This document shows positions 1 through 39,723 of a stretch of DNA of 39,723 nucleotides, one piece after another. How positions within the stretch are numbered: the first letter of the stretch is position 1; every line of letters begins with the position of its first letter. The translations under genes were made by a program, and so were the position numbers. The notes under the pieces were generated by a model that searched no databases, was not told where the DNA came from, and saw only the letters and a list, made by a program, of their open reading frames with translations. The DNA is taken from NCBI GenBank assembly GCA_023150895.1, contig JAKLJY010000075.1, positions 1 to 39,723 of the forward strand. The letters are read 5' to 3'. The DNA comes from Myxococcota bacterium (GTDB taxonomy: Bacteria; Myxococcota_A; Bradymonadia; UBA7976; UBA1532).

Positions 1-758
1 CGGAGGCGCGGGCGCTTTTGAGCGAGGACGACACGGGGGGCGGGGGCGACGCGCCGGCGGGGTACGTGACGATTCCGACGGGCGAGTTCACGATGGGCTC
101 GCCGAGCGGGGAAAAGGGCCGCGACGGCGACGAGACACCGCACCGTGTGCGCATCACGCGAGGTTTCTACTTGAAAGCGACGGAGGTGACGCAGGGGGAG
201 TGGGAGTCGGTGATGGGGTCGAACCCGTCAGGATTCACCGACTGCGGGAAGACCTGCCCGGTCGAGAATGTCTCGTGGAACGACGCGGTGTCGTACCTGA
301 ACAAGCTGTCGGACCGAGAGGGCCTGGGGCGTTGCTACGACGCGAGCGGTGCGTTCGTGGGTTTGAGCTGCAAGGGGTACCGGCTGCCGACGGAAGCGGA
401 GTGGGAGTACGCGGCGCGTGCGGGGACGACGGGGGCGCGGCACGGTGACCTGGACGCCGTGGCGTGGTACGACGGCAACTCGGGAAGCACGACGCACCCG
501 GTGGGGAAGAAACGATCGAACGCGTGGGGGCTGTACGACATGTTGGGGAACGTGTCGGAGTGGACGAACGACCGGTATGGAGACTACGCAGATGGCACGG
601 GAACGGACCCCGTCGGTCCGGCCTCGGGCGAGATCCGCGTCCGCCGCGGGGGCAGTTGGGTCAACAACGCGCAGGGCGTGCGCGCCGCCCTCCGCCGCGG
701 GAGCACGCCCGACTACCGGAGCGGCAGCCTCGGTTTCCGCCCCCTCAGGGCTCGTTGA
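1..758 (+). CDS. 5'-truncated CDS encoding the C-terminal FGE-sulfatase (SUMF1/EgtB/PvdO-type) domain of a caspase–FGE fusion paralogue
   Basis: The frame continues from the window start (EARALLSEDDTGGGG…), matching the linker of paralogue 3. FGE-sulfatase hallmarks are present: RVRITRGFYL, TEAEWEYAARAG, GLYDMLGNVSEWTND, RVRRGGSW, GFRPLRAR*. Nucleotides 1–130 are near-identical to 7232–7360. Confidence 0.8.
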   Translation, partial: EARALLSEDDTGGGGDAPAGYVTIPTGEFTMGSPSGEKGRDGDETPHRVRITRGFYLKATEVTQGEWESVMGSNPSGFTDCGKTCPVENVSWNDAVSYLNKLSDREGLGRCYDASGAFVGLSCKGYRLPTEAEWEYAARAGTTGARHGDLDAVAWYDGNSGSTTHPVGKKRSNAWGLYDMLGNVSEWTNDRYGDYADGTGTDPVGPASGEIRVRRGGSWVNNAQGVRAALRRGSTPDYRSGSLGFRPLRAR

Positions 759-1010
759 CCCCTTGATCCTTGCACCCTCGATCCCTTGATCCACGCTCAC
801 CGAGCCGAAAGCGGACGCGGCGCCGGCCCCGGCGCGCTTGCGCGCCGAGAAGGGCACGGCAGAGCGGTCGCCGGCGAGCCCGCCCGCGCCGGTCGTAACG
901 GCGCGCGGGGGGTCGCAGTGGTCGCCGGCGAGGCCGCAGCGAGTGCCCTGCCGCGCGGCAGCCCGGGTGGGGTCCAGGGCAAAGCCCTGGTCGCGCAATC
1001 CTCAACCGTC
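759..1010. repeat. Intergenic structured repeat element, copy A (longest copy), immediately 3' of caspase–FGE paralogue 1
   Basis: Shares 'cccttgatccttgc…gatcccttgatcc…cgagccgaaagcgg…ggtcgccggcgaggccgcagcgagtgccctg(t/c)cgcgcggcagcccgggt(t/g)gggtccagggc..agccctggtc' with 3802–3940 and 8090–8305. It contains two predicted hairpins (gccgc-a-gcga/tcgc-gcggc and ccaggg/ccctgg). ORF-track 'proteins' through it (MRAEKGTAERS…, MPPRSLDP…, MRAEEGPP…) share sequence only because of the repeat. Confidence 0.6.
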
Positions 1011-1116
1011 AGTGAGCCGGACACACGCCCCGCCGCGCGACTTGAACTCCGGCCCGGCCTCTGACCTGATCGTCTCGTCCGGCCGCGCCTCGGCCGCCAT
1101 CCAGAGGGTCCCGTCC

Positions 1117-3801
1117 ATGTTTGCTCCCCGCCTGCTCGTTGCCACGGCCTTCGCACTCCTCGTCGGCGTGACTCTCGCGCCCTCCGCCGTCGCCCAGGAC
1201 GCCCCGAACGCGGCCGCGCGGTGGCCGAGCCTCACCGACGTGCCCCCGAAGGCGCCAGGCGGCGGGCAGGACGACGCGGCGGTCGTCGTGGGCATCGAGA
1301 AGTACGCCTTCTTGACGGGCATCCCCGGGGCGAAGGCCAACGCGCTGGCGTGGGAACGCTGGCTGCGCGACGTGCGACAAGTCCCCGGTGAACGCGTCCA
1401 TGTGCTCACGGACAACGACGGGACGCGGGAGAAGATCCTGACGCACGTGCGCAAGGCCGCGGCGGGGGTCCAGAAGGGTGGCACGCTCTGGATCGTGTTC
1501 ATCGGTCACGGCGCGCCGTCGCGGGAGAAACGCGCGGACGGGCAGGACGACGGGGTGCTGGTCGGGGTGGACGCGCAGCAGGATCCGGACGGTTTCTACG
1601 TGCGCGCGGTGGCGCAGGGCGACGTCGTCGGCGTCGCGCGGGAGACGGCCGCGCGGGGGGCCAACCCCGTGGTGATTCTGGACGCCTGCTTCTCGGGGCA
1701 GGACGCGACGGGGGCGTCGTTGTTGCCCGGCCGGATGGTCGCCCTGCCGGCCTCGCTGGCCCGAGTGGCCGACGTGATGGTCCTCTCCGCGGGCCGGGCG
1801 AAGGAGATGGCCGGTCCGCTGCCGGGGCCCGCCGACCGCCCCCGGCCGGCGTTCAGTTACCTGCTGCTCGGCGGTCTGCGCGGCTGGGCGGACGCCGGTG
1901 CCGCCGGCGCCCCGGGAGACGGTCGGGTGACCCCGGGCGAGGCGCTGTCCTACGTGCGCACCGTCTTCAACAAGCTCGATCCCACCCGGAGCCAGACGCC
2001 CGAGTGTTACCCCGAGAAGCTGTGCACCCGTCCGCTCGCGCGGAGCGCGGGTGAGAAGGCGCCCGACCTCGTGGCGCTCGCCCACCGCATGAGCGGGGGC
2101 GCCGGCAACGCCTACGGCCAGCCGTTTCAGCCGTTTCAGCCCTTCGACGGCGGGCTCGACTACGGGGAGAACATCCAGAACACCGTCGTCGACGACACGG
2201 GCTTCCTGCTCGTGACCTCGGAGCCGAGCGGCGCGACGGTGATGCTGAATGGCAAGGAGGTCGGCAAGACACCGTTCCAGAAGGAGGTGATGGTCGGCCG
2301 GTACCGCATCGTGCTCGAGGGGGTGGCGTTGCACCACGCGCACCAGGAGGAGATCACGCTGACGACGGCGGGGGCGAAGAAGAGGGTCACACTGCGGCCC
2401 GCGTTCGGGCGGTTGGTGGTCGAGACGACGCCGCCGGGCGCGCGGGTGAGCGTCGACGGGGCCGACGTCGGCGCAGGGCCGTACACCGATCCGCGGCGAC
2501 GCTCCGGGCGCTATGAGATCCGCGCGGCGGCGGACCTGTATCTGAGCGCGCGACAGACCGTCGAGGTCACCGACGGCCAGGAGACGCGCGTGTCATTGCG
2601 GCTCGAGCCCAACTTCGGCGCGCTGCGGGTCGAGAGCACGCCCCCCGGCGGCGAGATTCTGCTCGACGGCACGGCGACGGGGCAGGTGACGCCGTACACG
2701 TTCGAGCGCAAGCAAGTGGGCACCTACGCCGTCAGCGTGCGGCGGTCCGGATACGGCGAGCGCGGGGGCAAGGCGAGCGTGCGGGTCGGCGCCACCGAGA
2801 CGCTCGCGCTCACGCTGGAGGCGAAGCTCGGCCTGCTGTCGGTGACGTCCCTCGACGGCGACGGCGCCCCGTGCGAGGGCGCGCTCGCGGTGGACGGCGT
2901 GGCGCAGGGCACGACGCCGACCAAGGTGCAGCTCCCCGAGGGCCGCCACGAGGTGACGGTGAGGTGCGGCGCGGCCGAGGGCCGCGAGACCGTGCAGATC
3001 GGGCACAACGAGAAGGCCCGGGTGGAGGTGCGGATGCCGGCAAGGGCGCGGCCTCGGCCGTCGGAGGATCAGCCCGTGGTGACGTCGGGCGACGCGCCGG
3101 CGGGGTACGTGGCGATTCCGGCGGGGGAGTTCACGATGGGGTCGCCGAACGGGGAAGAGGGCCGCGAGAGCGACGAGAAGCAGCACCGTGTGCGCATCAC
3201 GCGTGGTTTCTACTTGAAAGCGACGGAGGTGACGCAGGGGGAGTGGGAGTCGGTGATGGGGTCGAATCCGTCGCACTTCAAGAGTTGCGGGGAGGATTGC
3301 CCGGTCGAGAACGTCTCGTGGACGGACGCGGTGTCGTACCTGAACAAGCTGTCGGACCGTGAGGGGCTGGGGCGGTGCTACGACGGGAACGACCGCTTCG
3401 TGGGTCTGAGCTGCAAGGGGTATCGGCTGCCGACGGAGGCAGAGTGGGAGTATGCCGCGCGTGCGGGGACGACGGGTGCGCGATACGGGGACCTGGACGC
3501 AGTCGCGTGGTACCGCGACAACTCAGGAAGAACGACGCACCCTGTCGGGCAGCAACGAGCGAGCTCTTGGGGGCTGTACGACATGCTCGGAAACGTGTGG
3601 GAGTGGACGAACGACTGGTATGCGGATTACCCGGGAGGGACGGTGACGGACCCCGTCGGTCCGGCCTCGGGCGAGCGCCGCGTCTTCCGCGGGGGCACTT
3701 GTTACTACGGCGCGCGGTTCGTGCGCGCCGCCAGCCGCCTCAGGTTCACGCCCGACCTCCGGGACAACGTCCTCGGTTTCCGCCCCCTCAGGGCTCGTTG
3801 A
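1117..3801 (+). CDS. Secreted multidomain protein: signal peptide, caspase-like peptidase C14 domain, PEGA repeats, C-terminal FGE-sulfatase domain
   Basis: N-terminus MFAPRLLVATAFALLVGVTLAPSAVAQ is a signal peptide. Caspase His/Cys motifs are LWIVFIGHGAP and VILDACFSG. Repeated PEGA-like units occur (TPPGARVSVDGADVG…, STPPGGEILLDGTATGQVTPYTF…, GALAVDGVAQGTTPTKV). The C-terminus carries FGE motifs (RVRITRGFYLKATEVTQGEWE, LPTEAEWEYAARAG, GLYDMLGNVWEWTND, RVFRGG, GFRPLRAR*). Start was set by frame arithmetic from ORF 838..3801. Confidence 0.8.
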   Translation: MFAPRLLVATAFALLVGVTLAPSAVAQDAPNAAARWPSLTDVPPKAPGGGQDDAAVVVGIEKYAFLTGIPGAKANALAWERWLRDVRQVPGERVHVLTDNDGTREKILTHVRKAAAGVQKGGTLWIVFIGHGAPSREKRADGQDDGVLVGVDAQQDPDGFYVRAVAQGDVVGVARETAARGANPVVILDACFSGQDATGASLLPGRMVALPASLARVADVMVLSAGRAKEMAGPLPGPADRPRPAFSYLLLGGLRGWADAGAAGAPGDGRVTPGEALSYVRTVFNKLDPTRSQTPECYPEKLCTRPLARSAGEKAPDLVALAHRMSGGAGNAYGQPFQPFQPFDGGLDYGENIQNTVVDDTGFLLVTSEPSGATVMLNGKEVGKTPFQKEVMVGRYRIVLEGVALHHAHQEEITLTTAGAKKRVTLRPAFGRLVVETTPPGARVSVDGADVGAGPYTDPRRRSGRYEIRAAADLYLSARQTVEVTDGQETRVSLRLEPNFGALRVESTPPGGEILLDGTATGQVTPYTFERKQVGTYAVSVRRSGYGERGGKASVRVGATETLALTLEAKLGLLSVTSLDGDGAPCEGALAVDGVAQGTTPTKVQLPEGRHEVTVRCGAAEGRETVQIGHNEKARVEVRMPARARPRPSEDQPVVTSGDAPAGYVAIPAGEFTMGSPNGEEGRESDEKQHRVRITRGFYLKATEVTQGEWESVMGSNPSHFKSCGEDCPVENVSWTDAVSYLNKLSDREGLGRCYDGNDRFVGLSCKGYRLPTEAEWEYAARAGTTGARYGDLDAVAWYRDNSGRTTHPVGQQRASSWGLYDMLGNVWEWTNDWYADYPGGTVTDPVGPASGERRVFRGGTCYYGARFVRAASRLRFTPDLRDNVLGFRPLRAR

Positions 3802-3940
3802 TCCCTTGATCCTTGCCCCCTCGATCCCTTGATCCATGCTCATCGAGCCGAAAGCGGTCGCCGGCGAGGCCGCAGCGAGTGCCCTGTCGCGCGGCAGCCC
3901 GGGTTGGGTCCAGGGCGGAGCCCTGGTCGGGCACTCTTCA
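3802..3940. repeat. Intergenic structured repeat element, copy B (internally deleted variant)
   Basis: Same cccttgatcc direct repeats and conserved hairpin core as copies A and C. Relative to copy A it lacks the segment between two 'gcggtcgccggcgag' direct repeats. Confidence 0.6.
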
Positions 3941-3950
3941 CACGACGGGC

Positions 3951-4553
3951 CTAGCCACCGAGACGACGGAGCGCCTTGCCGAGCTCGTCCATGAAGTGGC
4001 CCAGCGAAGGGCTGCCCTTCGACGCACGGAACGGATCGAGGAAGGGCATCAGATCGGCCGCGACGTCCATCGGATCGTTGAGCACCGGGATGCCCGCCGC
4101 CTCCAGCGCGTCGCGCAACCAGACCTTGTAGCCGCGGCGCCCGGGCTTGGCCGGTGGCGGCCCGGGGTCGACGCCGAGCGCCGACTTCAACGCGACGCGG
4201 TCGGCGGCGCACCAGGCCTCGACGTGCGGGTCCGGGCACGCGATGACCGTCTCCCGGAAGAGATCGGGCTGCAGATGCGCCGCGACACTGCGGCGCTGGG
4301 CGCCCCAGCCCTCACCGTTGGCGTCGATCATCACCACGAGAAGGTCCGCCGTCGAGGGCGCGACACCGCGGGCCAGGGACCGTTGCCACAAGTCGAGCTC
4401 GCTCAACGCGCGGCCGTGCCCGCCCCGGGCCGATCGGGCCGTCACGGTCGGGAGAGGCAGTTTCCGTTCGTCGGCCAGCCTGCGGATGAGGGCCCGCGCG
4501 AACGCCTCGTGGCCGGCGTCCTCGCAGAAGAGATCGATCTCCAGGTCAGCCAT
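3951..4553 (-). CDS. DUF4276-like protein (predicted divergent TOPRIM/OLD-nuclease-like partner of the upstream ATPase)
   Basis: N-terminus MADLEIDLFCEDAGHEAF… fits the short-strand plus acidic/Glu start typical of DUF4276. An LLVVMIDANGEGW acidic motif is present. It is about 200 aa, the usual size for the family. Its start codon overlaps the ATPase stop by 8 bp (ATGGCTGA). Family assignment is from remembered motif patterns only, not a search. Confidence 0.5.
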   Translation of the reverse strand: MADLEIDLFCEDAGHEAFARALIRRLADERKLPLPTVTARSARGGHGRALSELDLWQRSLARGVAPSTADLLVVMIDANGEGWGAQRRSVAAHLQPDLFRETVIACPDPHVEAWCAADRVALKSALGVDPGPPPAKPGRRGYKVWLRDALEAAGIPVLNDPMDVAADLMPFLDPFRASKGSPSLGHFMDELGKALRRLGG

Positions 4554-5796
4554 CCATCCAACCCCGCGTGACGGCCGCCTGAACCACGGCCGCGTCCTCC
4601 GCGGCGACGAGCGCCTCGCGCAGCGCCTGGTCCGCAAAGAGGGGGCCGGTCGGGTCGAACCCCTTCAATCGCGTGCCATGCGCGCCGACGCTGCATTGCA
4701 GCAAGCGCACGTCCCGGGCGTCGAGGTCGCCCTCCCGGACGAGCCCGATGATCTCACCGACGACGATGGGTGAGTGGGTCGTCACGATGACCTGCCGGCG
4801 CCGAGACGCCGTGGCGAGCAGGCGGCTGACGACCTCGATGCGGCGCGGGTGCACGCCGTTCTCGGGCTCCTCGAAGGCGAGCAGGCCGGTCTCGAGCGGA
4901 CTTGCGGCCATTGCGCACAGCGCCAGCACCCGCAGCGTGCCTTCCGAGATGACCCGACCGGAGAGCCAGAGGCCATCTTGTTTGATCTTCAGGTCGATCT
5001 CGCCACGTGCGGCCACGAGCTCGGTGTCGATGGCCTCGATGCTGGGCACGACCGCCCGGACACCTCGCACGACCGCGTCGAACGCCGGCTTCCACTCCGG
5101 CGTCGACCTGAGGCGGTGCAGAAACGGAACCAGGTGTTCGCCGCGCGCGCCGATGTCGTCGACCTCGCGCGGCGGTTGAGCGCCGCGCATACGCTCGCCC
5201 GGGTCCAGATACACGACTCGCCAGGCACCGATCTCGTGCCGGAGCGCGTCGAAGTCCGGGAACCGTTCGGCGCCCGCGTACTGCCGGTTCGAGGCGAAGC
5301 TGTGGCCGAGTCCCACGGGTTCGACGAAGGGGTGGCTTTGGCCTCCCTTGCGCCGGACGCGGAAACTCGACTTGCCCTCCGCGTCCACGCGCTCGAGGGC
5401 AGGCATCCCCTTGGGCGTCGACGCCTTCGTGAGGCGGCCGAGCCACTCGTCCGTCAGAAACATCTGCCCGGTCTCGGTGCGGGCGCCGACGGCCACGCGA
5501 TAGCGCAGGTCGCCCCCCTGCGCGGGCGACAGGTCGGCCGAGAACTCGATCGGGGCCGGGTTGCCTTGGCCTTCGGGGAACGGACGCGAGAAGGCCTCCA
5601 TCGGGTAGCCGCGCAGGCCGGCGTCGAAGGCCTCCGCCAGCGTGCGCTCGCCCACCAGGCGGGAGAGCAGGACGAGCGACTCCAGCAGGTTGCTCTTCCC
5701 CGCCGCGTTCGGGCCGAACACGACGACGAGCCGACCGAACTCGGCCTCGACGTGTCGCAGCGACTTGAATCCTCGAACGGTCAGTCTGTGAAGCAT
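4546..5796 (-). CDS. AAA_21/AAA_15-type ABC ATPase (OLD/AriA/AbiLi-like predicted ATP-binding protein)
   Basis: N-terminus MLHRLTVRGFKSLRHVEAEFGRLVVVFGPNAAGKSNLLESL is a Walker A motif in the SMC/RecF/OLD-like ABC configuration. The C-terminus has QVIVTTHSPIVV (Walker B / D-loop / H-loop region). Start was chosen at the Met preceding the conserved N-terminal strand (residue 113 of ORF 4546..6132). Confidence 0.7.
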   Translation of the reverse strand: MLHRLTVRGFKSLRHVEAEFGRLVVVFGPNAAGKSNLLESLVLLSRLVGERTLAEAFDAGLRGYPMEAFSRPFPEGQGNPAPIEFSADLSPAQGGDLRYRVAVGARTETGQMFLTDEWLGRLTKASTPKGMPALERVDAEGKSSFRVRRKGGQSHPFVEPVGLGHSFASNRQYAGAERFPDFDALRHEIGAWRVVYLDPGERMRGAQPPREVDDIGARGEHLVPFLHRLRSTPEWKPAFDAVVRGVRAVVPSIEAIDTELVAARGEIDLKIKQDGLWLSGRVISEGTLRVLALCAMAASPLETGLLAFEEPENGVHPRRIEVVSRLLATASRRRQVIVTTHSPIVVGEIIGLVREGDLDARDVRLLQCSVGAHGTRLKGFDPTGPLFADQALREALVAAEDAAVVQAAVTRGWMDG

Positions 5797-5989
5797 GGCG
5801 TTCGATACCACGAAGCGCCGCGCGCGTCGAAGGCCGGGGTCCCGCCGCGGTGCCCGACACTCCCGACGCACGCCGTCGGATGCGTGTGCGCCGTGCGTCA
5901 TGCGCGCAGGTCGTGCCCCCGCACGCCCCTTGAATTCCACACCGGCCCGTGCGTCGATCCGGTCCTGATTCAACCGCGCGGGGGCCGCG

Positions 5990-8089
5990 ATGTTTCTCAC
6001 AAATCGAACACTGGTTGCCGCCGTCACGTTGTCGGCGCTCACGACGCTGGCCCCGGGCCTCTCGGACGCGGCGACGCCGGCGCGGTGGCCGACGCTGGCG
6101 GAGCCGCCGGCGGGCGCGGCGGGCGGGGGCAAGGCGGACGCGGCGGTGATTGTGGGGGTGGAGGACTACGCCTTTCTGCCGGACGTGCCGGGGGCGGTGG
6201 CGAACGCGAACGCGTGGGAGACGTGGCTGGAGCGGACGCGGAAGGTGCCGGGGGAGCGCATCCGGGTGCTGCGCAACGAGCAGGGGACGAACTCGAAGAT
6301 CAAGGCGGCGCTGGAGGGCGCGGCGAAGGACGTGCAGCGCGGCGGGACGCTGTGGGTGGTCTTCATCGGGCACGGCGCGCCGATGGCGCAGACGAACGAC
6401 GGCGTGCTGGTGGGGGTGGACGCTCAGCAGGACCCGCTGGGGTTCTACAGCCGCGGCCTGCGGCGCGGCGAGGTGCTCGAGGTCGCGGGCCGCGCGGCGG
6501 CGCGGGGGGCGAACCCGGTGGTGGTGCTGGACGCATGCTTCAGCGGGCGTTCGGCGGGGGGCGCGTCGCTGTTGCCGGGGTCGCAGGTGGCGCTGCCGGC
6601 GTCGTTCGCGACGGCGGGGTCGGTGACGGTGCTGAGCGCCGGGGCGGCGCACGAGATCGCGGGCCCGCTGCCCGGGCCGGTGGACGTGCAGCGGCCGGCG
6701 TTCAGCTACCTGATGCTGGGGGCGCTGCTGGGCTGGGCCGACGGGGCGCTGGACGAGCGTGCCGACGGCGAGGTGACCGTGCCCGAGGCGCTGACCTACG
6801 TGCGGCGCGCGCTGCGAAAGCTGGACGCGACCCGCGAGCAAACGCCGGAGTGCGCGCCTGCGGAGCGCTGCGGGGCGTCGCTGGGCAAGAGCGCGGGCGA
6901 GCGGGGGCCGGACCTCGGGGCGCTGGCGGGGGTGGTGAACCCGCCGGTGCGACCCGTCGACCCGGGGCCGTCCGGCGGCGGGTTCGACGCGGCGATTCGT
7001 GCGGCGCTGGAGAAGCAGGCTGCGGCGGACGCAGCGCGTGCGGAGGCGGAGCGGGTAGCGGCGGAGGCGGCGAGGCTGGAGCGCGAGGCGCGTGCGGCGC
7101 ACCTCGCGCGGGTGGACGCGGACTTCACGAAGGTGAAGACGGCGGCGAAGGCGGGGCCGTTGGCGGCGAAGGCGGCGGTGGAGGCGTTCATCGGGGCGTA
7201 CGCGAAGCACCCTTTGGGGAACCCGCGGGAGGCGGAGGCGCGGGCGCTTTTGAGCGAGGACGACACGGGGGGCGGGGGCGACGCGCCGGCGGGGTACGTG
7301 ACGATTCCGGCGGGCGAATTCATGATGGGGTCGCCGGAAAGTGAAGAGGGCTATTGCTGGGGCGAGAAACGCCACCGTGTGCGCATCACGCGCGGTTTCT
7401 ACTTGAAAGCGACGGAGGTGACGCAAGGGGAGTGGGAATCGGTGATGGGGTCGAACCCGTCGCGCTTCAAGAACTGTGGGAAGACCTGCCCGGTAGAGAG
7501 TGTCTCGTGGATCGACGCGGTGTCGTACCTGAACAAGTTGTCGGACCATGAGGATCTGCCGCGGTGCTACCACGCGAACGGGGCGTTCGTGGGGCTGAGC
7601 TGCAAGGGGTACCGGCTGCCGACGGAGGCGGAGTGGGAGTACGCGGCGCGTGCGGGGACGACGGGGGCGGTGTACGCGGGGACGTGGGACATCGTGGGGG
7701 AGAACAACGCGCCAGCGCTGGGACCCATCGCCTGGTACGGGGGGAACAGCGGGGTCTCCTACGAAGGGGGATCTTGGTGCGGCGATCGGCCGGAGAAGCA
7801 GGAGGCATCGAGCACGTGCGGCACGCACCCGGTGGGGCAGAAGCGCGCGAACGCGTGGGGGTTGTTCGACATGCTCGGAAACGTGGAAGAGTGGACGAAC
7901 GACTGGAGTGATCAATACCCGGGAGGCAAGGAGACGGACCCCGTCGGTCCGGCCTCGGGCGGGTTCCGAAGCACCCGCGGGGGCGGTTGGAGCAACATTG
8001 CGCGCCACGTGCGCGCCGCCGTCCGCGGCTGGTACGCGCCCGGCAACCGGTTCGACTACCTCGGTTTCCGCCCCCTCAGGGCTCGTTGA
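5990..8089 (+). CDS. Secreted caspase-like (peptidase C14)–coiled-coil–FGE-sulfatase fusion protein (paralogue 3)
   Basis: Signal peptide MFLTNRTLVAAVTLSALTTLAPGLSDA. Caspase motifs LWVVFIGHGAP and VVLDACFSG. Ala/Glu/Arg-rich coiled-coil linker (AAADAARAEAERVAAEAARLEREARAAH). FGE domain with an about 50-aa insertion (VYAGTWDIVGENNAP…CGTHPVG) and C-terminal GFRPLRAR*. Confidence 0.8.
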   Translation: MFLTNRTLVAAVTLSALTTLAPGLSDAATPARWPTLAEPPAGAAGGGKADAAVIVGVEDYAFLPDVPGAVANANAWETWLERTRKVPGERIRVLRNEQGTNSKIKAALEGAAKDVQRGGTLWVVFIGHGAPMAQTNDGVLVGVDAQQDPLGFYSRGLRRGEVLEVAGRAAARGANPVVVLDACFSGRSAGGASLLPGSQVALPASFATAGSVTVLSAGAAHEIAGPLPGPVDVQRPAFSYLMLGALLGWADGALDERADGEVTVPEALTYVRRALRKLDATREQTPECAPAERCGASLGKSAGERGPDLGALAGVVNPPVRPVDPGPSGGGFDAAIRAALEKQAAADAARAEAERVAAEAARLEREARAAHLARVDADFTKVKTAAKAGPLAAKAAVEAFIGAYAKHPLGNPREAEARALLSEDDTGGGGDAPAGYVTIPAGEFMMGSPESEEGYCWGEKRHRVRITRGFYLKATEVTQGEWESVMGSNPSRFKNCGKTCPVESVSWIDAVSYLNKLSDHEDLPRCYHANGAFVGLSCKGYRLPTEAEWEYAARAGTTGAVYAGTWDIVGENNAPALGPIAWYGGNSGVSYEGGSWCGDRPEKQEASSTCGTHPVGQKRANAWGLFDMLGNVEEWTNDWSDQYPGGKETDPVGPASGGFRSTRGGGWSNIARHVRAAVRGWYAPGNRFDYLGFRPLRAR

Positions 8090-8305
8090 CCCCTTGATCC
8101 TTGCCCCCGTGATCCCTTGATCGACGACGACCGAGCCGACAGCGGACGCGGCGCCGGCCCCGGCGCGCTTGCGCGCCGAAGAGGGCCCGCCCGCGCCGGT
8201 CGTAACGGCGCGCGGGGGGTCGCAGCGGTCGCCGGCGAGGCCGCAGCGAGTGCCCTGTCGCGCGGCAGCCCGGGTTGGGTCCAGGGCGGAGCCCTGGTCA
8301 AGCGA
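8090..8305. repeat. Intergenic structured repeat element, copy C
   Basis: Near-identical to copy A except for a roughly 24-bp deletion. It sits directly after the stop of paralogue 3. Confidence 0.6.
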
Positions 8306-8379
8306 TGGTCGACCTGCCGCTCTGGCAGCCCGGCCGACCGCACCTTGCGACACTCGGCCCGTCGTGGCACCGTCTGGGC

Positions 8380-8982
8380 ATGAGCGCCGCGCTGAAGCCC
8401 GACGTCATCGACTACCTCGCGCTGGAGGCCGCCTCCGCGGACCGCCACGAGTTCTACGCGGGCGAGATCGTGGCGATGGGAGGCGCGCGGCCGCGCCACA
8501 ACGCCGTCGCGATGGAGCTCGCCCTGGCCGTGGGCGGGGCGCTGCGTGGCCGTCCCTGCCTCGTGTTCTCCTCCGATCAGCGCGTTCGGCTCGAAGCCTC
8601 CGACGCCTTCTGCTACCCCGACTTGACCGTCGTCTGCGGTGAGCCGCGCTTCATCGGGCCGGCGCCCGAGTCGCTCGTCAACCCGACGGTCGTCTTCGAG
8701 GTGGTCTCGCCCTCGACCGAACGCTGGGATCGCGGCGGCAAGTTCGGTCACTACCGGGCCTGCCCGTCGCTGCGAACGTACGTCCTGCTCGATCCGCGGT
8801 CGCGGACGGTCGAGTGGTTCGAACGCCCGGCCGGGGACGACGCTCCCGGAGGAGCGTGGGTCTATCGCGCGATGACGGGAGAAACCCCCGCGCGCCTCGA
8901 CGCGCTCGGCGTCACCCTCGTGCCCGCGGCGCTGTTCGCCGTGCTCGATCGCCTGCCACCCGAGGACGACGCCCCGGGCTGA
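8380..8982 (+). CDS. Uma2-family (DUF820, PD-(D/E)xK-like) putative restriction-endonuclease-fold protein
   Basis: About 200 aa with the family-typical pattern YELIDG-like …EFYAGEIVAMGGARPRHNAV… and VVFEVVSPSTERWDRGGKFGHY (catalytic E-V-x-S…D…K). Start at MSAALKPDVIDYL, set by frame arithmetic. Confidence 0.6.
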   Translation: MSAALKPDVIDYLALEAASADRHEFYAGEIVAMGGARPRHNAVAMELALAVGGALRGRPCLVFSSDQRVRLEASDAFCYPDLTVVCGEPRFIGPAPESLVNPTVVFEVVSPSTERWDRGGKFGHYRACPSLRTYVLLDPRSRTVEWFERPAGDDAPGGAWVYRAMTGETPARLDALGVTLVPAALFAVLDRLPPEDDAPG

Positions 8983-9079
8983 CGCCGGCACCCCGGCCGC
9001 TCGCCCGCCTTGAATTTCCCGCGCCGCCGTGCGTCACTCCCCGTGCTGGCGTTGAACGGTCGACCGGAAGGCGGGGCGC

Positions 9080-10405
9080 ATGCGCCGAGGAGAACGCTCG
9101 AAAAACCAGGCATCGGCGGGGTCGTCGGGGAGGGCGCTCGCTCTCGCCGCCGCGGTGTCGTTCGCGCCCGCGAGCGCGGCCGGCGCCGAAGAACCCGACT
9201 GCCAGCCCGAGTACCCGGCGGGCACCTGGCACTTCGCCGTCGGGTACGCCGAGCGGGCGGCGTCGGCGCTCGCCGCCGAGCAGGCCGCGCGAGACGACGC
9301 CGGCCGCCGGCTCATGGAGCGCATCACCGCGCCCTTCACCCCGGCGCAGCGGGACGTCATCCGGGCGGCCATCGACACGTCGTACTCCAAGCCCCGCGTC
9401 CTGCCGAACCCCGCCGGCGGCTTCGATGCCTGCGCGTTTGCCCTCATCCCGGCGTCGGGTCTGTCGGACGACGTCCTGCGGCGCGACGCCGATGCCTTCG
9501 ACGCCGCGCTGCGGGAGCGCTGGGCGGCGCTGCGCGCGGCGGTGGGCGGTTCGAAACCCCTGCGCGTTCGCCTCGACCCGACGACCTGGGGCGAAGATCA
9601 GGACGCCGGCGAGCTCGGGCAGGCGTTCCGGATGCACCTGCGCACGACCGCGCCCGCCGGTACCGTCTTCGTCGACGAGGTGCGGGACGGGCGTGGCGCG
9701 CTCTCCGTGCGCACGCGCCTTTCGAGCGACGGCCGGGGCCTCGCGGCGGAGGTGGCTTACAGGGTCGACCGCGGCTGGGCCGTCGCCGGCGCGCTCGTCG
9801 CGTTCGCGCCGCGCAGCCTCGGTCTGGTCGACGCGCAGCCGCCCGCCGAGTCGTTCTTGTCCGACCGCCGCCTCGGCCTGCCGAACGGCGGCGAGCGCGT
9901 CGGCAAGGGCGGCCTGCGCGTCACGCTCGACGTCCCGCAGGAGGCGGAGATGTGCGAGGGCCGCCGCTACGCCGTGCAGCTCACCGCGAACCGGCCGGCC
10001 TACGTCGTCGTGCTCAGCGTGCTGGACGACGGCCGCGTCGTGCGTGGCTGGGAGACGCCCGAGCCCGTCACCGCCTGGCGCTCCCCCCCCGAGCATGACG
10101 CCGTCGCCGTGCCCGTCGAGGGCGCCAACGGGGTCGCGCTCAGCGACCGCATGGTGGCCATCGCCGTCCCGGCGGCCCTGGGGAGAGAGTCACTGTCGGC
10201 CGCCGTGCCGCCCCCCGCCTGTGTCACCGAGCCGGGCCGCGGCTTCGACGCCGCACGCCTCCCCCCCGAAGCGGCGGTCGCGACGACCCGCGTCGCCGTC
10301 GTCCGGGCCGGCCGTGCCTACTGCCCGCCGCTCTCGACCGAAACGAAACGCCTCGTCACCGATCTGCAGGGCTTCCTGCGCGATGACGGAAACCGCTGCA
10401 AGTGA
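9080..10405 (+). CDS. Secreted hypothetical protein with a DUF4384-like C-terminal region
   Basis: Signal peptide ALALAAAVSFAPASAAGA. The segment RYAVQLTANRPAYVVVLSVLDDGRVVRGWETPEP resembles the DUF4384 β-rich core that is recurrently associated with caspase/FGE-domain proteins. Assignment is tentative. Confidence 0.45.
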   Translation: MRRGERSKNQASAGSSGRALALAAAVSFAPASAAGAEEPDCQPEYPAGTWHFAVGYAERAASALAAEQAARDDAGRRLMERITAPFTPAQRDVIRAAIDTSYSKPRVLPNPAGGFDACAFALIPASGLSDDVLRRDADAFDAALRERWAALRAAVGGSKPLRVRLDPTTWGEDQDAGELGQAFRMHLRTTAPAGTVFVDEVRDGRGALSVRTRLSSDGRGLAAEVAYRVDRGWAVAGALVAFAPRSLGLVDAQPPAESFLSDRRLGLPNGGERVGKGGLRVTLDVPQEAEMCEGRRYAVQLTANRPAYVVVLSVLDDGRVVRGWETPEPVTAWRSPPEHDAVAVPVEGANGVALSDRMVAIAVPAALGRESLSAAVPPPACVTEPGRGFDAARLPPEAAVATTRVAVVRAGRAYCPPLSTETKRLVTDLQGFLRDDGNRCK

Positions 10406-10449
10406 CAGGAGACCGACCCATGACACACCCCGCCTCTGATTCGAAACAC

Positions 10450-11535
10450 ATGGCCCGGCTTGCGCTCGCCGGCCTGATTGCCGTGTCGCTCGGCGCTTGC
10501 GGTGGTCCGCCCGCCGGCGGCGGCCCGCGCTTCACCGACATTCAGCCGAAGAAGAACTTCTACCTGCGGCCGGGGGGCCCCGACAAAGACCCCGGCGCTT
10601 ACCTGGGGCGCTTCGTGCCCGCCGGCACGGCCGACAGTGCCATCGACGACGCCGAAGCCATGCAGACCGAGTGCAGTCAGTACTTCTCCAAGAAGGTCGT
10701 GCCCGCCGGCGGCGTGACGATGAGCGAGTACTTCGCCGTTTCGGGCGGCGGGGGCGCCAGCTTCGGCGTGCCTCCCGTGGCCGTGCAGGTCGGCGGCGAG
10801 CGCACCAACGTCCTGAAGGTCGACTACACGCAGACGGAGAAGTGGATCGCCGAGATCCCGCCCGAGAACCGCGCCAACTTCGACGCCTGCTGCGCCAAGG
10901 CGCCCAGCAACTGCACGGACCGCTACATCGGCGAGTTCCTGGCCGGCACCGGCACGTTCTTCGGCGCGGACGCCTCCAGCGGCGGCGCGCAGGTCGGCAC
11001 GGCCCACGGCAGCGCCGGGTTCACCGACTCGATGGAGTGGCGCCGCGGCATGGAGTTGAAAGAGCCCAACTTCTTCGCGTTCCGGGTCACGCGCCGGGGC
11101 ACCGGCAACGACAACGTCGGTCCCGTCGTCAGTCTGTGCCAGCGCCCGTGGGATCTCGAGATTCCCAAGGGCGTCGAGGGGCAGTATTTCGTCGGCACCT
11201 CCAAGGCCCTCGACGACGAGAGCATGGCCCGCGACGACGCGATGGACAACGCCCGCCGACAGATCGTCAAGTGGCTCGGCGAACAGATCCAGCAGAAGCG
11301 GGTCGAGGTGCAGGGCTTCTCCGGCTCGGGTGCCGACCTCACCACCCGGCTCACCAGCGAGGAGAACATCACCCGCGCCTCGGGCGGCGTCGCCAGCCTC
11401 GTCAAGGACGAGTGCTGGAAGGTCGAGACCTCGACCTCGCCGACGGGCAAGAAGTACCACGTCAAGGCGCTCGCCCTGATCCCCGCCGCCGTGACGGCTC
11501 AGGCCGCCGCGGCGGTGCTCGGCGCGGCGAAGTAG
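10450..11535 (+). CDS. Lipoprotein of unknown function
   Basis: MARLALAGLIAVSLGAC carries the lipobox L-G-A-C. The rest is a Gly/Asp-rich mature protein with no recognisable catalytic motif. Clean ORF; its frame differs from the overlapping Arg-rich artefact ORF 10497..13541. Confidence 0.5.
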   Translation: MARLALAGLIAVSLGACGGPPAGGGPRFTDIQPKKNFYLRPGGPDKDPGAYLGRFVPAGTADSAIDDAEAMQTECSQYFSKKVVPAGGVTMSEYFAVSGGGGASFGVPPVAVQVGGERTNVLKVDYTQTEKWIAEIPPENRANFDACCAKAPSNCTDRYIGEFLAGTGTFFGADASSGGAQVGTAHGSAGFTDSMEWRRGMELKEPNFFAFRVTRRGTGNDNVGPVVSLCQRPWDLEIPKGVEGQYFVGTSKALDDESMARDDAMDNARRQIVKWLGEQIQQKRVEVQGFSGSGADLTTRLTSEENITRASGGVASLVKDECWKVETSTSPTGKKYHVKALALIPAAVTAQAAAAVLGAAK

Positions 11536-11549
11536 CCCCCCCGTCCCGC

Positions 11550-13484
11550 TCACCCCTCGACGGAGCGGCGCAGACGGCCGCGCAGGGCGGCGGGGACGGT
11601 GTGGTTCGTCAGGATGGCATCGGCGAGCAGGACGGCGGTCTCGGCGTCGAGGCCGGCGCGTTCGACGAAGGCCGTGGCGGCGGGCAGGGCCTCGGCGCGC
11701 AGGCCGCCGCGGCGGGCGAGGGTGAGCAGGGCGTCGACCGTGGCGGGGTGGGGGCCGCGGGCCTGCAGCGCGTCGAGGGCGCGGGCCTGCACGGGGCCGG
11801 CGGCGTCGTCGAGGCGGGCGACGAGAGCGGCGGTGGCGGCGGGCTCGGGGCGCTGCGCGAGGGCGTCGACGGCGGCGAGGCGGACGCCGGCGTCGTCGTC
11901 GGCGGCGAGCGCCACGAAGCGGTCGAGATCGACCGGCTGCCGGGCGTTCTGAAGGGCGCGGGCGGCGTGTTTGCGGTCCTCCGGGGTGGCCGCCGCGTCG
12001 AGGGCGCCCCGCAGGGTCTCCACGGCGGCGACGGCGGCCGCGTCCGTCCCGGGACCGCCCGCGTCGCGCAGCCGCGCGCCGGCGACGGCGCCGAGTGTAT
12101 AGGCCGCGGTGTGATGTCGCAGCGAATCACCCGCCGCGTCGGTCAGGCCCCGCGCCGCAAGGGCGAGCGTCGCAGCCTCGGGGTGACGCACCAGGCTCAG
12201 GCGTTGCCACAGGGCCGGCGCAGCCTCCGGATCGGCCGTGGCGGCCCCGGACGTCAGCGCGGTGCGCAGCGCGGCCTGCGCGGCCTCGGTGCCGGCGGCC
12301 GCCAACAGATCGGCGATGAGCGCGCGTTCGGCGGTGCCGGTCGTCTCGGCCTCGAAGCGCCCGGCGAGGGCCGCGCACAGCGCCGGATCGAGCTGCAGAC
12401 GGGCCACGGCACGCCACAGGAACGCCCGGTGATCGGGCCCGGCACCCCGCGCGCCGAAGGCGTCGAGCGCGGCGAGGAGGGCCTCCGCCGTCAGCCCGCC
12501 GGCCTGCCCCTCGGCGGCCCGGCGCGCGGCGTCGTCGGAGAACCGGGGGGCGTCGAGCGTCTCGGCGACGAGGTCGGCCTCGGGGGTCCGCCGGGGGGCC
12601 TCGCGCACGGCGCGCAGGGCGAGGCGGGCGCGGGTCGAAGCGGTCAGAAGCGGCGCGCCGGTCGACAGATGGACGGCGAGGGTCTCATCGACGTCGAGCG
12701 CCGCGAGGTACCCCGCCGGGTCGAGGGCGATCCGGGCGGTGTGTTGCAGGGACGGCGCGGCGGCTGCGCCCGGGGCGTGCCGCAGGCGCTCGATGCGCCG
12801 TTCGCGGTCGTACGTCAGGGGGCCGTCGGCGCGTCGGTAGGTCGACACGAAGCGGCCGAGCTCGGTGTGTTCCTCGCGGTCGAACTGCGCGGCCAGCGCC
12901 CCCGGCGGAATGGACACGCCGAGAGCGCCGACCATGTGTCGCATCATGTGTCGATACTCGGACGGAGTGTCGCGGGTGAATCGCAGCTCGACGAGCGCCC
13001 CGTCCGGTCCGAGCAGCAGGTGGGCCTCGTGCCCGGTCAGCAGCGCGGCGGCGGACTCGGCGTCCCCGAGGAGGGGGCGCCCCTGCAGGGTGGCCGTCAC
13101 GGCGCTCAGCTCGGTGAGGCGCAGCGACACTCGATGGCACTCGTCCTCGCCTTCGCCCTCGCGCCCGAGGCCCTGCAACACGAGCTGCCCGGCGAGGTGG
13201 GCAACGCCCTGCAGTGTCGAGGCGCTCCCGGCCGCCGCCTCGTCGCCGGCTGCGGCCGCCCCGAGGCCGTCGAGGCCGTGCGCCTGCCGCGCCGTGTGTT
13301 CGAAGTCATAGACGAGCACGCGATCCTCGGGGAAAGCGAACCGGAAGGTCGCGGCCTCGGGCGGCCGGACGGCAGCCGGCGAATCCGTCACGCCGCGGCC
13401 GACGACGACGTGCAGCGCGGCGGCGCCGGCGAGGAGCCCGGCGGCGAGGAAGAAGGTCATCAGGGGGGCGGCGTGACGTTTCAT
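11550..13484 (-). CDS. Secreted HEAT/PBS-lyase-like repeat protein
   Basis: Signal peptide MKRHAAPLMTFFLAAGLLAGAAAL. The C-terminal half has repeated (D)xxVRxxAxxALxxxG units (DDDAGVRLAAVDALAQ, AAGPVQARALDALQARG…), typical of HEAT-like repeats. It lies immediately downstream of, and co-oriented with, the 13516..15900 gene. Confidence 0.5.
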   Translation of the reverse strand: MKRHAAPLMTFFLAAGLLAGAAALHVVVGRGVTDSPAAVRPPEAATFRFAFPEDRVLVYDFEHTARQAHGLDGLGAAAAGDEAAAGSASTLQGVAHLAGQLVLQGLGREGEGEDECHRVSLRLTELSAVTATLQGRPLLGDAESAAALLTGHEAHLLLGPDGALVELRFTRDTPSEYRHMMRHMVGALGVSIPPGALAAQFDREEHTELGRFVSTYRRADGPLTYDRERRIERLRHAPGAAAAPSLQHTARIALDPAGYLAALDVDETLAVHLSTGAPLLTASTRARLALRAVREAPRRTPEADLVAETLDAPRFSDDAARRAAEGQAGGLTAEALLAALDAFGARGAGPDHRAFLWRAVARLQLDPALCAALAGRFEAETTGTAERALIADLLAAAGTEAAQAALRTALTSGAATADPEAAPALWQRLSLVRHPEAATLALAARGLTDAAGDSLRHHTAAYTLGAVAGARLRDAGGPGTDAAAVAAVETLRGALDAAATPEDRKHAARALQNARQPVDLDRFVALAADDDAGVRLAAVDALAQRPEPAATAALVARLDDAAGPVQARALDALQARGPHPATVDALLTLARRGGLRAEALPAATAFVERAGLDAETAVLLADAILTNHTVPAALRGRLRRSVEG

Positions 13485-13515
13485 GGTCTGTCTCCTGGCG
13501 GTTTGGGCGAGAGGG

Positions 13516-15900
13516 TCAGTTGCGGTCGAGCAGGTCGTTGACGGCGCCGACGTCGATGAGGCTGACGTCGACGGGGAAGTCAAGGTCGAACAGCGTCTCT
13601 TTCAGCGTCGGGCCGACCCAGCGGAACAGATCGATCTCCGCGCACAGCTCCGTGACCAGGAGTTCGATGCAGCCGAAGAGCTGAATGGCCCCGGAGAGCG
13701 TACGCAGCAGCATGTCGAGCCGCACGCCGCCGTTGAACACGACGTCGGCTGCGGCCGGGATGCCGGGCCGCGCCGCCCGCGGGCGGTACGTCACACCGAC
13801 CTCGCCCACGAGGGGCAGGTGCGCGGTCACGAGCTCCAGGATGCCCTTGATGCCGACGGTGACGATCAGCGCATCGATGTAGACGCGGGCCCAGGCGTTG
13901 GCCTCGGCGTACGGCTCGACGGTGCCCTGAATGTGGGCGCTCGCGCCGGCCGCGCAGATGGACTGCGGGTTGTACGCGGCCGAGAGTGCCAGGTCGACGT
14001 CCGTCTCGAGCCCCACCGCCGCGGAAAGGCCGCCGTCGACGCTGACCGGGACGCCGAGGATGAAGAACGTGACCTTCGGCGCGAACCCGCGCGGCACGAG
14101 GTCCTCGCGGAAGTCAGGAGTGTCGATCACGTTGAAGGTGTGGGCGACGGTCAACTGCTGCGGCGTGCGTTGCGCGGTGTAAACGGAGATGCCCAACAGA
14201 CTCAGCGCGACGTCGACGCCCGTCACGGCCGGGTTGGCGTCGACGCGGGCGTCGACGAGGTCGAGCGTGCCACCCAGGACGCGGGCGCTCGCCGCGAGCT
14301 CGCCGCGCAGGTAGGGCTTGGCCATGCAGACGTCCGGCGCGAAGTCGGTGACGCCCCAGGCCGCTTCGTAACTGTAATTCAGGCCGAAATACTCGTTGCC
14401 GAGCGCGGCCGAGTCGCCGACGGCGTCGTCGGTGCGGACCCGACGCTCGGCCGGATCGACCGGCAGCTCGCCGAGCAGGCGGTTGAGGTACAGCTCGCGC
14501 AGCGCCTGAAAGTACAGTGGGCGCAGTCGCATGAACTCGCGCACGAGGGTCGGCGTGCCTGCGTAGTCCCGCTCGGGGAAACGAATGTTGCCGGCGGCGT
14601 CGCGGATCACGTTGCCGTTCTCGTCGCGGAACCGGGGCGCCGACACGGCGGCGAATTCGTCGCCGATGATGGTCTCGCACGCAGCGGCGGCGCCGTTGCG
14701 CGCCGCGTCGACGGCCGACAGGATGCGGGTGAATGCGGACGGCGCCCAGTCACAGGGCGTCGGCACGCTCGGATCCGCCGGTCGGCAGCCCATCGCCTCG
14801 GCGGCGACGAGCGCGGCTTCGATCTCCTGCTCGAGGAAGGCCCGGCGGGCGCCGAGCTCGTCGAGTTCGAGCGCGGCGAGGTCGCCCGGCGAGAAGCCGA
14901 ACTCGCCCCCGCGGAAGTCGTCGACGGGCGCGACACGCTCCTCGCCGAGCGCGTCGAGCGTCGCGAGCTCGACCTGCGTCAGCCCGGCGAGCAGGGCGCC
15001 GAACCGCCCGGCGAGCGCGTACCCCGCCTCGAGCTGCGCGTCGGTGAAGCCCGCCCGGCGCAGGGCCGCCGACTGATCGCGGTGGTAGGCGAAACTCTCG
15101 ACCGCAAAGGGCTGCGCGGCCTCGTGACACCCGGCGATGCGCAGCGCGGGCACGTTCTCCTCGGAGGCCCGCAGGTGCTGATAGAACGTGTTCTTCGGCA
15201 CGCACGACCGGAAGGGCAGGACGACGGGCACCGCGGCTCCGGTCCGGTCGACGATGGGACGGGTGCCAATCCCGCCGGCGGCGAACGCGGCGTCGACGAG
15301 CGCGCGCGGATCGTTGCGGCTCGCCGCGGGCAGTGCCTCCTCCCAGCGGTTGTAGTCATAGAACGCCTCGAACACATACTCGTCGCAGGTGTCCGAGCGG
15401 GCGCCGTCGCCGCCATACAGGAAGTCGCCGGTCACCCGGAACGCCGGCTGCGCGGGGGCGATGACACCCGGCGGGGCGCCCTCCTGTCGCAGCCGGTTCT
15501 CGTAAAGGCTCAGTCCGCCGTTCAGGTACCGCCCCGAGCCGCTGCGGTCCGTGGCGACGACGTTCTTCACGGGGCCGCCGACGCAGGCCTCGAGCTCGCC
15601 GACGGGGCCGGCGACGGCCGGGTCCCGGCGGGCGCCGCCGCAGAGATCCGCCGGCCGGGTCGGCTGCCCCTGCGCGAGGCGCTGCGCCTCGGTGCGGAAG
15701 AGCGCGTCGCACGTCGCCCGGTTGCGGACGCCGCAGGTCGAGGTCAGGTAGCCGGCGCGCTGGCAGTCCGCCAACTTCGGGACGACACACAGGGTCGGCG
15801 GGCGGATGACCGTCAGCGCGGCGGAGGCCGGGCCGGCGAGGCCGGAAAGGCAGGCGACGCCGGCAAGCAGCGCGAGGGAGGTCGACAGGGGTGACTTCAT
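13516..15900 (-). CDS. Large secreted hypothetical protein (about 795 aa), no recognised domain
   Basis: Signal peptide MKSPLSTSLALLAGVACLSGLAGPASA. Long clean ORF with ordinary composition and multiple Cys pairs. The frame is distinct from the overlapping Arg/Pro-rich artefact ORFs. Confidence 0.55.
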   Translation of the reverse strand: MKSPLSTSLALLAGVACLSGLAGPASAALTVIRPPTLCVVPKLADCQRAGYLTSTCGVRNRATCDALFRTEAQRLAQGQPTRPADLCGGARRDPAVAGPVGELEACVGGPVKNVVATDRSGSGRYLNGGLSLYENRLRQEGAPPGVIAPAQPAFRVTGDFLYGGDGARSDTCDEYVFEAFYDYNRWEEALPAASRNDPRALVDAAFAAGGIGTRPIVDRTGAAVPVVLPFRSCVPKNTFYQHLRASEENVPALRIAGCHEAAQPFAVESFAYHRDQSAALRRAGFTDAQLEAGYALAGRFGALLAGLTQVELATLDALGEERVAPVDDFRGGEFGFSPGDLAALELDELGARRAFLEQEIEAALVAAEAMGCRPADPSVPTPCDWAPSAFTRILSAVDAARNGAAAACETIIGDEFAAVSAPRFRDENGNVIRDAAGNIRFPERDYAGTPTLVREFMRLRPLYFQALRELYLNRLLGELPVDPAERRVRTDDAVGDSAALGNEYFGLNYSYEAAWGVTDFAPDVCMAKPYLRGELAASARVLGGTLDLVDARVDANPAVTGVDVALSLLGISVYTAQRTPQQLTVAHTFNVIDTPDFREDLVPRGFAPKVTFFILGVPVSVDGGLSAAVGLETDVDLALSAAYNPQSICAAGASAHIQGTVEPYAEANAWARVYIDALIVTVGIKGILELVTAHLPLVGEVGVTYRPRAARPGIPAAADVVFNGGVRLDMLLRTLSGAIQLFGCIELLVTELCAEIDLFRWVGPTLKETLFDLDFPVDVSLIDVGAVNDLLDRN

Positions 15901-16118
15901 GGGATGGCAGCTCCTGGGTGCATGGCTCTGAGAGGGCCCGGCGCGGCATGCGTCGGTGTGAAGGAGCCCCTTTTCACGGGGCGTGCCAATGCGTCCCATC
16001 GTCGGAGAACCGCACGGCGGGCGCAGATCGGCCGGCGTCCGCCCCCGCGGGGGACGGGCGCGGCTCGTGTGTCCCATGGGGTGTCACCGGGACACGCGCC
16101 GAGGGATTCAGCGCTGCG

Positions 16119-16628
16119 TCAGGGGGTCGACCGTGTCGAAAGCACCGCCGCGCAGGCCGGGTCGCTCGCGGCGAGCACGGCGAAGCGGTCGCGGGGGTCC
16201 GGCACGCGCCCGCCCGCCTCGACCGCCAGCGCGGCGTTGCGGCAGGCCACCGAGCGCGCACCCGACAGACCCTCGCGGTGGAGCTCCGGCAAGGGGCCGG
16301 GCGTGACGAGAAGCAACGCGGCCTCGAGGAACCCCGCGGCGGCCGCGTCGAAGGCTTCGCGCTCGAAGGCCCGCGCGGCGTCGGCATGCGTCGCCTCGGC
16401 CTGCGCCCAGGACGCCGGGCGGGGGGGCGGCCCGTCCGGGGCGGCGAACGAGAACAGGGACACGCCCGAAGCCGCCGGTGCGAGCGTGTCTGCGGCCGAC
16501 TCGCCCACGGCCGGTCGCGCGCCGCAGCCCGGCGTCGAAGTCAGCGCGAAGGCGGTCGCGAGAACGACAACGAGAACGAAGACCGGGCCGCGCGTCAGTC
16601 CTTCAAGTGTTCGCCGTCGTCGAACCAC
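16119..16628 (-). CDS. Possible small exported protein (GTG start) immediately downstream of the HExxH/PG-binding gene
   Basis: A GTG start gives MVRRRRTLEGLTRGPVFVLVVVLATAFALTSTPGCG…, a positively charged n-region followed by a hydrophobic core. It overlaps the last ~11 codons of the upstream gene in another frame. It could also be a GC-rich artefact. Confidence 0.25.
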   Translation of the reverse strand: MVRRRRTLEGLTRGPVFVLVVVLATAFALTSTPGCGARPAVGESAADTLAPAASGVSLFSFAAPDGPPPRPASWAQAEATHADAARAFEREAFDAAAAGFLEAALLLVTPGPLPELHREGLSGARSVACRNAALAVEAGGRVPDPRDRFAVLAASDPACAAVLSTRSTP

Positions 16629-18634
16629 TTCTTGACCTTGGGATACTGATCCGTGAGGAACTCGGGGTCGTTCTTCCAGAGGGTGAAACACTCGGCGTAC
16701 CACTCGCCCATGCCTTCCGCCTTGGCGTACTGCGTGGGCGGGGTGAGCTTCTCCTTGCCGACGAAGGCCCGAAATTTGGCGAGCCGCTTCGACTCGGACT
16801 TCGCGCCGCCGGTGACCTTGGCGTCGGCCTCCGTCTTGGCCTTTTCCTGAGCTTTGTGCGCGGCGACGCGGGCCTCGCAGGCCGTGCCCCACTCGTCGAC
16901 GCGGTCGTTGGCGTCCTTGAAGAGGCCGAGTGCGGCGTGGGTGGCCGACTTCGCCGTGAGATCCGTGCGGGCGGTGTCGCGTTTCGTTTTGGCCGTCTGT
17001 GCGGCGGTGACGAGCTTGTCGTGCTGCGCGACCGTCGAGTTCTTGGCGACCGCGGCCCAGGCGTTCGTGAGGGCGAGGCTGGCGTTGGCGAAGGCCATGC
17101 CCGTCTTCTGCTGGTCTTTGGGCAACGCGACGAACCCGTCGCGCGCGCTCTTCATGGCGGCGCTCTGCGCCGTGTTCGTCGTGTTGACCTTGTCCACGGC
17201 CGCGTTGTGGGCGGCCATCGCGTCGAACTTCGCGGCCGAGGTCTTGCGCTCCTCGGCGTGCTCGACGGCGTGCCCGACCTCGTGGAGGACGGTGGTGAAG
17301 CTGGCCTCGGCGGCGTCCGTCGCGCCGCCCACGAAGTTCACGCCGTCGCCCGCGAAGGCCGAGTCGGCGATGCTGAGCTTTTCGGCGTGCGTGGCTTTGT
17401 TGGCCCCCGTCGCGACGCCGTGGCTGTAGCTGAACTCACCGGCGAGCGAGTCGCCCTTGGCATTGACGATGGTGGACTCGCGCACGAGGTCGACCCCGGC
17501 GAGCGCGGACTTCTCGGCGCTGCCGACGCGCAGCAACGCGGCGTAGACCTTGTTGAGCTCGGGCAACGTCCACGTCGCCGAGCCGTCGACGACGGCCTTG
17601 AAGCCGAAGTCGGCCATCAGCCCCTTCTTGGCGGCGTCGAGGTCGGCGAACTTCTGTGCCGTGGTGACCTTGCCGGCGCCGATGAGCTTCGTCTCGGCGT
17701 TGCCCTCGCCGTCGAGGCGCATCGTGACCTTGCCATCGGGCCGGGGGCCGCCGCCCTTGGGTGTGTACCCGACCTTGGTCTGCAGGTCGACCTCGCTGGC
17801 GAAGCGCTTCTTCTCGCCGAGCTGCGCGGTGACGTTCAACAGATGCGCCCCGAGCGCGTCGTCGCCGCCATCGACGGCCTTGACCGTCTTGCCGAGATCA
17901 CCGGCCTGCTGCTTGGCCTCGACGTTCTTCTGAACCGTCGCCTTTTTCGTGCCCTCCGCGGGCGGGGTGACCGTCGTGACCGCGGTGTCGTACATGAGCA
18001 CCTTGGCGCCGGCCCCGCCCCCACCGCCGGCCCCACCGCCGCCGCCCTCGGCCTTGCCCACCGAGACGGGGCCGTCGAGCGAGCCCCACGTCTTCGGGCC
18101 GATGATGGCATCGGGCGACAGCGCGTGGTTGTTCTGATACTCGACCGTGGCCGCGCGCGTTTTCGGGCCGAAGAGGCCGTCGACCGCCAGCGCGGGCGTC
18201 GCGCCGTGCGCGTTCAGGCGCTCCTGCGCGTATTCGACCTCGGCCCCGGCGCTGCCCTGCCGGATGACCTTGCGTTTCTCCGGGGGCACGGCCGCCACGC
18301 CCGTCGGCGTCGCCGCGACCTCGGGGGCGGCGGGGGCGTCGGGCACCAGCGCGTTCAAGGGGACGGTCGCGTCGGCGTCCTCGCTCGTGCTGAAGCCGCT
18401 CTCTCCCTGTGCCTCACCCGAGCCGGCCTCCAGCAGGGCGACCTCGTCTTCGGCGTCCGCGGGGCCCGCCGCGGCCCCGGCTTTGGGCGCCTGCGGCCCC
18501 GCCTTGGCGAGCCCGGCCAGGTAGCGCCGCTGGGCGCCGGCGGCGGCCTGGTGCTGCGCGTCGGCCAGGGGGCCGGGCGCGCGGGCCACGCCATTGGGCT
18601 GCTTCAGGGCGGACGTCTCGCGGGTCTTCTGCAC
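16595..18634 (-). CDS. Peptidoglycan-binding-domain protein with an HExxH zinc-metallopeptidase-like domain (Lys-rich, no signal peptide)
   Basis: PG_binding_1-like segment (EVEYAQERLNAHGATPALAVDGLFGPKTRAATVEYQNNHALSPDAIIGPKTWGSL). Gly-rich linker (GGGGGAGGGGGAGA). TTVLHEVGHAVEH is an HExxH zincin motif, possibly DUF4157-like. The protein is strikingly K-rich and R-poor compared with its neighbours, and the N-terminus is not hydrophobic. Confidence 0.6.
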   Translation of the reverse strand: MQKTRETSALKQPNGVARAPGPLADAQHQAAAGAQRRYLAGLAKAGPQAPKAGAAAGPADAEDEVALLEAGSGEAQGESGFSTSEDADATVPLNALVPDAPAAPEVAATPTGVAAVPPEKRKVIRQGSAGAEVEYAQERLNAHGATPALAVDGLFGPKTRAATVEYQNNHALSPDAIIGPKTWGSLDGPVSVGKAEGGGGGAGGGGGAGAKVLMYDTAVTTVTPPAEGTKKATVQKNVEAKQQAGDLGKTVKAVDGGDDALGAHLLNVTAQLGEKKRFASEVDLQTKVGYTPKGGGPRPDGKVTMRLDGEGNAETKLIGAGKVTTAQKFADLDAAKKGLMADFGFKAVVDGSATWTLPELNKVYAALLRVGSAEKSALAGVDLVRESTIVNAKGDSLAGEFSYSHGVATGANKATHAEKLSIADSAFAGDGVNFVGGATDAAEASFTTVLHEVGHAVEHAEERKTSAAKFDAMAAHNAAVDKVNTTNTAQSAAMKSARDGFVALPKDQQKTGMAFANASLALTNAWAAVAKNSTVAQHDKLVTAAQTAKTKRDTARTDLTAKSATHAALGLFKDANDRVDEWGTACEARVAAHKAQEKAKTEADAKVTGGAKSESKRLAKFRAFVGKEKLTPPTQYAKAEGMGEWYAECFTLWKNDPEFLTDQYPKVKKWFDDGEHLKD

Positions 18635-18717
18635 GGGGGCTCCAACGGGTGACGGGGGACGACATCAGATAGCGCGCGGGCGGGCGGCTGTCGAGGGGGG
18701 GGGCGCCGGCGGCCTTC

Positions 18718-21700
18718 TCACCGGTCGGGGCGCTGGGTCACCCGGATGGCACCGATCTCGGCTTTGCCCGCCCCGGCGCGGTTGACGAATCGCACGTCGA
18801 GCCGGCCGTCGGTGACGGGCACCAGGAAACGCCGGTGCTCCGCGGTGAACGTGCCGACCTCGAGCGCGATGTCATGGGCGGGCAGGAGCACGATGTCTTC
18901 GGCGATGACATCGAAGAGATGCGCGCCCGGCCGCTTGTTGACGATCTCGGCGAACAGCAGCTCGACCTCGTAGGTCCCGCTCGGCAGGCCGTCGAACCGG
19001 TACGCCGTGGGATCGCGGCGCAGGTTCTTGTACAGGGCGTCGTCCTCGGTGCCGGCGATGGCGCGGGCCGTCGCCACCGACGTCGACTTCTTGTTGATGT
19101 AGCCGAAGCCGCGAGCGACCGTGTACGGCGCGTCTGCCTCCCAGACGTCACCCACGACGTCCGTGTACAGGCCGCCGCCCGGGTTGAGCGCCTTCGTGAA
19201 GGCGGGCACGTTCAGCGTCACCGGGATCTCCAGTCTCGGATTGCGCGGGTCATTGGTCACGAGAACGATGCGTGCGCGGTAGAAGCCGGGAGACATGCCC
19301 GTCGTGTCGACGGTGATGGCCAGGTCGGTGCTGGCGCCCGCCTCGACGGTCCCGCGGGCGGGGTCGAGGGCGAGCCAGGGTACGTCCACGAAGGGCTCGA
19401 ACGCGGCGGCGTACGGGATGGCGTTCTCCAGGATGCGGTTGGGCTCCCACGGTGAAACCTGGTTGAACTCCATCGGCTGCCCGAGCGCCAGCACACGGCC
19501 GGCGCCGTAGTCGTATTCGACGCCCGTGGGCAGGCCGTGATCCAGGCCCATCGTCAGCACGGTGGCGCCTTCGGGCAGGCCATCGAAGCCCGCCATGCTC
19601 GCCGGGCCGGCCTCGAAGGGATCGGCGACGCCCTGCATCGTCGGGTGGCCGTTGGCGAGCACGTCATCGGAGAAGCTCTGGTACGTCAGGATGCCGACCC
19701 CGCCCGGCAGCGGCACGACCGAGCCGTCGCCCCCGTTCCAGCCGACGGAGGCCGCGCCGTAGAGCAGAAACCCGCCGTCGGCGACATAGGCGTCGAAGAC
19801 GGGGGCGACCTGGGCCAACGTGTCATAGAAGAACTGGGGTTGGTCGTTGGCCACGTAGACCATGCCGTAAGTGGACAGGTCGAGGCCGGCGAGTTCGGCG
19901 CTGCCCGCGATGTCGACGCGGATGCCGTTGGCGTTGAACACCTGCAGGTGGAGGTCGGAGTTCCAGGGGTAGTAGTCCATGAGCACCAGCGCGTCGCCCC
20001 CGGCCTGCGCGGCGGCGGCCGAGCGGGGCTGGTACTGCGGGGGCGGCGTCGCGGCATCGCCGTGTCCGGCTTGGGCCACGCGCGGCGCGAGGGCGGGCAC
20101 GCGCGCCACGTCTCGCTCGGCGGAGTCGAAGGCAAACGACAGCGCGCCGATGTTCTCGATGGCGACGACCTGCGTGCGCTGCTGTCCGGGCGCAATCTTG
20201 AGGAAGATCTCGGGCGTCTCGAGGACGGCGCGCGAAGAAGGCAGCGCGAAGTCCGCCGAAGCCACTGCGTTCTCCTCGATGATCGCGACGAGGCTCTCCG
20301 TGCCATAGTCCGGTGCGGACACGGTGAGGGCGTGCGAGCCGACCGGCAGCGTCAGGCTGTAACGGCCGTCGACACCGGTCACGCTCGCCCGGCCGGTCAC
20401 GTCGTCACTGACGATGGCGCCACTCACGGGCAGCCCGTCCACGCCGTCGACGACGGCGCCGGCGATCTCACCACCGATCGGGTTTGCGAACGAGATGACG
20501 AGCCCGTCGAACAGCACCGGCTGGTTCATCGAGTACTGGAAGCCGACGTCTCCGGCGGCGTTCTCGAGGCCGACGGTGGCGCCGATCCCGTTGGTGGTCT
20601 CCGTGATCCCCCGGTAGAGGAAGTCGATCCGCCCCGTGTGCTCATGGATCTGTACCTGGAAGTCGAATGGGTCGACCGACTGACCGAAGAGCACCATCGA
20701 GCGGTATTCGACGACGAAGACGCGGTCGCCCTCGACCCCCACGACCGTCGAGTAGACGCCGCCGTTCGCGACGAGGTCGTCCCAGTAGGGGAAGAGGGCG
20801 TTGTTCGGCTCTTCCGGGGACGGCAGCGGGCCGTTGACGTAGCTGAAGGCACCCGAAGCGTCGAAGCTGATGGTCCCATTCGTCGAAATCGTCGCCGACG
20901 TGTAGGTCCCGTCGAAGAACTTCACCGGGAACGGCAGCTCGACGGTGACGGCGGCGTCGTCCAGGGAGGACAGGCCGAGATCCGTGTCCGCGTCGATCCA
21001 GGCGACGTCGCCGCCGGTTCGGCAGGTGTGCCCGAAAGCGTCGGTGCGCTGCGCGAGGTGCAACCCCACCTCCAGGTCGGCCGCGAGCGAGACCGCGCGC
21101 TCACCGCGGTCGGTACATCCGCCGCCCGAGGCGGCGACGACGTAGTCTCCGGCGGGCAGGTCCGGGAAGCTGAATCCGCCGGTGGCGTCCGTCCGCACGG
21201 TCGGGACGGGTGCCCCCACGAGGCTGACGTCGATGCCCCCGAGCGGCGTGCCGGCCGCGTCGGTCACGGTGCCCGACAACGTATGGCGCGGCGCGTCGGC
21301 GAGCACGAGCAGGACCGTGACCTCGCCATCCTCGACGATGGCGAGGCCGGCCTCGGCGGCGGGCAGGTACCCGTAAGCCGTGGCAGACAGGTCGTAGATC
21401 TCCGGCTCACCGGCGCTGGCCTCGTCGACGGCAAGCAGCAGCGAGAAGGCCCCGGCGCCGTCCGTGACGGCACGGCGCACGCGGCCGTCGTCGCGTCGCG
21501 TGGCCACGAGCTGCACACCGGCGAGACCCGCGCCGGTCGGGTCGGTGACCTGCCCCGATACGCGCCCCGCCGTGGTCGGTGCCGCGTCGAGCGCCGCGCG
21601 CACGTCCAGACGGCCCTCGCCGAACTCGTTGTTGTCGGCCTCGTCGCCCCCGCAGCCGTAGACCGGCGCCAGGTCCGCGGCCGTCGACTCGAGCAGCGCG

Positions 21701-23001
21701 GCGGTGCCGGCGACGTCGCCTTGCAGGCTCGGAGCGGCGGACCACAGGAGCGCGATCGCGCCGCTCACGTGGGGGGCGGCCATCGAGGTGCCCGACAACC
21801 ACGAGTACCCACCGCCGGGCACGGACGACAAGACATCCTGCCCGGGGGCGGAGATGTCGGGCTTCAGCGAGCCGTCGATCGACGAGGGGCCCATGCTCGA
21901 GAACCAGGCGAGTGCGTCCGTGGTGTCCGTCGCGCCGACGCCGATGGATTCCGGGTAGTCCGCGGGCGAGCCGACGGTGCTGCACCCCGGCCCGCTGTTG
22001 CCGTTGGAGAACACGGGGAAGATGCCGGCGTCGCGCCAGGCCTGCACGATGCCCTGGAAAAAGAGATCACCGCCGCCGCCGCCCCAGGAGTTGTTGATCA
22101 CATGGGGCGCGCGGGCCGGATCGGGGTTGAGCCCGTTCTCGTCCGTGGGCGCGAGCATCCACTCGCCCGCGGCGAGCAGCACGTCGTACGGACAACTGCC
22201 ATAGGGGCAGGCCACGGCCGCGATGAACTTCGCGCCCGGCGCGACGCCGATGGCAGTGCCCCCCGCGTCGTCACCCACCATCGTCCCCATCGTGTGCGTG
22301 CCGTGAATGTCGGTATCACACGGCGCGCCCCCGCAGGCGCCGGAGGGGTCGAAGAAGTTGTAACCCATGCCGGGCGTGGCCGGGTCGTGTCCGCGAAAAC
22401 GACCGGAGAGCGCGGGGTGACTCACGTCGATCCCCGTGTCGAGGCTGCCGATCACGATGCCTTCGCCCTGGCCGAACTGGCTCCATGCCTCGGGCGCCCG
22501 GATCCGGTCGAGGTTCCACTCGGCCGGACTGGCGGCCACCTTGCCGAGGTCCACCGGACGCGGCACGGTGAGGACGCGGTCGGCCACGATGGCCGCCACG
22601 TCGGCGCGGCGCGCGAGCGTGTCGAGCAGCGCGGCGTCGCCCTCGACCTTGATGGCGTTGTTGATGAAGAAGCTCTTGTGCGGCGCCCGGGCCTGCAACA
22701 AGGCGGCCCGGACGCCCGCCTGCGTCCGGTCGGCGTTCGCTCTCAGGGCGTCGCGTGCGGCCCGGACGCGGCCGCCGTGCGTGCGCTCGGCCTGCGCCGC
22801 GGCGAGGTCCGGGCGCCCCCGCACCAGCACCCAGAACTCGCCCTTGCCCGCGCCGAGCCGTTCGCGCAGACCCGCCTCCACGGTGGCCCGCTCCATGGCG
22901 GCCGGGGCCGCCTGGGCCATCGCGCCCGATGGGACGGACACGAGTGTACTCGTCGAACACAGGGCGGCTGCGAGCGCAGCGGCGCCTTTCCACGTCTTCA
23001 T
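18718..23001 (-). CDS. Secreted S8-family subtilisin-like serine peptidase (1427 aa) with an N-terminal propeptide, CarbopepD_reg-like β-sandwich repeats and C-terminal carbohydrate-binding-like domains
   Basis: Signal peptide MKTWKGAAALAAALCSTSTLVSVPSGAMA. Catalytic triad motifs are SLDTGID (Asp), HGTHTMGT (His) and GTSMAAPHVSGA (Ser). Repeated 'GxVTDxxGxPLxGxxV' units are typical of carboxypeptidase-regulatory-like domains. The C-terminal region is malectin/CBM-like. Confidence 0.85.
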   Translation of the reverse strand: MKTWKGAAALAAALCSTSTLVSVPSGAMAQAAPAAMERATVEAGLRERLGAGKGEFWVLVRGRPDLAAAQAERTHGGRVRAARDALRANADRTQAGVRAALLQARAPHKSFFINNAIKVEGDAALLDTLARRADVAAIVADRVLTVPRPVDLGKVAASPAEWNLDRIRAPEAWSQFGQGEGIVIGSLDTGIDVSHPALSGRFRGHDPATPGMGYNFFDPSGACGGAPCDTDIHGTHTMGTMVGDDAGGTAIGVAPGAKFIAAVACPYGSCPYDVLLAAGEWMLAPTDENGLNPDPARAPHVINNSWGGGGGDLFFQGIVQAWRDAGIFPVFSNGNSGPGCSTVGSPADYPESIGVGATDTTDALAWFSSMGPSSIDGSLKPDISAPGQDVLSSVPGGGYSWLSGTSMAAPHVSGAIALLWSAAPSLQGDVAGTAALLESTAADLAPVYGCGGDEADNNEFGEGRLDVRAALDAAPTTAGRVSGQVTDPTGAGLAGVQLVATRRDDGRVRRAVTDGAGAFSLLLAVDEASAGEPEIYDLSATAYGYLPAAEAGLAIVEDGEVTVLLVLADAPRHTLSGTVTDAAGTPLGGIDVSLVGAPVPTVRTDATGGFSFPDLPAGDYVVAASGGGCTDRGERAVSLAADLEVGLHLAQRTDAFGHTCRTGGDVAWIDADTDLGLSSLDDAAVTVELPFPVKFFDGTYTSATISTNGTISFDASGAFSYVNGPLPSPEEPNNALFPYWDDLVANGGVYSTVVGVEGDRVFVVEYRSMVLFGQSVDPFDFQVQIHEHTGRIDFLYRGITETTNGIGATVGLENAAGDVGFQYSMNQPVLFDGLVISFANPIGGEIAGAVVDGVDGLPVSGAIVSDDVTGRASVTGVDGRYSLTLPVGSHALTVSAPDYGTESLVAIIEENAVASADFALPSSRAVLETPEIFLKIAPGQQRTQVVAIENIGALSFAFDSAERDVARVPALAPRVAQAGHGDAATPPPQYQPRSAAAAQAGGDALVLMDYYPWNSDLHLQVFNANGIRVDIAGSAELAGLDLSTYGMVYVANDQPQFFYDTLAQVAPVFDAYVADGGFLLYGAASVGWNGGDGSVVPLPGGVGILTYQSFSDDVLANGHPTMQGVADPFEAGPASMAGFDGLPEGATVLTMGLDHGLPTGVEYDYGAGRVLALGQPMEFNQVSPWEPNRILENAIPYAAAFEPFVDVPWLALDPARGTVEAGASTDLAITVDTTGMSPGFYRARIVLVTNDPRNPRLEIPVTLNVPAFTKALNPGGGLYTDVVGDVWEADAPYTVARGFGYINKKSTSVATARAIAGTEDDALYKNLRRDPTAYRFDGLPSGTYEVELLFAEIVNKRPGAHLFDVIAEDIVLLPAHDIALEVGTFTAEHRRFLVPVTDGRLDVRFVNRAGAGKAEIGAIRVTQRPDR

Positions 23002-23199
23002 GGCATTGCTCCTCGGGCGCCGCCTCGAAGCGGGCCCTCAATTGGAACCTGGCGACCGCCGGACCCTCCGGTGGTGCGCTCGGTCTGACCTCAGGAGCCC
23101 GTACTCGAAATCACCCCGCGCTCTTCTCGGGCGGGCGACGTTTTTCGTCCTCGGTGGCGATTTCGAAGCGTGCCCCGAGCGCCCGCGGTCCGGCCTGGA

Positions 23200-23493
23200 T
23201 CAGGATTTCGGCGTGCGGTTCGTCTGCGTTTCGGGTGGCGCGGACGTCGGTGGCGCGGCGTCCGCGGCCGAGAGCGCGGCAAAGCGCTTCAGAAGCTCGG
23301 CCTTGATGTCCGGCGGCATGGGCTCGGGCGGCAACTGACCGACCGTCTGAGCGGCGAGGCGCATCTGGCGGAGGTAGGCCCGGCAGGGGTGGCACATGCC
23401 CAGGTGGAACTGCACCTCGAGTCGCCGCCAGAACGACATGCGCCCTTCGGCGTAGTCGGTCACGATCTCGGTGAGTTCTCGGCAGCTCAGCAT
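23200..23493 (-). CDS. Anti-sigma factor, zf-HC2 (putative zinc-finger) family
   Basis: MLSCRELTEIVTDYAEGRMS…FHLGMCHPCRAYL contains the H-x3-C-x2-C zinc motif of ChrR/RsrA-like anti-sigma factors. It lies 4 bp downstream of the ECF sigma gene on the same strand. Confidence 0.7.
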   Translation of the reverse strand: MLSCRELTEIVTDYAEGRMSFWRRLEVQFHLGMCHPCRAYLRQMRLAAQTVGQLPPEPMPPDIKAELLKRFAALSAADAAPPTSAPPETQTNRTPKS

Positions 23494-23497
23494 GGCG

Positions 23498-24157
23498 TCA
23501 CTTCTTCTGGAGGAACTGTTCGAGCGCAGCCCGGACCCGGGTGCGCGCGCGGTGCAGCAGCACGCGCTGATTGATCTCGGAGATTTCCAGAATGTTACAG
23601 ACTTCTTCGCTCGTCGCGCCTTCGAGATCGCGCAGCGTCAGCACGGCGCGCTGCGCGGGCGGGAGCGCGTCGATCGCCGCGCCGATGACCTCGGCCGCGC
23701 CCCGGGTGGCGAGCAGCGACTCCGGCGTGTCCTGCACCCAGTCGGCGGGCGGTGAGGCCCAGTGACCGCCGGCCTTGAAACGGGCCGCGTCGACGGCGGC
23801 GGCCACGTCCCCGTCGGCCTCGACGAGCGCCGAGAACGGCACGTCGCGGCCATCCCGGCGGGCGCGGCTGCGCGCCTGATTGACCAGGATGCCGTAGATC
23901 CAGGTCTTGAGGCGCGCCCGGGGCTCGAAGCGCGGCAGACCGGCGATGACCCCGATCCAGGTCTCCTGCACGGCGTCTTCGGCGGCGGCACGATCGCGCA
24001 CGAAGACCTGTGCCAGGCGGACCATCGGGCCGTGGTGGCGATCGACGAGCGTCGCGAACGCCTGCGCATCGCCGCCGCGCAGGCGGGCGAGCAGCGCGAG
24101 GTCGTCGTCGGGCGTCGAACTGGGCGGGCGGGTGGTCACGGCGTAGTACGCGCGCAT
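23498..24157 (-). CDS. ECF-subfamily sigma-70 RNA polymerase sigma factor
   Basis: Region 2 (DDDLALLARLRGGDAQAFATLVDRHHGPMVRLAQVFVRDRAAAEDAVQETWIGV) and region 4 (LPPAQRAVLTLRDLEGATSEEVCNILEISEINQRVLLHRARTRVRAAL) are present. Start at MRAYYAV…, set by frame arithmetic. Confidence 0.85.
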   Translation of the reverse strand: MRAYYAVTTRPPSSTPDDDLALLARLRGGDAQAFATLVDRHHGPMVRLAQVFVRDRAAAEDAVQETWIGVIAGLPRFEPRARLKTWIYGILVNQARSRARRDGRDVPFSALVEADGDVAAAVDAARFKAGGHWASPPADWVQDTPESLLATRGAAEVIGAAIDALPPAQRAVLTLRDLEGATSEEVCNILEISEINQRVLLHRARTRVRAALEQFLQKK

Positions 24158-24230
24158 CGTGAAACGCGCGCCGAGGTCTGCCAAGGTCTTTCGTTCGCGT
24201 CCGTCGACGAGGGTTGGTACAGTCCCCCGC

Positions 24231-25649
24231 ATGTACGATTACGACTGGTTGGTCATCGGCTCCGGCCCCGCCGGCGAGAAGGGCGCCGTCCAGGCGGCGT
24301 GGTTCGGGCGCCGCGTGGCGGTGGTCGAGCGCGCGCCGGCGCACGGCGGGGCGTGCGTCCACACGGGCACGCTGCCGAGCAAGACGCTGCGCGAGACGGC
24401 CCTCTACCTCTCCGGGCACCGCCAGCGCGAAATGTACGGCCTCGACGTGCACCTGCAGCGCGATGTCTCCGTGAGCGATCTCATGTGCCGTCAAGCGGCC
24501 GTCCTCGGCAACGAAGCCGCCCGCATCGCGCGCAACTTCGAGCGCCACGGCGTGACGCAGCTTCGGGGCCACGCCGATTTTGTCGACGCGCACACCGTCC
24601 GCATCACGCCGCCCGAGGGCGCGGGGGCGCCCTACACGGTCACGGCCGACGCCATCCTGATTGCGACGGGCACGCGGCCGTTCCGCCCGGCGTGGGTGCC
24701 CTTCGGCGACCCGGGCATCGACTGCTCGGACACCATCCTGAACCTCGACCGCATCCCGCGCGCGATGGTGGTGCTCGGCGGGGGCGTGATCGGGTGCGAG
24801 TACGCCTCGATCTTCGCCGCCCTCGGCACGCGCGTCACCCTCGTCGAGGGGCGCGAACAGATCCTGGGCTTCCTGGACCCGGAGATCAACGCGCGGCTGT
24901 CGTCGGCGCTCGAGGCGCTCGGCTGCGAAATTCTGCTGAAACGCGAGGTCGTGCGCGTCGGGCGCGACGGCGACGGCACGCTCGTCTGTACGCTGGCGGA
25001 CGGGCGCGCGCTGCCGTGCGAGCGTCTGCTCTTCGCGGGCGGGCGCTCGGGCAACGTGGAGGGGCTCGCCCTGGAGAACGCCGGGATCACGCACGGGCCG
25101 CGCGGCCTGCTGAGCGTCGACGCGAACTACCGCGTGCAGAGCGCGCACGGCGGGCGCATCTACGCCGCGGGTGACATCATCGGCTTCCCGGCGCTGGCGT
25201 CGGTGGCGATGGAGCAGGGACGCGTCGCGGCGTGTCATGCCTTCGAACTCGGGTACAAGAGCGCCGTGTCGCCGCTGTTCCCCTATGGGCTCTATACCAT
25301 CCCGGAGGTGGCCACCATCGGCGAGACCGAGGCGCAGGCGACGGCTCGCGGCGAGGTGGTCGAGACCGGGCGGGCGTCCTACGGCGACAACGCCCGCGGT
25401 CAGATCGTGGGCGATCTGCAGGGGCTTCTGAAGGTGGTCTTCCGCGTGGCGGACAAGCGCTTGCTCGGCGTTCACATCATCGGTGAGCGGGCCACCGAGC
25501 TCGTGCACGTCGGCCAGACGGTGATGGCCCTCGACGGCACCATCGACACGCTGGTGCATCAGGTCTTCAACTTCCCGTCGCTGGGCGAGCTCTACAAGTA
25601 CGCCGCCTACGACGGCCTCGGGCGGCTCGCGCGGCGGGGGGCGAAGTGA
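24231..25649 (+). CDS. sthA: Soluble pyridine nucleotide transhydrogenase (Si-specific NAD(P)+ transhydrogenase)
   Basis: Collinear with E. coli SthA: MYDYDWLVIGSGPAGE (FAD GxGxxG), RVAVVER, GTLPSKTLRE, VLGGGVIGCEYASIF (NAD GxGxxG), YAAGDIIGFPALAS, LYTIPEVATIGETE, and no redox-active disulfide CxxxxC. Size is about 472 aa. Confidence 0.85.
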   Translation: MYDYDWLVIGSGPAGEKGAVQAAWFGRRVAVVERAPAHGGACVHTGTLPSKTLRETALYLSGHRQREMYGLDVHLQRDVSVSDLMCRQAAVLGNEAARIARNFERHGVTQLRGHADFVDAHTVRITPPEGAGAPYTVTADAILIATGTRPFRPAWVPFGDPGIDCSDTILNLDRIPRAMVVLGGGVIGCEYASIFAALGTRVTLVEGREQILGFLDPEINARLSSALEALGCEILLKREVVRVGRDGDGTLVCTLADGRALPCERLLFAGGRSGNVEGLALENAGITHGPRGLLSVDANYRVQSAHGGRIYAAGDIIGFPALASVAMEQGRVAACHAFELGYKSAVSPLFPYGLYTIPEVATIGETEAQATARGEVVETGRASYGDNARGQIVGDLQGLLKVVFRVADKRLLGVHIIGERATELVHVGQTVMALDGTIDTLVHQVFNFPSLGELYKYAAYDGLGRLARRGAK

Positions 25650-27532
25650 ACGCTCTCCTGCGGCGCGCGATGGGTGTGTTCGTCGTCGTGGGGATGCAGG
25701 CCTGCACCGAGACTTCGAGCGACACATCGACAAGTGCAGACGCGGCGCGGCCCGACGACGCTCGCTCCGTTCCGGAAGACACCATCGACCGCGGCCCGCC
25801 GGCGTCCGGAACGGACGGGTCGAACGACGCGCGCGTGGCGTTTGTCGATGCTCTCGACGCACCCGGCGCCGACGCTCGCGTGGTGCCCGACGCCGGTCCG
25901 CCCGTCGAGCCGGTCGATCCCACCGACCCCACCGACGCCGTCTTCGATTGGGACCATGTGATGACCGTCGAGGTGACGCTGCCCCCCGCGGACTGGGCGG
26001 CGCTGCGGCAACAGGGCCGCACGGATCTCGACACCCGTGGGGCGGACTGCATGGACGCGCCCTTTCCGTCGCCCTACACATGGTTCGAGGGCGACGCGAC
26101 CCTCGACGGGCGACCGTATGCCCGCGTCGGGGTGCGCAAGAAGGGCTTCTTCGGCTCGCTGAGCCGGTCGCGGCCGTCGCTCGTGCTCGATCTCGACCGC
26201 CACGTCGACGGGCAGGCGCACGAGACGCTGACCCGCATCGCCCTGAACAACGGCAAGCAGGATCCGAGTCGGCTGCGGACGTGCCTCTCGTACAGCATCC
26301 TCGCCGACGCGGGCGTGCCGGCGCCCCGGTGCCATTTCGCCCACGTCACGGTGAACGGCGAAGATCTGGGCCTGTACGCGCACGTCGAGAGCATCCGCAA
26401 ACCGTTCCTGCGCCGGCACTTCAGCGACGACGAGGGGCATCTGTACGAGGGGGCGCTGAGTGATTTCCGGCCCGGGTGGTCGGGCACCATCGAGCAGAAG
26501 ACCGACGAGGACGTGCCCCACCGGGCGCCGCTCGACGCCGTCACCGCGGCCGCCGCGGCCCCCGACGACACGCTGCTCGACGCGCTCGGCGCGGTGCTCG
26601 ATCTGCCGGCGTTCTATCGGTTCTGGGCGGCCGAGGTGATGATCGCGCACTGGGACGGGTACGCGGGCAATACGAACAACTTCTGGCTCTACGAGGACCC
26701 CGCGCAGGGGGGCCGCCTGGTCTTTCTGCCCTGGGGGCCGGACGGGGCGCTGCAGCCGCCCCGTGTGTTCTTCGAGGGGGCGATTGCGCCGGCGTCCGTC
26801 CTGGCGACGGGCATCCTCGCGCGCCGTCTGTACCTGCACCCCGAGGGTCGACGAGCGTATCTGACGACGCTGGCCCGCATGGTGGTCGATCACTGGTCGA
26901 CGGACGCGCTGCTCGCGCGGCTGGATCGCCTCGCCGCCCTCGTCGGGCCCCGTATGCCGCCCCAGCAACGCGCCGATCACACCCGCGCCGTCGCCGAGCT
27001 GCGGACGTGGGTCGCCGGGCAGCGCGGGCGACTCGAGGCCGAGCTCCTCCGGGGCGACGTGCCCTGGCCCTACCCGCTGCGGCCGTCGCTCTGCACGGTG
27101 CCCGCCGGTGAGCTGCACGGGGCGAGTCGGACGACCTGGGCCTCGTGGCCCACCGACGATGCATTTCGCTCGGGGTCGGGGCGTCTGGAGGGCACCTATC
27201 GCGACGTCCCGCTGGCCGTCCGGGCCGTGGGCGGCGCCGCAGGGCTCGACGAGAACGGGCAGGCCATCGCCCTCGTGCCCCTCTCGATGGCCGACGGTGC
27301 GCTCTGGTTCGTGTACCTCGCCTTCGACCGTGAACAGATCACGCCGGGCGAGCTCGACGCCGCGCAGTTGCCGGCCTGCTCGCTCAACGTCTTCGACGTC
27401 GAGACCGGCGCGGCGACCTACCTGGCGGACTGTCGTGACGGGCGACTGCGCATGACCGACGCCGCGCTCGTGCCGGGTGCCCCGTTTGCGTTCGAGTTCG
27501 ACGTCGGCCTCTGGGTGGGCCTCGGGCGTTGA
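25646..27532 (+). CDS. CotH-family (atypical kinase-like, spore-coat-protein-H-like) lipoprotein
   Basis: Lipobox VVVGMQAC. CotH signature blocks are present: NNGKQDPSRLRTCLSYSILADAGVP, VTVNGEDLGLYAHVESIRKPFLRRHF, HLYEG, AHWDGYAGNTNNFWLYEDP. The start overlaps the sthA stop (GTGA). The last ~30 codons are duplicated at 30338–30453. Confidence 0.65.
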   Translation: MNALLRRAMGVFVVVGMQACTETSSDTSTSADAARPDDARSVPEDTIDRGPPASGTDGSNDARVAFVDALDAPGADARVVPDAGPPVEPVDPTDPTDAVFDWDHVMTVEVTLPPADWAALRQQGRTDLDTRGADCMDAPFPSPYTWFEGDATLDGRPYARVGVRKKGFFGSLSRSRPSLVLDLDRHVDGQAHETLTRIALNNGKQDPSRLRTCLSYSILADAGVPAPRCHFAHVTVNGEDLGLYAHVESIRKPFLRRHFSDDEGHLYEGALSDFRPGWSGTIEQKTDEDVPHRAPLDAVTAAAAAPDDTLLDALGAVLDLPAFYRFWAAEVMIAHWDGYAGNTNNFWLYEDPAQGGRLVFLPWGPDGALQPPRVFFEGAIAPASVLATGILARRLYLHPEGRRAYLTTLARMVVDHWSTDALLARLDRLAALVGPRMPPQQRADHTRAVAELRTWVAGQRGRLEAELLRGDVPWPYPLRPSLCTVPAGELHGASRTTWASWPTDDAFRSGSGRLEGTYRDVPLAVRAVGGAAGLDENGQAIALVPLSMADGALWFVYLAFDREQITPGELDAAQLPACSLNVFDVETGAATYLADCRDGRLRMTDAALVPGAPFAFEFDVGLWVGLGR

Positions 27533-27564
27533 TGTCGTTTCGTCATCACCCTACACTCGGCGTC

Positions 27565-27819
27565 ATGGCAAGGACGCAGATTCAACTCCCCGACGCGGTA
27601 TACGAAGAACTCGAGATCCTCTCGGAACGTCTCGACGTCTCGATGGCGGAGCTCCTGCGGCGGGGGGCCGAGTACGTCCTTCGCGCACATCGTGCCGGAG
27701 AAGTGCCTTCTGCTCCGTGGGGGCTGCCCGAGCCACTCGACCTCGGCACGCCGATGGTCCCGGTTGATCGGTGGCGCGAACTCGCCGCCGGCCCCGGCGT
27801 CGAGGATGTTCTCCCGTGA
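27565..27819 (+). CDS. Ribbon-helix-helix (CopG/Arc-like) antitoxin
   Basis: MARTQIQLPDAVYEELEILSERLDVSMAELLRRGAEYVL has the RHH β-strand plus two helices. Its stop overlaps the start of the downstream PIN gene by 4 bp (GTGA). Confidence 0.55.
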   Translation: MARTQIQLPDAVYEELEILSERLDVSMAELLRRGAEYVLRAHRAGEVPSAPWGLPEPLDLGTPMVPVDRWRELAAGPGVEDVLP

Positions 27820-28046
27820 GGGAGGTCGTTGCTTTCGACACCAACATCCTCATCTACGCCCTGAACGCGAGTGTGCCCGAACACCTCGCGGCGCGGCGAT
27901 TCCTGGAAGAGCTTGGTGAACGCGACTCGGTGGTCGTCAGTGAGCTCGTGCTCATCGAACTCTACGGGCTGCTCCGGATTTCGCTCGGCGTCGCATTTTC
28001 GATGCTCGCCTGGCCGGCGCGCGCCCTCGACAGGGCACTGAAGTGA
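27816..28046 (+). pseudogene. Truncated VapC-like PIN-domain toxin (N-terminal about 76 aa only)
   Basis: VVAFDTNILIYALNASVPEHLAARRFLEEL is the canonical PIN N-terminus with its first acidic residue (…FDTN…). The ORF stops after about 76 aa, so the distal catalytic Asp residues are missing. The convergent lipoprotein gene ends 113 bp later. Confidence 0.45.
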
Positions 28047-28158
28047 ACCCCGAGGGCGAAGCGCTGCGCGCGGTGCCTGCGTGGCGAGTGAGTCGCCAGC
28101 ACCGATGGGCACCAATCGCAGCTCGGAATCGCCGCCCGTCGAACACGGGACCGCCTGC

Positions 28159-30273
28159 TCAGCGCCTACGGGGTGGCACGACGGCGTCCCCGTAAACGTC
28201 CTCGGCGAACGCAGCCAAGGCATCGGGCAGCGCGCGCGCGATCAGTTCGGCGTAGGTCGACACGTCATGTGCGTCGCGGACGTGCAGTTCGACGTGAGGG
28301 TTCTCGGCGGTGATCCGCTCGCGAACCGAGGCACCCGCCGGTAGCGTGCCGGTGGCGACGACGCGGTCGAACTCCGCGCGGGAGAGACCCGGCGGGAGCA
28401 CGACCTCCACGAGATGCGCCGACCTGTGACCCGTGTCGTCGAAGCGCGGGTCTCGCGGGCTCAGGAGGGCCGTCAGTCGCCTCGTCGCGTGGGGGCCGTG
28501 TCGGAACGGCAAACGTGCCGCCGACGCCGCGGCCGCCGTCTCGAACGCCTCGATGGCTGCCGGGGTCGCTCGGCCGAGGAGTGGCGCCTCCGCAGGAGTC
28601 AATTGGGGTCCCTCGTGAGTCCATTCGAGTGCCATCGTGAACGTCTCCGGGCTCGCGTCGGCACCTGGGGCAGGGCCAAGGACGACCGAGAGCCCGCGGC
28701 CCTTGGTCATGGAACGCGTCCAGACCTCCGGAACGCGCTCCGACATCTCCTGCGACCGCACGAACCCGGCCTTCGTCAGCCACGGCCCCAGGACTCGGCG
28801 AAGCCCCTCGGGACCGCCGAGCATTGCGTCTCCCGGCGCCACCGGGGCGGGGCTCCGGCGGATCTGCTCGGCCAATGCGCGGACCGCCTCGCGCTCGACC
28901 GCCGCCCGTGCCTCGACCTCGGCCTGCGCGTCGGCATACGGGCTGCGGCCGTCCGGCGTGATGGTATAGACCATGATGTCGGCCGTGTCCCGCGCGGTGG
29001 CTGCGTCGAAGCCGCGCGCGTCGCGTTCGATGAAGTCACCTTCGCCCGGCATACGCAGCGGGCCGCCCCTCATGGCTTGCGCCTGCGCGGACAGCACGAA
29101 GTTCGCCCCCACGGTCGTCATCTCGACGGCGCCTCCCGGGCGGGCGTCCCGCGGAACGGTCTCGCCCAGCTCGGGCCGGTCGGGCCAGCGCCCGTGCGCG
29201 TCATGAAAGCGGCGGGCGTGCAAACCGACGCGAAGGAGGGAGAGGGATGTCGCGAGCTCGGTGCGCGAACGAGCGTATTTGTCGGGCACGGCGAAGCCCA
29301 ACCCAAGCACCCGGCCCTTGTCGGCCGGTCGAATCACCCCGAAGTCCTCGTTTCGCATCGCGCCCAGCGACGCGCGAAGTGCCGCCGGGGCCCGCGCGAT
29401 GAGCGCATCGTCGATGCGGCCCCTCAGCACGACGAAGCCATCGTCCACGCGATTGCGCAGCGCGAGCCACGTCTCCCCCGGCAGTCCGGCTTCCAGGGCG
29501 GCCAGCGAGGCCTCGGCCCGCACGCGGCGGGGCGCCGATGCCCCCTGGAGGGCCGCCGCACACACATTTGCGAGCGGGCCTCGGAGCGCGAGGACATAGA
29601 CGGCGCGCAGGTTGTCGAGCGTCGCCCCGTCGCGGGCCAGCGCCAGCAGATCGAGGCAACGATCGACCGCCTCGTCGCGTGTGCTCGGGTCGGCGGCCAG
29701 GCGCCTGACCTCGACGAGCGCGAACCGGATCCGGGTGGTGATCTGTGCCCCGAGGAGGCCGGGCGAGGTCGACGGATCGCCCAGGGTCAGCTCGACCTTC
29801 TCGAGCGCCCGGCCCGCGCGAAACACGGCTTCGGCGACGGGGCGGCACACCAGGAGTCGCCGGGCCAGGCCGGCGGGAAGGCGCGTGGCCGACCGGCGTC
29901 CGTCCGCCACGTCTACGAGCGCTTTCCGGTGAGACGCTTCCTCTGCTTCGGCGCCCAGGGGGAACGAGAGGGCACAGCCGTCGGGCACCCTGGCGCGCAG
30001 ATCGTCGAACGAGGCCCGCTCACCCGGGTACTCGGCCGGGTCGAAGTGCAGCGGCCGCGGGCGCGCGCTGTTCGCCGCGACGAGGGCCTCGAGGGTCGAG
30101 ATGAACGCCTCTCGGGCGGGCTCCAGCTCGTCGTCACCCGAGGTCTCGGGCGGGGCGGGCCGCTCGCCCGGGGACCGATCGCAGGCTCCGGTCAGGGCCA
30201 GGGCCAGGGGGACCGCGGCAAGCAAGCCGAACTGTCGAAGACCGCACAACCCCGGAGCGCGCGCAGAAATCAT
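28159..30273 (-). CDS. Lipoprotein of unknown function (about 704 aa)
   Basis: MISARAPGLCGLRQFGLLAAVPLALALTGAC carries the lipobox L-T-G-A-C. Long clean ORF; Ala/Arg-rich helical protein with no recognised motif. Confidence 0.5.
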   Translation of the reverse strand: MISARAPGLCGLRQFGLLAAVPLALALTGACDRSPGERPAPPETSGDDELEPAREAFISTLEALVAANSARPRPLHFDPAEYPGERASFDDLRARVPDGCALSFPLGAEAEEASHRKALVDVADGRRSATRLPAGLARRLLVCRPVAEAVFRAGRALEKVELTLGDPSTSPGLLGAQITTRIRFALVEVRRLAADPSTRDEAVDRCLDLLALARDGATLDNLRAVYVLALRGPLANVCAAALQGASAPRRVRAEASLAALEAGLPGETWLALRNRVDDGFVVLRGRIDDALIARAPAALRASLGAMRNEDFGVIRPADKGRVLGLGFAVPDKYARSRTELATSLSLLRVGLHARRFHDAHGRWPDRPELGETVPRDARPGGAVEMTTVGANFVLSAQAQAMRGGPLRMPGEGDFIERDARGFDAATARDTADIMVYTITPDGRSPYADAQAEVEARAAVEREAVRALAEQIRRSPAPVAPGDAMLGGPEGLRRVLGPWLTKAGFVRSQEMSERVPEVWTRSMTKGRGLSVVLGPAPGADASPETFTMALEWTHEGPQLTPAEAPLLGRATPAAIEAFETAAAASAARLPFRHGPHATRRLTALLSPRDPRFDDTGHRSAHLVEVVLPPGLSRAEFDRVVATGTLPAGASVRERITAENPHVELHVRDAHDVSTYAELIARALPDALAAFAEDVYGDAVVPPRRR

Positions 30274-30337
30274 CGTTCGAGCCTGCACGACGCGCAGGCT
30301 TGGGGCAAGAGGCGACTGACCCGCCGGGGCGAGGCCG

Positions 30338-30453
30338 CCGGGTTCGACGGCCAACTGCGCGTGACCGACGCCGCGCTCGTGCCGGGGGCCCCGTTCGCGT
30401 TCGAGTTCGACGTCGGCCTCTGGGTGGGCCTCGACACCGCGGCGGGGGAGTGA
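30338..30453 (+). repeat. Direct-repeat copy of the CotH gene 3' end (remnant fragment)
   Basis: caactgcgcgtgaccgacgccgcgctcgtgccggg(g/t)gccccgtt(c/t)gcgttcgagttcgacgtcggcctctgggtgggcctcg is about 95% identical to 27436–27525. It translates to …LRVTDAALVPGAPFAFEFDVGLWVGL… followed by a different tail. Confidence 0.6.
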
Positions 30454-30578
30454 CGGGGCCGGGCACTTCGGCCGCCCTGCGCGCAGGCCCGTGCGGTACA
30501 CTGTGTCCCGTGACGACCGACGACCCCAGTACGTCTACGCGCGCCCGTGCGGCCGCCCGCCGCCGGGCAACGTGGCCC

Positions 30579-30764
30579 ATGCGAATCACGTCGCTGGACG
30601 CCGCGGTCGACGACGACGGCTACGTCGACGCGCCCCCGGGTGAGCGCGTGGCGATGGTCTACGAGCTGACGCTGGCCGCCTGGGCGCTGTCGGGGCGCCC
30701 GATGCCGACGTACTCGCGGGCAGAGATCCCCGGTCGCCTGATTCGGGGGGACTCGAGCCCGTGA
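30579..30764 (+). CDS. Small ORF (61 aa) overlapping the start of the downstream nucleotidyltransferase-fold gene
   Basis: MRITSLDAAVDDDGYVDAPPGERVAMVYELTLAAWALSG…; its stop overlaps the downstream start (GTGA). No recognisable motif; could be a cognate partner/antitoxin or a non-coding leader. Confidence 0.3.
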   Translation: MRITSLDAAVDDDGYVDAPPGERVAMVYELTLAAWALSGRPMPTYSRAEIPGRLIRGDSSP

Positions 30765-31237
30765 GTGACGCACCGCGCCTCCTCGAAGACACCCGCGACC
30801 TGCTCGACGCCTTCGAGGACGCGGGGGTGGCCTACATCGTCGTGGGTGCGCACGCGCTGGCCGCGCACGGGATTCCCCGGGCAACGGGCGACTTCGATGT
30901 GCTCGTCCGACCGGATCGCGCGAACGCCACGCGGGTCCTCGCCGCGCTCCGGCACTTCGGCGCGCCCGTCGAGGCACACGGCCTCGAGGTCAGCGACTTC
31001 ACGCGCCCGGCGACGGTGTATCAGATGGGGCTTCCGCCGCGGCGCATCGACGTGCTGACGTCGGTCAGCGGCGTCGACTTCGACGAGGCCTGGGCCTCAC
31101 GCATCGAGGCCGAGGTCGACGGGCGCCGGCTGCCGGTGCTCGGACGCGCCGCCCTGCTGAAGAACAAGCGCGCCAGCGGGCGCCCGAAGGACCTCCTCGA
31201 TGTGGCGGCGCTCGAGCGATCATCCGGCGCGCGGTAG
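30761..31237 (+). CDS. Minimal nucleotidyltransferase (MNT)-fold protein
   Basis: IVVGAHALAAHGIPRATGDFDVLV matches the G[SA]x9–13DxD nucleotidyltransferase signature followed by a β-strand. The C-terminal …NKRASGRPKDLLDVAAL is typical of small NTase-fold toxin/antitoxin family members. Size is 158 aa. Confidence 0.5.
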   Translation: MSDAPRLLEDTRDLLDAFEDAGVAYIVVGAHALAAHGIPRATGDFDVLVRPDRANATRVLAALRHFGAPVEAHGLEVSDFTRPATVYQMGLPPRRIDVLTSVSGVDFDEAWASRIEAEVDGRRLPVLGRAALLKNKRASGRPKDLLDVAALERSSGAR

Positions 31238-31361
31238 AATGATCGCCGCACACGCGCCTGACCGAGAATCGCGCCGCCCCGGTGAATACCGCCGGCGTCC
31301 CTCTCGTCGGAGCCTCCGGAACTCGTCAGCACGAAACGGTACGGATCGAAACGGAAATCAC

Positions 31362-32339
31362 ATGCGGTCGACCCCGATGATCAGAAGCCCTTTCCACGCC
31401 GCGGCGAGCACCGTCGCGCTGTTCTCGGCCCTCGCAGGACTCGGTGCATGCAGCTCCGACGACGACGGAGCGGGGAACATCACCGCCTTCGGGCAGCAGT
31501 ACAGCGAGATCGTGTGCAGCGGGTTCGCCAGTTGTTGCGCGGACACGGGGCAGCCCGTGGACAAGGGCCAGTGTCAGCAGCTCTTCAACTACCAGATCGA
31601 CGAGTTCGAAGCCGGTATCAACAGCGGCAAGTTCACCTTCGACGCGTCGGCGGCCAATGAGTGCCTCGCGGCCGTGCGGGCCATGTCGAACCTGTGCACG
31701 GAAGAGCCCCCCACGGTCTGCGACAAGGTCACGAAGGGCACCGTCGGGGCCAACGAGCGCTGCGACGACGACGACGAATGCGCGGTTCCGCCCGGCGGAC
31801 AGGCCTCCTGTAACTACAGCGGCGAGGCCGAGTACGGCCGCTGCGAACAGACCGTGCGGGGCAAGGTGGGCGACGACTGCCAGCAAACGTGCGAGGACCT
31901 CGGCGGCGGGGGCTGGTCGTGCGGCGGCAGCGGTGAGGACCCCGTCGACGGGATCTCCACGGCCTGTTACCGCAACGACAACCTCGTCTGCGATTACGAG
32001 ACGAAGAAGTGCGTCGCCCTCGGCGCGGCCGGCGCCGACTGTGGCAACGATGACGACTGCGCGCAGGGGCTCTACTGCCCGTTCGAGACCAACAAGTGTA
32101 CGGCCCTCGGTGCCGCGGGCGCGGCCTGCACGTCGAACAGCGCCTGCGAGAGCGACTACTGCGATCCGTCGGACGTGTGCGCCCCGCCGCTCGCGCTCGG
32201 GGCGGCCTGTGACGCGAACGCGGAGCGCGACCCCTGCGGGGCGGACGGGCGCTGTTCCGAAGAGGGCAAGTGCGAGGAAGGCGGCCTCTTGGGCGGGGGC
32301 GGTGGCACTGCGCTCGTCTGCGGTTTCCTGGGCGGGTGA
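31362..32339 (+). CDS. Cysteine-rich repeat lipoprotein
   Basis: Lipobox in MRSTPMIRSPFHAAASTVALFSALAGLGAC. Multiple repeats of the C-x-ALGAAGAxC-x5-C-x4-C type, Asp/Gly/Cys-rich, indicating an extracellular disulfide-rich domain. Confidence 0.6.
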   Translation: MRSTPMIRSPFHAAASTVALFSALAGLGACSSDDDGAGNITAFGQQYSEIVCSGFASCCADTGQPVDKGQCQQLFNYQIDEFEAGINSGKFTFDASAANECLAAVRAMSNLCTEEPPTVCDKVTKGTVGANERCDDDDECAVPPGGQASCNYSGEAEYGRCEQTVRGKVGDDCQQTCEDLGGGGWSCGGSGEDPVDGISTACYRNDNLVCDYETKKCVALGAAGADCGNDDDCAQGLYCPFETNKCTALGAAGAACTSNSACESDYCDPSDVCAPPLALGAACDANAERDPCGADGRCSEEGKCEEGGLLGGGGGTALVCGFLGG

Positions 32340-32363
32340 CCCGCGGGCCCGGCCGTCGCGGCG

Positions 32364-33593
32364 TCAGCGCGGCGGCAGCGACGTGCGGCGCAGGCCGGCG
32401 GCGGCGACCAGGAAGACGGCGATGCCGCCGATGCCCAGGCCCGCCTCGGTGTAGAGCATGCCGTCGGCGCCCTTCACGTCGGCGACGTAGCCGAGCAACA
32501 ACCCCACCCACCAGATGGGGAAGTTCGAGAGGGTGGCGTAGAGGGTGTATTTCGTGGCCGCCGAGCCGGGGCCGATGGCGTCGAGCACGACGGCGGTGAA
32601 GGCGGCGTAGCTCAGCCCGACACCCAAGGAATACACCACGTTGCCCCCGACGTAGGTGGCGGGGGTCATGGGCAGCGCGGCCATGCCGCCGGCGACGATG
32701 GCCAGCGAGAGACCCATCGCGGCGTAGACGGCGCGCGGGGGGAAACGCATGCAGAGCCAACCGCCCATGAAGCACCCGGCGCCGTTGATGAGGCCGGCCA
32801 TGACACCCTGAACGAGCGCGACCTCGTGCTCGCCGGCGCCCCACTTCTCGGCGACGGCGGACTGCGTCAACACACCCTGCGCGGCGCCGGTGCCGATGGG
32901 CAGGAAACACAGGATGGCGCTCGCGAGGCCGCCCTGCGTGCGGGTCATGCCTCGGATGTTCGCGAAGACCTGCCCGATGGCCGCCTTCGGGCCCTGCCCG
33001 TGCCCCTCGGCCGGGAGGTCCGGCAGCGCGCGCAGGGCGAGGCAGCAGGCCGCGAAGAGCACCGCGAAGATGAGCCCGGTCATCCAGGCTTCGGGCAGGG
33101 CGTTGAGCAGCAGGAGCCCGACGCCGCCGCCGATGCCGGCCCCGCCGAGGTTGCCGGCCTGGAACCACGCGCTGACGCGGCCGATTTGATCAACGGGCGT
33201 GACCTGCGCCATCAGGGCCTCGACGGCCATGCCCACCATCGAGTTGACGAGGTTGGCCGCGGCGATGACCGCCAGCAGGAGCGGCAGCGTCTCCGGGCCG
33301 AGGGGGATGCTGGCGATGGCCGCGACGCCCACCGACGAGCCGAGCGCCGAGATGTAATACCAGCGCTTGGGCGTCAGCGTGGTGTCCACCAGGGGCGCCC
33401 AGATCCACTTCAGCCAGTTCATCATCAGGCCGGCGGCGCCCAAAAAAGCGCTCTCGGTGATGGACAGGCCGTGGCGCGTGCCCAGGAAGGTGAGCGCGAC
33501 CGTGACGAAACCGCCGAGGGCGCCGAACGGGAAGTACAGGATGGTGTAGACGACCGGGTGGGGGACCCGGTGCGGGTGCGCGGTCGCCGTCAC
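32364..33593 (-). CDS. MFS transporter, AmpG/PAT-family-like (muropeptide or lysophospholipid permease type)
   Basis: Multiple TM segments. MNWLKWIWAPLVD matches the AmpG/LplT loop-1 signature (LKFLWxPLxD). The GTG start overlaps the stop of the upstream vault-protein gene (GTGA). Length is 409 aa, confirmed by counting. Confidence 0.7.
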   Translation of the reverse strand: MTATAHPHRVPHPVVYTILYFPFGALGGFVTVALTFLGTRHGLSITESAFLGAAGLMMNWLKWIWAPLVDTTLTPKRWYYISALGSSVGVAAIASIPLGPETLPLLLAVIAAANLVNSMVGMAVEALMAQVTPVDQIGRVSAWFQAGNLGGAGIGGGVGLLLLNALPEAWMTGLIFAVLFAACCLALRALPDLPAEGHGQGPKAAIGQVFANIRGMTRTQGGLASAILCFLPIGTGAAQGVLTQSAVAEKWGAGEHEVALVQGVMAGLINGAGCFMGGWLCMRFPPRAVYAAMGLSLAIVAGGMAALPMTPATYVGGNVVYSLGVGLSYAAFTAVVLDAIGPGSAATKYTLYATLSNFPIWWVGLLLGYVADVKGADGMLYTEAGLGIGGIAVFLVAAAGLRRTSLPPR

Positions 33594-36115
33594 GTCGCGT
33601 CCGACTTCGGGCCGGTGAGGGCCTTGCCGTCGAGGACCCGCCCGAGGATGTTCGAGAGCGGCGTGCCCTCGAAGACCTTGGCGATGACGTCGGTGAGGTT
33701 CTTGCCGCCGATGAACTGCTGCACGCTCATGGCCTCGGCGATCTTGACGAGGACCTCGTGGTTGGAGAGCGCGAGCAGCGCCTCGCTGAAGCCGCCCTGG
33801 GCCGCCTCGAAGCGGGCGACGGTGGCCTCGACCTCGGCCTTGAGCGCGGCGAGGCGCAGCGCCTGCTCGCCCTCGCTGATCTCGTAGCGGATGGCCGCCG
33901 CGGTGCGATCCCGCTCGAGGCCGGCGGTGTGTTCGACCCCGACCGCCTCGGCCCGCGCCTCGGCGACCTTCTTCTGTTCGACGAGGGCCTTGATCTCGCC
34001 GATGAGGTGGGCGAGCTGCACGCGCTGCTTGTTCTCGGCCTCCTCGACGCCGAGCTCGGACAAGCGCCGCGACGTCTGTGCTTTCGCCTCCGCCGTCTGA
34101 CGATTGATGTCCTCCTGTCGCTGCGTGGCCTCGAGCGCGCGATTCGCCCGCTGCAGCGCGATGTTGGACTCGACGGCCTCGTGCTGCGCGAGATTGAGCA
34201 GGCGCGCGATGTTCTCGTCGCCGATGGTCACGCCGAGGACCTCGACGTCCGTGACGTGCATGCCGTTCTCCTTGAACTTCATGCCCGTCCGCCCGCCGCC
34301 CTCGGCAGGCACGCCGAGGATGGTGTCGCGGATGACGTCGACGCTCTGTCGGTAGAACTGATCGACGCTGATGCGTTTGACGACGCCCTTGAGCACCGAG
34401 CGGACGTGGTCGCAGAGGAACTTGACGTAGTTCTCGACCTCGAACCACCGCATGGGATCGTCGGTGAAGTTCACGCGCAGCGAGTATTCGAGGCGCACCC
34501 GCACGTGATCGGCCGTCTCGACCTCGCAGATGTCCGAGACCTTGTTGTTGAGCACGCGCAGGAACACCGTGCGCAGCAGTTTGTCGGTGCTCTTCGGTTT
34601 GCCCGTCGAGAGTTCGATGACCTCGAAGGACTCGTCGTAGGCGAGCAGCAGGTTCTTCGGGCCGACCTCGACGCGGCGGTTGCCCTTCTTGTCGACGATC
34701 ATCAGCGCGTAGCCCACCCACACGCTGATGGCGGGCACGCCCTCGAACTTGGTGTTGAAGACCAGCGTGCGGGGCTGGTTGAACTGACTCACGCGGTCGA
34801 CGGTGTCACCGGCGCTCGCGGCGCGCTCCCGGGCGGCGCCGACCCCGGCGGCGACGGCTTGTGCGGCGGGCACGGCGGCCGCCTTGGCGCCGGGGGCCTG
34901 CGCGCGCTGGTAGTCCCCCTCGGAGATGACGCCCGCCCGAGCCCCCGGGGTCTCGTTGGCCATCGCGCGCAGCGCGCGGTTGTAGGCGAGGGCCTCCTCG
35001 TTGCCGGGGTACCACGTCGCACACTCGCGATCCGACAGGATGCGGCGCACGATGATCTCGTCGACCGGGTTGGGCAGGAGCATCAGCGGGCCGGCCGCCA
35101 TGCGGATCTCGCCCGACTTCCGGTTCATGACATAGCGCGCCTCACCGGCGGGAATGGCCACGGCGAAGTGTTTCTCGCGCCCGTCGTACCGCACGAGGGA
35201 GTGTTCTTCGCGCGGGAAGTAGATGGCCGTCTCTTTGCCCGTGATGAAGAGCTCGTCGCCCTCGGAGTACGCCCGCCCCTGCTCGTCTTTGTAGGGGGCG
35301 ATGATCTTGATGTGCAGGCCCTGAATCTCGTTGAGCTCCAGGGCTTTGAACTTGCGGTGGCCTTCTTTGACGATGAACGTCTCGGTCGGCTCGGGGAAGA
35401 CCACCTGCGGCCCGCGCTCGTAGCGCTTCTTGCCGTTCTGATCCACCAGGATGCAGTACTCGAGGCGCTCGAGCGTCAGCGCATCGCGGACGTAGTGGTT
35501 GTTTTCGTCCGTGACGACCCCCACACCCGTCGGCGGAATGTAAAACGAGACGTCCGTCCCCTTGATGATGAGCAGTTTACCGACGGTGAGGTCCGCCGGG
35601 ACGCGTGAGACCGGGGCCTCGGCCGCGCCCTCGGTGGCCGGCTTGACGACCGCCGTCGCCCAGTTCTTGCGTGCCTCTTCCTCGTTGTAGACCCGCACGA
35701 GCAGGTACTGATTCGAGCGCAGGTGGTGCCCCTGCACCAGCTTGACGATCTGCCCCGGCCACAGCGCGAACGCGCACGGCCCCGTGATGTTGATCTTGCG
35801 GCCGACCTCGAGATCCGGCCCGGGGTGAACGCCGCCCGGCGTGGGGTGGTCGTTGCGGACCGACGGGTTCTTGAGCACCAGGTAGAAGCCCTCGGGCGCG
35901 ATGGCGATCTGCTGCACCGCCTCTTCGAGGCCGCAGGGCTCGAAGCGTTTGCTCGTCGGGTTGAAGACGACCGGCCGCTCCTGCGCGGTGGGGTTGATGA
36001 CCGTCGGGCCGGTGTAGGTCTTCACCACGCCCTTCGTCACGTCCTGCATGTACGCGTATTCGCTGGGGGCCAGCACCAGATCTCGTTTGCTCACGCGGTC
36101 GTCCACGGTCGGCAC
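33590..36115 (-). CDS. Major vault protein (MVP) homologue
   Basis: Collinear with eukaryotic MVP: the N-terminal MVP-repeat start (LVLAPSEYAYMQDVTKGVVKTYTGP against human [26 protein letters not shown]); repeated β-rich modules; shoulder-domain blocks RVEVGPKNLLLAYDESFEVIELSTGKPKS (human [30 protein letters not shown]) and EVETADHVRVRLEYSLRVNFTDDP (human [27 protein letters not shown]); and an SPFH-like/coiled-coil cap region (…NIALQRANRALEATQRQEDINRQTAEAKA…). Confidence 0.75.
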   Translation of the reverse strand: MPTVDDRVSKRDLVLAPSEYAYMQDVTKGVVKTYTGPTVINPTAQERPVVFNPTSKRFEPCGLEEAVQQIAIAPEGFYLVLKNPSVRNDHPTPGGVHPGPDLEVGRKINITGPCAFALWPGQIVKLVQGHHLRSNQYLLVRVYNEEEARKNWATAVVKPATEGAAEAPVSRVPADLTVGKLLIIKGTDVSFYIPPTGVGVVTDENNHYVRDALTLERLEYCILVDQNGKKRYERGPQVVFPEPTETFIVKEGHRKFKALELNEIQGLHIKIIAPYKDEQGRAYSEGDELFITGKETAIYFPREEHSLVRYDGREKHFAVAIPAGEARYVMNRKSGEIRMAAGPLMLLPNPVDEIIVRRILSDRECATWYPGNEEALAYNRALRAMANETPGARAGVISEGDYQRAQAPGAKAAAVPAAQAVAAGVGAARERAASAGDTVDRVSQFNQPRTLVFNTKFEGVPAISVWVGYALMIVDKKGNRRVEVGPKNLLLAYDESFEVIELSTGKPKSTDKLLRTVFLRVLNNKVSDICEVETADHVRVRLEYSLRVNFTDDPMRWFEVENYVKFLCDHVRSVLKGVVKRISVDQFYRQSVDVIRDTILGVPAEGGGRTGMKFKENGMHVTDVEVLGVTIGDENIARLLNLAQHEAVESNIALQRANRALEATQRQEDINRQTAEAKAQTSRRLSELGVEEAENKQRVQLAHLIGEIKALVEQKKVAEARAEAVGVEHTAGLERDRTAAAIRYEISEGEQALRLAALKAEVEATVARFEAAQGGFSEALLALSNHEVLVKIAEAMSVQQFIGGKNLTDVIAKVFEGTPLSNILGRVLDGKALTGPKSDAT

Positions 36116-36239
36116 TCCTTCGTTTCAGGGCAATCGCCGCAACCATCGGCGGTTTGAGCGGACGGGGCAAGGCCCGGCGCGCGCGTCGGACACGGGGCGA
36201 CTTGCGACCGGGGGGCCGGCCCGGGCATCAGACCGGATC

Positions 36240-37133
36240 GTGAGCTTTTCCGAACTCCGCGCTTTCCTCCTCGTCGCCGAGAAGGGTTCCTTCCTGGCGG
36301 CGGCCATCGCCTCGGGCGAGTCGCGCACGACGCTGCGCCGGCACGTCGACGCGCTCGAGGCCCGGGCGGGGGTGCCGCTCTTGCACCGCGACCGCCGGGG
36401 GGTCATCCCCACCGAGGCGGGCACGCGCCTGCTGGCGTCGGGCCGGGTCATGGAGCGCGAGTTCACGGACCTGCTGACGTCGATTCGCGAGATGGGGCGC
36501 CTGCCCTCCGGCACCGTGCGGGTGCTGCTGCCCGTCGGGCTGCCGATGACCGGACTTTCGGCGATTCAAGCCTTGCTGAAGGCCTCGTTCCCGCAATTGC
36601 GCTTCCGGTTGACGTTCTACGACGGTCCGTTGGGCCCCACGCCGCCCGAGGCCGACGTCGTGGCGTGGTTCGGCGAGACGCCGCCGCCGGGCGCCTGGGA
36701 GGCCCGGGTCGTCACGCGGGCGCGGCAACGCCTGCTGGCCGCGCCGGCCTATCTCGAGATGCACGGCACGCCGACCGACGTCGAGAGCCTGTGCCGGCAC
36801 GAGCTGGCCGTCTTCGCGGCGCCGGACGATCCCGCCGGACGGCTGGTCACCCGCACGGGGCAGCGCGTCCCCAAGGAGCCGCTGGTGGTGACGAGCAACG
36901 TCGACTTTCTGCACGCGACGGCCCGCAGCGGCGCCGCCATCGCCTGGGTGCCCGACGGCGACGTGCCGCCCCCGCCCGGTGAGCCGCCGCTCGTGCCCGT
37001 GCTCGAGGCGCTCTTCGGGCGGGACGTGCCCGTCTCGGTGGGCGTGCCGGCGGCCCTCGTCGAACTGCCCAAGGTGCGGGTCTTTCTGGAGAACCTGACG
37101 GCCATCCGCGACGCGGGCCTCAGCGCGCGCTGA
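36240..37133 (+). CDS. LysR-family transcriptional regulator
   Basis: GTG start gives VSFSELRAFLLVAEKGSFLAAAIASGESRTTLRRHVDALEARAGVPLLHRDRRGVIPTEAG, an N-terminal LysR wHTH. A C-terminal substrate-binding-like domain follows. It is divergent from the MVP–MFS operon. Confidence 0.8.
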   Translation: MSFSELRAFLLVAEKGSFLAAAIASGESRTTLRRHVDALEARAGVPLLHRDRRGVIPTEAGTRLLASGRVMEREFTDLLTSIREMGRLPSGTVRVLLPVGLPMTGLSAIQALLKASFPQLRFRLTFYDGPLGPTPPEADVVAWFGETPPPGAWEARVVTRARQRLLAAPAYLEMHGTPTDVESLCRHELAVFAAPDDPAGRLVTRTGQRVPKEPLVVTSNVDFLHATARSGAAIAWVPDGDVPPPPGEPPLVPVLEALFGRDVPVSVGVPAALVELPKVRVFLENLTAIRDAGLSAR

Positions 37134-37148
37134 CGCCGCGGCCCGTTC

Positions 37149-39167
37149 CTACGGGATCGCGTCCTCGATGTTCGAATAGAGACCGTAGATGCGCCCGCAG
37201 ACGGGGTGCTGGATGAACGCGCGGGACCGGTAGCGGTAACGCCCGCCGTTGACCCGCGGCGCGTCGAGGTGGCTGCGCGCCTCGGCCGGCAAATCACCGC
37301 TGATGTTGTCCCAGGCCGCGGCGTCGCCGGCATCCTCGCCGGGGTCGAGCCGGGCCACGCGGAAGCCGGAGACCGCCGGCCCCTGATACTCCCAGGTCAC
37401 CCGCACGGGCTGTGGCTCGGGGGTGTTTTCGCCCTGTCGCGCGGCGACCAGATTGCGGGGGGCCGGGGGGCCTGCGGGGCACTCGTTGCCGCCCCCGGCG
37501 CAGTCCCCGCCGTCGAGCCCGCAGGCCGCGACGTTGCAGTCTTCGTCGCACTCGCCATCGCCGATCCAGTCGGCGGGGCAGCCGGGCGCACACTCCGCGC
37601 CGGGCTCGCCGCCCGCGCAGTCCCCCCCGTCGAAGGCGCAGGCCGCGACGTTGCACGCGTCGTCGCAGACGCTGTCACCGGGCCAGTCCGCGGGGCAGCC
37701 GGGGGCGCACTCCTCGCCCGGGTTGACCTCGGCGCAGTCCCCCGCGTCGAAGCCGCAGGGGCCCACGTTGCAGACATCGTCGCAGGTGCCGTCGCCGAGC
37801 CACTCCACGGCGCAATCCGGCGCGCAGACGGCCGGGCCGCCCTCACAATCGCCCGCGTCGAACCCACAGGCGGCCACCCGGCAGGCGACGTCGCAGGTGC
37901 CGTCGCCAATCCACTCGGCGGGGCAGCCCGGGGCACAGTCGGGGCCCGGCACCACGCCCGCGCAGTCGCCGTCGTCGAAACCGCACGCCTCGACGTCGCA
38001 GGTCGCATCGCAGGTGCCATCGCCGCGCCACTCCGGGAAGCAGTTGGGCGCACACTGTTCGACACCCGGATCCGGGCCGGGTCCGGCCTCGCAGTCCCCC
38101 CCGTCGAAGCCGCAGGCCTCAACGTTGCAGTCGACGTCGCAGGTGCCGTCGCCGCGCCACTCGGCGTAACAGCCGGGGGCGCAGAGCGCGGGATCCGGCC
38201 CCGGTCCGGGACCCCCCGCGCAGTCGCCGTCGTCGAAACCGCAGGCCTCGACGTCACAGTCGGCGTCGCAGGTGCCGTCCCCGCGCCACTCGGCGAGGCA
38301 GCCCGCGGCGCAGAGACCGGGATCGGGCCCGGGGCCCCCGGCGCAGTCGCCGTCGTCGTGATTGCAGGCCGCCACGTCGCAGTCGACGTCGCAGGTGCCG
38401 TCGCCGCGCCATTCGGCGAGGCAACCGGGCGAGCAGACCTCGTCGGGGTCCACCCCGGGGCCGGCGTCGGGGGCGTCGGCGCAGTCGCCGTCGTCGTGAT
38501 CGCAAGCAGCGGTGTTGCAATCGACGTCGCAAGTGCCATCGCCCCGGAACGCCGCCAGACAGCCCGGCGCGCAGAGTTGGCCGGGGTCGAAGCCGGGGCC
38601 GGCGTCGGGCACGTCGGCGCAGTCACCGTCGTCGTGATTGCAGGCCTCGACGTTGCAGTCGACGTCGCAGGTGCCGTCGCCGCGGAAGGCCGCCAGACAG
38701 CCCGGCGCGCACGCCTGATCGGGATCGAGGCCCGGGCCGGCGTCGGGCACGTCGGCGCAGTCGCCGTCGTCGTGATTGCAGGCCGCGACGTTGCAGTCGA
38801 CGTCGCAGGTGCCGTCGCCGCGGAAGGCCGCCAGGCACCCCCGCGCACAGGCGTCGGGGTCGGGCCCGGGCGCGCCACCCGTGCCGCCCGATGCGTTGCC
38901 GCCCGATGCGTTGCCGCCCGTCGCCCCGCCGGTGCCGCCGGTTGCAACTCCGCCGGTGCCGCCGGTTGCGACTCCGCCGGTGCCGCCCGTGAGACCCCCG
39001 CCGGTGCCGCCCGCGACCCCGCCGCTGCCGGTGCCGGCGTCGTCTCCCGTCGAGGCCGCGTCGGTATCGGTGTTTTCGCCGCAGCCGGCGGCCGTCAGGG
39101 TCAGGAGCAACGCCAGGCGGGCCGCCCGACCGATCGTCGTGCCCAGCGGGCTTCGTTCGAGCGCCAT
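37149..39167 (-). CDS. Lipoprotein with about 14 tandem Lin-12/Notch (LNR) repeats, an N-terminal Gly/Thr-rich linker and a C-terminal FN3-like domain
   Basis: Start MALERSPLGTTIGRAARLALLLTLTAAGC. The linker is GTGGGLTGGTGGVATGG…. Repeats such as CAPGCLAAFRGDGTCDVDCNVAACNHDDGDCA match the LNR consensus C-x3-C-x5-GDG-x-CD-x2-CN-x3-C-x2-D(G/D)GDC. The C-terminus PAPRNLVAARQGE…VRVTWEY is FN3-like. Confidence 0.75.
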   Translation of the reverse strand: MALERSPLGTTIGRAARLALLLTLTAAGCGENTDTDAASTGDDAGTGSGGVAGGTGGGLTGGTGGVATGGTGGVATGGTGGATGGNASGGNASGGTGGAPGPDPDACARGCLAAFRGDGTCDVDCNVAACNHDDGDCADVPDAGPGLDPDQACAPGCLAAFRGDGTCDVDCNVEACNHDDGDCADVPDAGPGFDPGQLCAPGCLAAFRGDGTCDVDCNTAACDHDDGDCADAPDAGPGVDPDEVCSPGCLAEWRGDGTCDVDCDVAACNHDDGDCAGGPGPDPGLCAAGCLAEWRGDGTCDADCDVEACGFDDGDCAGGPGPGPDPALCAPGCYAEWRGDGTCDVDCNVEACGFDGGDCEAGPGPDPGVEQCAPNCFPEWRGDGTCDATCDVEACGFDDGDCAGVVPGPDCAPGCPAEWIGDGTCDVACRVAACGFDAGDCEGGPAVCAPDCAVEWLGDGTCDDVCNVGPCGFDAGDCAEVNPGEECAPGCPADWPGDSVCDDACNVAACAFDGGDCAGGEPGAECAPGCPADWIGDGECDEDCNVAACGLDGGDCAGGGNECPAGPPAPRNLVAARQGENTPEPQPVRVTWEYQGPAVSGFRVARLDPGEDAGDAAAWDNISGDLPAEARSHLDAPRVNGGRYRYRSRAFIQHPVCGRIYGLYSNIEDAIP
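37440..38870. repeat. Tandem roughly 96–102-bp coding repeats (LNR modules) within the 37149..39167 gene
   Basis: Reiterated 'cagtc(g/c)ccgtcgtcgtgattgcaggcc(g/t)cgacgt(t/c)gcagtcgacgtcgcaggtgccgtcgccgcg…' units are visible by eye across about 1.4 kb. Confidence 0.7.
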
Positions 39168-39418
39168 CGTGACCTCCCCGTAAAATGCTCGGGGGTCACG
39201 CTAACAGAGGCGCCCGGTATCCGTCGATGCGCGGTTGGAGCATGTCGCCGTAACGCCCGCCGGCTGCGGTCGCCCGTTTCGGCCGCCCGCCGGCTTTCGG
39301 CTTCACTCCCTTGGTCGCGCTACCAACGGGTAGCGCTCGGTCGGTCGTTCCAGGCGCGCTCGGCGGTCGCCTCGACCCGAGCGACCTCGCATCGGCATCG
39401 GTTACGGCGACAAGCTCC

Positions 39419-39723
39419 TATAGCCCGCAATCGCCGCCGTCGAAACCGCAGGCGGCCACGTCGCACTCGACGTCGCACCATCCGTCGCCGGGCCAGTCGG
39501 CGGGGCAGCCGGGGGCGCACTCCGCACCGGGATCCGCGCCCCCGCCGCAGTCGCCGCCGTCGAAGTTGCACTCGGCCACGTCGCATTCGGCGTCGCACCA
39601 GCCATCGCCGGGCCAGTCGGCGGGGCAGCCGGGGGCGCACTCGCCGCCGGGGTCGCCGCCGCCCGCACAGTCGCCGTCGTCGAAGAAGCACGCCGCGAAG
39701 TAGCAGTAGTCGTCGCAGTAACC
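39419..39723 (-). CDS. 3' end of a second LNR-repeat protein gene (partial; continues beyond the window end)
   Basis: Reverse-complement translation of 39422–39723 gives …CDDYCYFAACFFDDGDCAGGGDPGGECAPGCPADWPGDGWCDAECDVAECNFDGGDCGGGADPGAECAPGCPADWPGDGWCDVECDVAACGFDGGDCGL*. No Met lies inside the window, so the ORF track does not list it. Confidence 0.55.

Follow-up and report, generated by a model that had tools for sequence, protein, structure and literature searches.

Three caspase–lectin paralogues of a Myxococcota genome as very probable targets of a diversity-generating retroelement whose core is absent from the syntenic site

Caspase–lectin genes and their neighbours

The window, the whole 39,723-nt stretch of DNA analysed here, is a contig of a Myxococcota metagenome-assembled genome (MAG) and carries three paralogous genes, all on the + strand, each ending in a PF03781 FGE-sulfatase domain (Pfam, E 1e-42 to 1e-46). 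Paralogue 1 (1..758, frame read from nt 3) runs off the contig, which leaves only its 3' part, with the FGE domain as the one domain visible: the end of a helical linker like that of paralogue 3 leads into a TvpA-like FGE-sulfatase/C-type-lectin (FGE/CLec) domain (PF03781 E=2.5e-46). Paralogue 2 (1117..3801, 894 aa; start codon and N-terminus MFAPRLLVATAFALLVGVTLAPSAVAQ) has a signal-peptide-like N-terminus, a Peptidase_C14 caspase (PF00656, 28.6 bits against a cut-off of 21.4), four PEGA domains at about nt 2400-3040 (PF08308, E=4e-43, 4 stretches) and a TvpA-like FGE/CLec domain (PF03781 E=2.4e-45). Paralogue 3 (5990..8089, 699 aa) likewise has a signal-peptide-like N-terminus, a caspase (H128/C183) and a TvpA-like FGE/CLec domain, the latter with a 33-residue insertion; its linker consists of a 58-residue helix and further helices (helix 331-388 in the AlphaFold model, mean pLDDT 82.7). 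The swapped middle modules described in an earlier sequence-only reading thus correspond to PEGA in gene 2 versus a long helical linker in gene 3. The same reading called the proteins secreted; the N-termini of genes 2 and 3, which we judged by eye, do resemble signal peptides, secretion itself being a prediction.

That reading also described a tandem array. The three paralogues do share a strand, but two minus-strand genes separate the second from the third: a DUF4276-like gene (3951-4637; Pfam DUF4276 E=0.0019, PADLOC HEC-01B E=2e-4) and an AAA_21/OLD-type ATPase gene (ORF 4546-6132; Pfam AAA_21 E=2e-30, PADLOC HEC-01A E=2e-54), whose ATPase domain begins near residue 113. This two-gene module (3951..6132) is defence-like, lies outside the paralogue family and splits the array. 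On the contig of the closest relative (L001), about 88% identical to the window in nucleotides and with gene order kept, the corresponding interval is occupied by ISL3 transposase genes and by a gene for a BrnT-type toxin adjoining an HTH-domain gene. Downstream of paralogue 3 lies a Uma2-family endonuclease gene (8380..8982, + strand; PF05685 E=2e-29), followed by a 441-aa protein (9080-10405) that has no Pfam match even at E<=10. Its proposed identity as a DUF4384-like protein, and with it the suggested link of that family to caspase/FGE proteins, is therefore unsupported.

The caspase His/Cys dyad had been recognised from the sequence and ascribed to all three genes; it holds for genes 2 and 3: FIGHGAP and LDACFSG are present in both, are invariant in 46 homologues (H128, C183) and align to SGHG and DSCHSG of the caspase-like protein 3BIJ, while the MALT1 paracaspase is a fold match of the paralogue 3 caspase (Foldseek E=3.5e-9). 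For the lectin domain of paralogue 3 the best fold match is Treponema denticola TvpA (2Y3C; Foldseek E=2.6e-21, TM 0.76). By sequence, too, the FGE domains match TvpA (E=7e-30 and 3e-39) better than true FGE (about 1e-15 and 1e-21), and TvpA is the best solved relative of paralogue 1 (E=3.4e-39, against 8.5e-22 for true FGE). True FGE (human SUMF1; Streptomyces FGE, 6MUJ/2Q17) shares with the window domains the overall fold and the scaffold motifs RLPTEAEWEYAAR, GNVWEW, RGGS... and LGFR, but both of its copper-binding cysteines (C-H-x-S-Y-C) align here to an Asn and a 3-residue gap. The name under which paralogue 3 is deposited at NCBI (MCK6573455.1, 'SUMF1/EgtB/PvdO family nonheme iron enzyme [Myxococcota bacterium]') is therefore misleading. 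Judged from these alignments and the predicted fold, the C-terminal domain is a TvpA-like lectin of the type found in diversity-generating retroelements (DGRs), not a formylglycine-generating enzyme, which bears out the earlier suggestion that it serves in ligand binding and is no oxidase.

Finally, the left end of the contig deserves attention. A near-identity of nt 1-130 to 7232-7360 had been offered as evidence of gene conversion. The match is exact only between nt 1-77 and 7233-7309, with 4 mismatches up to nt 104 and 14 in 105-130 (about 46% identity), and other FGE-domain tracts are equally conserved among the three copies, so that this tract says little about conversion. An assembly break at a repeat would leave just such an exact match at a contig end, and assemblers often use k-mers of 77 nt; it is quite possible, if short of probable, that the identity and the paralogue 3-like linker of gene 1 are assembly products, and that gene 1 is a short lectin-only target: the exact match begins at contig base 1 and decays at once, the positional counterpart of gene 1 in the relatives L001 and L003 is a 288-aa protein with a signal peptide and an FGE domain but neither linker nor caspase, and DGR loci with short lectin-only targets beside long ones have been published (PMC10907252). 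Against this, a graph-node k-mer is normally real in both copies, and gene 1 may thus carry at least 77 nt of the paralogue 3-like linker.

Adenine-specific variation in the last 147 nt

In a DGR, the transcript of a template repeat (TR) is reverse-transcribed by a reverse transcriptase (RT) with Avd, bases are randomly misincorporated opposite adenines, and the cDNA replaces a variable region (VR). We compared the 3' ends of the window genes with the 147-nt TR of L001 (14385-14541, inverted), the window contig itself having none. All three genes end in a 147-nt VR that differs from this TR mainly at its adenines: VR1 (609..755, + strand) at 21/36 TR-A sites against 5/111 others (p=1.4e-11), VR2 (3652..3798, +) at 24/36 against 7/111 (p=7e-13) and VR3 (7940..8086, +) at 24/36 against 10/111 (p=2.6e-11). 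When the three VRs were compared with one another, 31/36 TR-A columns varied versus 7/111 of the others (p=6e-20). The TR adenines are distributed 18:17:1 over codon positions 1, 2 and 3, and in a test confined to the window the variation at these positions was 17/17/4 in the VRs and 28/28/49 in the constant part (p=6e-5). Identity outside the TR-A sites is 94-98% in the VRs but falls to 85-86% in the 510 nt next to them (p=1e-4 to 0.014). This adenine-specific pattern indicates that the three genes are DGR targets diversified by mutagenic retrohoming; on a TR taken from another genome (L001), we regard it as very probable that they are variable-protein targets, which would extend an already known type of system to a new lineage.

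The repetition extends beyond the coding sequence: about 200 nt of non-coding DNA 3' of each stop codon, missed in the earlier reading, is repeated as well. After paralogue 1 a tandem array of the 8-nt unit TTGATCCC starts at the stop codon (755..792, + strand, about 5 copies; TRF period 8, 4.9 copies) and is followed by a non-coding 3' flank (793..1008, +) with a 75-nt block common to the three copies and an inverted repeat forming the hairpin CCAGGGC-AAA-GCCCTGG (974-990). Gene 2 is followed by an array (3798-3835) and a shortened version of the conserved flank (together 3798..3945, +; hairpin 3910-3926), and gene 3 by a degenerate array (8086-8120) and the conserved flank (together 8086..8299, +; hairpin 8281-8297). 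Flank cores of 31 and 36 nt occur 3 times each in the window, where 0 are expected. The canonical post-VR hairpin of DGRs is GC-rich, has a GRNA loop and lies 4-34 bp from the VR (PMC3240598); none was found after the VRs of the window. In the loci we fetched, FGE-type genes are followed by the 8-nt periodic motif, and the TRs of 5 loci have no such motif behind them. On this distribution, the array is a candidate target-side recognition element, and the conservation of such an 8-nt tandem repeat behind each VR is possibly new.

The retroelement core in relatives and the empty site

Directly after its gene 3 orthologue, L001 carries HRDC (PF00570), bAvd (PF22296), an RVT_1 RT with the motifs IGNLTSQ and YMDD, and the TR. 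Its VR-TR mismatches fall at adenines in 25/26 and 23/24 cases within a 145-nt core. A contig 95% identical to L001 (L007) differs from it in the VR at 22 positions, every one of them a TR-A site, while divergence beyond the VR is 4%; by this sequence comparison the DGR is active in the sister lineage. In cassettes of this clade HRDC stands alongside Avd and the TR follows the RT.

The window lacks this core at the syntenic site. L001 9932-12280 corresponds to window 5921-8299, the conserved flank of gene 3 being the final syntenic stretch before the core, and L001 14597-22100 corresponds to window 8380-15862; between them, where L001 has 2.3 kb of HRDC-bAvd-RT-TR (12281-14596), the window has 80 nt without similarity to L001 (8300..8379). 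The right-hand neighbour of the DGR locus, the Uma2 gene, is kept in both genomes (93.5% identical). Queries with HRDC, Avd and RT against the whole window (tblastn) gave no match, and the contig has no TR, RT or Avd. Among 5.8 billion proteins, a database that includes the window contig's NCBI proteins, no RT exceeded 69% identity except that of the sister lineage. Scans for sequence patterns in genome and metagenome collections found no matching TR; the source genome itself was not recovered in them.

The VRs have also acquired changes outside the TR-A sites. VR2 has two private non-A changes, one of which turns the Trp of the conserved GGSW into Cys, VR3 has five and VR1 none; these 7 compare with none at all in three VRs from relatives that have the core (p=0.015). 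Two further non-A differences from the TR are common to all three window VRs (a fossil VR of L001, VR1o, has one of them); they may stem from a variant TR of this genome or, just as well, from a change in the relative's TR.

Taken with the empty site, these observations make it somewhat more likely that the targets are orphaned and frozen than that a core elsewhere serves them in trans. The latter is a serious if lesser possibility: the core may have moved, or a second copy may act on 'remote' targets that are still being diversified. Reading frames, the IMH-like sequence at the end of homology and the post-VR repeat array are kept in all three genes, and VR1 has no private non-A change. Remote DGR targets are also documented by Vallota-Eastman et al. 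2020 (PMC7517822), the Trichodesmium DGR has 12 targets (PMC4143802), and a 9.3 Mb genome (L009/L010) contains caspase-FGE genes with the post-VR repeat and no RT within 10 kb. On the other side stand the empty syntenic core site, the want of an orthologous RT of this MAG in the protein database, the private substitutions of VR2 and VR3, the degenerate repeat array of gene 3 and the pattern scans without a matching TR, although these scans also missed this genome. The MAG is presumably incomplete, and a missing database RT is no proof of loss. VR1, free of private non-A changes, could be recently homed.

Gene conversion acts additionally, within the constant portion of the lectin domain. L001 paralogues 2 and 3 are 100% identical over 663 nt of their FGE domains, and a 99-nt deletion is present in window genes 1 and 2 but in none of the other four copies. 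That conversion occurs in the family, and that the locus is a diversifying one, the sequence-only reading had right; its mechanism, mainly duplication and gene conversion, gives way to adenine-specific mutagenic retrohoming. Its model, in which ordinary tandem paralogues duplicate, swap modules and convert one another under selection for diversity and no retroelement takes part, accommodates these tracts, the differing PEGA and helical modules and the exact 77-nt repeat, but is very improbable, as it leaves unexplained the concentration of variation at TR adenines in the last 147 nt, the avoidance of third codon positions and the DGR core adjoining the orthologue.

Proposed mechanism and known systems

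As DGR targets, the three genes would have been rewritten in the last 49 codons of the lectin domain, the VR, by cDNA made from the TR, with HRDC joining RT and Avd in its reverse transcription. Since nearly all TR adenines occupy the first or second base of a codon, most often AAC, the rewriting would be confined to ligand-contacting lectin residues and the scaffold kept. The hypervariable head is tethered to the N-terminal caspase-type protease, in gene 2 through the four PEGA domains and in gene 3 through the long helix, and each protein may be an extracytoplasmic protease or protease-linked sensor that takes its specificity from the diversified lectin head. A three-member family could thus cover different ligands.

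The closest parallel in the lectin is the TvpA DGR of Treponema denticola (PDB 2Y3C; 'architecture C', Wu et al. 2018, PMC5758913), which shares the FGE-sulfatase-type C-type-lectin fold, the VR at the extreme C-terminus and an HRDC-containing cassette, as in the window's clade. Unlike that system, the window has three targets, their lectin head fused to a caspase via PEGA or helical spacers, no core cassette and, immediately behind the VR, an 8-nt tandem repeat in place of a hairpin. The Bordetella phage BPP-1 DGR (mtd-avd-TR-brt) has in common the adenine-specific flow from TR to VR, a 3'-end VR, TR adenines in codon positions 1-2 and an end of homology at an IMH-like GC-rich segment; it differs in its 8-bp GC hairpin/cruciform with GRNA loop 4-34 bp from the VR, and in that the TR of the window's clade follows the RT (inverted in L001) and the targets are chromosomal and multi-domain.

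The statement that the function of caspase-FGE fusions is unknown overlooks the orthocaspase-CLec DGR targets described for cyanobacteria. There, orthocaspase N-termini occur on DGR variable proteins and their paralogues, and the account in PMC7517822, as far as it concerns these proteins, agrees with the window in the caspase-type N-terminus with diversified CLec, several paralogues per genome and remote or degenerate targets. In the same passages the cyanobacterial proteins are mostly predicted to be cytosolic, whereas those of this Myxococcota have predicted signal peptides; no PEGA spacer like that of gene 2 appears in them, and the core is missing at the window's syntenic site, which sets it apart from the DGRs they describe. 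DGR-diversified conflict-system sensors (Kaur et al. 2020, PMC7159879; Dore et al. 2024, PMC10907252) likewise have a hypervariable FGS/CLec domain presumed to be the binding module, together with caspase-like effectors, social or multicellular lineages and short lectin-only targets beside longer ones, but the window locus showed no MoxR, vWA, STAND NTPase or adaptor domain, and its protease and lectin are on one apparently secreted polypeptide. Finally, a survey of bacterial metacaspases had found FGE-sulfatase to be their fifth most widespread partner (33 sequences; Asplund-Samuelsson et al. 2012, PMC3501461). The domain pair is the same, but FGE was read there as a catalytic modifier, whereas the window domain, without the catalytic cysteines, would be a DGR-type lectin.

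Target genes, template and adenine-specific variation

The window, a 39,723-bp NCBI contig labelled "Myxococcota bacterium" with a G+C content of ~72%, carries three paralogous plus-strand genes at its left end. P1 (1–758, +) is the 3' part of a gene of which the FGE-sulfatase domain alone is visible. P2 (1117–3801, +; 894 aa) encodes a signal-peptide-like N-terminus, a Peptidase_C14 domain, four PEGA stretches (PF08308, E=4.1e-43) and an FGE-sulfatase domain, and P3 (5990–8089, +; 699 aa) has the same ends and protease domain with a helical linker in the middle. The sequence-only reading had described a tandem array of three caspase–FGE genes, with PEGA repeats in the second and a DUF4384-like protein downstream. 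Its domain calls, PEGA included, are borne out for P2 and P3, but the N-terminus of P1 lies beyond the contig end, and the array is not strictly tandem: two minus-strand genes, one DUF4276-like (3951–4637, −) and one for an AAA_21 ATPase (4546–6132, −), separate P2 from P3. After P3 come a Uma2 endonuclease gene (8380–8982, +) and a gene for a 441-aa protein lacking any Pfam match (9080–10405, +); as this protein returned no Pfam family at E≤10 and no NCBIfam match, the DUF4384 (PF14326) assignment is unsupported.

A homologue search returned a JGI contig with proteins 88% (P3) and 86% (P2) identical to those of the window. The loci of this relative, namely the overlapping L001 and L002 and, from another sample, L003, share one gene order. 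A short FGE-only gene comes first and the P2 orthologue second; a variable insert separates the latter from the P3 orthologue, which is followed by HRDC (PF00570), bAvd (PF22296), RVT_1 and Uma2, and then by the counterpart of the 441-aa protein gene. The RT of L001 has IGNLTSQ and YMDD motifs, and Avd together with an RT of this type is the mark of a diversity-generating retroelement (DGR). When the 3' end of the L001 P3 orthologue was compared by BLAST with its own contig, a fourth copy of ~150 nt was found on the opposite strand (14385–14541), just past the RT gene and with AAC where the gene copies vary. This copy is the template repeat (TR).

All three window genes end in a 147-nt stretch (VR1, 609–755; VR2, 3652–3798; VR3, 7940–8086) that aligns without gaps to this TR (14385–14541, minus), a reference that comes from the relative L001 and not from the window's own genome. 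Within L001 itself, over a 145-nt core, 25 of the 26 mismatches between TR and the variable region (VR) of the P3 orthologue fall at TR adenines, as do 23 of 24 for the P2 orthologue, leaving one elsewhere in each. The window regions show the same specificity: VR1 differs from the TR at 21 of 36 adenine sites and 5 of 111 others (p=1.4e-11), VR2 at 24/36 and 7/111 (p=7e-13), and VR3 at 24/36 and 10/111 (p=2.6e-11), while the columns that vary among the three comprise 31 of the 36 adenine sites and 7 of the 111 others (p=6e-20). TR adenines are distributed over codon positions 1, 2 and 3 as 18:17:1; the TR translates as ...RGGSWNNNAQNARAANRNRNTPDNRNNNLGFRPL, where the window genes read RGGSWVNNAQGVRAALRRGSTPDYRSGSLGFRPL, RGGTCYYGARFVRAASRLRFTPDLRDNVLGFRPL and RGGGWSNIARHVRAAVRGWYAPGNRFDYLGFRPL. 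A test confined to the window gave variable columns at codon positions 1/2/3 of 17/17/4 in the VR versus 28/28/49 elsewhere in the domain (p=6e-5). Finally, VR1–VR3 are 94–98% identical at non-adenine sites and the adjoining 510 nt 85–86%, which is what repeated overwriting from a single template should leave behind. Altogether, adenine specificity, codon-position bias and scaffold identity identify P1, P2 and P3 as DGR variable-protein (target) genes. The earlier suggestion of a diversifying system was thus right in spirit but missed the mechanism behind the variation. TR–VR homology stops 3 nt short of the stop codon (VR CCCCTCAGGGCTCGTTGA, TR CCCCTCAGCGCTCGGCCA), with unrelated flanks beyond, and the VR end is predicted to act as an IMH-like end-of-homology sequence, differing from the IMH* of the TR. 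From established DGR biology, TR-derived cDNA would overwrite the VR and recode ~17 codons.

In the sister lineage the DGR is clearly active. L007 and L001 are 95% identical over 2.5 kb; all 22 of their VR differences (22/22) lie at TR adenines, 4% of positions differ outside the VR, and the VRs of this lineage carry no private non-adenine changes. The L001 TR (14385–14541, −) is inverted relative to the Avd and RT genes and the targets, and converges on the RT gene across a common GC-rich hairpin (~14283–14318); in four other loci of the RT clade (L013, L016, L017, L018) the TR lies after the RT and shares its orientation. Since the L001 VRs are clean, the inverted TR evidently still works.

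Recent duplication or gene conversion had been proposed from a near-identity of positions 1–130 with P3. The first 77 nt do match 7233–7309 exactly, but identity falls to ~46% over 105–130 and other tracts are equally conserved among P1, P2 and P3, which makes this weak evidence for conversion. An assembly break at a repeat leaves just such an exact match from the first base of a contig; assemblers commonly use a k-mer of 77, and the contig probably starts at an unresolved repeat (1–77). What the match does establish is a P3-like linker end in P1 (EARALLSEDDTGGGGDAPAGYVTIP). Other observations make gene conversion real in the family. In L001, 663 nt of the constant lectin part of the P2 and P3 orthologues (4638–5300 and 11288–11950) are 100% identical, the N-terminal halves being different genes and the VRs differing at adenine sites, which indicates recent gene conversion or domain duplication within that genome; and P1 and P2 have in common a 99-nt deletion not found in the other four copies, the window paralogues being otherwise 82–86% identical. 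Conversion is nevertheless secondary to retrohoming. The positional counterpart of P1 in the relatives encodes a 288-aa signal-peptide-plus-lectin protein whose VR is broken off half-way. This short, lectin-only first target (L001 1711–2577) has neither the repeat array described below nor the IMH-like end; it is a decayed target keeping an older scaffold state.

Lectin and caspase domains of the target proteins

The C-terminal "FGE" (formylglycine-generating enzyme) domain is a DGR-type lectin and no enzyme. In phmmer searches its best solved relative was TvpA, the DGR variable protein of Treponema denticola (E=7e-30 for P3 and 3e-39 for P1, versus ~1e-15 and 1e-21 for true FGEs), and TvpA (2Y3C) was also the top Foldseek match of the P3 lectin domain (E=2.6e-21, TM 0.76, rmsd 2.7). 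When P1 was aligned with Streptomyces FGE, the copper-binding LCHDSYC segment corresponded to VNN plus a 3-residue gap, and P2 and P3 have YYG/SNI at this segment; the copper-binding cysteine pair of catalytic FGE (CxxxxC) is therefore absent from all three proteins in this alignment check. The sequence-only reading had considered a binding rather than an oxidase module here, and the TvpA match and the missing cysteines bear it out. The database name "SUMF1/EgtB/PvdO family nonheme iron enzyme" is accordingly corrected: the genes encode lectin heads made hypervariable by a retroelement, in two cases tethered to a caspase-type protease.

That protease domain scores 28.6 bits (P2) and 29.8 bits (P3) against PF00656, above the curated cut-off of 21.4, and also matches NF047832 ("caspase, EACC1-associated type"; E=2e-14 for P2 and 4e-17 for P3), both below that model's own cut-off. 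G127-H128-G129 and D181-x-C183 are invariant across an alignment of 46 homologues and align with SGHG and DSCHSG in 3BIJ, a caspase-like protein. P3 as modelled by AlphaFold (mean pLDDT 82.7) has a compact alpha/beta domain at about residues 50–316, mostly with high pLDDT, followed by a 58-residue helix, shorter helices and a C-terminal beta-rich domain, and Foldseek matched the N-terminal part to the MALT1 paracaspase (E=3.5e-9). Invariance, the 3BIJ alignment and the fold match uphold the earlier claim of an intact His/Cys dyad for P2 and P3. Their N-terminal domain is thus assigned to Peptidase C14 with a caspase-hemoglobinase fold, for which proteolytic activity is predicted. The N-termini of P2 and P3 (MFAPRLLVATAFALLVGVTLAPSAVAQ and MFLTNRTLVAAVTLSALTTLAPGLSDA) have no lipobox cysteine, and export would be through Sec. 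Judging from sequence, the variable lectin head may pick the substrate or the activating ligand of the attached protease, and three heads may cover different ligands. In a myxobacterium the ligands could conceivably be surfaces of prey or competitors, be phage, or serve kin recognition.

Metacaspase–FGE-sulfatase fusions were catalogued in 2012 (33 sequences; PMC3501461), orthocaspase N-termini were described in 2020 for cyanobacterial DGR variable proteins and paralogues of these (PMC7517822), and the coupling of DGR-diversified lectin domains to caspase-like effectors in multicellular bacteria was discussed in 2020 and 2024 (PMC7159879, PMC10907252). About 15% of DGRs have multiple targets and 4% HRDC genes (PMC5758913). 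The papers found by a literature search for DGRs in Myxococcota mention this lineage solely for retrons or other topics. Compared with the known systems, the one described here differs in its lineage, the signal peptides, the PEGA spacer, the missing core and a repeat array that stands in for a hairpin. With it, the class of DGR targets that combine caspase and C-type lectin (CLec) domains reaches beyond cyanobacteria into Myxococcota and comes to include apparently secreted proteins, which fits the idea that social bacteria vary recognition modules by DGRs. Current understanding of DGRs is not overturned, and to a specialist the system is ordinary save for its probably orphaned state and the repeat array.

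Absence of the core from the window

By tblastn, the HRDC, Avd and RT proteins of L001 have no match in the 39.7-kb window. Synteny is preserved on both sides of the gap, with L001 9932–12280 corresponding to window 5921–8299 and L001 14597–22100 to window 8380–15862 (95% identity); between them, the 2.3 kb of HRDC-Avd-RT-TR in L001 is replaced by 80 unrelated nt (8300–8379). Looking further, we searched 5.8 billion proteins, a database that includes the NCBI proteins from the window contig, for an orthologous RT from the window's MAG; this returned the sister lineage at 98% identity, with the next best match at 69%. The only Myxococcota RT match at NCBI is 53% identical and belongs to a different MAG with its own DGR. 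Pattern scans with the TR (N at TR adenines) did not recover the window's genome either: the genome collection yielded just an unrelated Thiobacillaceae target (L004), and the metagenome collection three short contigs, of which one belongs to the sister lineage and the others are more distant.

The VRs themselves bear on whether the targets have been orphaned or are still served in trans. VR1, VR2 and VR3 carry 0, 2 and 5 private non-adenine changes, a total of 7 versus 0 in the core-bearing relatives (p=0.015), and one of those in P2 converts the conserved Trp of GGSW to Cys. We read this as mild decay following loss of the writer. Orphaning is the reading we lean towards, with reserve, since the MAG is possibly incomplete and VR1 shows no such change; for the same reasons, continued service in trans retains a real chance, somewhat short of even. 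Non-adenine differences common to VR1–VR3 were considered as proof of a resident TR and rejected, because one of them also occurs in the truncated fossil VR of L001 and the change may instead have arisen in the relative's TR. The two lineages offer a natural comparison between a core beside targets with clean adenine-site turnover and the same site without a core and with slightly decayed VRs, and the pair is useful for asking what becomes of targets once the writer is lost.

Genes of the family with no RT close by also occur among the relatives. One large genome (OW818691.1, a 9.29 Mb record) encodes an identical 745-aa family protein twice, at sites ~277 kb apart (L009 and L010, 10001–12238 in each). 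The 8-nt repeat follows the stop codon of each copy, and no RT lies within 10 kb of either; these genes are possible remote DGR targets. A Polyangiaceae MAG (L008, 5295–12391) has three tandem paralogues with hypervariable C-termini and conserved 3' flanks, and no RT on its 15-kb contig, which suggests that arrays of three recur in the caspase–lectin family.

Repeat array in the 3' flanks and neighbouring genes

About 200 nt past each stop codon are repeated together with P1, P2 and P3. They begin, at or just past the stop codon, with ~5 tandem 8-nt units (TTGATCCC; consensus CCCTTGAN, 4–5 units), detected by TRF at 755–792 and 3798–3835 and as a degenerate copy at 8086–8120. A CCTTGA-like periodic array follows FGE-type genes in the DGR loci L001, L013, L016, L017 and L018 and also in the RT-less relatives L008 and L009/L010; after TRs, it was absent in 5 of 5 examined. 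The pattern CTYGNNNNCTYGNNNNCTYG gave 18 matches in 18 fetched loci (~300 kb), several of them duplicates from the overlapping L001/L002/L003, and each match whose coordinates were compared lies 3–25 nt past an FGE-type stop codon or, in the short contigs L005–L007, ~30 nt past a VR-scaffold match. Arrays in the relatives are located at L001 5461 and 12111, L008 7553 and 12394, L009/L010 12241, L013 8890 and 11601(−), L016 8949, L017 8764, and L018 2446 and 9020. The window has two matches to the pattern versus 0.14 expected. A narrow literature search found no description of such an 8-nt array.

In DGRs of the BPP-1 type, a GC-rich hairpin/cruciform with a 4-nt GRNA loop is expected 4–34 bp past the VR (PMC3240598), though high-confidence examples are limited to 34% of DGRs (PMC5758913). 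Here it is absent, and the first 100 nt past the VR fold like shuffles (z +1.1 to −0.3). The sole conserved hairpin, with a 7-bp stem and a 3-nt loop (AAA or GGA), lies 110–215 nt downstream, inside a 75-nt non-coding block that is identical or nearly so after all three genes (920–992, 3856–3928, 8227–8299). An Rfam scan of the whole window gave no family at threshold, so the conserved flank is no known RNA; the flanks contain neither an intrinsic terminator nor a sigma-70 promoter, and the 75-nt block has no terminator T-tract. Since the BPP-1-type hairpin is absent and the array follows VRs and not TRs, we regard the array, which stands where the hairpin does in BPP-1-type DGRs, as a candidate target-side signal telling VR from TR in the HRDC-Avd-RT clade. 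A bolder proposal, which we put forward tentatively and consider less likely than not, is that it constitutes a new target-site recognition element replacing the hairpin/cruciform, possibly read by the HRDC protein. If so, the array would mark lectin genes as rewritable anywhere in a genome, and P1–P3 would be "addressable" targets that a core cassette, whenever present, could re-activate. The conserved repeat past every VR is a concrete and testable candidate cis element in DGR targeting.

The slot between P2 and P3 holds different cargo in the two lineages. In the window (3951–6132, −) it contains the OLD/AAA_21 ATPase and DUF4276-like genes, comparable to the PADLOC candidate defence system HEC-01; PADLOC gave HEC-01A at E=2e-54 and a weak HEC-01B at E=2e-4, the DUF4276 match being below the Pfam cut-off. 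In L001 (5878–9896) the slot has ISL3 transposase genes, several genes of unknown function and a BrnT toxin gene adjoining an HTH-domain gene. The slot thus has the look of a hotspot within the DGR locus where defence or mobile cargo collects. The Uma2 gene (8380–8982), a match to PADLOC candidate PDC-S03 at E=6e-18, is the immediate neighbour of the DGR locus in both the window and L001, and L017 has a Uma2-family gene (138–704) ~6 kb from its target; this neighbourhood may be coincidence or reflect a linked function. Further along the window, an S8 subtilase of 1427 aa with carboxypeptidase-regulatory-like repeats and a malectin domain (18718–23001, −) and a CotH-kinase-family protein (25646–27532, +) have domains that suggest an extracytoplasmic location. 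Finally, an 841-aa protein (33590–36115, −), which has vault repeat domains and a Major Vault Protein shoulder (E=3e-27), is a homologue in bacteria of the shell protein of eukaryotic vaults.

Follow-up and report, generated by a model that had tools for sequence, protein, structure and literature searches.

Probable target-side 3′ signals of a diversity-generating retroelement behind three caspase–FGE paralogues in a Myxococcota contig

In diversity-generating retroelements (DGRs), a template repeat (TR) is transcribed into RNA, and reverse transcription of this RNA, with errors at adenines, yields a cDNA that then replaces the variable region (VR). In the Bordetella phage BPP-1, the target end is arranged as the mtd VR1, a (GC)14 tract, the IMH and a stem-loop, and it was demonstrated that the IMH region and the stem-loop are required and sufficient to target homing, while displacing the hairpin lowers the activity (PMC3240598). 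The hairpins of phage DGRs have stems of 7-10 bp and 4-nt GRNA loops and are found 4-34 bp from the VR (PMC3240598). A GC-rich inverted repeat downstream of the IMH has been reported in only 34% of DGRs (PMC5758913).

The window analysed here is a 39,723-nt contig of a Myxococcota bacterium that carries three caspase–FGE paralogues, all on the + strand. Target gene 1 (18..758) is truncated by the window start, and its 3′ part encodes an FGE-sulfatase / C-type-lectin domain (Pfam PF03781, E 2.5e-46). Target gene 2 (1117..3801, 894 aa) combines a caspase domain (Peptidase_C14), PEGA repeats and an FGE-sulfatase domain according to Pfam and has an orthologue, P0003, in a sister contig, whereas target gene 3 (5990..8089, 699 aa) is predicted by Pfam to hold the caspase and FGE-sulfatase domains only. 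An earlier note on this DNA had described a cis element that is conserved behind each FGE paralogue, and this description was confirmed: three copies, 140–250 nt in length, are found at 759–1010 (copy A), 3802–3940 (copy B) and 8090–8305 (copy C), each directly after a caspase–FGE gene and starting at its stop codon (756-758, 3799-3801 and 8087-8089), and no others are present in the window. The core GGCAGCCCGGGTNGGGTCCAGGGC occurs three times with at most 3 mismatches, versus 0.01 expected, and the six occurrences of GATCCCTTGATC with at most 2 mismatches (1.8 expected) all fall inside the three elements. We propose, with a probability of about 75%, that these repeats form, on the target side, the 3′ boundaries of three VRs of a DGR, which would diversify the C-terminal FGE-type C-type-lectin folds of the three paralogues. 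The element belongs to a known kind, the DGR target-side end signals, and the DGR context, in which the elements flank variable regions, is decisive and was missing from the three readings that the earlier note had offered.

The ends of the three caspase–FGE ORFs are almost certainly DGR variable regions, as judged from their sequence. The PF03781 match extends to the final residues in 3/3 ORFs, so that the VRs form the 3′ termini of ORFs with a C-type-lectin/FGE fold. Since the window itself holds no TR, its VRs were compared by blastn with the TR of the sister contig, L001. VR1 (598..754, + strand) is 82% identical to this TR over 157 nt, with 22/30 mismatches at TR adenines; VR2 (3642..3797, + strand) is 79% identical, with 25/36 such mismatches, and VR3 (7935..8085, + strand) is 77% identical, with 25/40. 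Within L001, the VRs differ from the TR by 32-34 mismatches, 24-26 of them at TR adenines. The terminal 26 nt of the window VRs (CTCGGTTTCCGCCCCCTCAGGGCTCG) are identical in all three copies (729-754, 3772-3797 and 8060-8085), and upstream of them each ORF has a codon-wise variable stretch, two features that the earlier note had missed. This invariant end preceded by codon-wise variation identifies the ORF ends as DGR variable regions. The mismatches outside adenines are mostly beyond the TR core or lineage-fixed. Additionally, relative to the L001 TR, all three window VRs carry the same deviations at one adenine and two non-adenine positions, the window-specific bases lying in GTGCGCGCC, GGTTTCC and CCGCCCCC, which implies that the template of these VRs was a TR belonging to the window's own lineage.

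The sister contig is ~90% identical to the window (86-94% in coding DNA) and carries HRDC, bAvd and RVT_1 genes directly after the orthologue of target gene 3 (P0002, 88% identical), which thus adjoins HRDC-Avd-RT on the upstream side, together with a 157-nt TR that is rich in AAC codons and is oriented opposite to the RT. A complete cassette, that is, RT plus Avd/HRDC plus TR near a target, is present in this sister locus and absent from the window, where tblastn and blastn searches with the L001 HRDC, Avd, RT and TR found none of them in the 39.7 kb apart from the VRs. Synteny places the empty site precisely: L001 position 12280 corresponds to window position 8299 and 14597 to 8380, so that a 2.3-kb DGR core (HRDC, Avd, RT, TR) in L001 faces only ~80 bp in the window (8298..8379), between copy C and the Uma2 gene. 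On this sequence evidence, the contig has lost or lacks the DGR's own genes. Therefore, the signals would be recent relics, unless an RT encoded elsewhere in the genome serves them in trans. Among the public proteins searched, no RT ~85-90% identical to that of L001 was found. The slot after copy B holds different cargo in two genomes. A three-target DGR array whose core is missing at the exact site occupied in the sister genome allows one to ask, in a natural setting, for how long targets persist once their retroelement is gone, or whether an RT serves them in trans.

The boundary of the TR/VR homology shows where the element begins. This homology terminates at ...CCTCAGGGCTCG, 4 nt short of the end of the stop codon, and, consequently, the element is confined to the target side. 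The putative IMH/IMH* pair is non-identical, reading CAGGGCTCG in the VR and CAGCGCTCG in the TR, followed by complete divergence, and full divergence after ...GCTCG was verified both in L001 and in L322, a second Myxococcota DGR. Because a difference of 1 nt within the last 26 nt is all that separates IMH from IMH*, the discrimination between target and donor must lie downstream. Read along its length, the element is divisible into three parts: 5′ repeats, a lineage-specific middle and a 3′ hairpin. According to the mechanism proposed here, the YTGA repeats would act as an IMH-equivalent by which the three genes are recognised as recipients, the terminal CCAGGGC-RNA-GCCCTGG hairpin would most likely correspond to the DGR stem-loop, and the filler between them would grow and shrink by slippage between short direct repeats and be homogenised among the paralogues by gene conversion.

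The first part, which contains the "cccttgatcc" repeats (CCCTTGATCC-type) of the earlier note, corresponds to a ~8-nt periodic YTGA array. On the + strand, CCYTYGA repeats overlap the stop codon in copy A (755..792) with a lag-7/8 autocorrelation of 0.66 versus 0.34+/-0.06 in shuffles, and the copy alignment places their equivalents at 3798..3835 in copy B (0.69, z 5.3) and at 8086..8122 in copy C (0.59, z 4.3). Periodic repeats were found in 15/15 VR-type ends of FGE-type targets from 11 lineages (the loci examined being L001, L004, L006, L318, L320-322, L155 and L221), and the autocorrelation in these FGE-type VR flanks reaches 0.54 versus 0.28+/-0.02 in shuffles (z 13.6). The same periodicity was observed in 47 non-redundant target flanks of phage DGRs (0.38 versus 0.267+/-0.009; z 12.5, 0/1000 shuffles); lag-7/8 periodicity was absent from the TR flanks of phage DGRs (z 0.3), and the repeats are missing from TR flanks and from non-VR FGE genes (L005). 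In BPP-1, the IMH consists of TCTGTGAC, CACCTGAT and TCTTGAGT in succession, and every TGA is gone in IMH*. These observations suggest that the periodic repeats are likely the IMH-equivalent of the three target genes. The periodicity of the IMH may be undescribed so far.

A broader proposal, which we regard as speculative and rather doubtful, is that a ~8-nt YTGA/CTTGA array starting where the TR homology ends is a general, undescribed form of the DGR IMH. The 21-bp IMH of BPP-1 would then be three such units, all destroyed in IMH*, the homing machinery (RT-Avd/HRDC or a host factor) would bind the array in a phased register, and a clade-specific core, ATCTG in many phage DGRs and CCTTGA in Myxococcota, would set the writable targets. 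If this were true, orphan arrays such as those of the window could be assigned to their RT by motif. The periodic structure of the target-only flank, if confirmed, would allow remote DGR targets to be recognised, and synthetic ones to be designed, by a simple sequence rule. The motif alone is not DGR-specific, since (TTGATCCC)n arrays are widespread without DGRs. A genome-wide scan with TTGNNCCCNNGATCCCTTGATC was tried and set aside: the matches listed were generic (TTGATCCC)n arrays from many phyla, none of those listed lay near an FGE gene or an RT, and the pattern is too simple-repeat-like to be informative.

A different function could be imagined for the same repeats, namely that a TGA every ~8 nt closes all reading frames after a region rewritten by error-prone cDNA. 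The window has TGA at +0, +8 and +31 (frames 0, 2 and 1), all three frames are closed within 26 nt in BPP-1, and L155 and L221 have TAA, TAG and TGA at the same places. However, L004 and L318 retain the repeat without stops (CCTTGG), and the conserved core of phage DGRs, ATCTG, is followed by A in only about half of the cases (5-mer counts TCTGA 22, TCTGG 12, TCTGT 12). A three-frame stop module is therefore largely rejected and extremely improbable. On the basis of the sequence alone, CsrA-type and anti-Shine-Dalgarno readings of the repeats were weighed as well and set aside.

The 70-180 nt between the end modules appear to be lineage-specific, GC-rich filler with indels, and their conservation stops at the sister genome. 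In copy A, this inverted-repeat filler (793..973, + strand) comprises the arms 817-837/840-860 and 874-891/899-916, a bulged hairpin at 932-959 and GGTCGCCGGCGAG at 866 and 920. Copy B (3836..3909, + strand) has a 107-nt deletion and its bulged hairpin at 3868-3895, and copy C (8123..8280, + strand) has a 24-nt deletion relative to copy A and its bulged hairpin at 8239-8266; each of these two copies retains one GGTCGCCGGCGAG. The 9-bp stem with a 1-nt bulge that the earlier note had described is indeed predicted (GCCGC-A-GCGA...UCGC-GCGGC). Its proposal that the copies differ by deletions bounded by internal direct repeats holds in part: a 54-nt deletion in the sister genome lies exactly between two GGTCGCCGGCGAG, but the deletions of copies B and C merely touch or remove one repeat.

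This middle module is also where a rival to the DGR reading fits well, according to which the element is functionless 3′ non-coding DNA that was passively copied with the paralogues and kept alike by gene conversion. The window holds just three copies, covariation is absent, and the orthologous copies are 84.5-87.8% identical, thus diverging as fast as coding DNA (86-94%). Additionally, the paralogous copies are ~91% alike versus 72-85% in the adjacent coding DNA, and indels are common to the copies within a genome, as expected from concerted evolution. However, the end modules recur after VR-type ends at 30-57% protein identity and in phage DGRs, and such recurrence across distant lineages is not explicable by the common ancestry of neutral flanking DNA. 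The restriction of the repeats to VR ends, as opposed to TR flanks and non-VR FGE genes, also opposes a passive flank, which for the element as a whole is improbable.

In the third part, the ccaggg/ccctgg hairpin that had been noted earlier is likewise predicted, extended by one pair to CCAGGG(C)/(G)CCCTGG. It lies on the + strand at 974..990 in copy A (CCAGGGC-AAA-GCCCTGG; DNA fold of -7.9 to -8.4 kcal/mol, z -2.35), at 3910..3926 in copy B (CCAGGGC-GGA-GCCCTGG, from fold prediction) and at 8281..8297 in copy C (CCAGGGC-GGA-GCCCTGG, from the comparison of target flanks), with a 7-bp stem and a 3-nt RNA loop, 112-219 nt from the VR end. This distance is unusually large and, like the 3-nt loop, departs from the phage DGR pattern, which counts against the hairpin being the DGR stem-loop. 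Across 9 target flanks the stem is invariant and the loop variable. In L155 and L221, where the FGE domains are only ~30% identical, GGGTCCAGGGC-RNA-GCCCTGGTCG also separates the VR repeats from avd, a base-pair insertion in L004 (CCAGGGGC/GCCCCTGG) preserves the stem, and L320 has a different GC-rich stem (CCCGGGGG/CCCCCGGG) at the equivalent place, upstream of HRDC. In the 60 nt that directly follow the repeats, the predicted folding does not surpass that of shuffles. The hairpin sequence is the consensus of an abundant REP-like family found without a nearby DGR, so that this motif alone is not DGR-specific either; in metagenome and IMG/VR scans, most hairpin matches belonged to this unrelated family, and DGR linkage was seen only in L155 and L221. 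That the terminal hairpin is a functional DGR stem-loop is thus a tentative assignment, at slightly less than even odds, and it possibly ends the transcript as well.

A purely RNA-level 3′ end module, acting as a terminator or a 3′-UTR stabiliser, would assign the C-rich, G-poor repeats to Rho loading and the GC hairpin to termination or exonuclease block. In relatives, T-runs follow the same hairpin by 2-9 nt (T8 in L155, TTTTCTTT in L221 and TTTT at +9 in L001), the REP-like family to which the hairpin belongs is typical of intergenic 3′ ends, a single C-to-T change yields a G-U pair on the + strand only in the bulged hairpins of copies B and C and in the terminal hairpin of L006, and terminators follow some DGR targets (Wu et al., PMC5758913). 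However, no U-tract directly follows the hairpin in the window, where the three copies continue with TCGCGCAATCC, TCGGGCACTCT and TCAAGCGATGG, in agreement with the earlier view that they are not canonical intrinsic terminators. The folding energies of the three copies do not differ significantly from those of shuffles (z -1.23, +0.32 and -1.09). Rfam searches of the window, of copy A at a permissive E-value and of ten related loci gave 0 matches at the gathering threshold and one chance-level match at E 4.6. RNAalifold on nine target flanks returned the terminal hairpin as the sole consensus helix, with zero informative covariation in its invariant stem, and a tRNA/tmRNA scan found none. Hence a structured 3′-UTR RNA, one candidate of the earlier note, found no support. 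Moreover, copy A lies within a probable operon, upstream of gene 2, and a generic terminator role does not predict repeats specific to VR as opposed to TR flanks. An RNA-level module as the whole explanation is quite unlikely; as an added role, it is compatible with the DGR function and does not exclude it.

The suggestion of a REP/MITE-like element also failed, because the window has 3 copies only, all directly after VRs and without terminal inverted repeats or inverted doublets, and only the terminal hairpin resembles the REP-like family seen elsewhere. The idea of a recombination hotspot driving duplication and cassette insertion is not the best reading of the locus, although its link to recombination is close in spirit, since mutagenic retrohoming is a DNA-level, site-directed replacement. 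If the DGR reading is correct, three "SUMF1/EgtB/PvdO family enzymes" would be re-labelled as hypervariable caspase-linked sensors, and a puzzling repeat would become an address label directing mutagenic homing.

Among known systems, REP/REPIN-like arrays resemble the locus in their parts: the terminal hairpin, GGGTCCAGGGC-RRA-GCCCTGG, exactly matches the unit consensus of a multi-hairpin family that is abundant in metagenomes and IMG/VR contigs, and the middle module is likewise a mosaic of GC-rich hairpins with presence/absence variation. However, the window copies lack inverted doublets, are not dispersed and stand in 3/3 cases after VRs, and the REP-like family ends in ...GGCCTTCC, whereas the DGR-linked hairpin copies end in ...GGTCG. 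The resemblance to BPP-1 is in the layout. In both, an ORF with a C-type-lectin fold carries the VR at its 3′ end, the TR homology ends at a near-identical IMH/IMH* pair, and target-only, ~8-nt spaced YTGA motifs overlap the stop codon and are followed by a GC-rich hairpin. The hairpin of BPP-1 (8-bp stem, GAAA loop) adjoins the stop codon on its downstream side, whereas additional GC-rich repeats precede the conserved hairpin of the window (7 bp, RNA triloop), which is found 112-219 nt downstream, and BPP-1 has one target in cis with avd-TR-brt, in contrast to the three targets without core genes in this contig. The HRDC-containing 'Architecture C' DGRs, such as that of Treponema denticola TvpA (Wu et al. 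2018, PMC5758913), share the FGE-sulfatase/CLec1-fold targets, the presence of several targets and the HRDC accessory gene with Avd, here in the sister locus; they differ in that a caspase (Peptidase_C14), accompanied or not by PEGA repeats, serves here as the N-terminal effector, and in that the TR and the RT of the sister locus are on opposite strands. In the main text of Doré et al. 2024 (PMC10907252), Myxococcota, HRDC and hairpins have 0 occurrences each. The conflict-system antigen-sensor DGRs of multicellular bacteria described there resemble this locus in their caspase-like protease effectors with C-terminal CLec VRs, in the transposons and defence genes interleaved with the targets, and in the duplication and decay of DGR components.

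In the window, three paralogous genes end in an FGE-sulfatase domain, namely target gene 1 (18-758; partial, with this domain at its end), target gene 2 (1117-3801; caspase-PEGA-FGE) and target gene 3 (5990-8089; caspase-FGE). Alignment of their 3' flanks revealed a common element from the stop codon onward, the copy following gene 1 (copy A) being the longest, and those following genes 2 and 3 (copies B and C) lacking 107 and 24 nt, respectively. In this contig, whose GC content is 70%, the 24-nt core GGCAGCCCGGGTNGGGTCCAGGGC was found three times versus 0.01 expected, and GATCCCTTGATC, allowing up to two mismatches, six times versus 1.8 expected, always inside the elements, while no fourth copy was detected in the 39.7 kb of the window. 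Therefore, the three copies described in the earlier note as starting at the stop codon are real, and they are accounted for by a known mechanism: with a probability of about 0.75, these repeats would represent the 3' homing signals of three diversity-generating retroelement (DGR) variable regions (VRs) in a caspase-lectin gene family of Myxococcota. DGR targets of the caspase/lectin type have already been documented (PMC5758913, PMC10907252). The window also has other repeats: in a 672-aa protein (37149-39167, minus strand), an LNR (Notch) domain repeated ten times (PF00066, E 2e-69) underlies the tandem DNA repeats of 117-138 nt that extend to 39718 at the right end, and an 88-nt direct repeat, 94% identical, at 27437-27524 and 30346-30433, 2.9 kb apart, probably corresponds to paralogous coding segments.

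A protein search identified a gene 3 orthologue, 88% identical, on a 55-kb JGI contig (L001, the sister contig), where it is directly followed by HRDC, bAvd, an RVT_1 reverse transcriptase (RT) and then Uma2. The gene ends recur past the RT, on the other strand, as a 157-nt repeat full of AAC codons (...GGAACAACAACGCGCAGAAC...AACCGCAACAGGAAC...GACAACCGGAACAACAACCTCGG...), which is the template repeat (TR). The two L001 VRs differ from this TR at 32-34 positions, 24-26 of them TR adenines, and in the three window VRs 22-25 of 30-40 mismatches fall at adenines. Additionally, the three window VRs have three departures from the L001 TR in common, two of them at non-adenines (GTGCGC, CCGCCCCC) and one at an adenine (GGTTTCC), as would be expected from writing by a TR of their own lineage. 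The TR/VR homology ends at ...CTCGGATTCCGTCCCCTCAG[C/G]GCTCG, after which the VRs continue with TTGA, the ORF end, and the TR with GCCAGGCC...; since the homology stops before TTGA, the 26 invariant nt closing each ORF constitute the common VR/TR terminus, with one mismatch between the VR sequence (IMH) and its TR counterpart (IMH*). The element of the earlier note is wholly target-side. The boundary is placed likewise in a second Myxococcota DGR (L322), organized as target-HRDC-Avd-RT-TR plus an inverted second target. The L001 TR (14385-14541), on the strand opposite HRDC-Avd-RT, runs convergently towards the RT gene's 3' end, with a 12-bp GC hairpin in between, an unusual DGR layout.

The Uma2 gene following the L001 RT is the same one found after copy C, and synteny is otherwise unbroken, with L001 positions 12280 and 14597 corresponding to window positions 8299 and 8380; therefore, a 2.3-kb cassette of L001 is represented by about 80 bp in the window. 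Neither RT, Avd, HRDC nor TR was found in the window contig, and no public RT about 85-90% identical to that of L001 was found. Such a lack of the DGR core at a site that it occupies in the sister genome is unusual. As for the other targets, L001 gene 1 (2573-2566 versus window 689-1033) is devoid of all of element A as well as of the IMH-like repeats and the VR 3' half, a missing stretch of about 345 bp, so that a target kept in the window has decayed in the sister genome. Target genes 2 and 3 are also separated by different cargo in the two genomes: at 3951-5796 (minus strand) the window carries an AAA_21 ATPase together with a 200-aa partner, a match to HEC-01, a candidate defence system (A, E 8e-55; B, E 1.6e-4), whereas L001 5878-9896 carries an ISL3 transposase, a 442-aa protein and a BrnT/BrnA toxin-antitoxin pair. 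Elsewhere, in a 9.29-Mb genome (OW818691.1; L318 and L319), an identical caspase-FGE target occurs twice, about 277 kb apart, with an identical 3' flank of at least 330 nt, a degraded terminal hairpin in both copies, an IS91-family transposase adjoining one of them and no RT within 10 kb of either. In the locus L155 (3429-3647, minus strand), a stop codon truncates the avd following the target and hairpin to 72 aa; none of the long ORFs in the 4.5 kb past avd appeared RT-like, and tblastn with the L001 RT gave no match across the locus, which is another decayed DGR keeping target-side signals.

The earlier note had also considered a structured RNA, which found no support: no Rfam match reached the gathering thresholds (a single chance-level match, E 4.6, lies near copy A), and in minimum free energy none of the three copies did better than dinucleotide shuffles (z -1.23, +0.32 and -1.09). 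The covariation check suggested there was likewise negative, since in nine related flanks RNAalifold predicted the terminal hairpin as the only structure, and its seven pairs never vary. The middle of each copy (module 2) is a 70-180-nt mosaic of GC-rich inverted repeats, with no conservation seen beyond the sister genome. Its indels are bounded in part by GGTCGCCGGCGAG repeats, so that the proposal of deletions bounded by direct repeats holds in part. Taken as a whole, the element shows 84.5-87.8% identity between orthologues, which does not exceed that of coding DNA (86-94%), whereas the paralogous window copies are about 91% identical versus 72-85% for neighbouring coding DNA, a pattern better explained by concerted evolution than by strong constraint.

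The terminal hairpin (module 3), GGGTCCAGGGC-RNA-GCCCTGGTCG, is kept in the three window copies and in two of L001, as well as in the related loci L006, with one C-to-T change, and L004, with an extra G:C pair; in L320 a different GC-rich stem, CCCGGGGG/CCCCCGGG, occupies the equivalent place. It is also present in L155 and L221, two DGRs with FGE domains of only about 30% identity, where it directly follows the repeats, directly precedes avd and has a T-run behind it. The stem is constant and the loop variable (AAA, GGA, GCA, GAA). C-GNA-G triloops form unusually stable DNA mini-hairpins, which would suit a putative cruciform role; upon DNA folding, the terminal hairpin reached -7.9 kcal/mol (z -2.3) and that of the Bordetella phage BPP-1 -13.3 kcal/mol (z -3.7). 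However, several observations count against the canonical DGR role: in the window 112-219 nt separate the hairpin from the VR end, an unusually long spacer, versus 4-34 bp in phage DGRs (PMC3240598); the first 60 nt past the repeats fold no better than shuffles; L322, L321 and L318 have other GC-rich inverted repeats instead; and an abundant REP/REPIN-like family, near whose copies no DGR or FGE gene was found, has this very 20-nt hairpin as its consensus unit. Therefore, it is a generic, terminator-like stem-loop used by this DGR lineage.

That multi-hairpin family (L127-L246, metagenome; L247-L317, IMG/VR) has the unit ..GGGGTCTGGGGCC-n-GGCCCCAGC GGGTCCAGGGC-RRA-GCCCTGGCCTTCC, its hairpin sequence being exactly that of the window; copies frequently form inverted pairs 90-170 bp apart, and no Rfam family corresponds to it. 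Among the genome-contig matches listed (L007-L126), perfect or near-perfect 8-nt tandem arrays, (TTGATCCC)n, were also observed in many phyla, within intergenic regions and 5'-UTRs (e.g., Phycisphaerae, Saprospiraceae, Nitrospira, Bacteroidales, Streptomyces and a Methanosarcina MAG), on several contigs of single Phycisphaerae MAGs, often at contig ends and sometimes paired with the inverse (GGGATCAA)n, with no FGE gene or RT nearby.

The 5' part of the element (module 1) consists of three or four CCYTYGA units, about 8 nt apart, the first overlapping the stop codon, in all caspase/FGE VR-type ends collected. They read CCCCTGA, CACTTGAA, CACTTGAT, CMCTTGAC in L322 and GCCTTGA, TCCTCGAA, CCCTTGAA, CCCTTGAT in L321, with variants in L318, L004, L006 and L320 and AT-rich versions in L155 and L221, and are absent from FGE genes without a VR-type end (L005). 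Measured as lag-7/8 autocorrelation, periodicity was 0.59-0.69 in each window copy alone (shuffles 0.32-0.34 +/- 0.06; z 4.3-5.3) and 0.537 in 11 FGE-type target lineages (shuffles 0.279 +/- 0.019; z 13.6). For comparison, 80 phage DGR loci were gathered by RT profile and 66 TR/VR pairs located by the adenine rule. The phage VR flanks have the same architecture (e.g., CTGTAAATCTGAAATCTGATTACTGAAAATCTGA, then a GC hairpin with a GATA or GAAA loop), whereas the TR flanks are quite different (..CCAGAAG..hairpin..CAAAGGA); 47 non-redundant VR flanks scored 0.38 against shuffles of 0.267 +/- 0.009 (z 12.5, reached by 0/1000 shuffles) and the matching TR flanks 0.27 against the same value (z 0.3). 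In BPP-1, whose DGR was studied experimentally, the VR ends in GGGGCGCGCGGCG TCTGTGAC CACCTGAT TCTTGAGT AG, then CGGGGCC-GAAA-GGCCCCG, and the TR in ...GGCG TCTGTGCC CATCACCT TCTTGCAT GG, its IMH* lacking any TGA; therefore, the experimentally defined IMH consists of three such periodic units. No description of the 8-nt periodicity was found in the literature searched, whose incomplete coverage does not prove novelty, and this periodic structure of the target-only flank, common from BPP-1 to Myxococcota, may be new. Since Guo et al. demonstrated that efficient homing in BPP-1 needs the IMH and the stem-loop, and that both together are sufficient for targeting (PMC3240598), module 1 is read, on comparative data, as probably the equivalent of the IMH.

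Follow-up and report, generated by a model that had tools for sequence, protein, structure and literature searches.

A divergent HEC-01-like pair of ABC ATPase and Toprim-like genes in a Myxococcota genome, a candidate anti-phage module

Pairs of an ABC ATPase and a nuclease are among the commonest building plans in bacterial immunity, and the class that joins an ABC ATPase to a Toprim nuclease comprises OLD, Gabija, PARIS, Septu-like systems, HEC-01 and the Mad3-Mad4 pair of MADS. The window analyzed here, a stretch of 39,723 nucleotides from a Myxococcota bacterium, carries three caspase-FGE paralogues, and between two of them lie two overlapping genes for an ATPase (gene 1) and a small protein (gene 2). 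A first-pass annotation had proposed that these two genes are an OLD/PARIS/AbiL-like defence module inserted into a repeat-rich locus. What kind of unit does the pair form, to which known system is it related, and is it likely to act against phages?

The gene pair and its chromosomal site

Read directly on the minus strand, gene 1 runs from an ATG at 5796 to a TGA at 4548-4546 and gene 2 from an ATG at 4553 to a TAG at 3953-3951 (Table 1). The 8-bp overlap of two minus-strand genes that the first-pass annotation had described is present at 4553-4546 as ATGGCTGA, gene 2 has the 200 codons expected from its estimate of about 200 residues, and the pair is indeed antiparallel to the flanking caspase-FGE genes, which both lie on the plus strand. 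Homologues back both start codons: M1 and L2 of gene 1 are invariant among the 33 ATPases compared, and the ATG of gene 2 falls inside the conserved overlap.

Table 1. Features of the gene pair and its borders, with positions in the window
Feature	Position	Strand	Remarks
Repeat copy 2 (130 nt)	3814..3943	plus	Trails caspase-FGE gene, outside cassette; alignment of three 3′ ends
Gene 2, Toprim-like, DUF4276-like, HEC-01B-like protein	3951..4553	minus	200 aa
Gene 2 motif 4, C106-P-D-P-H110-V-E112-A-W114, after strand 4	4212..4238	minus	Alignment of gene-2 family: P107, P109, E112, W114 invariant; C106, D108, H110 at least 90% conserved
Gene 2 motif 3, D77-A-N79, after strand 3, replacing Toprim DxD	4317..4325	minus	D77, N79 invariant in 55 sequences
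Gene 2 motif 2, R43-G-G-H-G47, after strand 2	4413..4427	minus	G44, G45, G47 invariant
Gene 2 motif 1, F9-C-E11-D-A-G-H15-E16, Toprim-type Glu, after strand 1	4506..4529	minus	55 sequences: F9, E11, H15 invariant; D12, E16 at least 90% conserved
Start/stop overlap ATGGCTGA (8 nt)	4546..4553	minus	Sequence read directly; probable translational coupling
Gene 1, ABC ATPase of AAA_21/AAA_15 type, HEC-01A-like	4546..5796	minus	416 aa
Gene 1 H-loop T340-H341-S342 (in TTHSP motif)	4771..4779	minus	33 homologues: T340, S342 invariant; H341 at least 90% conserved
Gene 1 Walker B with catalytic Glu and D-loop, F308-E-E-P-E-N-G314	4855..4875	minus	Invariant in 33 homologues
Gene 1 ABC signature-like motif, S284-E-G-T287	4936..4947	minus	Invariant in 33 homologues
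Gene 1 Walker A/P-loop, G28-P-N-A-A-G-K-S35	5692..5715	minus	G28, P29, N30, G33, K34, S35 invariant in 33 homologues
Divergent intergenic region between gene 1 and caspase-FGE gene	5797..5989		Presumed promoter region; includes right-hand cassette boundary at about 5832-5914

The two genes form an obligate unit. The ATPase gene lies upstream of gene 2 in 77 of 77 testable loci from many phyla, and an identical 8-nt overlap of the form ATGnnTRR recurs in 75 of the 77 loci carrying both genes. With an ATG that gives exactly these 8 nt in so many loci, the overlap is not due to chance. The divergence of gene 1 is correlated with that of gene 2 (r = 0.66, 72 loci), and a single protein, P0314, fuses a gene-2-like domain (DUF4276 score 32.5 bits) to a PtuA-like ATPase. 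No third gene recurred among the 146 nearest neighbours, as called crudely from the longest ORFs with a GC3 filter.

The pair is also accessory: its distribution is patchy, its neighbours vary, and these are often toxin-antitoxin or defence genes. Of the 185,579 species genomes searched, only a small fraction, scattered over many phyla, carries it, with at least 489 loci in all; clustered at 50% identity, the gene-2 family forms about 1,087 groups. In a Cyanobium locus (L018) the pair has a type I RM system, a canonical HEC-01 only 1.4 kb away and Septu as neighbours; in another locus (L108) it sits in a toxin-antitoxin/AbiE island; HicAB and PhdYeFM-PIN each accompany it at one further locus, and three N6_Mtase/HsdM neighbours occur in Cyanobium-type loci. 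Of the neighbourhoods with annotation, roughly half contain nothing but housekeeping genes. Searches of sequenced plasmids, phage genomes and IMG/VR contigs returned no homologue of gene 2.

Two other loci delimit the cassette. DNA identity between the window and locus L003 is limited to the cassette itself (window 5831-3955), where the two sequences are 80% identical, and locus L090 has the orthologous caspase-FGE gene, at 91% nucleotide identity, with a zeta-toxin (Zeta_toxin) gene in the cassette slot. The right boundary thus lies between 5831, where homology to the L003 cassette stops, and 5915, where homology to the L090 caspase-FGE locus begins. The variable presence that an inserted module should show is therefore borne out by an orthologous site that carries a zeta-toxin gene instead; the opposing view, a housekeeping operon universally conserved at this position, fails on the patchy distribution, the varying neighbours and the absence from L090.

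The repeats tell a different story from the one first proposed, in which the cassette sat between copies of an intergenic repeat that flanked its insertion. Copies of this repeat (family D3) lie at 878-1007, 3814-3943 and 8185-8314. The cassette does abut the second copy, which ends 8 nt short of the gene 2 stop codon, but on its other side the next copy is 2.4 kb from the gene 1 start. Because this third copy sits past the following caspase-FGE gene, the cassette is not framed by repeat copies. These copies are not insertion flanks; each is the 3′ trailer of a DGR-type caspase-FGE target gene. The variable stretch before copy 2 has a DGR-type codon bias (12, 11 and 2 variable sites at codon positions 1, 2 and 3), and the caspase-FGE gene of L003 is a proven DGR target, with 9 of 10 TR/VR mismatches at template adenines. 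The window itself contains neither a DGR template repeat nor a reverse transcriptase, and the folding of the repeat trailer is unremarkable (z = +0.98).

At the cassette borders, the search for target-site duplications or terminal inverted repeats gave a single 9-nt inverted match (3926/5850), of which about 0.25 are expected by chance, so there is no evidence for a transposon-like insertion. Between 3700 and 6100 a promoter scan found no sigma-70-type site, and a terminator scan found one terminator-like hairpin, the number expected by chance.

An intact ATPase and a Toprim-like partner

To judge from its sequence, gene 1 encodes a catalytically intact ABC ATPase with all motifs conserved. 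The motifs quoted in the first-pass annotation are in place (RGFKSL...VVVFGPNAAGKSNLLE at residues 8-39, VTTHSP at residues 338-343), and its assignment to the AAA_21 type agrees with the Pfam matches to AAA_21 (1e-30, 108 bits, cut-off 27) and AAA_15 (8e-16). The protein is 100% identical to an NCBI entry named 'AAA family ATPase [Myxococcota bacterium]'. Among the PADLOC models the HEC-01A model PDLC04184 matched best (8.1e-55) and seven more HEC-01A models matched at 4.5e-38 to 8.1e-25; AriA (2e-30), mad3 (2e-25), AbiLi (2e-19), NsnB (5e-19) and Old (2e-14) were matched as well, in line with the class that had been suggested. The best NCBIfam match was MAD3 (7e-34, 117.7 bits, cut-off 420). 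Sequence matches in the PDB were to an AriA chain (8ux9, 2.8e-5) and, for the N-terminus, to Thermus OLD (6p74, 3e-6), and weak matches to PtuA were also seen.

Gene 2 had been likened to DUF4276 (PF14103). Its own score is borderline and below threshold (19.5 bits, E = 1.3e-3, gathering score 30.2, profile positions 1-115 of 192), but 49 of 55 relatives match DUF4276 at E<0.01 (best 9.3e-9) and the predicted fold agrees, so the resemblance stands at the level of the family. Gene 2 likewise matches the HEC-01B model PDLC04196 weakly (E = 1.6e-4, 19.8 bits), as do 29 of the 55 relatives at E<0.01 (best 3.4e-8). The PADLOC matches of gene 2 and its family are all to HEC-01B models, except for a single MTase_I match in one member; no AriB match appeared among them, nor did Pfam give a DUF4435 (PF14491) match at E≤1. 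DUF4276 has been assigned to the Toprim superfamily (PMC12065111).

Close kinship of gene 2 to one canonical DUF4276 clade was considered and rejected. With hhalign, the gene-2 family gave no match to a single canonical DUF4276 sequence and a weak one to a 40-sequence canonical alignment (E 0.0044, probability 7.8%, 65 columns); reciprocal hmmsearch between the family and the clade gave about 0-5 bits. The DUF4276 link therefore rests on the broader Pfam model, on shared structural neighbours and on motif order. Both the gene-2 family and canonical DUF4276 have a Glu, RGG[GH], an Asp and His-(x)-Glu after strands 1, 2, 3 and 4, respectively. At these positions the canonical clade has RGGGH in place of motif 2, D-L-Y (in the clade examined) in place of motif 3, and Q-x-H-E-F-E after strand 4.

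The structural model of gene 2 (pLDDT 94.6) has a β-α-β-α-β-α-β core followed by a helical tail, with strand 1 at residues 5-10 and strand 3 at residues 71-75. A Foldseek search of this model against the PDB returned nothing at E<0.01, just generic alpha/beta folds, and when all PDB chains were searched by sequence with the gene-2 profile, nothing rose above noise. Alignments of at least 150 residues were obtained only with PH0156 and the Toprim region of OLD, which are the top matches of a bona fide DUF4276 model, too. Gene 2 is thus predicted to be a small alpha/beta protein whose long structural matches are confined to OLD/AriB-type Toprim-plus-helical-domain proteins.

Two hallmarks of Toprim domains are present in gene 2, the three-layer alpha/beta core, in which helices lie between the four strands, and the Glu at the end of strand 1 (E11, invariant in 55 sequences). 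The DxD after strand 3 is absent and D77-A-N79 stands there instead; with DxD replaced by D-x-N and an invariant Asn, the nuclease chemistry of gene 2 is not assured. The motif earlier quoted for this region is present (LLVVMIDANGEG, residues 70-81). The suspicion of a 'degenerate' TOPRIM nuclease does not fit: no degeneration is visible in the protein, and both the Glu and the first Asp are among its 14 invariant residues. The candidate catalytic residues are E11, D77, N79, D108, H110 and E112.

Relation to known ATPase-plus-nuclease systems

The pair belongs to the known HEC-01/Mad3-Mad4/PARIS-like class, as a new and divergent member. At this level the original OLD/PARIS/AbiL proposal holds, but in the strict sense the pair is neither PARIS, OLD nor AbiL; it is a relative of the PADLOC candidate HEC-01. 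HEC-01 (Hma-embedded candidate 01) pairs an ABC ATPase with a TOPRIM-like protein and was found embedded in Hma systems (10.1101/2024.01.29.577857). Like HEC-01, the pair has an ABC ATPase gene followed on the same strand by an adjacent gene for a small TOPRIM-like/DUF4276-like protein. It differs in that the gene 2 clade is divergent, barely detectable against the canonical clade and marked by D-x-N after strand 3, in that it is not Hma-embedded here, and in its strict 8-nt overlap, as compared with a 4-nt overlap in the canonical pair of L018.

PARIS, too, is split into an ATPase (AriA) and a Toprim effector (AriB), and the best structural match of gene 2, PH0156 (2p62), is the template reported for lactococcal AriB. 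However, AriB is a DUF4435 protein of about 300 residues, whereas gene 2 has 200 residues and no DUF4435 match, and the best PADLOC matches of gene 1 are to HEC-01A rather than AriA. We therefore rejected PARIS in the strict sense for want of a DUF4435-family AriB partner.

MADS comprises eight genes, of which MAD6-8 are mandatory (10.1101/2023.03.30.534895). Its Mad3-Mad4 are an ATPase and DUF4276-homologue pair as well. Both mad3 and mad4 were needed for MADS defence in Pseudomonas, and the methylase gene mad5 could be deleted only along with mad2 or mad3 (10.1101/2023.03.30.534895); the requirement for Mad3 and Mad4 is the sole experimental support for a pair of ATPase and DUF4276-type protein. 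No mad match was found among the five window neighbours scanned with PADLOC models; the rest of the window was covered by a Pfam scan. MADS in the strict sense was rejected on the low MAD3 score of gene 1 and because MAD6-8 were not seen adjoining the pair.

OLD and GajA of Gabija share the ATPase class and a Toprim-type partner with the pair, but their ATPase and Toprim parts are fused in one chain and have DxD, not D-x-N. Here two reading frames have their own stop and start codons, and no GajB-like helicase is adjacent, so OLD and Gabija were rejected in the strict sense. Septu is similar in that PtuA, an ABC ATPase, and PtuB, a small nuclease, form an overlapping pair, and the fused protein P0314 points the same way; however, the PtuB effector is HNH and gene 2 is Toprim-like.

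A candidate defence module and its alternatives

We consider it probable (about 0.6) that the two genes form an accessory module, self-contained and horizontally mobile, of the class that joins an ABC ATPase to a Toprim nuclease. By analogy with its relatives we infer a defence role, which makes it a candidate anti-phage module. The mechanism proposed here follows PARIS, Septu and Gabija and is modelled on PARIS. The gene overlap would couple translation, and both proteins would therefore be made together. An oligomer of the ATPase would bind the Toprim-like protein and keep it inactive until a trigger from the phage, be it a protein or a structure in nucleic acid, acted along with the binding or hydrolysis of ATP to free or activate it. 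The activated partner might then cleave tRNA or DNA in a metal-dependent manner and so abort the infection.

Alternatively, the pair could be a toxin-antitoxin-like addiction module with no anti-phage role, in which the Toprim-like protein is the toxin and the ATPase its neutralizer, and which persists because its loss is harmful. The pair repeatedly occurs among toxin-antitoxin genes, a zeta-toxin module fills the same slot in L090, Pfam names AAA_21 'putative AbiEii toxin, Type IV TA system', and PDB depositors termed AriA an 'antitoxin'. Moreover, the single HEC-01 tested in E. coli protected against none of the phages tried (Payne et al., 10.1101/2024.01.29.577857). We nevertheless regard this alternative as unlikely: all characterized ATPase-plus-nuclease relatives (PARIS, Septu, Gabija, OLD and MADS) are phage defences, and the search of sequenced plasmids, on which addiction modules are frequent, did not find the pair. 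Nor does behaving as a toxin-antitoxin pair exclude abortive infection.

That the pair is a piece detached from a larger system (MADS, Menshen or Hma-embedded), with partners encoded elsewhere, is suggested by the MAD3, mad3 and NsnB matches of gene 1, by the DUF4276 homologues contained in MADS and Menshen, by the occurrence of HEC-01 inside Hma systems (10.1101/2024.01.29.577857) and by the three N6_Mtase/HsdM neighbours in Cyanobium-type loci. The MAD3 score (118) is far from its cut-off of 420, though, the five window neighbours scanned include no MADS, Menshen or Hma component, no third gene recurs, and the unit common to the window and L003 is exactly two genes, all of which makes a detached piece quite improbable.

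A partnership with the DGR-diversified caspase-FGE proteins, for instance as an effector or guard wired to putative sensors, would fit the site. In the window as in L003, the cassette divergently adjoins a caspase-FGE gene, which in L003 is a proven DGR target; the two caspase-FGE genes are 27% identical and the cassettes 80% (DNA), and both window caspases scanned match the PADLOC 'caspase' model. However, the L090 orthologue of the window gene does without the cassette, loci L004, L007, L104, L106 and L108 have no caspase-FGE gene, and neither Peptidase_C14 nor FGE-sulfatase is among the top 25 of 159 neighbour families (146 neighbours, about 50 other loci). With three paralogues in this window alone, chance adjacency is plausible in such genomes, and we give the partnership very little credence.

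Just as hard to credit is a housekeeping role in DNA repair or recombination, as an ATPase with a nuclease in the manner of RecF/RecN/SbcC, given that the weak SMC_N, RecF and RecN matches of the gene 1 N-terminus and certain purely housekeeping neighbourhoods are set against RecF and RecN scores far under the cut-offs (38 vs. 172 and 32 vs. 408 bits), an occurrence in few, scattered species genomes, absence from the orthologous site of a close relative and a context that is not conserved.

If the pair is a module of the ATPase plus Toprim-nuclease class, it falls in the DUF4276 branch (HEC-01, Mad3-Mad4), the least understood one, whose sole stand-alone test was negative. We know of no solved structure from this branch. 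The active site of gene 2 may have been remodelled, with its invariant D-x-N and its invariant or near-invariant His in F-C-E-D-x-x-H-E and C-P-D-P-H-x-E, and its chemistry or substrate may therefore differ from DNA or tRNA cleavage of the OLD/PARIS type. The joint reading, that the family is more than a divergent DUF4276 and supplies the effector, with a remodelled active site, for a two-gene system that is distinct and widespread, seems unlikely to us. On this reading, current defence finders may miss the system, as the HMM scores of gene 2 are below threshold, and in Myxococcota the pair may also have been recruited repeatedly beside retroelement-diversified caspase sensors.

The locus adds a well-delimited, cross-phylum clade whose 8-nt overlap is fixed, a set of residues that are candidates for catalysis and a natural presence/absence polymorphism; together these would allow mutagenesis and phage challenge in a clean experiment. 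The locus leaves the current picture of ATPase-plus-nuclease systems unchanged, and its value is that of one more testable member. For the Myxococcota genome, it marks a variable defence/toxin-antitoxin slot.

Domain identities of the gene pair

Direct reading of the minus strand of the window (G+C ~72%) gave two overlapping genes, encoding an ABC ATPase (gene 1) and a Toprim-like partner (gene 2), and all motifs quoted in the first-pass annotation were found there. The true start of gene 1 is fixed because M1 and L2 are invariant across 33 homologous ATPases, and that of gene 2 because its ATG falls within the conserved overlap; the longer ORFs of a mechanical list are read-through upstream of these starts. 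The gene 1 product is identical to the NCBI protein "AAA family ATPase [Myxococcota bacterium]".

Gene 1 matched the Pfam families AAA_21 (1e-30, 108 bits) and AAA_15. Its best PADLOC match was HEC-01A (8e-55), the ATPase of the candidate defence system HEC-01, followed by AriA, mad3, AbiLi, NsnB and Old. The nearest solved chains in a sequence search were Thermus OLD, AriA and PtuA, all of them weak (E 1e-6 to 1e-4). The gene 1 ATPase should be active, since 33 relatives share without exception its Walker A, its signature motif and its Walker B including the catalytic Glu, and the H-loop is almost as strictly conserved.

The proposal that gene 2 is DUF4276-like held for its family, 49 of 55 relatives matching DUF4276 (best 9e-9) and 29 of 55 matching HEC-01B, but the window protein itself stays below the Pfam cut-off (19.5 bits versus 30.2) and is likewise sub-threshold for HEC-01B of PADLOC (E 1.6e-4). 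A word-indexed search collected 201 homologues and an exhaustive profile search 1,087 clusters at 50% identity. The 14 invariant residues of the 55-sequence alignment fall in four motifs (lFCED..HE, RGGHG, vvIDaN and CPDPHvErW). A confident AlphaFold2 model (pLDDT 94.6) shows four strands interleaved with helices and, after these, a helical tail; every motif is placed just after a strand. Where Toprim has DxD, gene 2 has D77-x-N79, with the Asn invariant.

As a control we used a DUF4276 protein adjoining a gene 1/gene 2-family pair on a Cyanobium contig (Pfam 1e-48, HEC-01B 7e-70), and modelled its relative P0451 with an alignment of collected relatives (pLDDT 91.3). The bona fide DUF4276 clade carries VEGqTE, RGGGH, fDLYG and QrHEFE, in the same motif order as the gene 2 family, although direct sequence comparison between the two is very weak. 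PH0156 is the reported template for a lactococcal PARIS AriB (PMC11381338). We class gene 2 as Toprim-like of the OLD/AriB type and as a divergent DUF4276-like protein, not as a clear Pfam member.

Features of the window and of compared loci (L003, closest relative of the pair; L018, Cyanobium sp. FGCU52; L090, metagenome contig)
Feature	Positions	Strand	Remarks
Gene 1	ATG 5796 to TGA 4546	minus	416 aa
Gene 2	ATG 4553 to TAG 3951	minus	200 aa
Bases shared by genes 1 and 2	4553-4546	minus	ATGGCTGA
FGE-sulfatase-domain neighbours	3-758 (partial), 838-3801, 5990-8089	plus	Pfam domain
Variable stretches of paralogues	about 640-720, 3690-3765, 7975-8055	plus	
130-nt trailers of paralogues	878-1007, 3814-3943, 8185-8314	plus	
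Uma2-family putative restriction endonuclease	8275-8982	plus	PF05685 2.6e-29; PADLOC candidate PDC-S03 1e-17
Large secreted-type subtilase	18718-23037	minus	CarboxypepD_reg and Malectin domains
ECF sigma factor	23498-24238	minus	
CotH kinase-family protein	25487-27532	plus	
Protein like eukaryotic major vault protein	33590-36124	minus	844 aa; MVP_shoulder 2.9e-27, Vault_3 8e-10
Notch LNR-repeat proteins	37149-39200, 39418-39723	minus	10 stretches at 2.5e-69; 2 more in end-cut ORF
L003 template repeat	4889-4983		
L003 bAvd and RVT_1	5011-6461		
L003 variable region	6507-6601	minus	within caspase-FGE gene 6479-8500
L018 defence island	54-1763, 2319-4215, 5639-7503, 7562-9750		
L090 small ORF and Zeta_toxin-family gene	120-320 and 317-952	plus	overlapping; PF06414 4.7e-11

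Obligate pairing and accessory distribution

A scan with one genome per species found the pair at at least 489 loci, in Myxococcota, Cyanobium/Synechococcaceae, Thermoanaerobaculia and other Acidobacteriota, Planctomycetota, Verrucomicrobiota, Chloroflexota, Spirochaetia, Armatimonadota, Nitrospirae, NC10 and an actinomycete. Pairing was examined in 80 retained loci, 3 of which are cut by a contig end. The ATPase lies directly upstream of the gene 2 homologue in all 77 uncut loci, and the same 8-nt overlap (ATGnnTRR) is available from an ATG in 75. Identities of the two products to the window proteins co-vary (r = 0.66, 72 loci). No recurrent third gene appeared among 146 nearest neighbours. 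A representative search also returned P0314 (602 aa), in which an N-terminal gene-2-like domain (residues 1-188, DUF4276 32.5 bits) is followed in the same chain by a PtuA-like ABC ATPase (1.3e-112), the reverse of the domain order of OLD and GajA; this fusion could be a gene-calling artefact joining two adjacent genes.

The closest relative, L003 (ATPase 86%, DNA 80% identical), shares DNA with the window only over 5831-3955, a stretch made up of the two genes and 35 nt ahead of them. No orthology extends to the genes on either side: the caspase-FGE protein next to the L003 pair has 27% identity to that of the window, and the neighbour on the other side is unrelated. Conversely, in L090, whose DNA is 91% identical to the window from position 5915 on, a true orthologue of the window caspase-FGE gene at 5990-8089 has a Zeta_toxin gene and a small ORF upstream in place of the cassette; this is the presence/absence comparison proposed in the first-pass annotation, and it shows the cassette to be variably present. 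The two L090 genes resemble a toxin-antitoxin pair, which makes the position upstream of this caspase-FGE gene a slot for alternative cargo. We sought target-site duplications or terminal repeats at the cassette borders and found none; searches of sequenced plasmids, phage genomes and IMG/VR contigs likewise yielded no copy of the pair.

The Cyanobium pair lies with type I RM fragments, canonical HEC-01 and Septu. Its island opens with N6-methylase/HsdM-like ORFs (54-1763; read from the sequence and a pooled neighbour scan), followed by the pair, an ABC-type ATPase gene with a 4-nt overlap with a DUF4276 gene (Pfam 1e-48, HEC-01B 7e-70), and Septu (PtuA 2e-133, PtuB 2e-57). Other contexts include a toxin-antitoxin/AbiE island, HicAB and PhdYeFM-PIN; several pair loci lie among plain housekeeping genes.

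Caspase-FGE paralogues and other genes of the window

Both complete FGE-sulfatase paralogues contain a caspase (Peptidase_C14) domain, and one has three PEGA domains. Among all three paralogues, the last ~25 codons before the invariant LGFRPLRAR tail differ almost exclusively at the first and second codon positions (12/11/2 variable sites at positions 1/2/3, versus 16/14/16 in the codons before), the bias that marks targets of a diversity-generating retroelement (DGR). Searches of the window turned up neither a reverse transcriptase nor Avd nor a template repeat; these may be located past the start of the contig. At L003 the caspase-FGE gene adjoins bAvd and a reverse transcriptase, and 9 of 10 template/variable-region mismatches fall at template adenines: a genuine DGR lies beside the cassette's closest relative. 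Unexpectedly, its template-repeat strand mutagenised at adenines lies in antisense orientation to avd and to the reverse transcriptase, with the repeat upstream of avd. A conserved 130-nt repeat with an internal hairpin (CCAGGGC-GGA-GCCCTGG) trails each FGE-sulfatase paralogue; what had been taken for an intergenic repeat flanking the cassette is instead the 3' trailer of each caspase-FGE gene.

With the Uma2-family gene placed immediately behind the third caspase-FGE gene, the window's first 9 kb resembles a cluster of conflict systems. The major vault protein match is unusual for a bacterial contig. The subtilase, CotH kinase-family protein and ECF sigma factor have no evident tie to the cassette.

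Proposed mechanism and class assignment

Most likely, the pair would work by four steps taken from PARIS, Septu and Gabija. Coupled translation would yield both proteins together, the gene 1 ATPase oligomer would keep the Toprim-like protein inactive, a phage cue and ATP would free or activate it, and it would then cut nucleic acid and abort the infection. We give this restrained-nuclease model a probability of roughly 0.6 and are less confident of the specific mechanism; the analysis shows the domain identities, the intact motifs, the obligate pairing and the accessory distribution, and complex formation, trigger, substrate and defence phenotype are what we infer from analogy. Support from experiments is indirect: MADS defence requires mad3 and mad4 each (10.1101/2023.03.30.534895), and stand-alone HEC-01 in E. 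coli gave no protection from any phage used (10.1101/2024.01.29.577857).

The initial reading of the pair as an OLD/PARIS/AbiL-like defence module concerned a real finding and was essentially right. To specialists the pair is ordinary, though its clade is uncharacterised and gene 2 lies below the family thresholds tested. With more confidence than we place in the model, we regard it as a divergent new member of the HEC-01/Mad3-Mad4 branch of ABC-ATPase and Toprim systems.

Follow-up and report, generated by a model that had tools for sequence, protein, structure and literature searches.

Do the ECF-type sigma factor, anti-sigma factor, giant S8 subtilase and HExxH protein that adjoin one another in the genome of a Myxococcota bacterium form a single functional module, or does only part of this arrangement belong together? 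We addressed this question for positions 16,119-24,157 of contig JAKLJY010000075.1 (GCA_023150895.1), analyzed within the whole stretch of DNA covering positions 1-39,723 (39,723 nucleotides, hereafter the window). All items listed by a first-pass annotation of the region (ECF sigma factor, zf-HC2 anti-sigma factor, S8 subtilase, HExxH protein and a small open reading frame overlapping the latter) were found in the sequence at the coordinates it had given, with every gene carried by the minus strand (Table 1) and gaps of 4 nt (sigma/anti-sigma), 198 nt (anti-sigma/S8) and 83 nt (S8/HExxH) separating the four main genes. However, this group of four is not one unit. The HExxH gene, termed effector gene below, and the overlapping small gene are instead a self-contained pair and belong to an undescribed family, some relatives of which reside inside phage-tail-like injection gene clusters. 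The subtilase and the two regulatory genes, by contrast, are ordinary, strain-specific neighbors.

Table 1. Coordinates of the genes and sequence features of the locus.
Feature	Position (nt)	Strand	Description
Partner gene (proposed immunity protein or inhibitor)	16119..16628	-	169 aa from GTG at 16628; overlaps last 34 nt of effector gene
Effector gene (HExxH protein)	16595..18634	-	679 aa, GTG start; disordered N-terminus, PG_binding_1, zinc peptidase
Y636...E644-W-Y-A-E648, Tyr and ExxxE third-ligand helix of LF-type gluzincins	16691..16729	-	Conservation; LF alignment
HEVGH, aa 451-455, two zinc-binding His and catalytic Glu	17270..17284	-	Invariant in 25 homologues
PG_binding_1 domain of effector, aa 130-186	18077..18247	-	Pfam 1.8e-10, 41.3 bits (cut-off 23)
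Disordered, non-hydrophobic N-terminal region of effector, codons 1-107	18314..18634	-	pLDDT 32-60
Candidate own promoter of the cassette	18666..18694	-	TCGACA (18694-18689), 17-nt spacer, TATCTG (18671-18666)
Secreted S8 subtilase	18718..23001	-	1427 aa; Pfam matches; strain-specific neighbor
Short soluble zinc-finger (ZAS-type) anti-sigma factor	23200..23493	-	97 aa; neighbor
ECF-type sigma-70 factor	23498..24157	-	219 aa from ATG at 24157; neighbor, outside conserved cassette

Within the effector, the disordered N-terminal region and the PG_binding_1 domain are followed by an alpha/beta middle domain (approximately residues 213-330) and a zinc peptidase domain (approximately residues 331-444 plus 606-679), which is split by a helical bundle of 160 residues (445-605) that separates the HExxH helix from the Glu helix. 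The annotated combination of a PG_binding_1 domain with a missing signal peptide was borne out. A PDB profile search matched the domain to PG-binding domains of endolysins and SleB with E values down to 2.9e-14, the closest structural matches being endolysins, including phiKZ gp144 and AP3 endolysin, and SleB/SleC. No Sec or Tat leader was found in the effector, whose maximum Kyte-Doolittle(15) hydropathy within the first 110 residues is 0.83, compared with 1.73 for the hydrophobic, signal-like N-terminus of the subtilase and 2.80 for the leader of the small partner. The absent Sec signal and the disordered residues 1-107, which could act as a loading or export signal, support the earlier notion of a non-Sec-delivered, cell-envelope-directed effector. 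The lysine-rich, arginine-poor composition was likewise confirmed (K 8.7%, R 3.1%, K/(K+R) 0.74, with most other window genes at or below 0.30 and two intermediate at 0.43 and 0.50), but it is no oddity of this protein, since lysine richness recurs across the family, also in hosts of 65-73% GC. A horizontal origin had been named as consistent with this composition; a recent one is not indicated by codon usage, which resembles that of neighboring genes, with the effector reaching the highest GC3 of the window (0.937).

The HExxH motif is not a chance occurrence, because its His and Glu residues are invariant in an alignment of 25 homologues; H451, E452, H455, E644 and E648 are all invariant and Y636 is nearly so. 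The protein is hence, as annotated, a metallopeptidase of the zincin type whose His and Glu ligands are conserved. When the insert was spliced out, the top five PDB sequence matches were all anthrax lethal factor (LF; best E = 0.001), with the alignment pairing HEvGHAV with HEFGHAV, LTeYA with LTSYG and EFYAEAY with EFFAEAF (effector and LF, respectively). Pfam ATLF matched 9 of the 25 members weakly and the window protein not at all. The catalytic domain is a divergent anthrax-lethal-factor/Pro-Pro-endopeptidase-like (M34/ATLF-like) zinc peptidase. DUF4157, previously suggested as the identity of the HExxH domain, was rejected, as PF13699 gave no match to the window protein and the domain is ATLF/M34-like; the suggestion nevertheless pointed to the right neighborhood, in that some relatives are fused to an additional N-terminal DUF4157/eCIS_core domain and lie in loci for extracellular contractile injection systems (eCIS), which are phage-tail-like particles. 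Two points weigh against the reading proposed below: the known M34 enzymes cleave proteins, with no member known to attack peptidoglycan, and PG_binding_1 is also known as a prodomain without wall binding in matrix metalloproteases.

The small open reading frame proved to be a real, conserved partner of the effector gene. If translated from the GTG at 16628, its product opens with a lipoprotein-type leader (VFVLVVVLATAFALTSTPGC) and continues into a TPR/MIT-like helical domain; gene callers prefer a shorter start, yielding 129 aa and excluding the leader. Partners from 19 loci carry a hydrophobic segment followed by Cys, all aligned at one column, and this leader is found in diderm lineages and missing from actinobacterial partners. 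In 33 of 77 loci, a partner homologue on the same strand directly follows the effector gene, frequently with stop and start overlapping by 4 nt, and the pair is distributed over Myxococcota, Actinomycetota, Cyanobacteria, Acidobacteriota and Verrucomicrobiota, with several full-length homologues (L005, L017-L019 and L023) having no detectable partner. The TPR/MIT-like fold is a protein-binding scaffold. The immunity role that had been put forward is plausible, but such a partner could also be a chaperone or adaptor instead of an inhibitor.

The upstream genes match well-known families. The sigma factor frame is open to 24232 (23498-24232), the likely start being the one chosen by gene callers, and the protein matches Pfam Sigma70_r2 (3.4e-15), r4_2 (1e-11) and Sigma70_ECF as well as TIGR02937 (83.7 bits, cut-off 42.9). 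The anti-sigma factor, which starts 4 nt downstream of the sigma stop, matches zf-HC2 (6.9e-8) in Pfam and the NCBIfam anti-sigma family NF052368 (54 bits, cut-off 50), with its ZAS motif HxxxCxxC formed by H30-x3-C34-x2-C37. The subtilase combines a Peptidase_S8 match (3.8e-47, residues 179-463), including the D/H/S triad motifs DTG, HGTH and GTSMAAP in its translation, with three beta-sandwich stretches matching CarboxypepD_reg and, at the C-terminus, a malectin domain (residues 1271-1416; both Pfam).

According to the first-pass annotation, these three genes and the effector gene would form an ECF-sigma-controlled, envelope-stress-responsive operon with the S8 and HExxH proteins as cooperating lytic or predatory proteases, a reading we regard as very improbable. 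The common strand and the spacing of the four genes speak for it, as does the fact that no terminator-like site was found between the S8 and effector genes. Relatives at 96-100% identity also keep the arrangement, and the closest MAGs are labelled Bradymonadia; members of the Bradymonadales have been described as predators on other bacteria. However, synteny with a relative of 94% DNA identity (L007) stops 6 nt past the S8 stop codon, and the S8, sigma and anti-sigma genes are absent next to the orthologues in L007, L008 (85% amino acid identity) and L001/L009 (70%). The S8 gene adjoins the effector gene only in the relatives at 96-100% identity and is missing at this position in L007, L008 and L009. 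Nor do the S8, sigma and anti-sigma families recur in the 79 neighbor genes around 16 related loci, the flanks of which are mutually unrelated (108 Pfam families, none in more than three of the 79 proteins scanned). Regulation by envelope stress is similarly unsupported, as the anti-sigma factor has no transmembrane segment (maximum KD(19) hydropathy 0.51), which makes direct envelope sensing by this protein impossible, and no bipartite ECF-like motif common to the three upstream regions was found. The spacer between the S8 and effector genes instead contains a promoter-like segment that is kept in L007 and L008 despite different upstream genes. This segment, inferred by reading the sequence and scoring under the threshold of a consensus scan, begins together with a Shine-Dalgarno sequence (GGAG at 18643-18640, 5 nt ahead of the GTG start) exactly where L007 synteny resumes. 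The cassette probably has its own promoter, and the upstream sigma factor, ZAS anti-sigma factor and subtilase are a separate strain-specific insertion.

A link to contractile injection came from the relatives. Full-length relatives at 42-45% identity reside inside eCIS loci with sheath, tube, Pvc16 or gpI-like baseplate genes (L003, L006, L014, L016, L021 and L023), in which a Pvc15-like AAA+ gene is frequent. Of all 77 loci, 13 are accompanied by structural eCIS genes at up to 10 kb and 38 by any eCIS marker, including DUF4157. In eCIS loci, the N-terminal regions of relatives and neighboring DUF4157 proteins have a GxGNR(A/G)TIAxL motif in common; the N-terminus of the window effector contains neither this motif nor DUF4157. 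In AlgoCIS, a disordered N-terminal domain common to the cargos of one system is the loading signal and DUF4157 is dispensable (bioRxiv 10.64898/2026.05.27.728243; PMC8894135), and earlier predictions of eCIS toxins include proteins with PG-binding domains (PMC11297309).

We propose, giving the idea an even chance, that the pair is an autonomous, non-Sec antibacterial effector-immunity cassette. The effector would exit the cytoplasm by a non-Sec route, most likely, like its relatives, as unfolded cargo of an eCIS particle, the genes of which would lie elsewhere in the genome, and would work in the cell wall or periplasm of a target bacterium. PG_binding_1 would tether the zinc endopeptidase to peptidoglycan there, letting it cut a peptide bond in a protein or peptide associated with the wall. 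After its own export to the periplasm of the producer, the TPR-like helical lipoprotein would bind and block the peptidase and thereby protect the producer and its kin.

The same pair might reach its target differently, by a T6SS, outer-membrane vesicles, outer-membrane exchange or lysis release, in which case the eCIS link of distant relatives would have no bearing on this clade. Wall-targeting T6SS pairs classically combine a leaderless effector with a periplasmic immunity lipoprotein, no eCIS, T6SS or other secretion genes were found in the window, and the 19 loci with a lipoprotein-type partner are all free of structural eCIS genes within 10 kb. The window effector itself has neither DUF4157 nor the GNR motif of the N-terminus. 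We nevertheless consider such a route unlikely, given that neither the effector nor the scanned neighbors have a PAAR, VgrG, Hcp, MIX/FIX or Rhs feature, that six of the lipoprotein-partner loci have effectors with an eCIS_core domain, and that the family spreads taxonomically like eCIS hosts such as Algoriphagus (PMC8894135) and Cellulomonas, the latter with DUF4255 and AAA (PMC11297309 supplement). An improbable alternative is an endolysin- or autolysin-like hydrolase of the producer's own wall, reached through a holin-like or lysis route, for instance for particle release or during development, and restrained by the lipoprotein. Geller et al. have speculated that eCIS toxins might aid producer lysis (PMC8213781), and both the best PG-binding matches and the order of an N-terminal PG_binding_1 and a C-terminal catalytic domain without signal peptide recall modular endolysins. 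Against this stand a catalytic fold outside the known wall-hydrolase families, the 107-residue disordered N-terminus and the large helical insert, the fusion of relatives to DUF4157 and their N-terminal motifs shared with other cargo genes. Moreover, viral contigs yielded no relatives, and holin or spanin genes did not recur beside the scanned loci.

The proposed effector-immunity cassette resembles several known systems in part. The closest known fold is that of LF and PPEP-1/2/3 (MEROPS M34, Pfam ATLF PF07737), to which the effector adds the helical bundle, PG_binding_1 and the disordered N-terminus; it has neither a protective-antigen-binding domain nor a signal peptide, whereas PPEPs are Sec-secreted. 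With modular endolysins such as phiKZ gp144 and AP3 endolysin it shares the wall-binding domain, located N-terminal to the catalytic domain, and the missing signal peptide, but its catalytic domain is no muramidase, transglycosylase, amidase or M15/M23 peptidase, and the protein is much larger, not phage-borne and preceded by a disordered leader. In periplasm-acting T6SS pairs (Tae/Tai, Tse1/Tsi1), the gene of a wall-directed enzyme lacking a leader immediately precedes that of a small exported immunity protein. The window cassette has the same gene layout and, like these pairs, belongs to cassettes found in variable genomic contexts, yet differs in its catalytic family, its TPR-like partner and the absence of a T6SS marker domain or neighbor. 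Compared with eCIS cargo, the window gene is an orphan without eCIS genes in 39.7 kb and without DUF4157, accompanied by a lipoprotein partner of its own. Cgo1 has been described as ending in an HExxH metalloprotease domain (PMC8894135); it is a protein of 498 aa to which orthology of the effector could not be demonstrated. Like AlgoCIS Cgo1/Cgo2 and DUF4157-bearing EATs (PMC8894135, PMC8213781, PMC11297309, bioRxiv 10.64898/2026.05.27.728243), however, the effector begins with a disordered N-terminal domain and continues into an ordered effector domain, and its relatives adjoin sheath, tube and AAA+ genes, some of them carrying DUF4157.

The gene for the 679-aa HExxH protein (the effector) and the small gene overlapping its 3' end (the partner) form an autonomous cassette, encoding a leaderless, putatively peptidoglycan-tethered zinc peptidase resembling anthrax lethal factor (LF) and PPEP together with a TPR-like protein. 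The cassette belongs to a sizeable, uncharacterized family that is partly associated with extracellular contractile injection systems (eCIS), and its sequence predicts either an effector-immunity pair or a variant of an eCIS-type toxin. What the first-pass annotation had observed, that is, the genes with their domains and coordinates, the lysine-rich composition and the small open reading frame, was borne out in every particular.

Features of the window, with position, strand and content
Feature	Position	Strand	Content
FGE-sulfatase-domain proteins (three)	3-758, 790-3801, 5969-8089	+	
AAA_21 ATPase	4546-6165	-	
Partner	16119-16628	-	
HExxH effector, 679 aa	16595-18634	-	PG_binding_1 at aa 130-186 as sole Pfam match; HEVGH at aa 451-455
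Nine-C run	18695-18703	-	
S8 subtilase, 1427 aa	18718-23001	-	Peptidase_S8, three CarboxypepD_reg stretches, malectin domain
Anti-sigma factor, 97 aa	23200-23493	-	zf-HC2; 4 nt past the sigma gene
ECF sigma factor	ORF 23498-24232, likely start 24157 (gene callers' start)	-	Sigma70_r2 and r4_2 domains
Pyridine-nucleotide-disulfide oxidoreductase	24159-25649	+	
CotH-kinase-family protein	25646-27532	+	
Vault-like protein, 844 aa	33590-36124	-	Major Vault Protein shoulder and Vault_3 repeat domains
Notch LNR protein, 672 aa	37149-39167	-	ten LNR domains (PF00066, 2e-69)

The window has a GC content of ~72%, and all genes from sigma factor to partner lie on its minus strand, with intergenic gaps of 198 nt between anti-sigma and S8 genes and 83 nt between S8 and effector genes. 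The sigma factor contains sigma regions 2 and 4 only and is encoded next to an HxxxCxxC anti-sigma factor (H30xxxC34xxC37 in the translation), as expected of the ECF class. Membership of the subtilase in peptidase family S8 was established by a Pfam match of 161 bits and by the DTG, HGTH and GTSMAAP triad motifs, all intact in the translation; its N terminus is signal-like.

These co-oriented genes had been taken for a four-gene module, a view that the comparison of loci contradicts. Four assembled contigs carry the S8 gene as an exact copy, flanked as in the window, one contig (96% identical) keeps it beside the HExxH gene, and close S8 relatives in metagenome contigs came from only one locus, with 96% identical DNA. 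On contig L007, which matches window positions 8380-18712 at 94.4% DNA identity, the alignment ends 6 nt past the S8 stop codon, and HvfC, MbnB and DoxX genes stand upstream of the break in place of S8. At locus L008, from a Bradymonadia metagenome-assembled genome (MAG) carrying an 85% identical orthologue, the HExxH gene is separated by ~1.5 kb of different sequence from the preceding CotH and pyridine-nucleotide-disulfide oxidoreductase genes, with sigma, anti-sigma and S8 genes all absent, and in L001/L009 (70% identical) CotH and the HExxH gene are immediate neighbours in divergent orientation. Among the 79 genes around 16 related loci, no neighbour family appears in excess of three times, and neither S8 nor sigma belongs to the recurrent ones; HYR and FG-GAP_3 alone reach three. 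The sigma, anti-sigma and S8 genes are thus ordinary genes that adjoin the cassette only locally: same-strand adjacency had produced a false module, which the comparison of near-identical strains resolved. The downstream genes at 8380-16077 (a 794-aa protein, a HEAT-repeat protein and others) were likewise rejected as parts of the cassette, their synteny being limited to close relatives.

Several further features of these loci were recorded. Of all neighbours, just one, a CotH-kinase-family gene, persists in the window, L001/L009 and L008 alike (L001 6684-8594, L008 4761-6740; also in L009). On L007, gene calling splits the effector into three overlapping pieces of 93, 153 and 505 aa, reflecting frameshifts or assembly errors, and beyond a Uma2 gene the same contig carries a reverse transcriptase and bAvd pair, elements of a diversity-generating retroelement, where the window sequence differs (L007 3418-5460 and 13080-15460 for the two features).

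We then considered the identity of the effector. Its PG_binding_1 domain (PF01471) scored 41.3 bits against a cut-off of 23 and was matched structurally by peptidoglycan-binding domains, residues 1-107 are predicted to be disordered, and hydropathy revealed no hydrophobic segment at the N terminus. About 29 homologues were retrieved by indexed search, and about 585 cluster representatives (50% identity) matched the profile at E ≤ 1e-30 in an exhaustive search, a count that takes in some proteins matching only via repeated PG-binding domains. In the homologue alignment, H451, E452, H455, E644 and E648 are invariant and Y636 nearly so, which reproduces the M34/ATLF arrangement, in which HExxH is followed by a catalytic Tyr and then by an ExxxE helix whose Glu is the third zinc ligand. 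The AF2 model (mean pLDDT 84, with most of residues 210-679 well above 90) comprises the PG-binding domain, an alpha/beta middle domain and a catalytic domain that is split by a helical bundle (aa 445-605) and has a fold like that of LF domain IV or PPEP. With the insert removed, a profile search of the PDB returned lethal factor as all five best matches (best E = 0.001), pairing HEvGHAV with HEFGHAV, LTeYA with LTSYG and EFYAEAY with EFFAEAF. The Pfam ATLF model (PF07737) gave no match to the window protein at its curated threshold or with the limit relaxed to E = 1, and we therefore call the protein ATLF-like rather than a member of the curated family; nine of 25 relatives gave weak matches (best E = 1.3e-4). 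The HExxH region had been described as DUF4157-like, an assignment ruled out here since PF13699 (DUF4157, renamed eCIS_core) does not match the window protein; it forms an extra N-terminal domain in three of 25 close relatives and in many distant ones. Together, the LF profile matches, the weak ATLF matches among relatives and the lack of a PF13699 match identify the predicted domain as a divergent LF/PPEP-like gluzincin and not DUF4157.

The lysine-rich composition (K 8.7%, R 3.1%) sets the effector apart in the window: its K/(K+R) is 0.74, most other genes lie at or below 0.30, with two in between (0.43 and 0.50). Horizontal origin had been offered as an explanation. Codon usage gives no sign of recent transfer, and this reading was rejected: the GC3 of 0.937 is the highest in the window and AAG accounts for 49 of 59 lysine codons. 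Many family members have K/(K+R) values of 0.45-0.79 in hosts of 65-73% GC, so the lysine richness recurs as a trait of the family and is no peculiarity of this locus; Cellulomonas-type members are K-poor. Lysine residues occur throughout the folded domains, and the protein, whose net charge is -3, is not cationic.

The small gene at the effector's 3' end, a possible exported reading frame in the first-pass annotation, proved real and conserved. Homologous genes follow HExxH homologues in Cellulomonas, Myxococcota, cyanobacterial and metagenomic loci, and a partner HMM found it in 33 of 77 loci, in each of the 33 on the same strand and directly downstream, often with a 4-nt start/stop overlap; the pair is thus kept across lineages, between flanks that otherwise bear no relation to one another. 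Neither Pfam nor PADLOC gave a match for the partner, and its model is a helical TPR/MIT-like repeat (core pLDDT 71-95), a fold that would be compatible with neutralization of the effector and is not specific to it. In 19 loci, mostly from diderms, it starts with a hydrophobic segment followed by a Cys, aligned at one column, and the partner appears to be a lipoprotein as judged from its sequence. The leader in the window reads VFVLVVVLATAFALTSTPGC; its TPGC differs from the canonical L-[AS]-[GA]-C lipobox, and the start is ambiguous between GTG 16628, giving 169 aa, and the only alternative, GTG 16508. Actinobacterial and cyanobacterial partners lack such a hydrophobic-Cys leader, and its presence in diderms and absence in actinobacteria point to the compartment in which the enzyme acts. 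Two further cysteines, at aa 129 and 159 (CRNAALA, DPAC), do not vary between the window partner and the three homologues closest to it; many leader-bearing partners have one of them or both, and neither is found in the short actinobacterial eCIS-linked ones. A disulfide may link them, in keeping with a periplasmic location. At two unrelated lipoprotein-partner loci, a 1353-aa open reading frame lies shortly downstream of the partner (L034 8571-12632, L070 12778-16839).

Regulation was examined in the same line. The spacer past the S8 stop codon contains TCGACA, 17 nt, TATCTG and a GGAG Shine-Dalgarno sequence, and conservation of this segment in L007 and L008 despite their differing upstream genes suggests that the cassette has its own, putative promoter; a consensus promoter and terminator scan gave nothing informative. 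Directly upstream of the candidate -35 element lies a run of nine C, of which L007 (94% identical) has one fewer, with its synteny break just upstream of the run. Control by envelope stress had been proposed in the first-pass annotation, along with a search for ECF-type promoters. Neither a shared ECF promoter nor such control found support: a bipartite-motif search upstream of the sigma, S8 and HExxH genes yielded only GC-rich chance matches, with no GGAAC/CGT-type motif and no ECF-like motif common to the three regions, and the anti-sigma factor has no transmembrane segment by hydropathy (maximum KD(19) = 0.51), which makes it a soluble ZAS type and therefore incapable of direct envelope sensing. 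For the sigma/anti-sigma pair (23200-24157), with its soluble HxxxCxxC anti-sigma factor and an oxidoreductase gene in divergent orientation about 75 bp from the sigma gene, a link to thiol or redox stress seems more natural than one to envelope stress. L008, however, has the oxidoreductase gene without the sigma pair.

Elsewhere in the window, a vault-like protein, here in a bacterium, has a K/(K+R) of 0.43, above the local norm. Two of the three FGE-sulfatase-domain proteins are fused to a caspase domain (Peptidase_C14), one of these fusions also carrying PEGA repeats, and the AAA_21 ATPase that the three flank matches the candidate defence protein HEC-01A (2.3e-54). Ten Notch LNR domains in one protein are unusual in a bacterium.

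The association with eCIS comes from relatives of the effector. Protein P0018 (42% identity to the window protein) carries eCIS_core as an additional N-terminal domain, and its gene stands between sheath, gp19-type tube, Pvc16 and AAA+ genes; the gene for another relative, P0008, has beside it a P2-gpI-like baseplate gene and one encoding a 1529-aa eCIS_core protein. Relatives at loci L003, L006, L014, L016, L021, L023 and others lie in or beside eCIS clusters. Among 77 loci, structural eCIS genes occur within 10 kb in 13 and a Pvc15-like AAA+ gene in 19, and, with DUF4157 included, at least one eCIS marker is present in 38. At the 19 lipoprotein-partner loci, structural eCIS genes are absent from the surrounding 10 kb, although effectors of six carry eCIS_core. 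The window has no sheath, tube, baseplate, Pvc16 or Pvc15-like gene nor any other injection-system gene, and the GxGNR(A/G)TIAxL motif, found in the disordered N termini of eCIS-locus relatives, is not recognizable at the N terminus of the window protein, which is disordered too and which no second window protein shares. On account of these three absences, of eCIS genes in the window, of structural ones at lipoprotein-partner loci and of the GNR motif, the route of delivery here, most likely an eCIS, is one we infer.

Delivery may instead proceed through a type VI secretion system (T6SS), vesicles or lysis. No T6SS marker (PAAR, VgrG, Hcp, MIX/FIX or Rhs) was detected in the effector, the window or the 79 neighbour proteins of related loci, and neither T6SS nor other secretion genes recur near lipoprotein-partner loci. 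A genuine rival is an endolysin-like enzyme, whose layout, with an N-terminal PG-binding domain and no leader, the effector shares; the non-hydrolase fold, the disordered leader region and the cargo-type fusions of relatives weaken it, as does the absence of relatives from viral contigs, which also led us to reject a phage or prophage origin. A role in anti-phage defence was discarded as well, PADLOC having matched neither effector nor partner nor the genes downstream.

We thus return to the cassette as a predicted effector-immunity pair or eCIS-type toxin variant. In its boldest form, which we regard as tentative and rather unlikely, the family would be a new and widespread antibacterial one, in which contractile phage-tail-like particles inject a PG-tethered, LF-like protease into the periplasm of rival diderms and a dedicated TPR-like lipoprotein neutralizes it in kin. 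If true, eCIS would have a defined cargo that kills bacteria and is matched by its own immunity protein in the periplasm, here in a lineage whose nearest MAGs bear the label Bradymonadia, and the LF/PPEP protease fold would extend to cell-envelope warfare. Activity or target is known for few eCIS cargos, and the use of eCIS against bacteria is largely an open question. PG-binding eCIS toxins have been predicted by machine learning (PMC11297309), and we found no functional study of them in the literature surveyed. No Pfam model matches the family's catalytic domain or partner, and its clear catalytic motif, wall-binding module and cognate partner make it testable.

Parallels were also seen with AlgoCIS, an eCIS with a characterized cargo. 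A 614-aa relative from Algoriphagus sp. SE2, encoded directly after tape-measure and AAA+ genes, consists of a disordered N terminus, eCIS_core and the peptidase domain of this family, matching the description of the AlgoCIS lumen cargo Cgo1 (PMC8894135). Orthology is not demonstrable (614 aa versus 498 aa, and no A. machipongonensis protein among the 120 matches listed), so the likeness is an analogy in architecture only. AlgoCIS uses system-specific N-terminal loading sequences, DUF4157 being dispensable (bioRxiv 10.64898/2026.05.27.728243), and a parallel is seen in eCIS-locus relatives, whose GxGNR(A/G)TIAxL motif is common to the neighbouring DUF4157 proteins.

Follow-up and report, generated by a model that had tools for sequence, protein, structure and literature searches.

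Organisation of the CotH locus

The stretch of DNA analysed here, referred to as the window, is a metagenome-assembled contig of 39.7 kb in which a gene for a CotH kinase-family protein is followed by a block comprising an RHH antitoxin gene, an apparently dead VapC/PIN toxin gene and a 704-aa orphan lipoprotein gene, the block lying between two direct copies of the 3' end of the CotH gene (Table 1). The CotH product scores 118 bits against PF08757, where the gathering score is 23.8, placing it within the family, and is identical to NCBI protein MCK6573467.1. The surrounding gene order, Pyr_redox-CotH followed further downstream by MFS-Vault, is conserved in a relative with 73% identity (L001/L003).

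Table 1. Features of the CotH locus (coordinates are those of the window)
Feature	Coordinates	Strand	Comment
CotH kinase-family gene	25646..27532	+	628 aa; PF08757, E 8e-34
Left repeat copy	27437..27524	+	Working 3' end of CotH; single copy here at empty sites
Left end of inserted segment	27525..27564	+	New CotH tail and stop (TGA 27530-27532)
RHH (CopG-like) antitoxin gene	27565..27819	+	84 aa, intact; RHH_1/RHH_3/RHH_5 matches, E ~2e-4
VapC/PIN toxin gene, predicted dead	27816..28046	+	GTG start 27816, 76 codons
Orphan lipoprotein gene	28159..30273	-	704 aa; convergent with TA pair
Right end of inserted segment	30274..30345	.	72 nt upstream of lipoprotein start; junction GGGTTC/GACGG
Apparent relic CotH 3' end	30346..30453	+	Right 88-nt copy, ancestral 6-codon tail and stop (30434-30453); non-coding
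Resident neighbours of original CotH end	30510..31237	+	84-aa ORF (30510-30764) overlapping 158-aa nucleotidyltransferase-like gene (30761-31237)

The direct repeat is 88 nt long, with 83 of the 88 positions identical between the copies (94.3%) and a start-to-start spacing of 2,909 nt; the expectation of finding such a pair by chance in a 39.7-kb sequence of 72% GC is ~1e-28. No third copy was found in the 39.7-kb window. An earlier reading of this DNA, made from the sequence only, had placed the recurrence of the CotH 3' end at 30338-30453. The repeat proved to be real, but the right-hand range overshoots, as homology begins at 30346 (or 30345, counting one ambiguous C) and stops at 30433, beyond which positions 30434-30453 form a distinct tail closed by an in-frame stop. 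In both copies the frame is that of CotH, and translation ends in DVGLWVGLGR on the left and in DVGLWVGLDTAAGE on the right, with a stop codon after each. Predicted folding of the 88-mer, whichever strand is taken, is not stronger than that of shuffled sequence (z +0.7 to +1.5). A search for inverted repeats joining the ends of the block, including terminal inverted repeats, returned none, and microhomology at the junctions of the block edges amounts to only 0-1 nt.

Chromosomal VapBC modules are type II systems that pair an RHH/CopG antitoxin with a PIN RNase, and can decay to orphan antitoxins. Here, the matches of the antitoxin hover at the cut-offs for RHH families (21.6 bits versus 20.5 for RHH_1, with RHH_3 and RHH_5 just below), and its TGA and the GTG of the toxin overlap at 27816-27819, the arrangement of a coupled VapBC antitoxin. 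The PIN reading frame, however, covers positions 3-47 only of the 120 in the Pfam profile, rather than a complete domain. Its lesions were defined by alignment with the corresponding genes of three related strains (L005, L006 and L007), the reference being the intact 157-aa VapC of L005, which scores 93.9 bits on TIGR00028 (cut-off 73.6). Residues 1-53 are in frame in the window (27816-27974). At the first deletion junction (27970/27977, with GCTCCG microhomology) 151 nt have been lost; a 49-nt island equivalent to residues ~102-118 follows out of frame (27971-28019), and a further 131 nt have been lost at 28019/28020, with CGC microhomology. The window consequently lacks residues 54-101 and 119-157 of the L005 protein, and a tblastn search for the lost pieces across the contig found no other piece.

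In L006 and L007 the VapC gene is interrupted instead by a nonsense mutation (TAC to TAG) at codon 50, such that the locus presents a series extending from an intact gene in L005, through the nonsense alleles and the 151- and 131-nt deletions of the window, to near-total deletion in two further contigs, L014 and L015. Decay of the cargo is independent in different strains. The dN/dS ratio of the PIN remnant is 0.7-1.0, versus 0.02-0.12 in the flanks, whereas the RHH ORF, which is whole in the window, L005 and L007 and frameshifted in L006, has a ratio of 0.25 in comparison with L005. Much of the sequence-only reading was thus borne out, namely the overlap of the RHH stop with the GTG of a PIN gene of about 76 codons, the inactivation of the toxin with retention of the antitoxin ORF, and the convergent 704-aa lipoprotein gene. 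It had also been reasoned that a full-length PIN gene in all relatives would point to a sequencing frameshift; in the event the relatives differ, one having an intact VapC and two a nonsense codon, while the window carries its 151- and 131-nt deletions. These comparisons indicate that the truncation is in all likelihood real, and that the gene is a dead member of the VapC family.

The GC content of the TA region is 65-67%, compared with 70-75% in the surrounding sequence. A homologous TA module, with 80% nucleotide identity and 81% amino acid identity in VapC, is present at an unrelated locus (L011), around which no flanking direct repeats were found. In the window, a promoter-like sequence, TTGATG (27529-27534) and TACACT (27552-27557) separated by 17 nt, encloses the new CotH stop, and an imperfect palindrome (TGATGTCG/CGTCATCA) at 27530-27548 folds as a hairpin. 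The L011 module has TTGATG-17-TATAAT at the equivalent position, and homology to L011 begins 2-4 nt past the repeat. On the basis of this comparison, the region at 27529-27557 with its palindrome is proposed as a candidate TA promoter/operator, situated 7 nt upstream of the RHH ATG; a consensus promoter scan of 27300-30900 called no promoter, the candidate having 8 of 12 matches.

The lipoprotein has no Pfam or NCBIfam match, and its homologues amount to just five cluster representatives among 1.84 billion proteins. It is intact in four of four carriers (the window, L005, L006 and L007) at 702-704 aa, with 91-97% amino acid identity and a dN/dS of ~0.51. The N-terminus is MISARAPGLCGLRQFGLLAAVPLALALTGAC/D; its putative signal peptide is invariant among homologues, as is Cys31 in six of them, the lipobox pattern having been judged by eye against the PROSITE-type rule for lipoboxes. 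An AF2 model has a pLDDT of 57 and a helical N-terminal half, and Foldseek comparison of this model with the PDB gave generic helical-repeat matches only, all with E > 0.1. Homologues with 73-75% amino acid identity occupy other contexts, and no direct repeats flank those at L008 and L009. Since the modules at L011, L008 and L009 are without flanking repeats, duplication is no general property of these modules. A conserved lipoprotein-PIN operon was considered also and ruled out, the PIN genes that adjoin the homologues in L008 and L009 being unrelated in sequence to the window VapC.

Empty, occupied and eroded alleles

All of the sequences compared with the window are metagenome assemblies. 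An exact look-up of the window CotH protein in an assembly index returned nothing; a homology search recovered the identical sequence (P0001), and homologues from this and subsequent searches led to the related loci. A scan of genome contigs returned just the 73% relative (L003, of the same species as L001) and one of 47%, with no close strain among them, and a pattern scan of metagenome contigs gave a single match, which is an empty site. Clean empty sites are present in five contigs (L010, L012, L013, L016 and L017), in which CotH carries a long tail and runs directly into the genes that lie to the right of the second copy in the window, the 84-aa ORF and nucleotidyltransferase-like pair being directly 3' of CotH. 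In L012 and L013, for example, window positions 23253-27524 and 30345-33560 are collinear at 96% identity and overlap by a single 88/89-nt copy, and L010 and L016/L017 have the same structure. Conversely, L005, L006 and L007 possess both copies, with the same junctions and gene order as the window, and the NCBI, Logan and JGI assemblies that show the two-copy arrangement are independent of one another. The empty sites bear out the earlier interpretation of the block as the footprint of an insertion.

The identity of the right copy was addressed by comparison of the CotH tails. At empty sites CotH ends in LWVGLD(T/A)A(A/P)GE, which matches the reading of the right copy and its DTAAGE tail, located 72 nt upstream of the lipoprotein gene; the translation of this sequence is the C-terminus of intact CotH in L010 and P0249. 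The tail of the outgroup L001 (73% identical), GVDDAPAP, shows nucleotide-level homology to the same sequence and none to the GR tail. The window CotH itself ends in this two-codon tail (GR) and a stop, neither of which is ancestral. Since its tail serves intact CotH at empty sites and resembles that of the outgroup, the right copy is the original 3' end of the same single CotH gene, displaced downstream. The odd repeat can be explained accordingly as a displaced gene end, correcting the earlier idea of a displaced second CotH paralogue.

The contigs L014 and L015, in which CotH is 14-17% diverged, look like clean empty sites in their gene lists, a reading rejected because BLAST revealed remnants of the block. 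Approximately 470 nt are kept, comprising pieces of RHH, the spacer that separates PIN from the lipoprotein gene, the two extremities of that gene with the 72 nt upstream of it, and the relic in truncated form, and these are 87-88% identical to the window, which is close to the divergence of the flanks. The junction GGGTTC/GACGG is common to the window, L005, L006, L007 and both of these diverged contigs. The presence of the remnants indicates that the insertion is not recent. In the left copy of L014, the long ancestral tail is retained and is followed by the middle of the RHH gene.

Occupied and empty alleles are interleaved in trees of the flanking sequence. The two copies differ at 19 of 77 positions in L014 but at only 1-6 of 77 within the close strain group of the window, where they share derived variants. 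The window is in addition a mosaic relative to L005, although this could in part represent consensus chimerism. Taken from sequence comparison, the five differences between the window copies seem mostly to reflect strain mosaicism and exchange between copies, as opposed to divergence since duplication.

Origin of the block

The most probable explanation is that a single, old, integrase-independent event of illegitimate recombination placed the block behind CotH, and that decay and loss followed. That the event was single and old is indicated by the diverged lineage (14-17%), which keeps the same relic junction. In an ancestor within a freshwater, Bradymonadia-like clade of the Myxococcota, a segment of ~3.1 kb would have been placed between CotH and its original downstream neighbours, carrying a self-contained RHH-VapC cassette and the orphan lipoprotein gene and leaving the CotH end duplicated. 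The left copy still completes CotH, with a GR tail and stop that in this strain derive from the border of the candidate TA promoter region. One possible route of entry is duplicative insertion, at either a staggered break or a template switch; the other is homologous recombination at one end only, the opposite end being joined illegitimately, in the manner of the homology-facilitated illegitimate recombination proposed for displaced 3' ends at Rhs and T6SS loci (PMC5361080). The direct repeats, together with homologous recombination with empty alleles, could then bring about precise loss or regain of the block and so the present/absent polymorphism, while gene conversion would exchange sequence between the two copies. 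While VapC was active, cells losing the block would be expected to pay a penalty (addiction); after its inactivation, as in the window, the block would be free to decay and disappear, and the surviving RHH protein may be an orphan antitoxin or repressor, or may simply be still undecayed. The cargo is modular and looks foreign, its modules occurring separately elsewhere and the TA region being of lower GC. The block, the large ORFs of the window and the gene lists of the related loci yielded no integrase or transposase, with the exception of an IS4 transposase in L010, in keeping with the earlier statement that no integrase is present.

Against this explanation, no donor arrangement has been found, an integrase encoded beyond the metagenome-assembled contigs could have acted in trans, and a target duplication of at least 88 bp is unusual for a simple insertion. 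With respect to the last, the left copy of L014 suggests that the duplication may at first have spanned 108 nt or more, the window junction at 27524/27525 being a later deletion; alternatively, the left junction of L014 could be the product of a later one-ended recombination.

Two further explanations carry very little weight. It is scarcely credible that a second, tandem CotH paralogue once existed, was mostly deleted or overwritten, and survives in the right copy. This copy is indeed in frame and closes a 679-codon ORF on the plus strand (28414-30453), but that ORF arises as an antisense shadow of the lipoprotein gene and has no similarity to CotH upstream of 30346; moreover, no strain has a second CotH, and those with empty sites hold one CotH that ends in the relic sequence and is contiguous with the same downstream genes. 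An assembly artefact underlying either the repeat or the PIN truncation is also most improbable. The contig is indeed metagenome-assembled and mosaic with respect to L005, and its deletions are edged by short repeats, yet the two-copy arrangement recurs in the independent assemblies, losses of 151 and 131 nt around a 49-nt island with three substitutions are atypical of assembly error, and the toxin is broken independently in L006/L007.

A more substantial alternative, albeit one of low likelihood, is that the occupied state is the older and that the relic joined it from the right side, stacking two alternative downstream segments. A fragment from a strain with the order CotH-small ORF-nucleotidyltransferase would have recombined homologously on its right, at the Cys-rich/MFS genes, while its left end, 108 nt inside CotH, underwent an illegitimate join to the DNA upstream of the lipoprotein gene. 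The scheme amounts to a sub-variant of the illegitimate recombination explanation, in which the TA and lipoprotein genes would no longer be the insert. It dispenses with the need for a long target duplication, the left copy of L014 (with its long ancestral tail preceding TA remnants) is as expected had the TA and lipoprotein genes first stood behind an intact CotH stop, and for Rhs/T6SS arrays the orphaning of 3' ends by one-ended recombination is the model in print (PMC5361080). However, a CotH-TA-lipoprotein allele without the relic was not found, the outgroup L001 has neither the TA-lipoprotein nor the relic segment, and the window-type left junction demands an extra deletion.

It is unlikely, though less so than a paralogue or an artefact, that the block is an integrase-less element resembling the CIMEs, which are decayed ICEs or IMEs that have kept attL and attR at a gene's 3' end but lost the genes for integration and transfer (Guedon et al. 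2017, PMC5704250). The repeats would then be the attL and attR of a site-specific recombinase that targets the CotH 3' end, with the integrase lost or acting in trans and the TA module stabilising the element. As in CIMEs, a small block without recombination genes is bounded by direct repeats that represent a gene's 3' end, and relatives have precise empty sites. The gene is a conserved one whose reading frame would be closed by element DNA; there are also occupied and empty alleles that interleave in flank trees, and a TA module as cargo. Nevertheless, the four carrier contigs, which extend to 39.7 kb, contain no recombinase, and there is no sign of a parent element, a cognate integrase or accretion with another element. 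The ~3.1 kb is packed with three genes, leaving no space for a deleted integrase, and the block was never found elsewhere as a unit, its two modules occurring apart and without repeats. Identity ends 20 nt short of the original stop, so that the end of the gene is not faithfully restored, and the L014 remnants are as diverged as the flanks, suggesting a vertical history as opposed to recent mobility. A narrower proposal, itself doubtful, takes the 88-bp repeats for working att sites of a minimal cassette that lacks an integrase and consists of the TA pair and a surface lipoprotein; a recombinase encoded at another location would move it into and out of the CotH 3' end, with VapBC as an anti-loss device, making it a CIME-like element of the Bradymonadia/Myxococcota. 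Were it true, real mobility instead of recombination would account for the way in which occupied and empty alleles interleave, and a block excised as a circle would have the junction GGGTTC (from upstream of the lipoprotein gene), the 88-mer and GGCGTTGATG. The interleaving fits recombination and a mobile element equally well.

Comparison with known systems

The block shares with integrative elements direct repeats at both ends and single-copy empty sites, as in the five contigs above, but a recombinase was found neither in the block and the large ORFs of the window nor in the gene lists of L005, L006, L007 and L012. It differs from an IS element or transposon in having no transposase and no terminal inverted repeats, and in a duplication of at least 88 nt, and from an integron gene cassette in that the 88-mer shows no attC-like structure and consists of CotH coding sequence, with no integrase of the kind found at an intI/attI platform.

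[quoted passage not shown] 2017, PMC5361080, citing Jackson et al. 2009 for Rhs). In both cases the body of the gene is kept, new DNA and cargo are placed at its 3' end and the old end is orphaned downstream, all without an integrase, and the arrays are later shuffled between strains by homologous recombination. In contrast to C-terminal displacement, the CotH ends are near-identical over 88 nt and differ only in a two- versus six-codon tail (GR as opposed to DTAAGE), and there is no new functional tip, such as a toxin domain, with a cognate immunity gene. Furthermore, CotH is a kinase homologue and not a polymorphic toxin, while the RHH-VapC and lipoprotein cargo is neither a CotH domain nor connected with what the gene does.

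The TA pair conforms to chromosomal VapBC in the overlap of the antitoxin stop and toxin start, the palindrome-bearing candidate promoter upstream and an intact allele that passes TIGR00028, and resembles the decay of such modules to orphan antitoxins in that the toxin has been the first to go, the antitoxin ORF persisting. The module itself is unremarkable, and what the site adds is the presence of several states of decay (intact, nonsense, double deletion, near-total deletion and clean loss) at one orthologous site. The site thus provides a compact natural series in which the islet is intact, has its toxin killed in two independent ways, is near-erased or is cleanly lost, and in which the repeat copies homogenise each other. 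Such a series may serve as an example for the decay of chromosomal TA modules, for a possible shielding of adjacent DNA by an active toxin against repeat-mediated deletion, and for the origin of integrase-free insertions. This is ordinary genome turnover, well documented here, and no new kind of system.

The 84-aa ORF and nucleotidyltransferase-like gene to the right of the relic, which lie outside the insert, are possibly a second TA-like pair. Matches to AbiEii and NTP_transf_5 are weak and below cut-off, and the pair is deleted or disrupted in L006/L007, L016/L017, L014 and L010.

The displaced end of the CotH gene

The window is the complete 39,723-nt contig of a Myxococcota MAG. Repeat searching and pairwise alignment revealed an 88-nt direct repeat of the CotH 3' end, the copies lying 2,909 nt apart and matching at 83 of 88 positions (~1e-28 expected by chance), with no third copy in the window. 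The CotH reading frame (protein NCBI MCK6573467.1) is kept in both copies, which end ...LWVGLGR* on the left and ...LWVGLDTAAGE* on the right, and pairwise alignment detected no CotH similarity upstream of 30346. The repeat reported in the sequence-only reading is therefore confirmed, and the genes between the copies (an RHH antitoxin, an overlapping short PIN ORF and a convergent lipoprotein gene; see the table) are as it described. A long plus-strand ORF (28414-30453) was dismissed as an antisense shadow of the lipoprotein gene.

Positions of features in the window
Feature	Position	Strand	Details
Caspase fusion	838-3801	+	987 aa; caspase domain (Peptidase_C14), three PEGA domains, FGE-sulfatase domain
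Secreted subtilase	18718-23001	-	1,427 aa; Peptidase_S8, CarboxypepD_reg x3, Malectin
Left repeat copy	27437-27524		
Candidate TA promoter/operator	27529-27557		TTGATG 27529-27534, TACACT 27552-27557
Imperfect palindrome	27530-27548		
New CotH stop	27530-27532		
RHH gene	27565-27819		
L014/L015 remnant	27720-27752		33 nt of RHH
PIN ORF	from 27816		GTG start, overlaps RHH gene; 76 codons; Pfam PIN profile positions 3-47 of 120 only
L014/L015 remnant	28060-28224		PIN-lipoprotein spacer and lipoprotein 3' end
Lipoprotein gene	28159-30273	-	704 aa; NCBI MCK6573470.1
L014/L015 remnant	30196-30422		lipoprotein 5' end, 72-nt upstream region, 77 nt of relic
Right repeat copy	30346-30433		
Relic CotH stop	30451-30453		
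Nucleotidyltransferase-like pair	30510-31237		84-aa ORF and 158-aa gene
Cys-rich secreted protein	31200-32339	+	Dickkopf_N match weak
Major Vault Protein shoulder domain protein	33590-36115	-	841 aa; PF11978 in orthologues
Notch LNR protein	37149-39167	-	672 aa; ~10 domains (PF00066, E 2e-69)
Tandem repeats of LNR gene	37490-38850		117-138 nt each
Second LNR-type array	39425-39693		runs past contig end

Comparison of orthologous CotH loci found the block in three related-strain contigs reached via a lipoprotein search, L005 (Logan; 97.7-98.3% nt identity to the window across 19 kb) and L006 and L007 (JGI; 91-98%), all with both repeat copies, identical junctions and the same gene order. The block is cleanly absent from L010, L012/L013 and L016/L017, which were found by a pattern scan and among members of the CotH 90% cluster. 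In L012/L013, window segments 23253-27524 and 30345-33560 are collinear (96% identity) with an 89-nt overlap, and a single 88-mer likewise joins both flanks in L010 and L016/L017. CotH at these empty sites is intact, ends ...LWVGLD[TA]A[AP]GE*, as the relic (the right copy with its ancestral tail and stop) reads, and is immediately followed by the 84-aa ORF and the nucleotidyltransferase-like, Cys-rich and MFS genes. The CotH tail of an outgroup contig, L001 (GVDDAPAP*), aligns at the nucleotide level to the relic tail and not to GR*. Since the empty-site and L001 tails match the relic, with the same downstream genes at the empty sites, the right copy is the original 3' end of the single CotH gene, and the second CotH paralogue suggested earlier is rejected.

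The nearest named relative is L003, a Lake Mendota Bradymonadia MAG that belongs to the same species as L001 (CotH 73% aa). It and the window share their flanking genes, Pyr_redox-CotH to the left and MFS-Vault to the right; between them stand Uma2/NmrA/TetR genes in L003 in place of window 27533-32363, indicating that the CotH-to-MFS interval is a variable region. Next to the MFS gene, the Vault protein gene is conserved throughout the related strains and in this outgroup.

Toxin decay, age and probable exchange between alleles

The truncation of the PIN gene, claimed from the sequence, is real. Relative to the intact 157-aa VapC of L005 (TIGR00028, 93.9 bits against a cut-off of 73.6), the window has lost 151 nt at 27970/27977 (GCTCCG microhomology) and 131 nt at 28019/28020 (CGC microhomology), with a 49-nt out-of-frame island carrying three substitutions in between. 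Only residues 1-53 and about 102-118 are left, and a search for the missing C-terminal coding sequence found no other piece on the contig. The VapC gene of L006/L007 is full length but has TAC changed to TAG at codon 50 (window 27963-27965), and the L006 RHH gene is also frameshifted. Given deletions in the window and a nonsense codon in L006/L007, the toxin was inactivated independently at least twice. Values of dN/dS were 0.7-1.0 for the PIN remnant, about 0.51 for the lipoprotein, 0.25 for RHH and 0.02-0.12 for the CotH, MFS and Pyr_redox flanks.

The most basal lineage, L014/L015 (CotH flank 14-17% diverged at the nt level), was ruled out as an empty site by BLAST, which picked up block remnants totalling ~470 nt, flanked by the CotH stop and a truncated second copy; all of them are 87-91% identical to the window. 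Because these remnants share the junction GGGTTC/GACGG with the window, the insertion was a single event, older than the split of L014 from the window's closely related strains. The clean empty sites are best read as precise loss via the repeats or as homologous recombination that swapped in empty alleles. In flank trees, alleles with and without the block interleave: occupied L005 lies 1.4% from empty L012 in the left flank, and in the MFS gene occupied L007 is 0.1% away from L012. The window, too, is mosaic: its identity to L005 is 99-100% outside three patches of 92-95% (20800-21700, 26200-28300 and 30100-30700), the middle one L007-like (97-99%). These patches could stem from homologous recombination between strains or from a consensus assembly that is chimeric across strains.

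The two repeat copies differ at 19/77 sites in L014 and at only 1-6/77 within the window, L005, L006 and L007, whose copies have derived variants and a three-site haplotype in common. The window left copy is one substitution away from the L006/L007 relic, and the window relic two from the L005 CotH copy. These few sites are suggestive of gene conversion between copies, and of inter-strain recombination, behind the 5 differences in the window, which are no clock for the duplication since the copies would exchange sequence.

Junctions and origin of the block

In the window and close relatives the TA module begins 2-4 nt after the left copy, where homology to the RHH-VapC module of an unrelated locus, L011, also starts (80% nt identity over 730 nt; VapC 81% aa). 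The two hexamers there, with a 17-nt spacer and ending 7 nt before the RHH ATG, have the counterpart TTGATG-17-TATAAT in L011, and the new CotH stop sits within the -35-like TTGATG. This stretch is put forward as a candidate TA promoter/operator; it was not called in a consensus promoter scan. In L014 the left copy leads into the long ancestral tail, after which comes mid-RHH sequence. Either the tail was duplicated from the start (at least 108 nt in all) and the window 27524/27525 junction reflects a later deletion, or the L014 left junction arose by later one-ended recombination.

In agreement with the sequence-only reading, no integrase was found in the block, the window's large ORFs or the gene lists of related loci, and the only transposase there is the L010 IS4 gene, outside the block. 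A CIME-like element, defined by retained att sites and a lost integrase (PMC5704250), is considered improbable. The block has no terminal inverted repeats and the 88-mer no attC-like fold, junction microhomology is just 0-1 nt, the TA and lipoprotein modules are found separately elsewhere without repeats, and GC is lower in the TA region than in its surroundings. On these grounds an integrase-independent illegitimate event is favoured. It could have been a duplicative insertion, through template switching or fill-in at a staggered break. Alternatively, homologous recombination at one end may have been completed by an illegitimate join at the other, as has been proposed for the displaced 3' ends of Rhs and T6SS loci (PMC5361080). 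By analogy with general TA biology, active VapC would penalise repeat-mediated loss of the block, and its death would free the block to decay. In sum, the block is an old islet in decay, variable between strains and delimited by a displaced gene end; of the initial interpretation, the insertion block, the dead toxin with its retained antitoxin and the lack of an integrase stand, and the second paralogue does not.

Neighbouring genes

The nucleotidyltransferase-like pair beside the relic decays in parallel with the block, having been deleted or disrupted independently in four lineages: by deletion in L006/L007 (30464-31120), L016/L017 (30992-31110) and L014, and in L010 by an IS4-family transposase (L010 41-1342) in place of its 3' part. 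The pair resembles a second TA-like pair, its AbiEii/NTP_transf_5 matches being weak and below cut-off. Among the conserved genes of the locus, the Cys-rich gene diverges fastest (dN/dS about 0.22): strains that share 93-99% identity in the MFS gene show 75-92% nt identity in this one.

Lipoprotein homologues (73-75% aa) adjoin PIN toxin-antitoxin pairs at two further loci (L008 4032-6825 and L009 117-4195), with Phd/YefM antitoxins and PIN proteins that have no sequence relation to the window VapC. The start of the L008 lipoprotein gene overlaps the stop of its PIN neighbour, within a defence-like island (HsdR, AAA_15/21, Hen1). With n=3, the association may be due to chance.

The subtilase gene adjoins an ECF sigma/anti-sigma pair. 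Both the window and L005 have it, but in L012 its position is taken by other genes, among them a methyltransferase gene, which marks a second variable region on the opposite side of CotH. The Notch LNR protein is encoded by tandem DNA repeats, and LNR arrays are, to our knowledge, unusual in bacteria.

Follow-up and report, generated by a model that had tools for sequence, protein, structure and literature searches.

The minus strand of the window (the whole 39,723-nucleotide stretch of DNA that was analysed) carries a gene, here called gene 1, that codes for a putative lipoprotein built mainly from tandem Lin-12/Notch repeat (LNR) modules. There are 11 of these modules and they are bona fide LNRs, each with six invariant Cys and four invariant Asp residues. 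Gene 1 is genuine and native, and it evolves under purifying selection. Judging from its sequence, the product is best read as a lipid-anchored envelope protein of a freshwater Bradymonadia-like (Myxococcota) bacterium, and we are close to certain of its identity as an LNR-array envelope protein. As it stands, this sequence-based annotation of gene 1 is well supported. The initial annotation of this DNA had already reported the 672-aa reading frame, and its layout is given in Table 1 together with that of the adjacent gene 2.

Table 1. Positions in the window of the features of gene 1, gene 2 and the DNA between them
Feature	Position	Strand	Basis or remark
Gene 1, CDS of the putative 672-aa LNR-array lipoprotein	37149..39167	-	ORF; stop codon 37149-37151
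Shine-Dalgarno sequence GGGGAGG	39173..39179	-	5 nt 5' of the gene 1 ATG at 39167; read from sequence
Putative signal peptide and lipobox, aa 1-29 (...LLLTLTAAG-C29)	39081..39167	-	sequence pattern
Gly-rich low-complexity tether, aa 30-106 (77 aa)	38850..39080	-	composition and tandem repeats
11-module LNR array, aa 107-556	37500..38849	-	regex, Pfam, PDB sequence matches, AF2 model
LNR cores of 93 nt, first six	38757-38849, 38619-38711, 38481-38573, 38343-38435, 38220-38312, 38091-38183	-	
LNR cores of 93 nt, last five	37962-38054, 37845-37937, 37734-37826, 37617-37709, 37500-37592	-	
C-terminal 116-aa domain, possibly divergent FN3-like	37152..37499	-	phmmer, family profile, low-confidence AF2
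Gene 2-gene 1 intergenic spacer, 250 nt	39168..39417	-	about 70 nt in L001
Gene 2, 3' end (last 101 aa and stop; runs off the window end)	39418..39723	-	translation, regex, Pfam
Gene 2 LNR modules, one partial	39667-39723	-	
Gene 2 LNR modules, two complete	39547-39639, 39427-39519	-	

The LNR assignment is right because it is given by the Pfam HMM, by sequence matches to the solved GNPTAB and Notch1-3 structures and by a confident AlphaFold model. The LNR domain (Pfam PF00066, PROSITE PS50258) is a module of about 35 aa with six conserved cysteines and a cluster of conserved Asp/Asn residues by which one Ca2+ is coordinated. PF00066 was the sole domain match of gene 1 in the Pfam scan. It scored 230.1 bits (cutoff 21.2; E = 2e-69) over 11 stretches, and therefore the match is not due to chance and the LNR identity first proposed for these repeats is upheld. 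Every module follows the spacing C-x3-C-x9-C-x3-C-x4-C-x6-C, which a regular expression fitted to 11/11 modules of gene 1 and to two of gene 2, and the Asp residues of GDGxCD and DxGDC are invariant in all 13. The acidic positions align with those of Notch2 and GNPTAB, and an alignment of 44 LNR triplets shows no variation at 18/18 Cys and at one Asp of each module. A phmmer search of PDB sequences also retrieved the LNRs of GNPTAB (E = 5.5e-13) and of the Notch1-3 NRR. The module count is 11 instead of the approximately 14 initially claimed, since 66 of the 69 gene 1 cysteines belong to modules of six cysteines each, and the remaining three correspond to the putative lipobox Cys and to two residues in or beside the C-terminal domain.

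LNR disulfides connect C1 to C5, C2 to C4 and C3 to C6. Three disulfides are present in Notch LNRs (PMC9579167). By analogy with known LNRs, it is reasonable to suppose that the modules bind Ca2+ and that the gene 1 product has a surface or adhesion role. Modules are separated by linkers of 6-15 aa, rich in Pro, Gly and Asp. The whole array, of 450 aa, is highly charged: 102 residues are acidic and 9 are basic, which gives a net charge of -93.

The modules are also predicted to adopt the LNR fold. The AlphaFold (AF2) model of modules 9-11 has a mean pLDDT of 84.2 and a pTM of 0.40, the latter value fitting beads that are flexibly linked. When this model was compared with known structures using Foldseek, 14/14 matches at E <= 0.001 were to the Notch NRR (E = 9e-8 to 3e-6), the next match being PAPP-A (E = 3e-3), so that the significant matches of the predicted structure were solely to Notch NRR and PAPP-A LNRs, in line with the domain identity proposed at the outset. 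Identity to the Notch NRR structures is 35-40% and single modules superpose at an rmsd of 1.1-1.5 Å. However, the global rmsd is approximately 8 Å and therefore the inter-module arrangement of the model differs from that of Notch.

Three related sequences are informative about the gene and its array. L001, a 3.2-kb contig from a Bradymonadia MAG, has the same gene pair and architecture with 10 modules; its C-terminal six modules are orthologous one-to-one to those of gene 1 (84-97% identical), whereas the N-terminal modules are reshuffled. L002 is an independent contig of 95% identity that is collinear with gene 1 from module 7 to the stop codon; its sequence breaks off within the array, where module 7 begins. 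L011, a more distant relative, has about 6-7 modules. The predicted copy-number polymorphism is thus found (11 modules here, 10 in L001 and about 6-7 in L011). One related contig belongs to a lake metagenome MAG. The window protein had no exact match on record in public assemblies.

Gene 1 is considered real because it is preceded by a strong Shine-Dalgarno sequence, its GC3 (0.89) is similar to that of the neighbouring genes and dN/dS with respect to L001 is low (0.064 for LNR6-11 and 0.075 for the C-terminal domain). With a dN/dS of about 0.06-0.08, strong purifying selection acts on the array, which is old. The initial annotation described 1.4 kb of near-perfect repeats that had recently expanded. 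The extent is about right (1350 nt), but the modules are merely 65-94% identical to each other in nucleotide sequence, the longest exact repeat being 49 nt, and Tandem Repeats Finder detected 71-84% matches in the array. The recent expansion does not hold either: synonymous divergence is already 0.28 between units 1 and 2, the youngest, whose cores are 94% identical, and ranges over 0.2-0.76 for all module pairs, while between orthologues it reaches 0.39-0.50. If the module count is in error, this would concern units 1-4 alone, by one module.

The location of the product in the envelope is proposed because the lipobox Cys and the Gly-rich tether are kept in L001 and L011 and because the relatives of the C-terminal domain carry signal peptides. 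A Cys occupies the lipobox-equivalent place, after a hydrophobic region, in both L001 (LALGG-C) and L011 (WGSA-C). The lipoprotein reading of the initial annotation fits this putative lipobox Cys29, kept in three family members; position -3 of the gene 1 lipobox is Ala, the canonical residue being Leu. The tether contains 42% Gly and zero Lys/Arg, is partly coded by 15- and 24-nt tandem repeats (Tandem Repeats Finder, 38882-39030), and has comparable Gly-rich stretches in L001 and L011.

The C-terminal domain had no Pfam match, including fn3, at E <= 1. An exhaustive phmmer search with this domain gave 74 matches; among the 10 that were scanned are proteins in which FN3 repeats accompany an S8 or M43 peptidase domain. 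In proteins that carry FN3 repeats according to Pfam, where scanned, the phmmer matches cover several stretches, up to 10 in one protein. The domain family shows conserved motifs; its members occur in secreted bacterial proteins, of which they always form the extreme C-terminus, and all the proteins with this domain have signal peptides. A profile of the family gave weak FN3 matches in the PDB (E = 0.026). An AF2 model of LNR10-11 plus the C-terminal domain, built on an 11-row alignment, showed approximately six strands and was discarded as low-confidence (pLDDT 49). These results point weakly to a divergent FN3-like beta-sandwich belonging to an unnamed subfamily. NCBIfam has no model matching gene 1, nor one that covers the C-terminal domain family in five of its relatives, and therefore this domain has no link to a known sorting domain.

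The second LNR gene announced at the window end is indeed there: the gene 2 tail matches PF00066 with 70.6 bits (E = 1.5e-19) in 3 stretches, and the protein terminates in ...CGFDGGDCGL directly after its last module. The same gene 2 tail precedes the gene 1 orthologue in L001, so that the pairing of both LNR genes is conserved in a related species. Genome and metagenome scans for the N-terminal part of gene 2 yielded just short or broken contigs, from which this part was not recovered, and protein searches with both gene 2 tails retrieved solely fragments and unrelated short LNR proteins. Neither a sigma-70-like promoter nor a terminator was detected in a scan of positions 36900-39723. The neighbouring genes give no clue to the function of gene 1. 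A LysR gene was considered as a dedicated regulator and rejected because the 95%-identical contig L002 lacks it. A gene coding for an S8 protease is present in the same window (18718..23001), 14 kb from gene 1.

We propose, with about an even chance of being right, that the gene 1 product functions as an envelope-anchored, Ca2+-stabilised and disulfide-rich stalk that presents binding modules. The protein would be exported by Sec and then lipidated at Cys29, and each module, once in the envelope or outside the cell, where conditions are oxidising and Ca2+ is present, would fold around one Ca2+ ion and three disulfides. The result would be a highly acidic stalk, like beads on a string, in which short Pro/Gly/Asp linkers connect approximately 11 compact modules; the flexible Gly-rich tether would fix it to the membrane and the putative FN3-like domain would form its tip. 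To our knowledge, all LNRs characterised so far, namely those of the Notch NRR, PAPP-A and GNPTAB, provide surfaces for Ca2+-dependent contact with proteins. Because of this analogy, the array would most likely be a multivalent Ca2+-dependent surface for binding and recognition as well as a spacer; candidate targets are a partner cell, prey or a matrix component. The length of the array would be adjusted by unequal recombination between its N-terminal units.

The charge of the array might instead be its main property. The protein would then be a polyanionic Ca2+ reservoir, or a protein interacting with matrix or mineral, whose bulk cation binding at the envelope, and not specific recognition, would serve for Ca2+ buffering, cross-linking of the envelope or exopolymer, or control of carbonate nucleation in hard-water lakes. 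Every LNR would be a Ca2+ site (PMC9579167), the net charge of -93 and the Asp-rich linkers suit such a function, and so does the lake origin of a related contig. However, a bulk polyanion would not need the preservation of the Cys/Asp pattern and of module identities (84-97%, dN/dS 0.06), and the conservation of the distal, putatively FN3-like domain points to a specific function at the tip. Moreover, we know of no LNR protein that acts as a buffer, and we consider this explanation unlikely.

Similarly improbable in our judgement is that the protein acts as a partner or regulator of secreted proteases, its LNRs serving as exosites or masks in the way they do in the Notch NRR and PAPP-A. In that case, the C-terminal domain would be a docking or sorting module common to S8 and M43 peptidases that gathers the array and the proteases at one envelope site, and gene 2 would possibly code for the enzyme. 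Although the closest relatives of this domain terminate FN3-array proteins with Peptidase_S8 and Peptidase_M43 (pappalysin-family) domains, a terminal FN3-like module in common is a weak argument for functional coupling. One LNR homologue (P0003) does carry an M4 peptidase domain, and PAPP-A LNRs govern substrate and inhibitor binding (PMC9579167), but gene 1 lacks a catalytic domain and gene 2 is seen as its last 101 aa alone. As for the S8 protease encoded in the window, its gene is distant.

An artefactual origin of the array, by misassembly of repeats, contamination with eukaryotic DNA or a spurious ORF in high-GC sequence, is very improbable: repeats are known to hamper assembly, the cores of units 1 and 2 are 94% identical and L002 breaks in the array, but most modules differ by 15-35% in DNA with no exact repeat beyond 49 nt, L002 is otherwise collinear to the stop codon, a separate species (L001) has matching architecture and gene pair, and a GC3 similar to that of bacterial neighbours, a dN/dS of about 0.07 and the Shine-Dalgarno sequence are those of a native gene.

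The best-known LNR modules are those of Notch, PAPP-A and GNPTAB. Recent papers on pappalysins state that LNRs are otherwise known solely from Notch receptors (PMC9579167, PMC11925022). A putative bacterial lipoprotein composed almost wholly of 11 LNRs indicates that the module can work as a free-standing, iterated unit in the prokaryotic envelope, and the gene 1 product would offer a simple system, dependent on disulfides and Ca2+, in which to study how LNRs fold and bind ligands outside Notch. More speculatively, and with little probability in our view, long LNR arrays on lipoproteins might be an unrecognised class of Ca2+-dependent recognition or adhesion stalks in predatory Myxococcota of the Bradymonadia type, with the adjacent LNR gene coding for a partner and with a bearing on the origin of eukaryotic LNRs. 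If the stalk does mediate contact with other cells or prey, it would represent a new adhesin architecture for predatory Myxococcota and a data point on the inter-domain sharing of "eukaryotic" extracellular modules. On the more speculative reading, GNPTAB-like bacterial LNRs would bear on the source of eukaryotic LNRs, either bacterial origin or inter-domain transfer.

Among the known systems, GNPTAB (PDB 7s05) is the best sequence match with a solved structure. Its LNR1 has the same cysteine spacing as the gene 1 modules, and the motif CxxGCPxxWIxDGxCDxxC...DxGDC is common to both. GNPTAB LNRs are lumenal and mediate the recognition of protein substrates (PMC8913297). However, one or two LNRs are inserted in a Stealth-family transferase in that case, while gene 1 has 11 in tandem on a putative lipoprotein and lacks Stealth CR1-CR4, DMAP or a catalytic domain. 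Membership of the Stealth/GNPTAB family was rejected, since Stealth Pfam matches, present in the eukaryotic homologues P0074-P0095, are absent from gene 1.

The Notch NRR (LNR-A/B/C; PDB 3eto, 2oo4, 4zlp and 7abv) shares the fold of the predicted model, the six-Cys pattern and the Asp-rich Ca2+ motif, but it has exactly three LNRs that wrap the heterodimerisation domain and mask the cleavage site. Gene 1 does not belong to the Notch receptors: the EGF, NOD/NODP (HD), transmembrane and ANK parts are absent, Pfam finding PF00066 alone. PAPP-A LNRs bind Ca2+ and contact substrate and inhibitor (PMC9579167, PMC11925022). LNR1-3 of PAPP-A/PAPP-A2 match the gene 1 model structurally (E = 3e-3), and a Peptidase_M43 protein (P0102) is among the relatives of the gene 1 C-terminal domain. 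The pappalysin LNRs are dispersed within a metzincin protease and have one or two disulfides each, whereas the gene 1 modules are in tandem, appear to be of the three-disulfide type and are accompanied by no peptidase domain. Membership of the pappalysins (Peptidase M43) was rejected because Pfam detects no M43 catalytic domain in gene 1.

Long arrays are known from protist multi-LNR proteins (for example Corallochytrium Clim_evm19s208, a Pelomyxa 'LNR domain protein' and an apicomplexan 'notch domain-containing protein') and from metagenomic eukaryotes, which have 6-17 tandem modules and, like gene 1, mostly no other Pfam domain. These proteins differ in having no lipobox, Gly tether or FN3-like C-terminal domain and are 30-36% identical to gene 1. 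The three long-array loci that were checked look eukaryotic, with low GC and with IP3 receptor and synaptobrevin genes nearby, and the other database arrays of 9-17 LNRs have protist-like sequence composition.

A further group is formed by the LNR proteins of probable bacteria (for example the Myxococcota MAG protein MEC9465796.1, or P0082, and P0010, P0058, P0019 and P0080). None of them has the gene 1 C-terminal domain, and their partner domains are somatomedin B, Lcl_C, DUF4214, VWA and M4 peptidase; the fusion of LNRs to the last four places them beside extracellular modules. They have secreted or lipoprotein N-termini, their LNRs are of the same subtype as those of gene 1 (48-63% identity) and, in the case of P0010, a second LNR gene follows. 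The domain family is already catalogued, 'LNR domain-containing protein' being an existing NCBI name for Myxococcota proteins. For this reason, and because arrays of 9-17 LNRs exist, the uniqueness that the initial annotation implied for the array is not maintained. However, the probable bacterial proteins have 1-7 modules, a bacterial/eukaryotic split drawn from gene neighbourhood and composition at a handful of loci rather than from a census, and the 11-module array of gene 1 is unusually long for a bacterium.

The first gene of interest is a 672-aa ORF with a strong Shine-Dalgarno sequence (GGGGAGG, 5 nt 5' of the ATG), in a window whose G+C content is about 72% throughout. A pattern search detects 11 copies of a 31-residue LNR (Lin-12/Notch repeat) module in its product, instead of the approximately 14 of the initial annotation. 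The module layout is C-x3-C-x9-C-x3-C-x4-C-x6-C, Asp being invariant in GDGxCD and DxGDC, and 66 of the 69 cysteines sit in these modules. The count could plausibly be off by one, but only among the four N-terminal units that resemble each other most. The second gene had been described as carrying the same module and does so: its tail contains one partial and two complete copies, and the stop codon follows directly after the last one.

Features of the window discussed in the text (residue numbers are those of gene 1)
Feature	Position	Strand	Description
Gene 1	37149..39167	(-)	672-aa ORF
Predicted signal peptide and lipobox Cys	residues 1-29		sequence pattern
Gly-rich tether	residues 30-106		composition (42% Gly, few charges)
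Tether DNA repeats	38882..39030		in-frame, 15- and 24-nt periods, 83-100% matches
LNR array	residues 107-556; 37500-38849		1350 nt; linkers of 6-15 residues (Pro/Gly/Asp); net charge -93
C-terminal domain	residues 557-672; 37152..37499	(-)	separate domain
Gene 2, 3' end	39418..39723	(-)	last 101 residues; frame enters from window end
LysR-family regulator	36048..37133	(+)	convergent with gene 1
Predicted MVP-like protein	33590..36115	(-)	841 aa
Large protein	838..3801	(+)	caspase-like C14, three PEGA and FGE-sulfatase domains
Large S8 subtilase	18718..23001	(-)	CarboxypepD_reg repeats, C-terminal malectin domain
Candidate Cys-rich protein	31200..32339	(+)	379-aa ORF

The modules belong to the LNR family, as initially proposed, on the evidence of their profile match, cysteine pattern, acidic motif and predicted fold. 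The Pfam Notch/LNR profile (PF00066) matches gene 1 in 11 stretches (E = 2e-69, 230 bits, cutoff 21.2) and the gene 2 tail with E = 1.5e-19, the repeats being scored as Notch/LNR and not as another Cys-rich family. Among solved structures, the top sequence match is to the GNPTAB LNR modules (E = 5.5e-13), whose Cys spacing is identical, and the LNRs of the Notch1-3 negative regulatory regions (NRRs) are also among the best. Modules 9-11 were modelled with AlphaFold from a 44-row alignment of LNR triplets, in which all cysteines and one Asp of each module are fully conserved. The model (mean pLDDT 84.2, pTM 0.40) suggests well-defined beads whose mutual orientation is not fixed. Every Foldseek match of this model in the PDB contains LNRs, with the Notch1/2/3 NRRs first (E = 9e-8 to 3e-6) and PAPP-A next, and single modules superpose at 1.1-1.5 Å. 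According to published work, each LNR binds one Ca2+ via conserved acidic residues, and Notch LNRs have three disulfides (PMC9579167). Gene 1 lacks the domains that define Notch receptors, pappalysins and Stealth/GNPTAB enzymes, and so belongs to none of these three groups.

The GC3 of gene 1 (0.89) is the same as that of neighbouring genes. A Bradymonadia (Myxococcota) MAG from a lake metagenome (contig L001) carries a 644-aa orthologue, 81% identical in the best segment, which shares the predicted lipobox, the tether, the LNR array and the C-terminal domain; the gene before it also ends in CGFDGGDCGL, as gene 2 does. Between gene 1 and this orthologue, dN/dS is 0.064 for LNR6-11 and 0.075 for the C-terminal domain. 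A 95%-identical contig, L002, is collinear with the window from module 7, where the contig breaks, to the stop codon, and the more distant relative on L011 is built alike, with about 6-7 modules, another neighbourhood and an apparent internal frameshift. Taken together, these observations make mis-assembly, contamination or a spurious ORF unlikely. At L011:902-2350 the gene falls into two ORFs: what looks like a frameshift or stop codon interrupts the LNR array between 1681 and 1727, and it could reflect a pseudogene or an error of sequencing or assembly within the repeats.

The DNA repeats of the array are real and far beyond chance, yet they fall short of the near-perfect identity that had been claimed: identity between module cores is 65-94%, no exact repeat is longer than 49 nt, and the matches given by Tandem Repeats Finder are 71-84%. 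Identity among modules is 87%, 77% and 64% at codon positions 1, 2 and 3, the third being the most diverged. Array length differs between species, as had been predicted, with 11 modules in gene 1 versus 10 in the L001 orthologue. The change is confined to the N-terminal end: window modules 6-11 match orthologue modules 5-10 one-to-one (84-97% identity), whereas the N-terminal modules show no such pairing, and window units 1-4, with a 46-residue period and of the CNHDDGDC type, are lineage-specific. The expansion does not appear to be recent, since units 1 and 2 already differ at 28% of synonymous sites (other module pairs, 32-76%), the value between the window and the L001 species being 39-50%. 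The tether is also partly encoded by tandem repeats, which specify GGTGGVAT-type sequence and are likelier to slip than the LNR array.

The C-terminal domain of gene 1 has no match in Pfam or NCBIfam. With HMMER, 74 relatives were identified in an exhaustive search; in the best of them, the matching domain is the very last of the protein. These sequences (for instance, P0101-P0117) form an unnamed conserved subfamily with the motifs SGFRVARLDPGED, WDNVGGDLP, YxYKVRAF, PCGRVY and YSNxDxANP, for which NCBIfam holds no model. A Pfam scan of 10 relatives showed that some have canonical FN3 arrays, Peptidase_S8 or Peptidase_M43 domains. A first AlphaFold run that included the domain was too poor for use (pLDDT 49). 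The subfamily profile matches PDB FN3 domains only weakly (E = 0.026), and we describe the domain as FN3-like, divergent and terminal. A signal peptide was present in all 12 relatives with N-termini examined. The domain stood at the extreme C-terminus in 12 of the 12 examined, and this constant position suggests that it takes part in sorting or anchoring.

Published mention of bacterial LNR motifs is only incidental (PMC7649014), and in eukaryotes the LNR domain is considered ancient (PMC2770060). A large protein database includes arrays with as many as 17 modules. Loci were inspected for three of the longest: the contig of P0004 is eukaryotic, with genes for an IP3 receptor and synaptobrevin as neighbours, that of P0007 has few genes and low G+C, and that of P0002 has low G+C and ambiguous neighbours. 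The remaining arrays of at least 9 modules show protist-like, K/E/N-rich sequence. Bacterial-looking proteins have 1-7 LNRs joined to other extracellular domains (Lcl_C, DUF4214, VWA, somatomedin B and M4 peptidase), and NCBI names one of them "LNR domain-containing protein [Myxococcota bacterium]". In a sample of top word-sharing candidates that is no census, the longest arrays of clearly bacterial origin belong to the predicted lipoproteins of 10-11 modules. Adjacent LNR gene pairs recur, since in an unrelated prokaryotic metagenome contig (L012:6001-9368) the gene for P0010, a lipoprotein of 679 aa and 5 LNRs, is directly followed by an LNR gene with RCC1/WD40_RLD repeats. On another contig (L013:6001-6819; 121 kb, 36% G+C), the gene for P0174, a lipobox protein of 272 aa and four LNRs, adjoins S_layer_C and TRM5/TYW2-type methyltransferase genes, a hint that archaea, too, may have LNR lipoproteins.

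The LysR-family regulator is absent from L002 (compare L002:947-978), where window positions 36183-37124 have no counterpart. Because closely related sequences differ by this indel, the regulator cannot be regarded as a conserved partner of gene 1. Downstream of gene 1, beyond LysR and directly adjacent in L002, lies a gene for a putative bacterial MVP-like protein (Major Vault Protein shoulder PF11978, E = 2.9e-27; Vault repeat PF17795, E = 8e-10). Window positions 27524-31236 (about 3.7 kb) are replaced by about 0.5 kb in L002. The ORF at 31200..32339 may encode another Cys-rich secreted protein, with a sub-threshold match to the Dickkopf N-terminal cysteine-rich region (E = 0.0022, 18.7 bits, cutoff 25).

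Gene 1 is best described as a new architecture of a catalogued domain: a predicted lipoprotein in which a Gly tether is followed by 11 LNRs and then by the putative FN3-like domain, with a second LNR gene alongside. Such an array is striking, and bacterial examples are under-described; the domain is catalogued and similar bacterial proteins are already auto-annotated. We are highly confident that the product is an LNR-array envelope protein. It would be exported and then lipidated, and its modules would fold outside the cytoplasm around disulfides and Ca2+, giving a long, very acidic stalk with flexible joints and an FN3-like tip. Multivalent binding or adhesion combined with a spacer role is the function we favour, with evenly balanced confidence. 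The net charge of the array could instead indicate a bulk Ca2+/polyanion role, and the peptidase relatives of the C-terminal domain could point to a partner or regulator of secreted proteases; we consider these two roles equally improbable, and an artefact is hardly credible. Genomic context favours none of these readings: LysR is missing from L002, a promoter/terminator scan around gene 1 detected nothing, and searches for the remainder of gene 2 recovered none of it. Binding and spacing are preferred because the LNRs of Notch, PAPP-A and GNPTAB are Ca2+-dependent protein-contact modules. Those of Notch mask a cleavage site. Those of PAPP-A bind substrate and inhibitor (PMC9579167, PMC11925022), and those of GNPTAB recognise lysosomal enzymes (PMC8913297).
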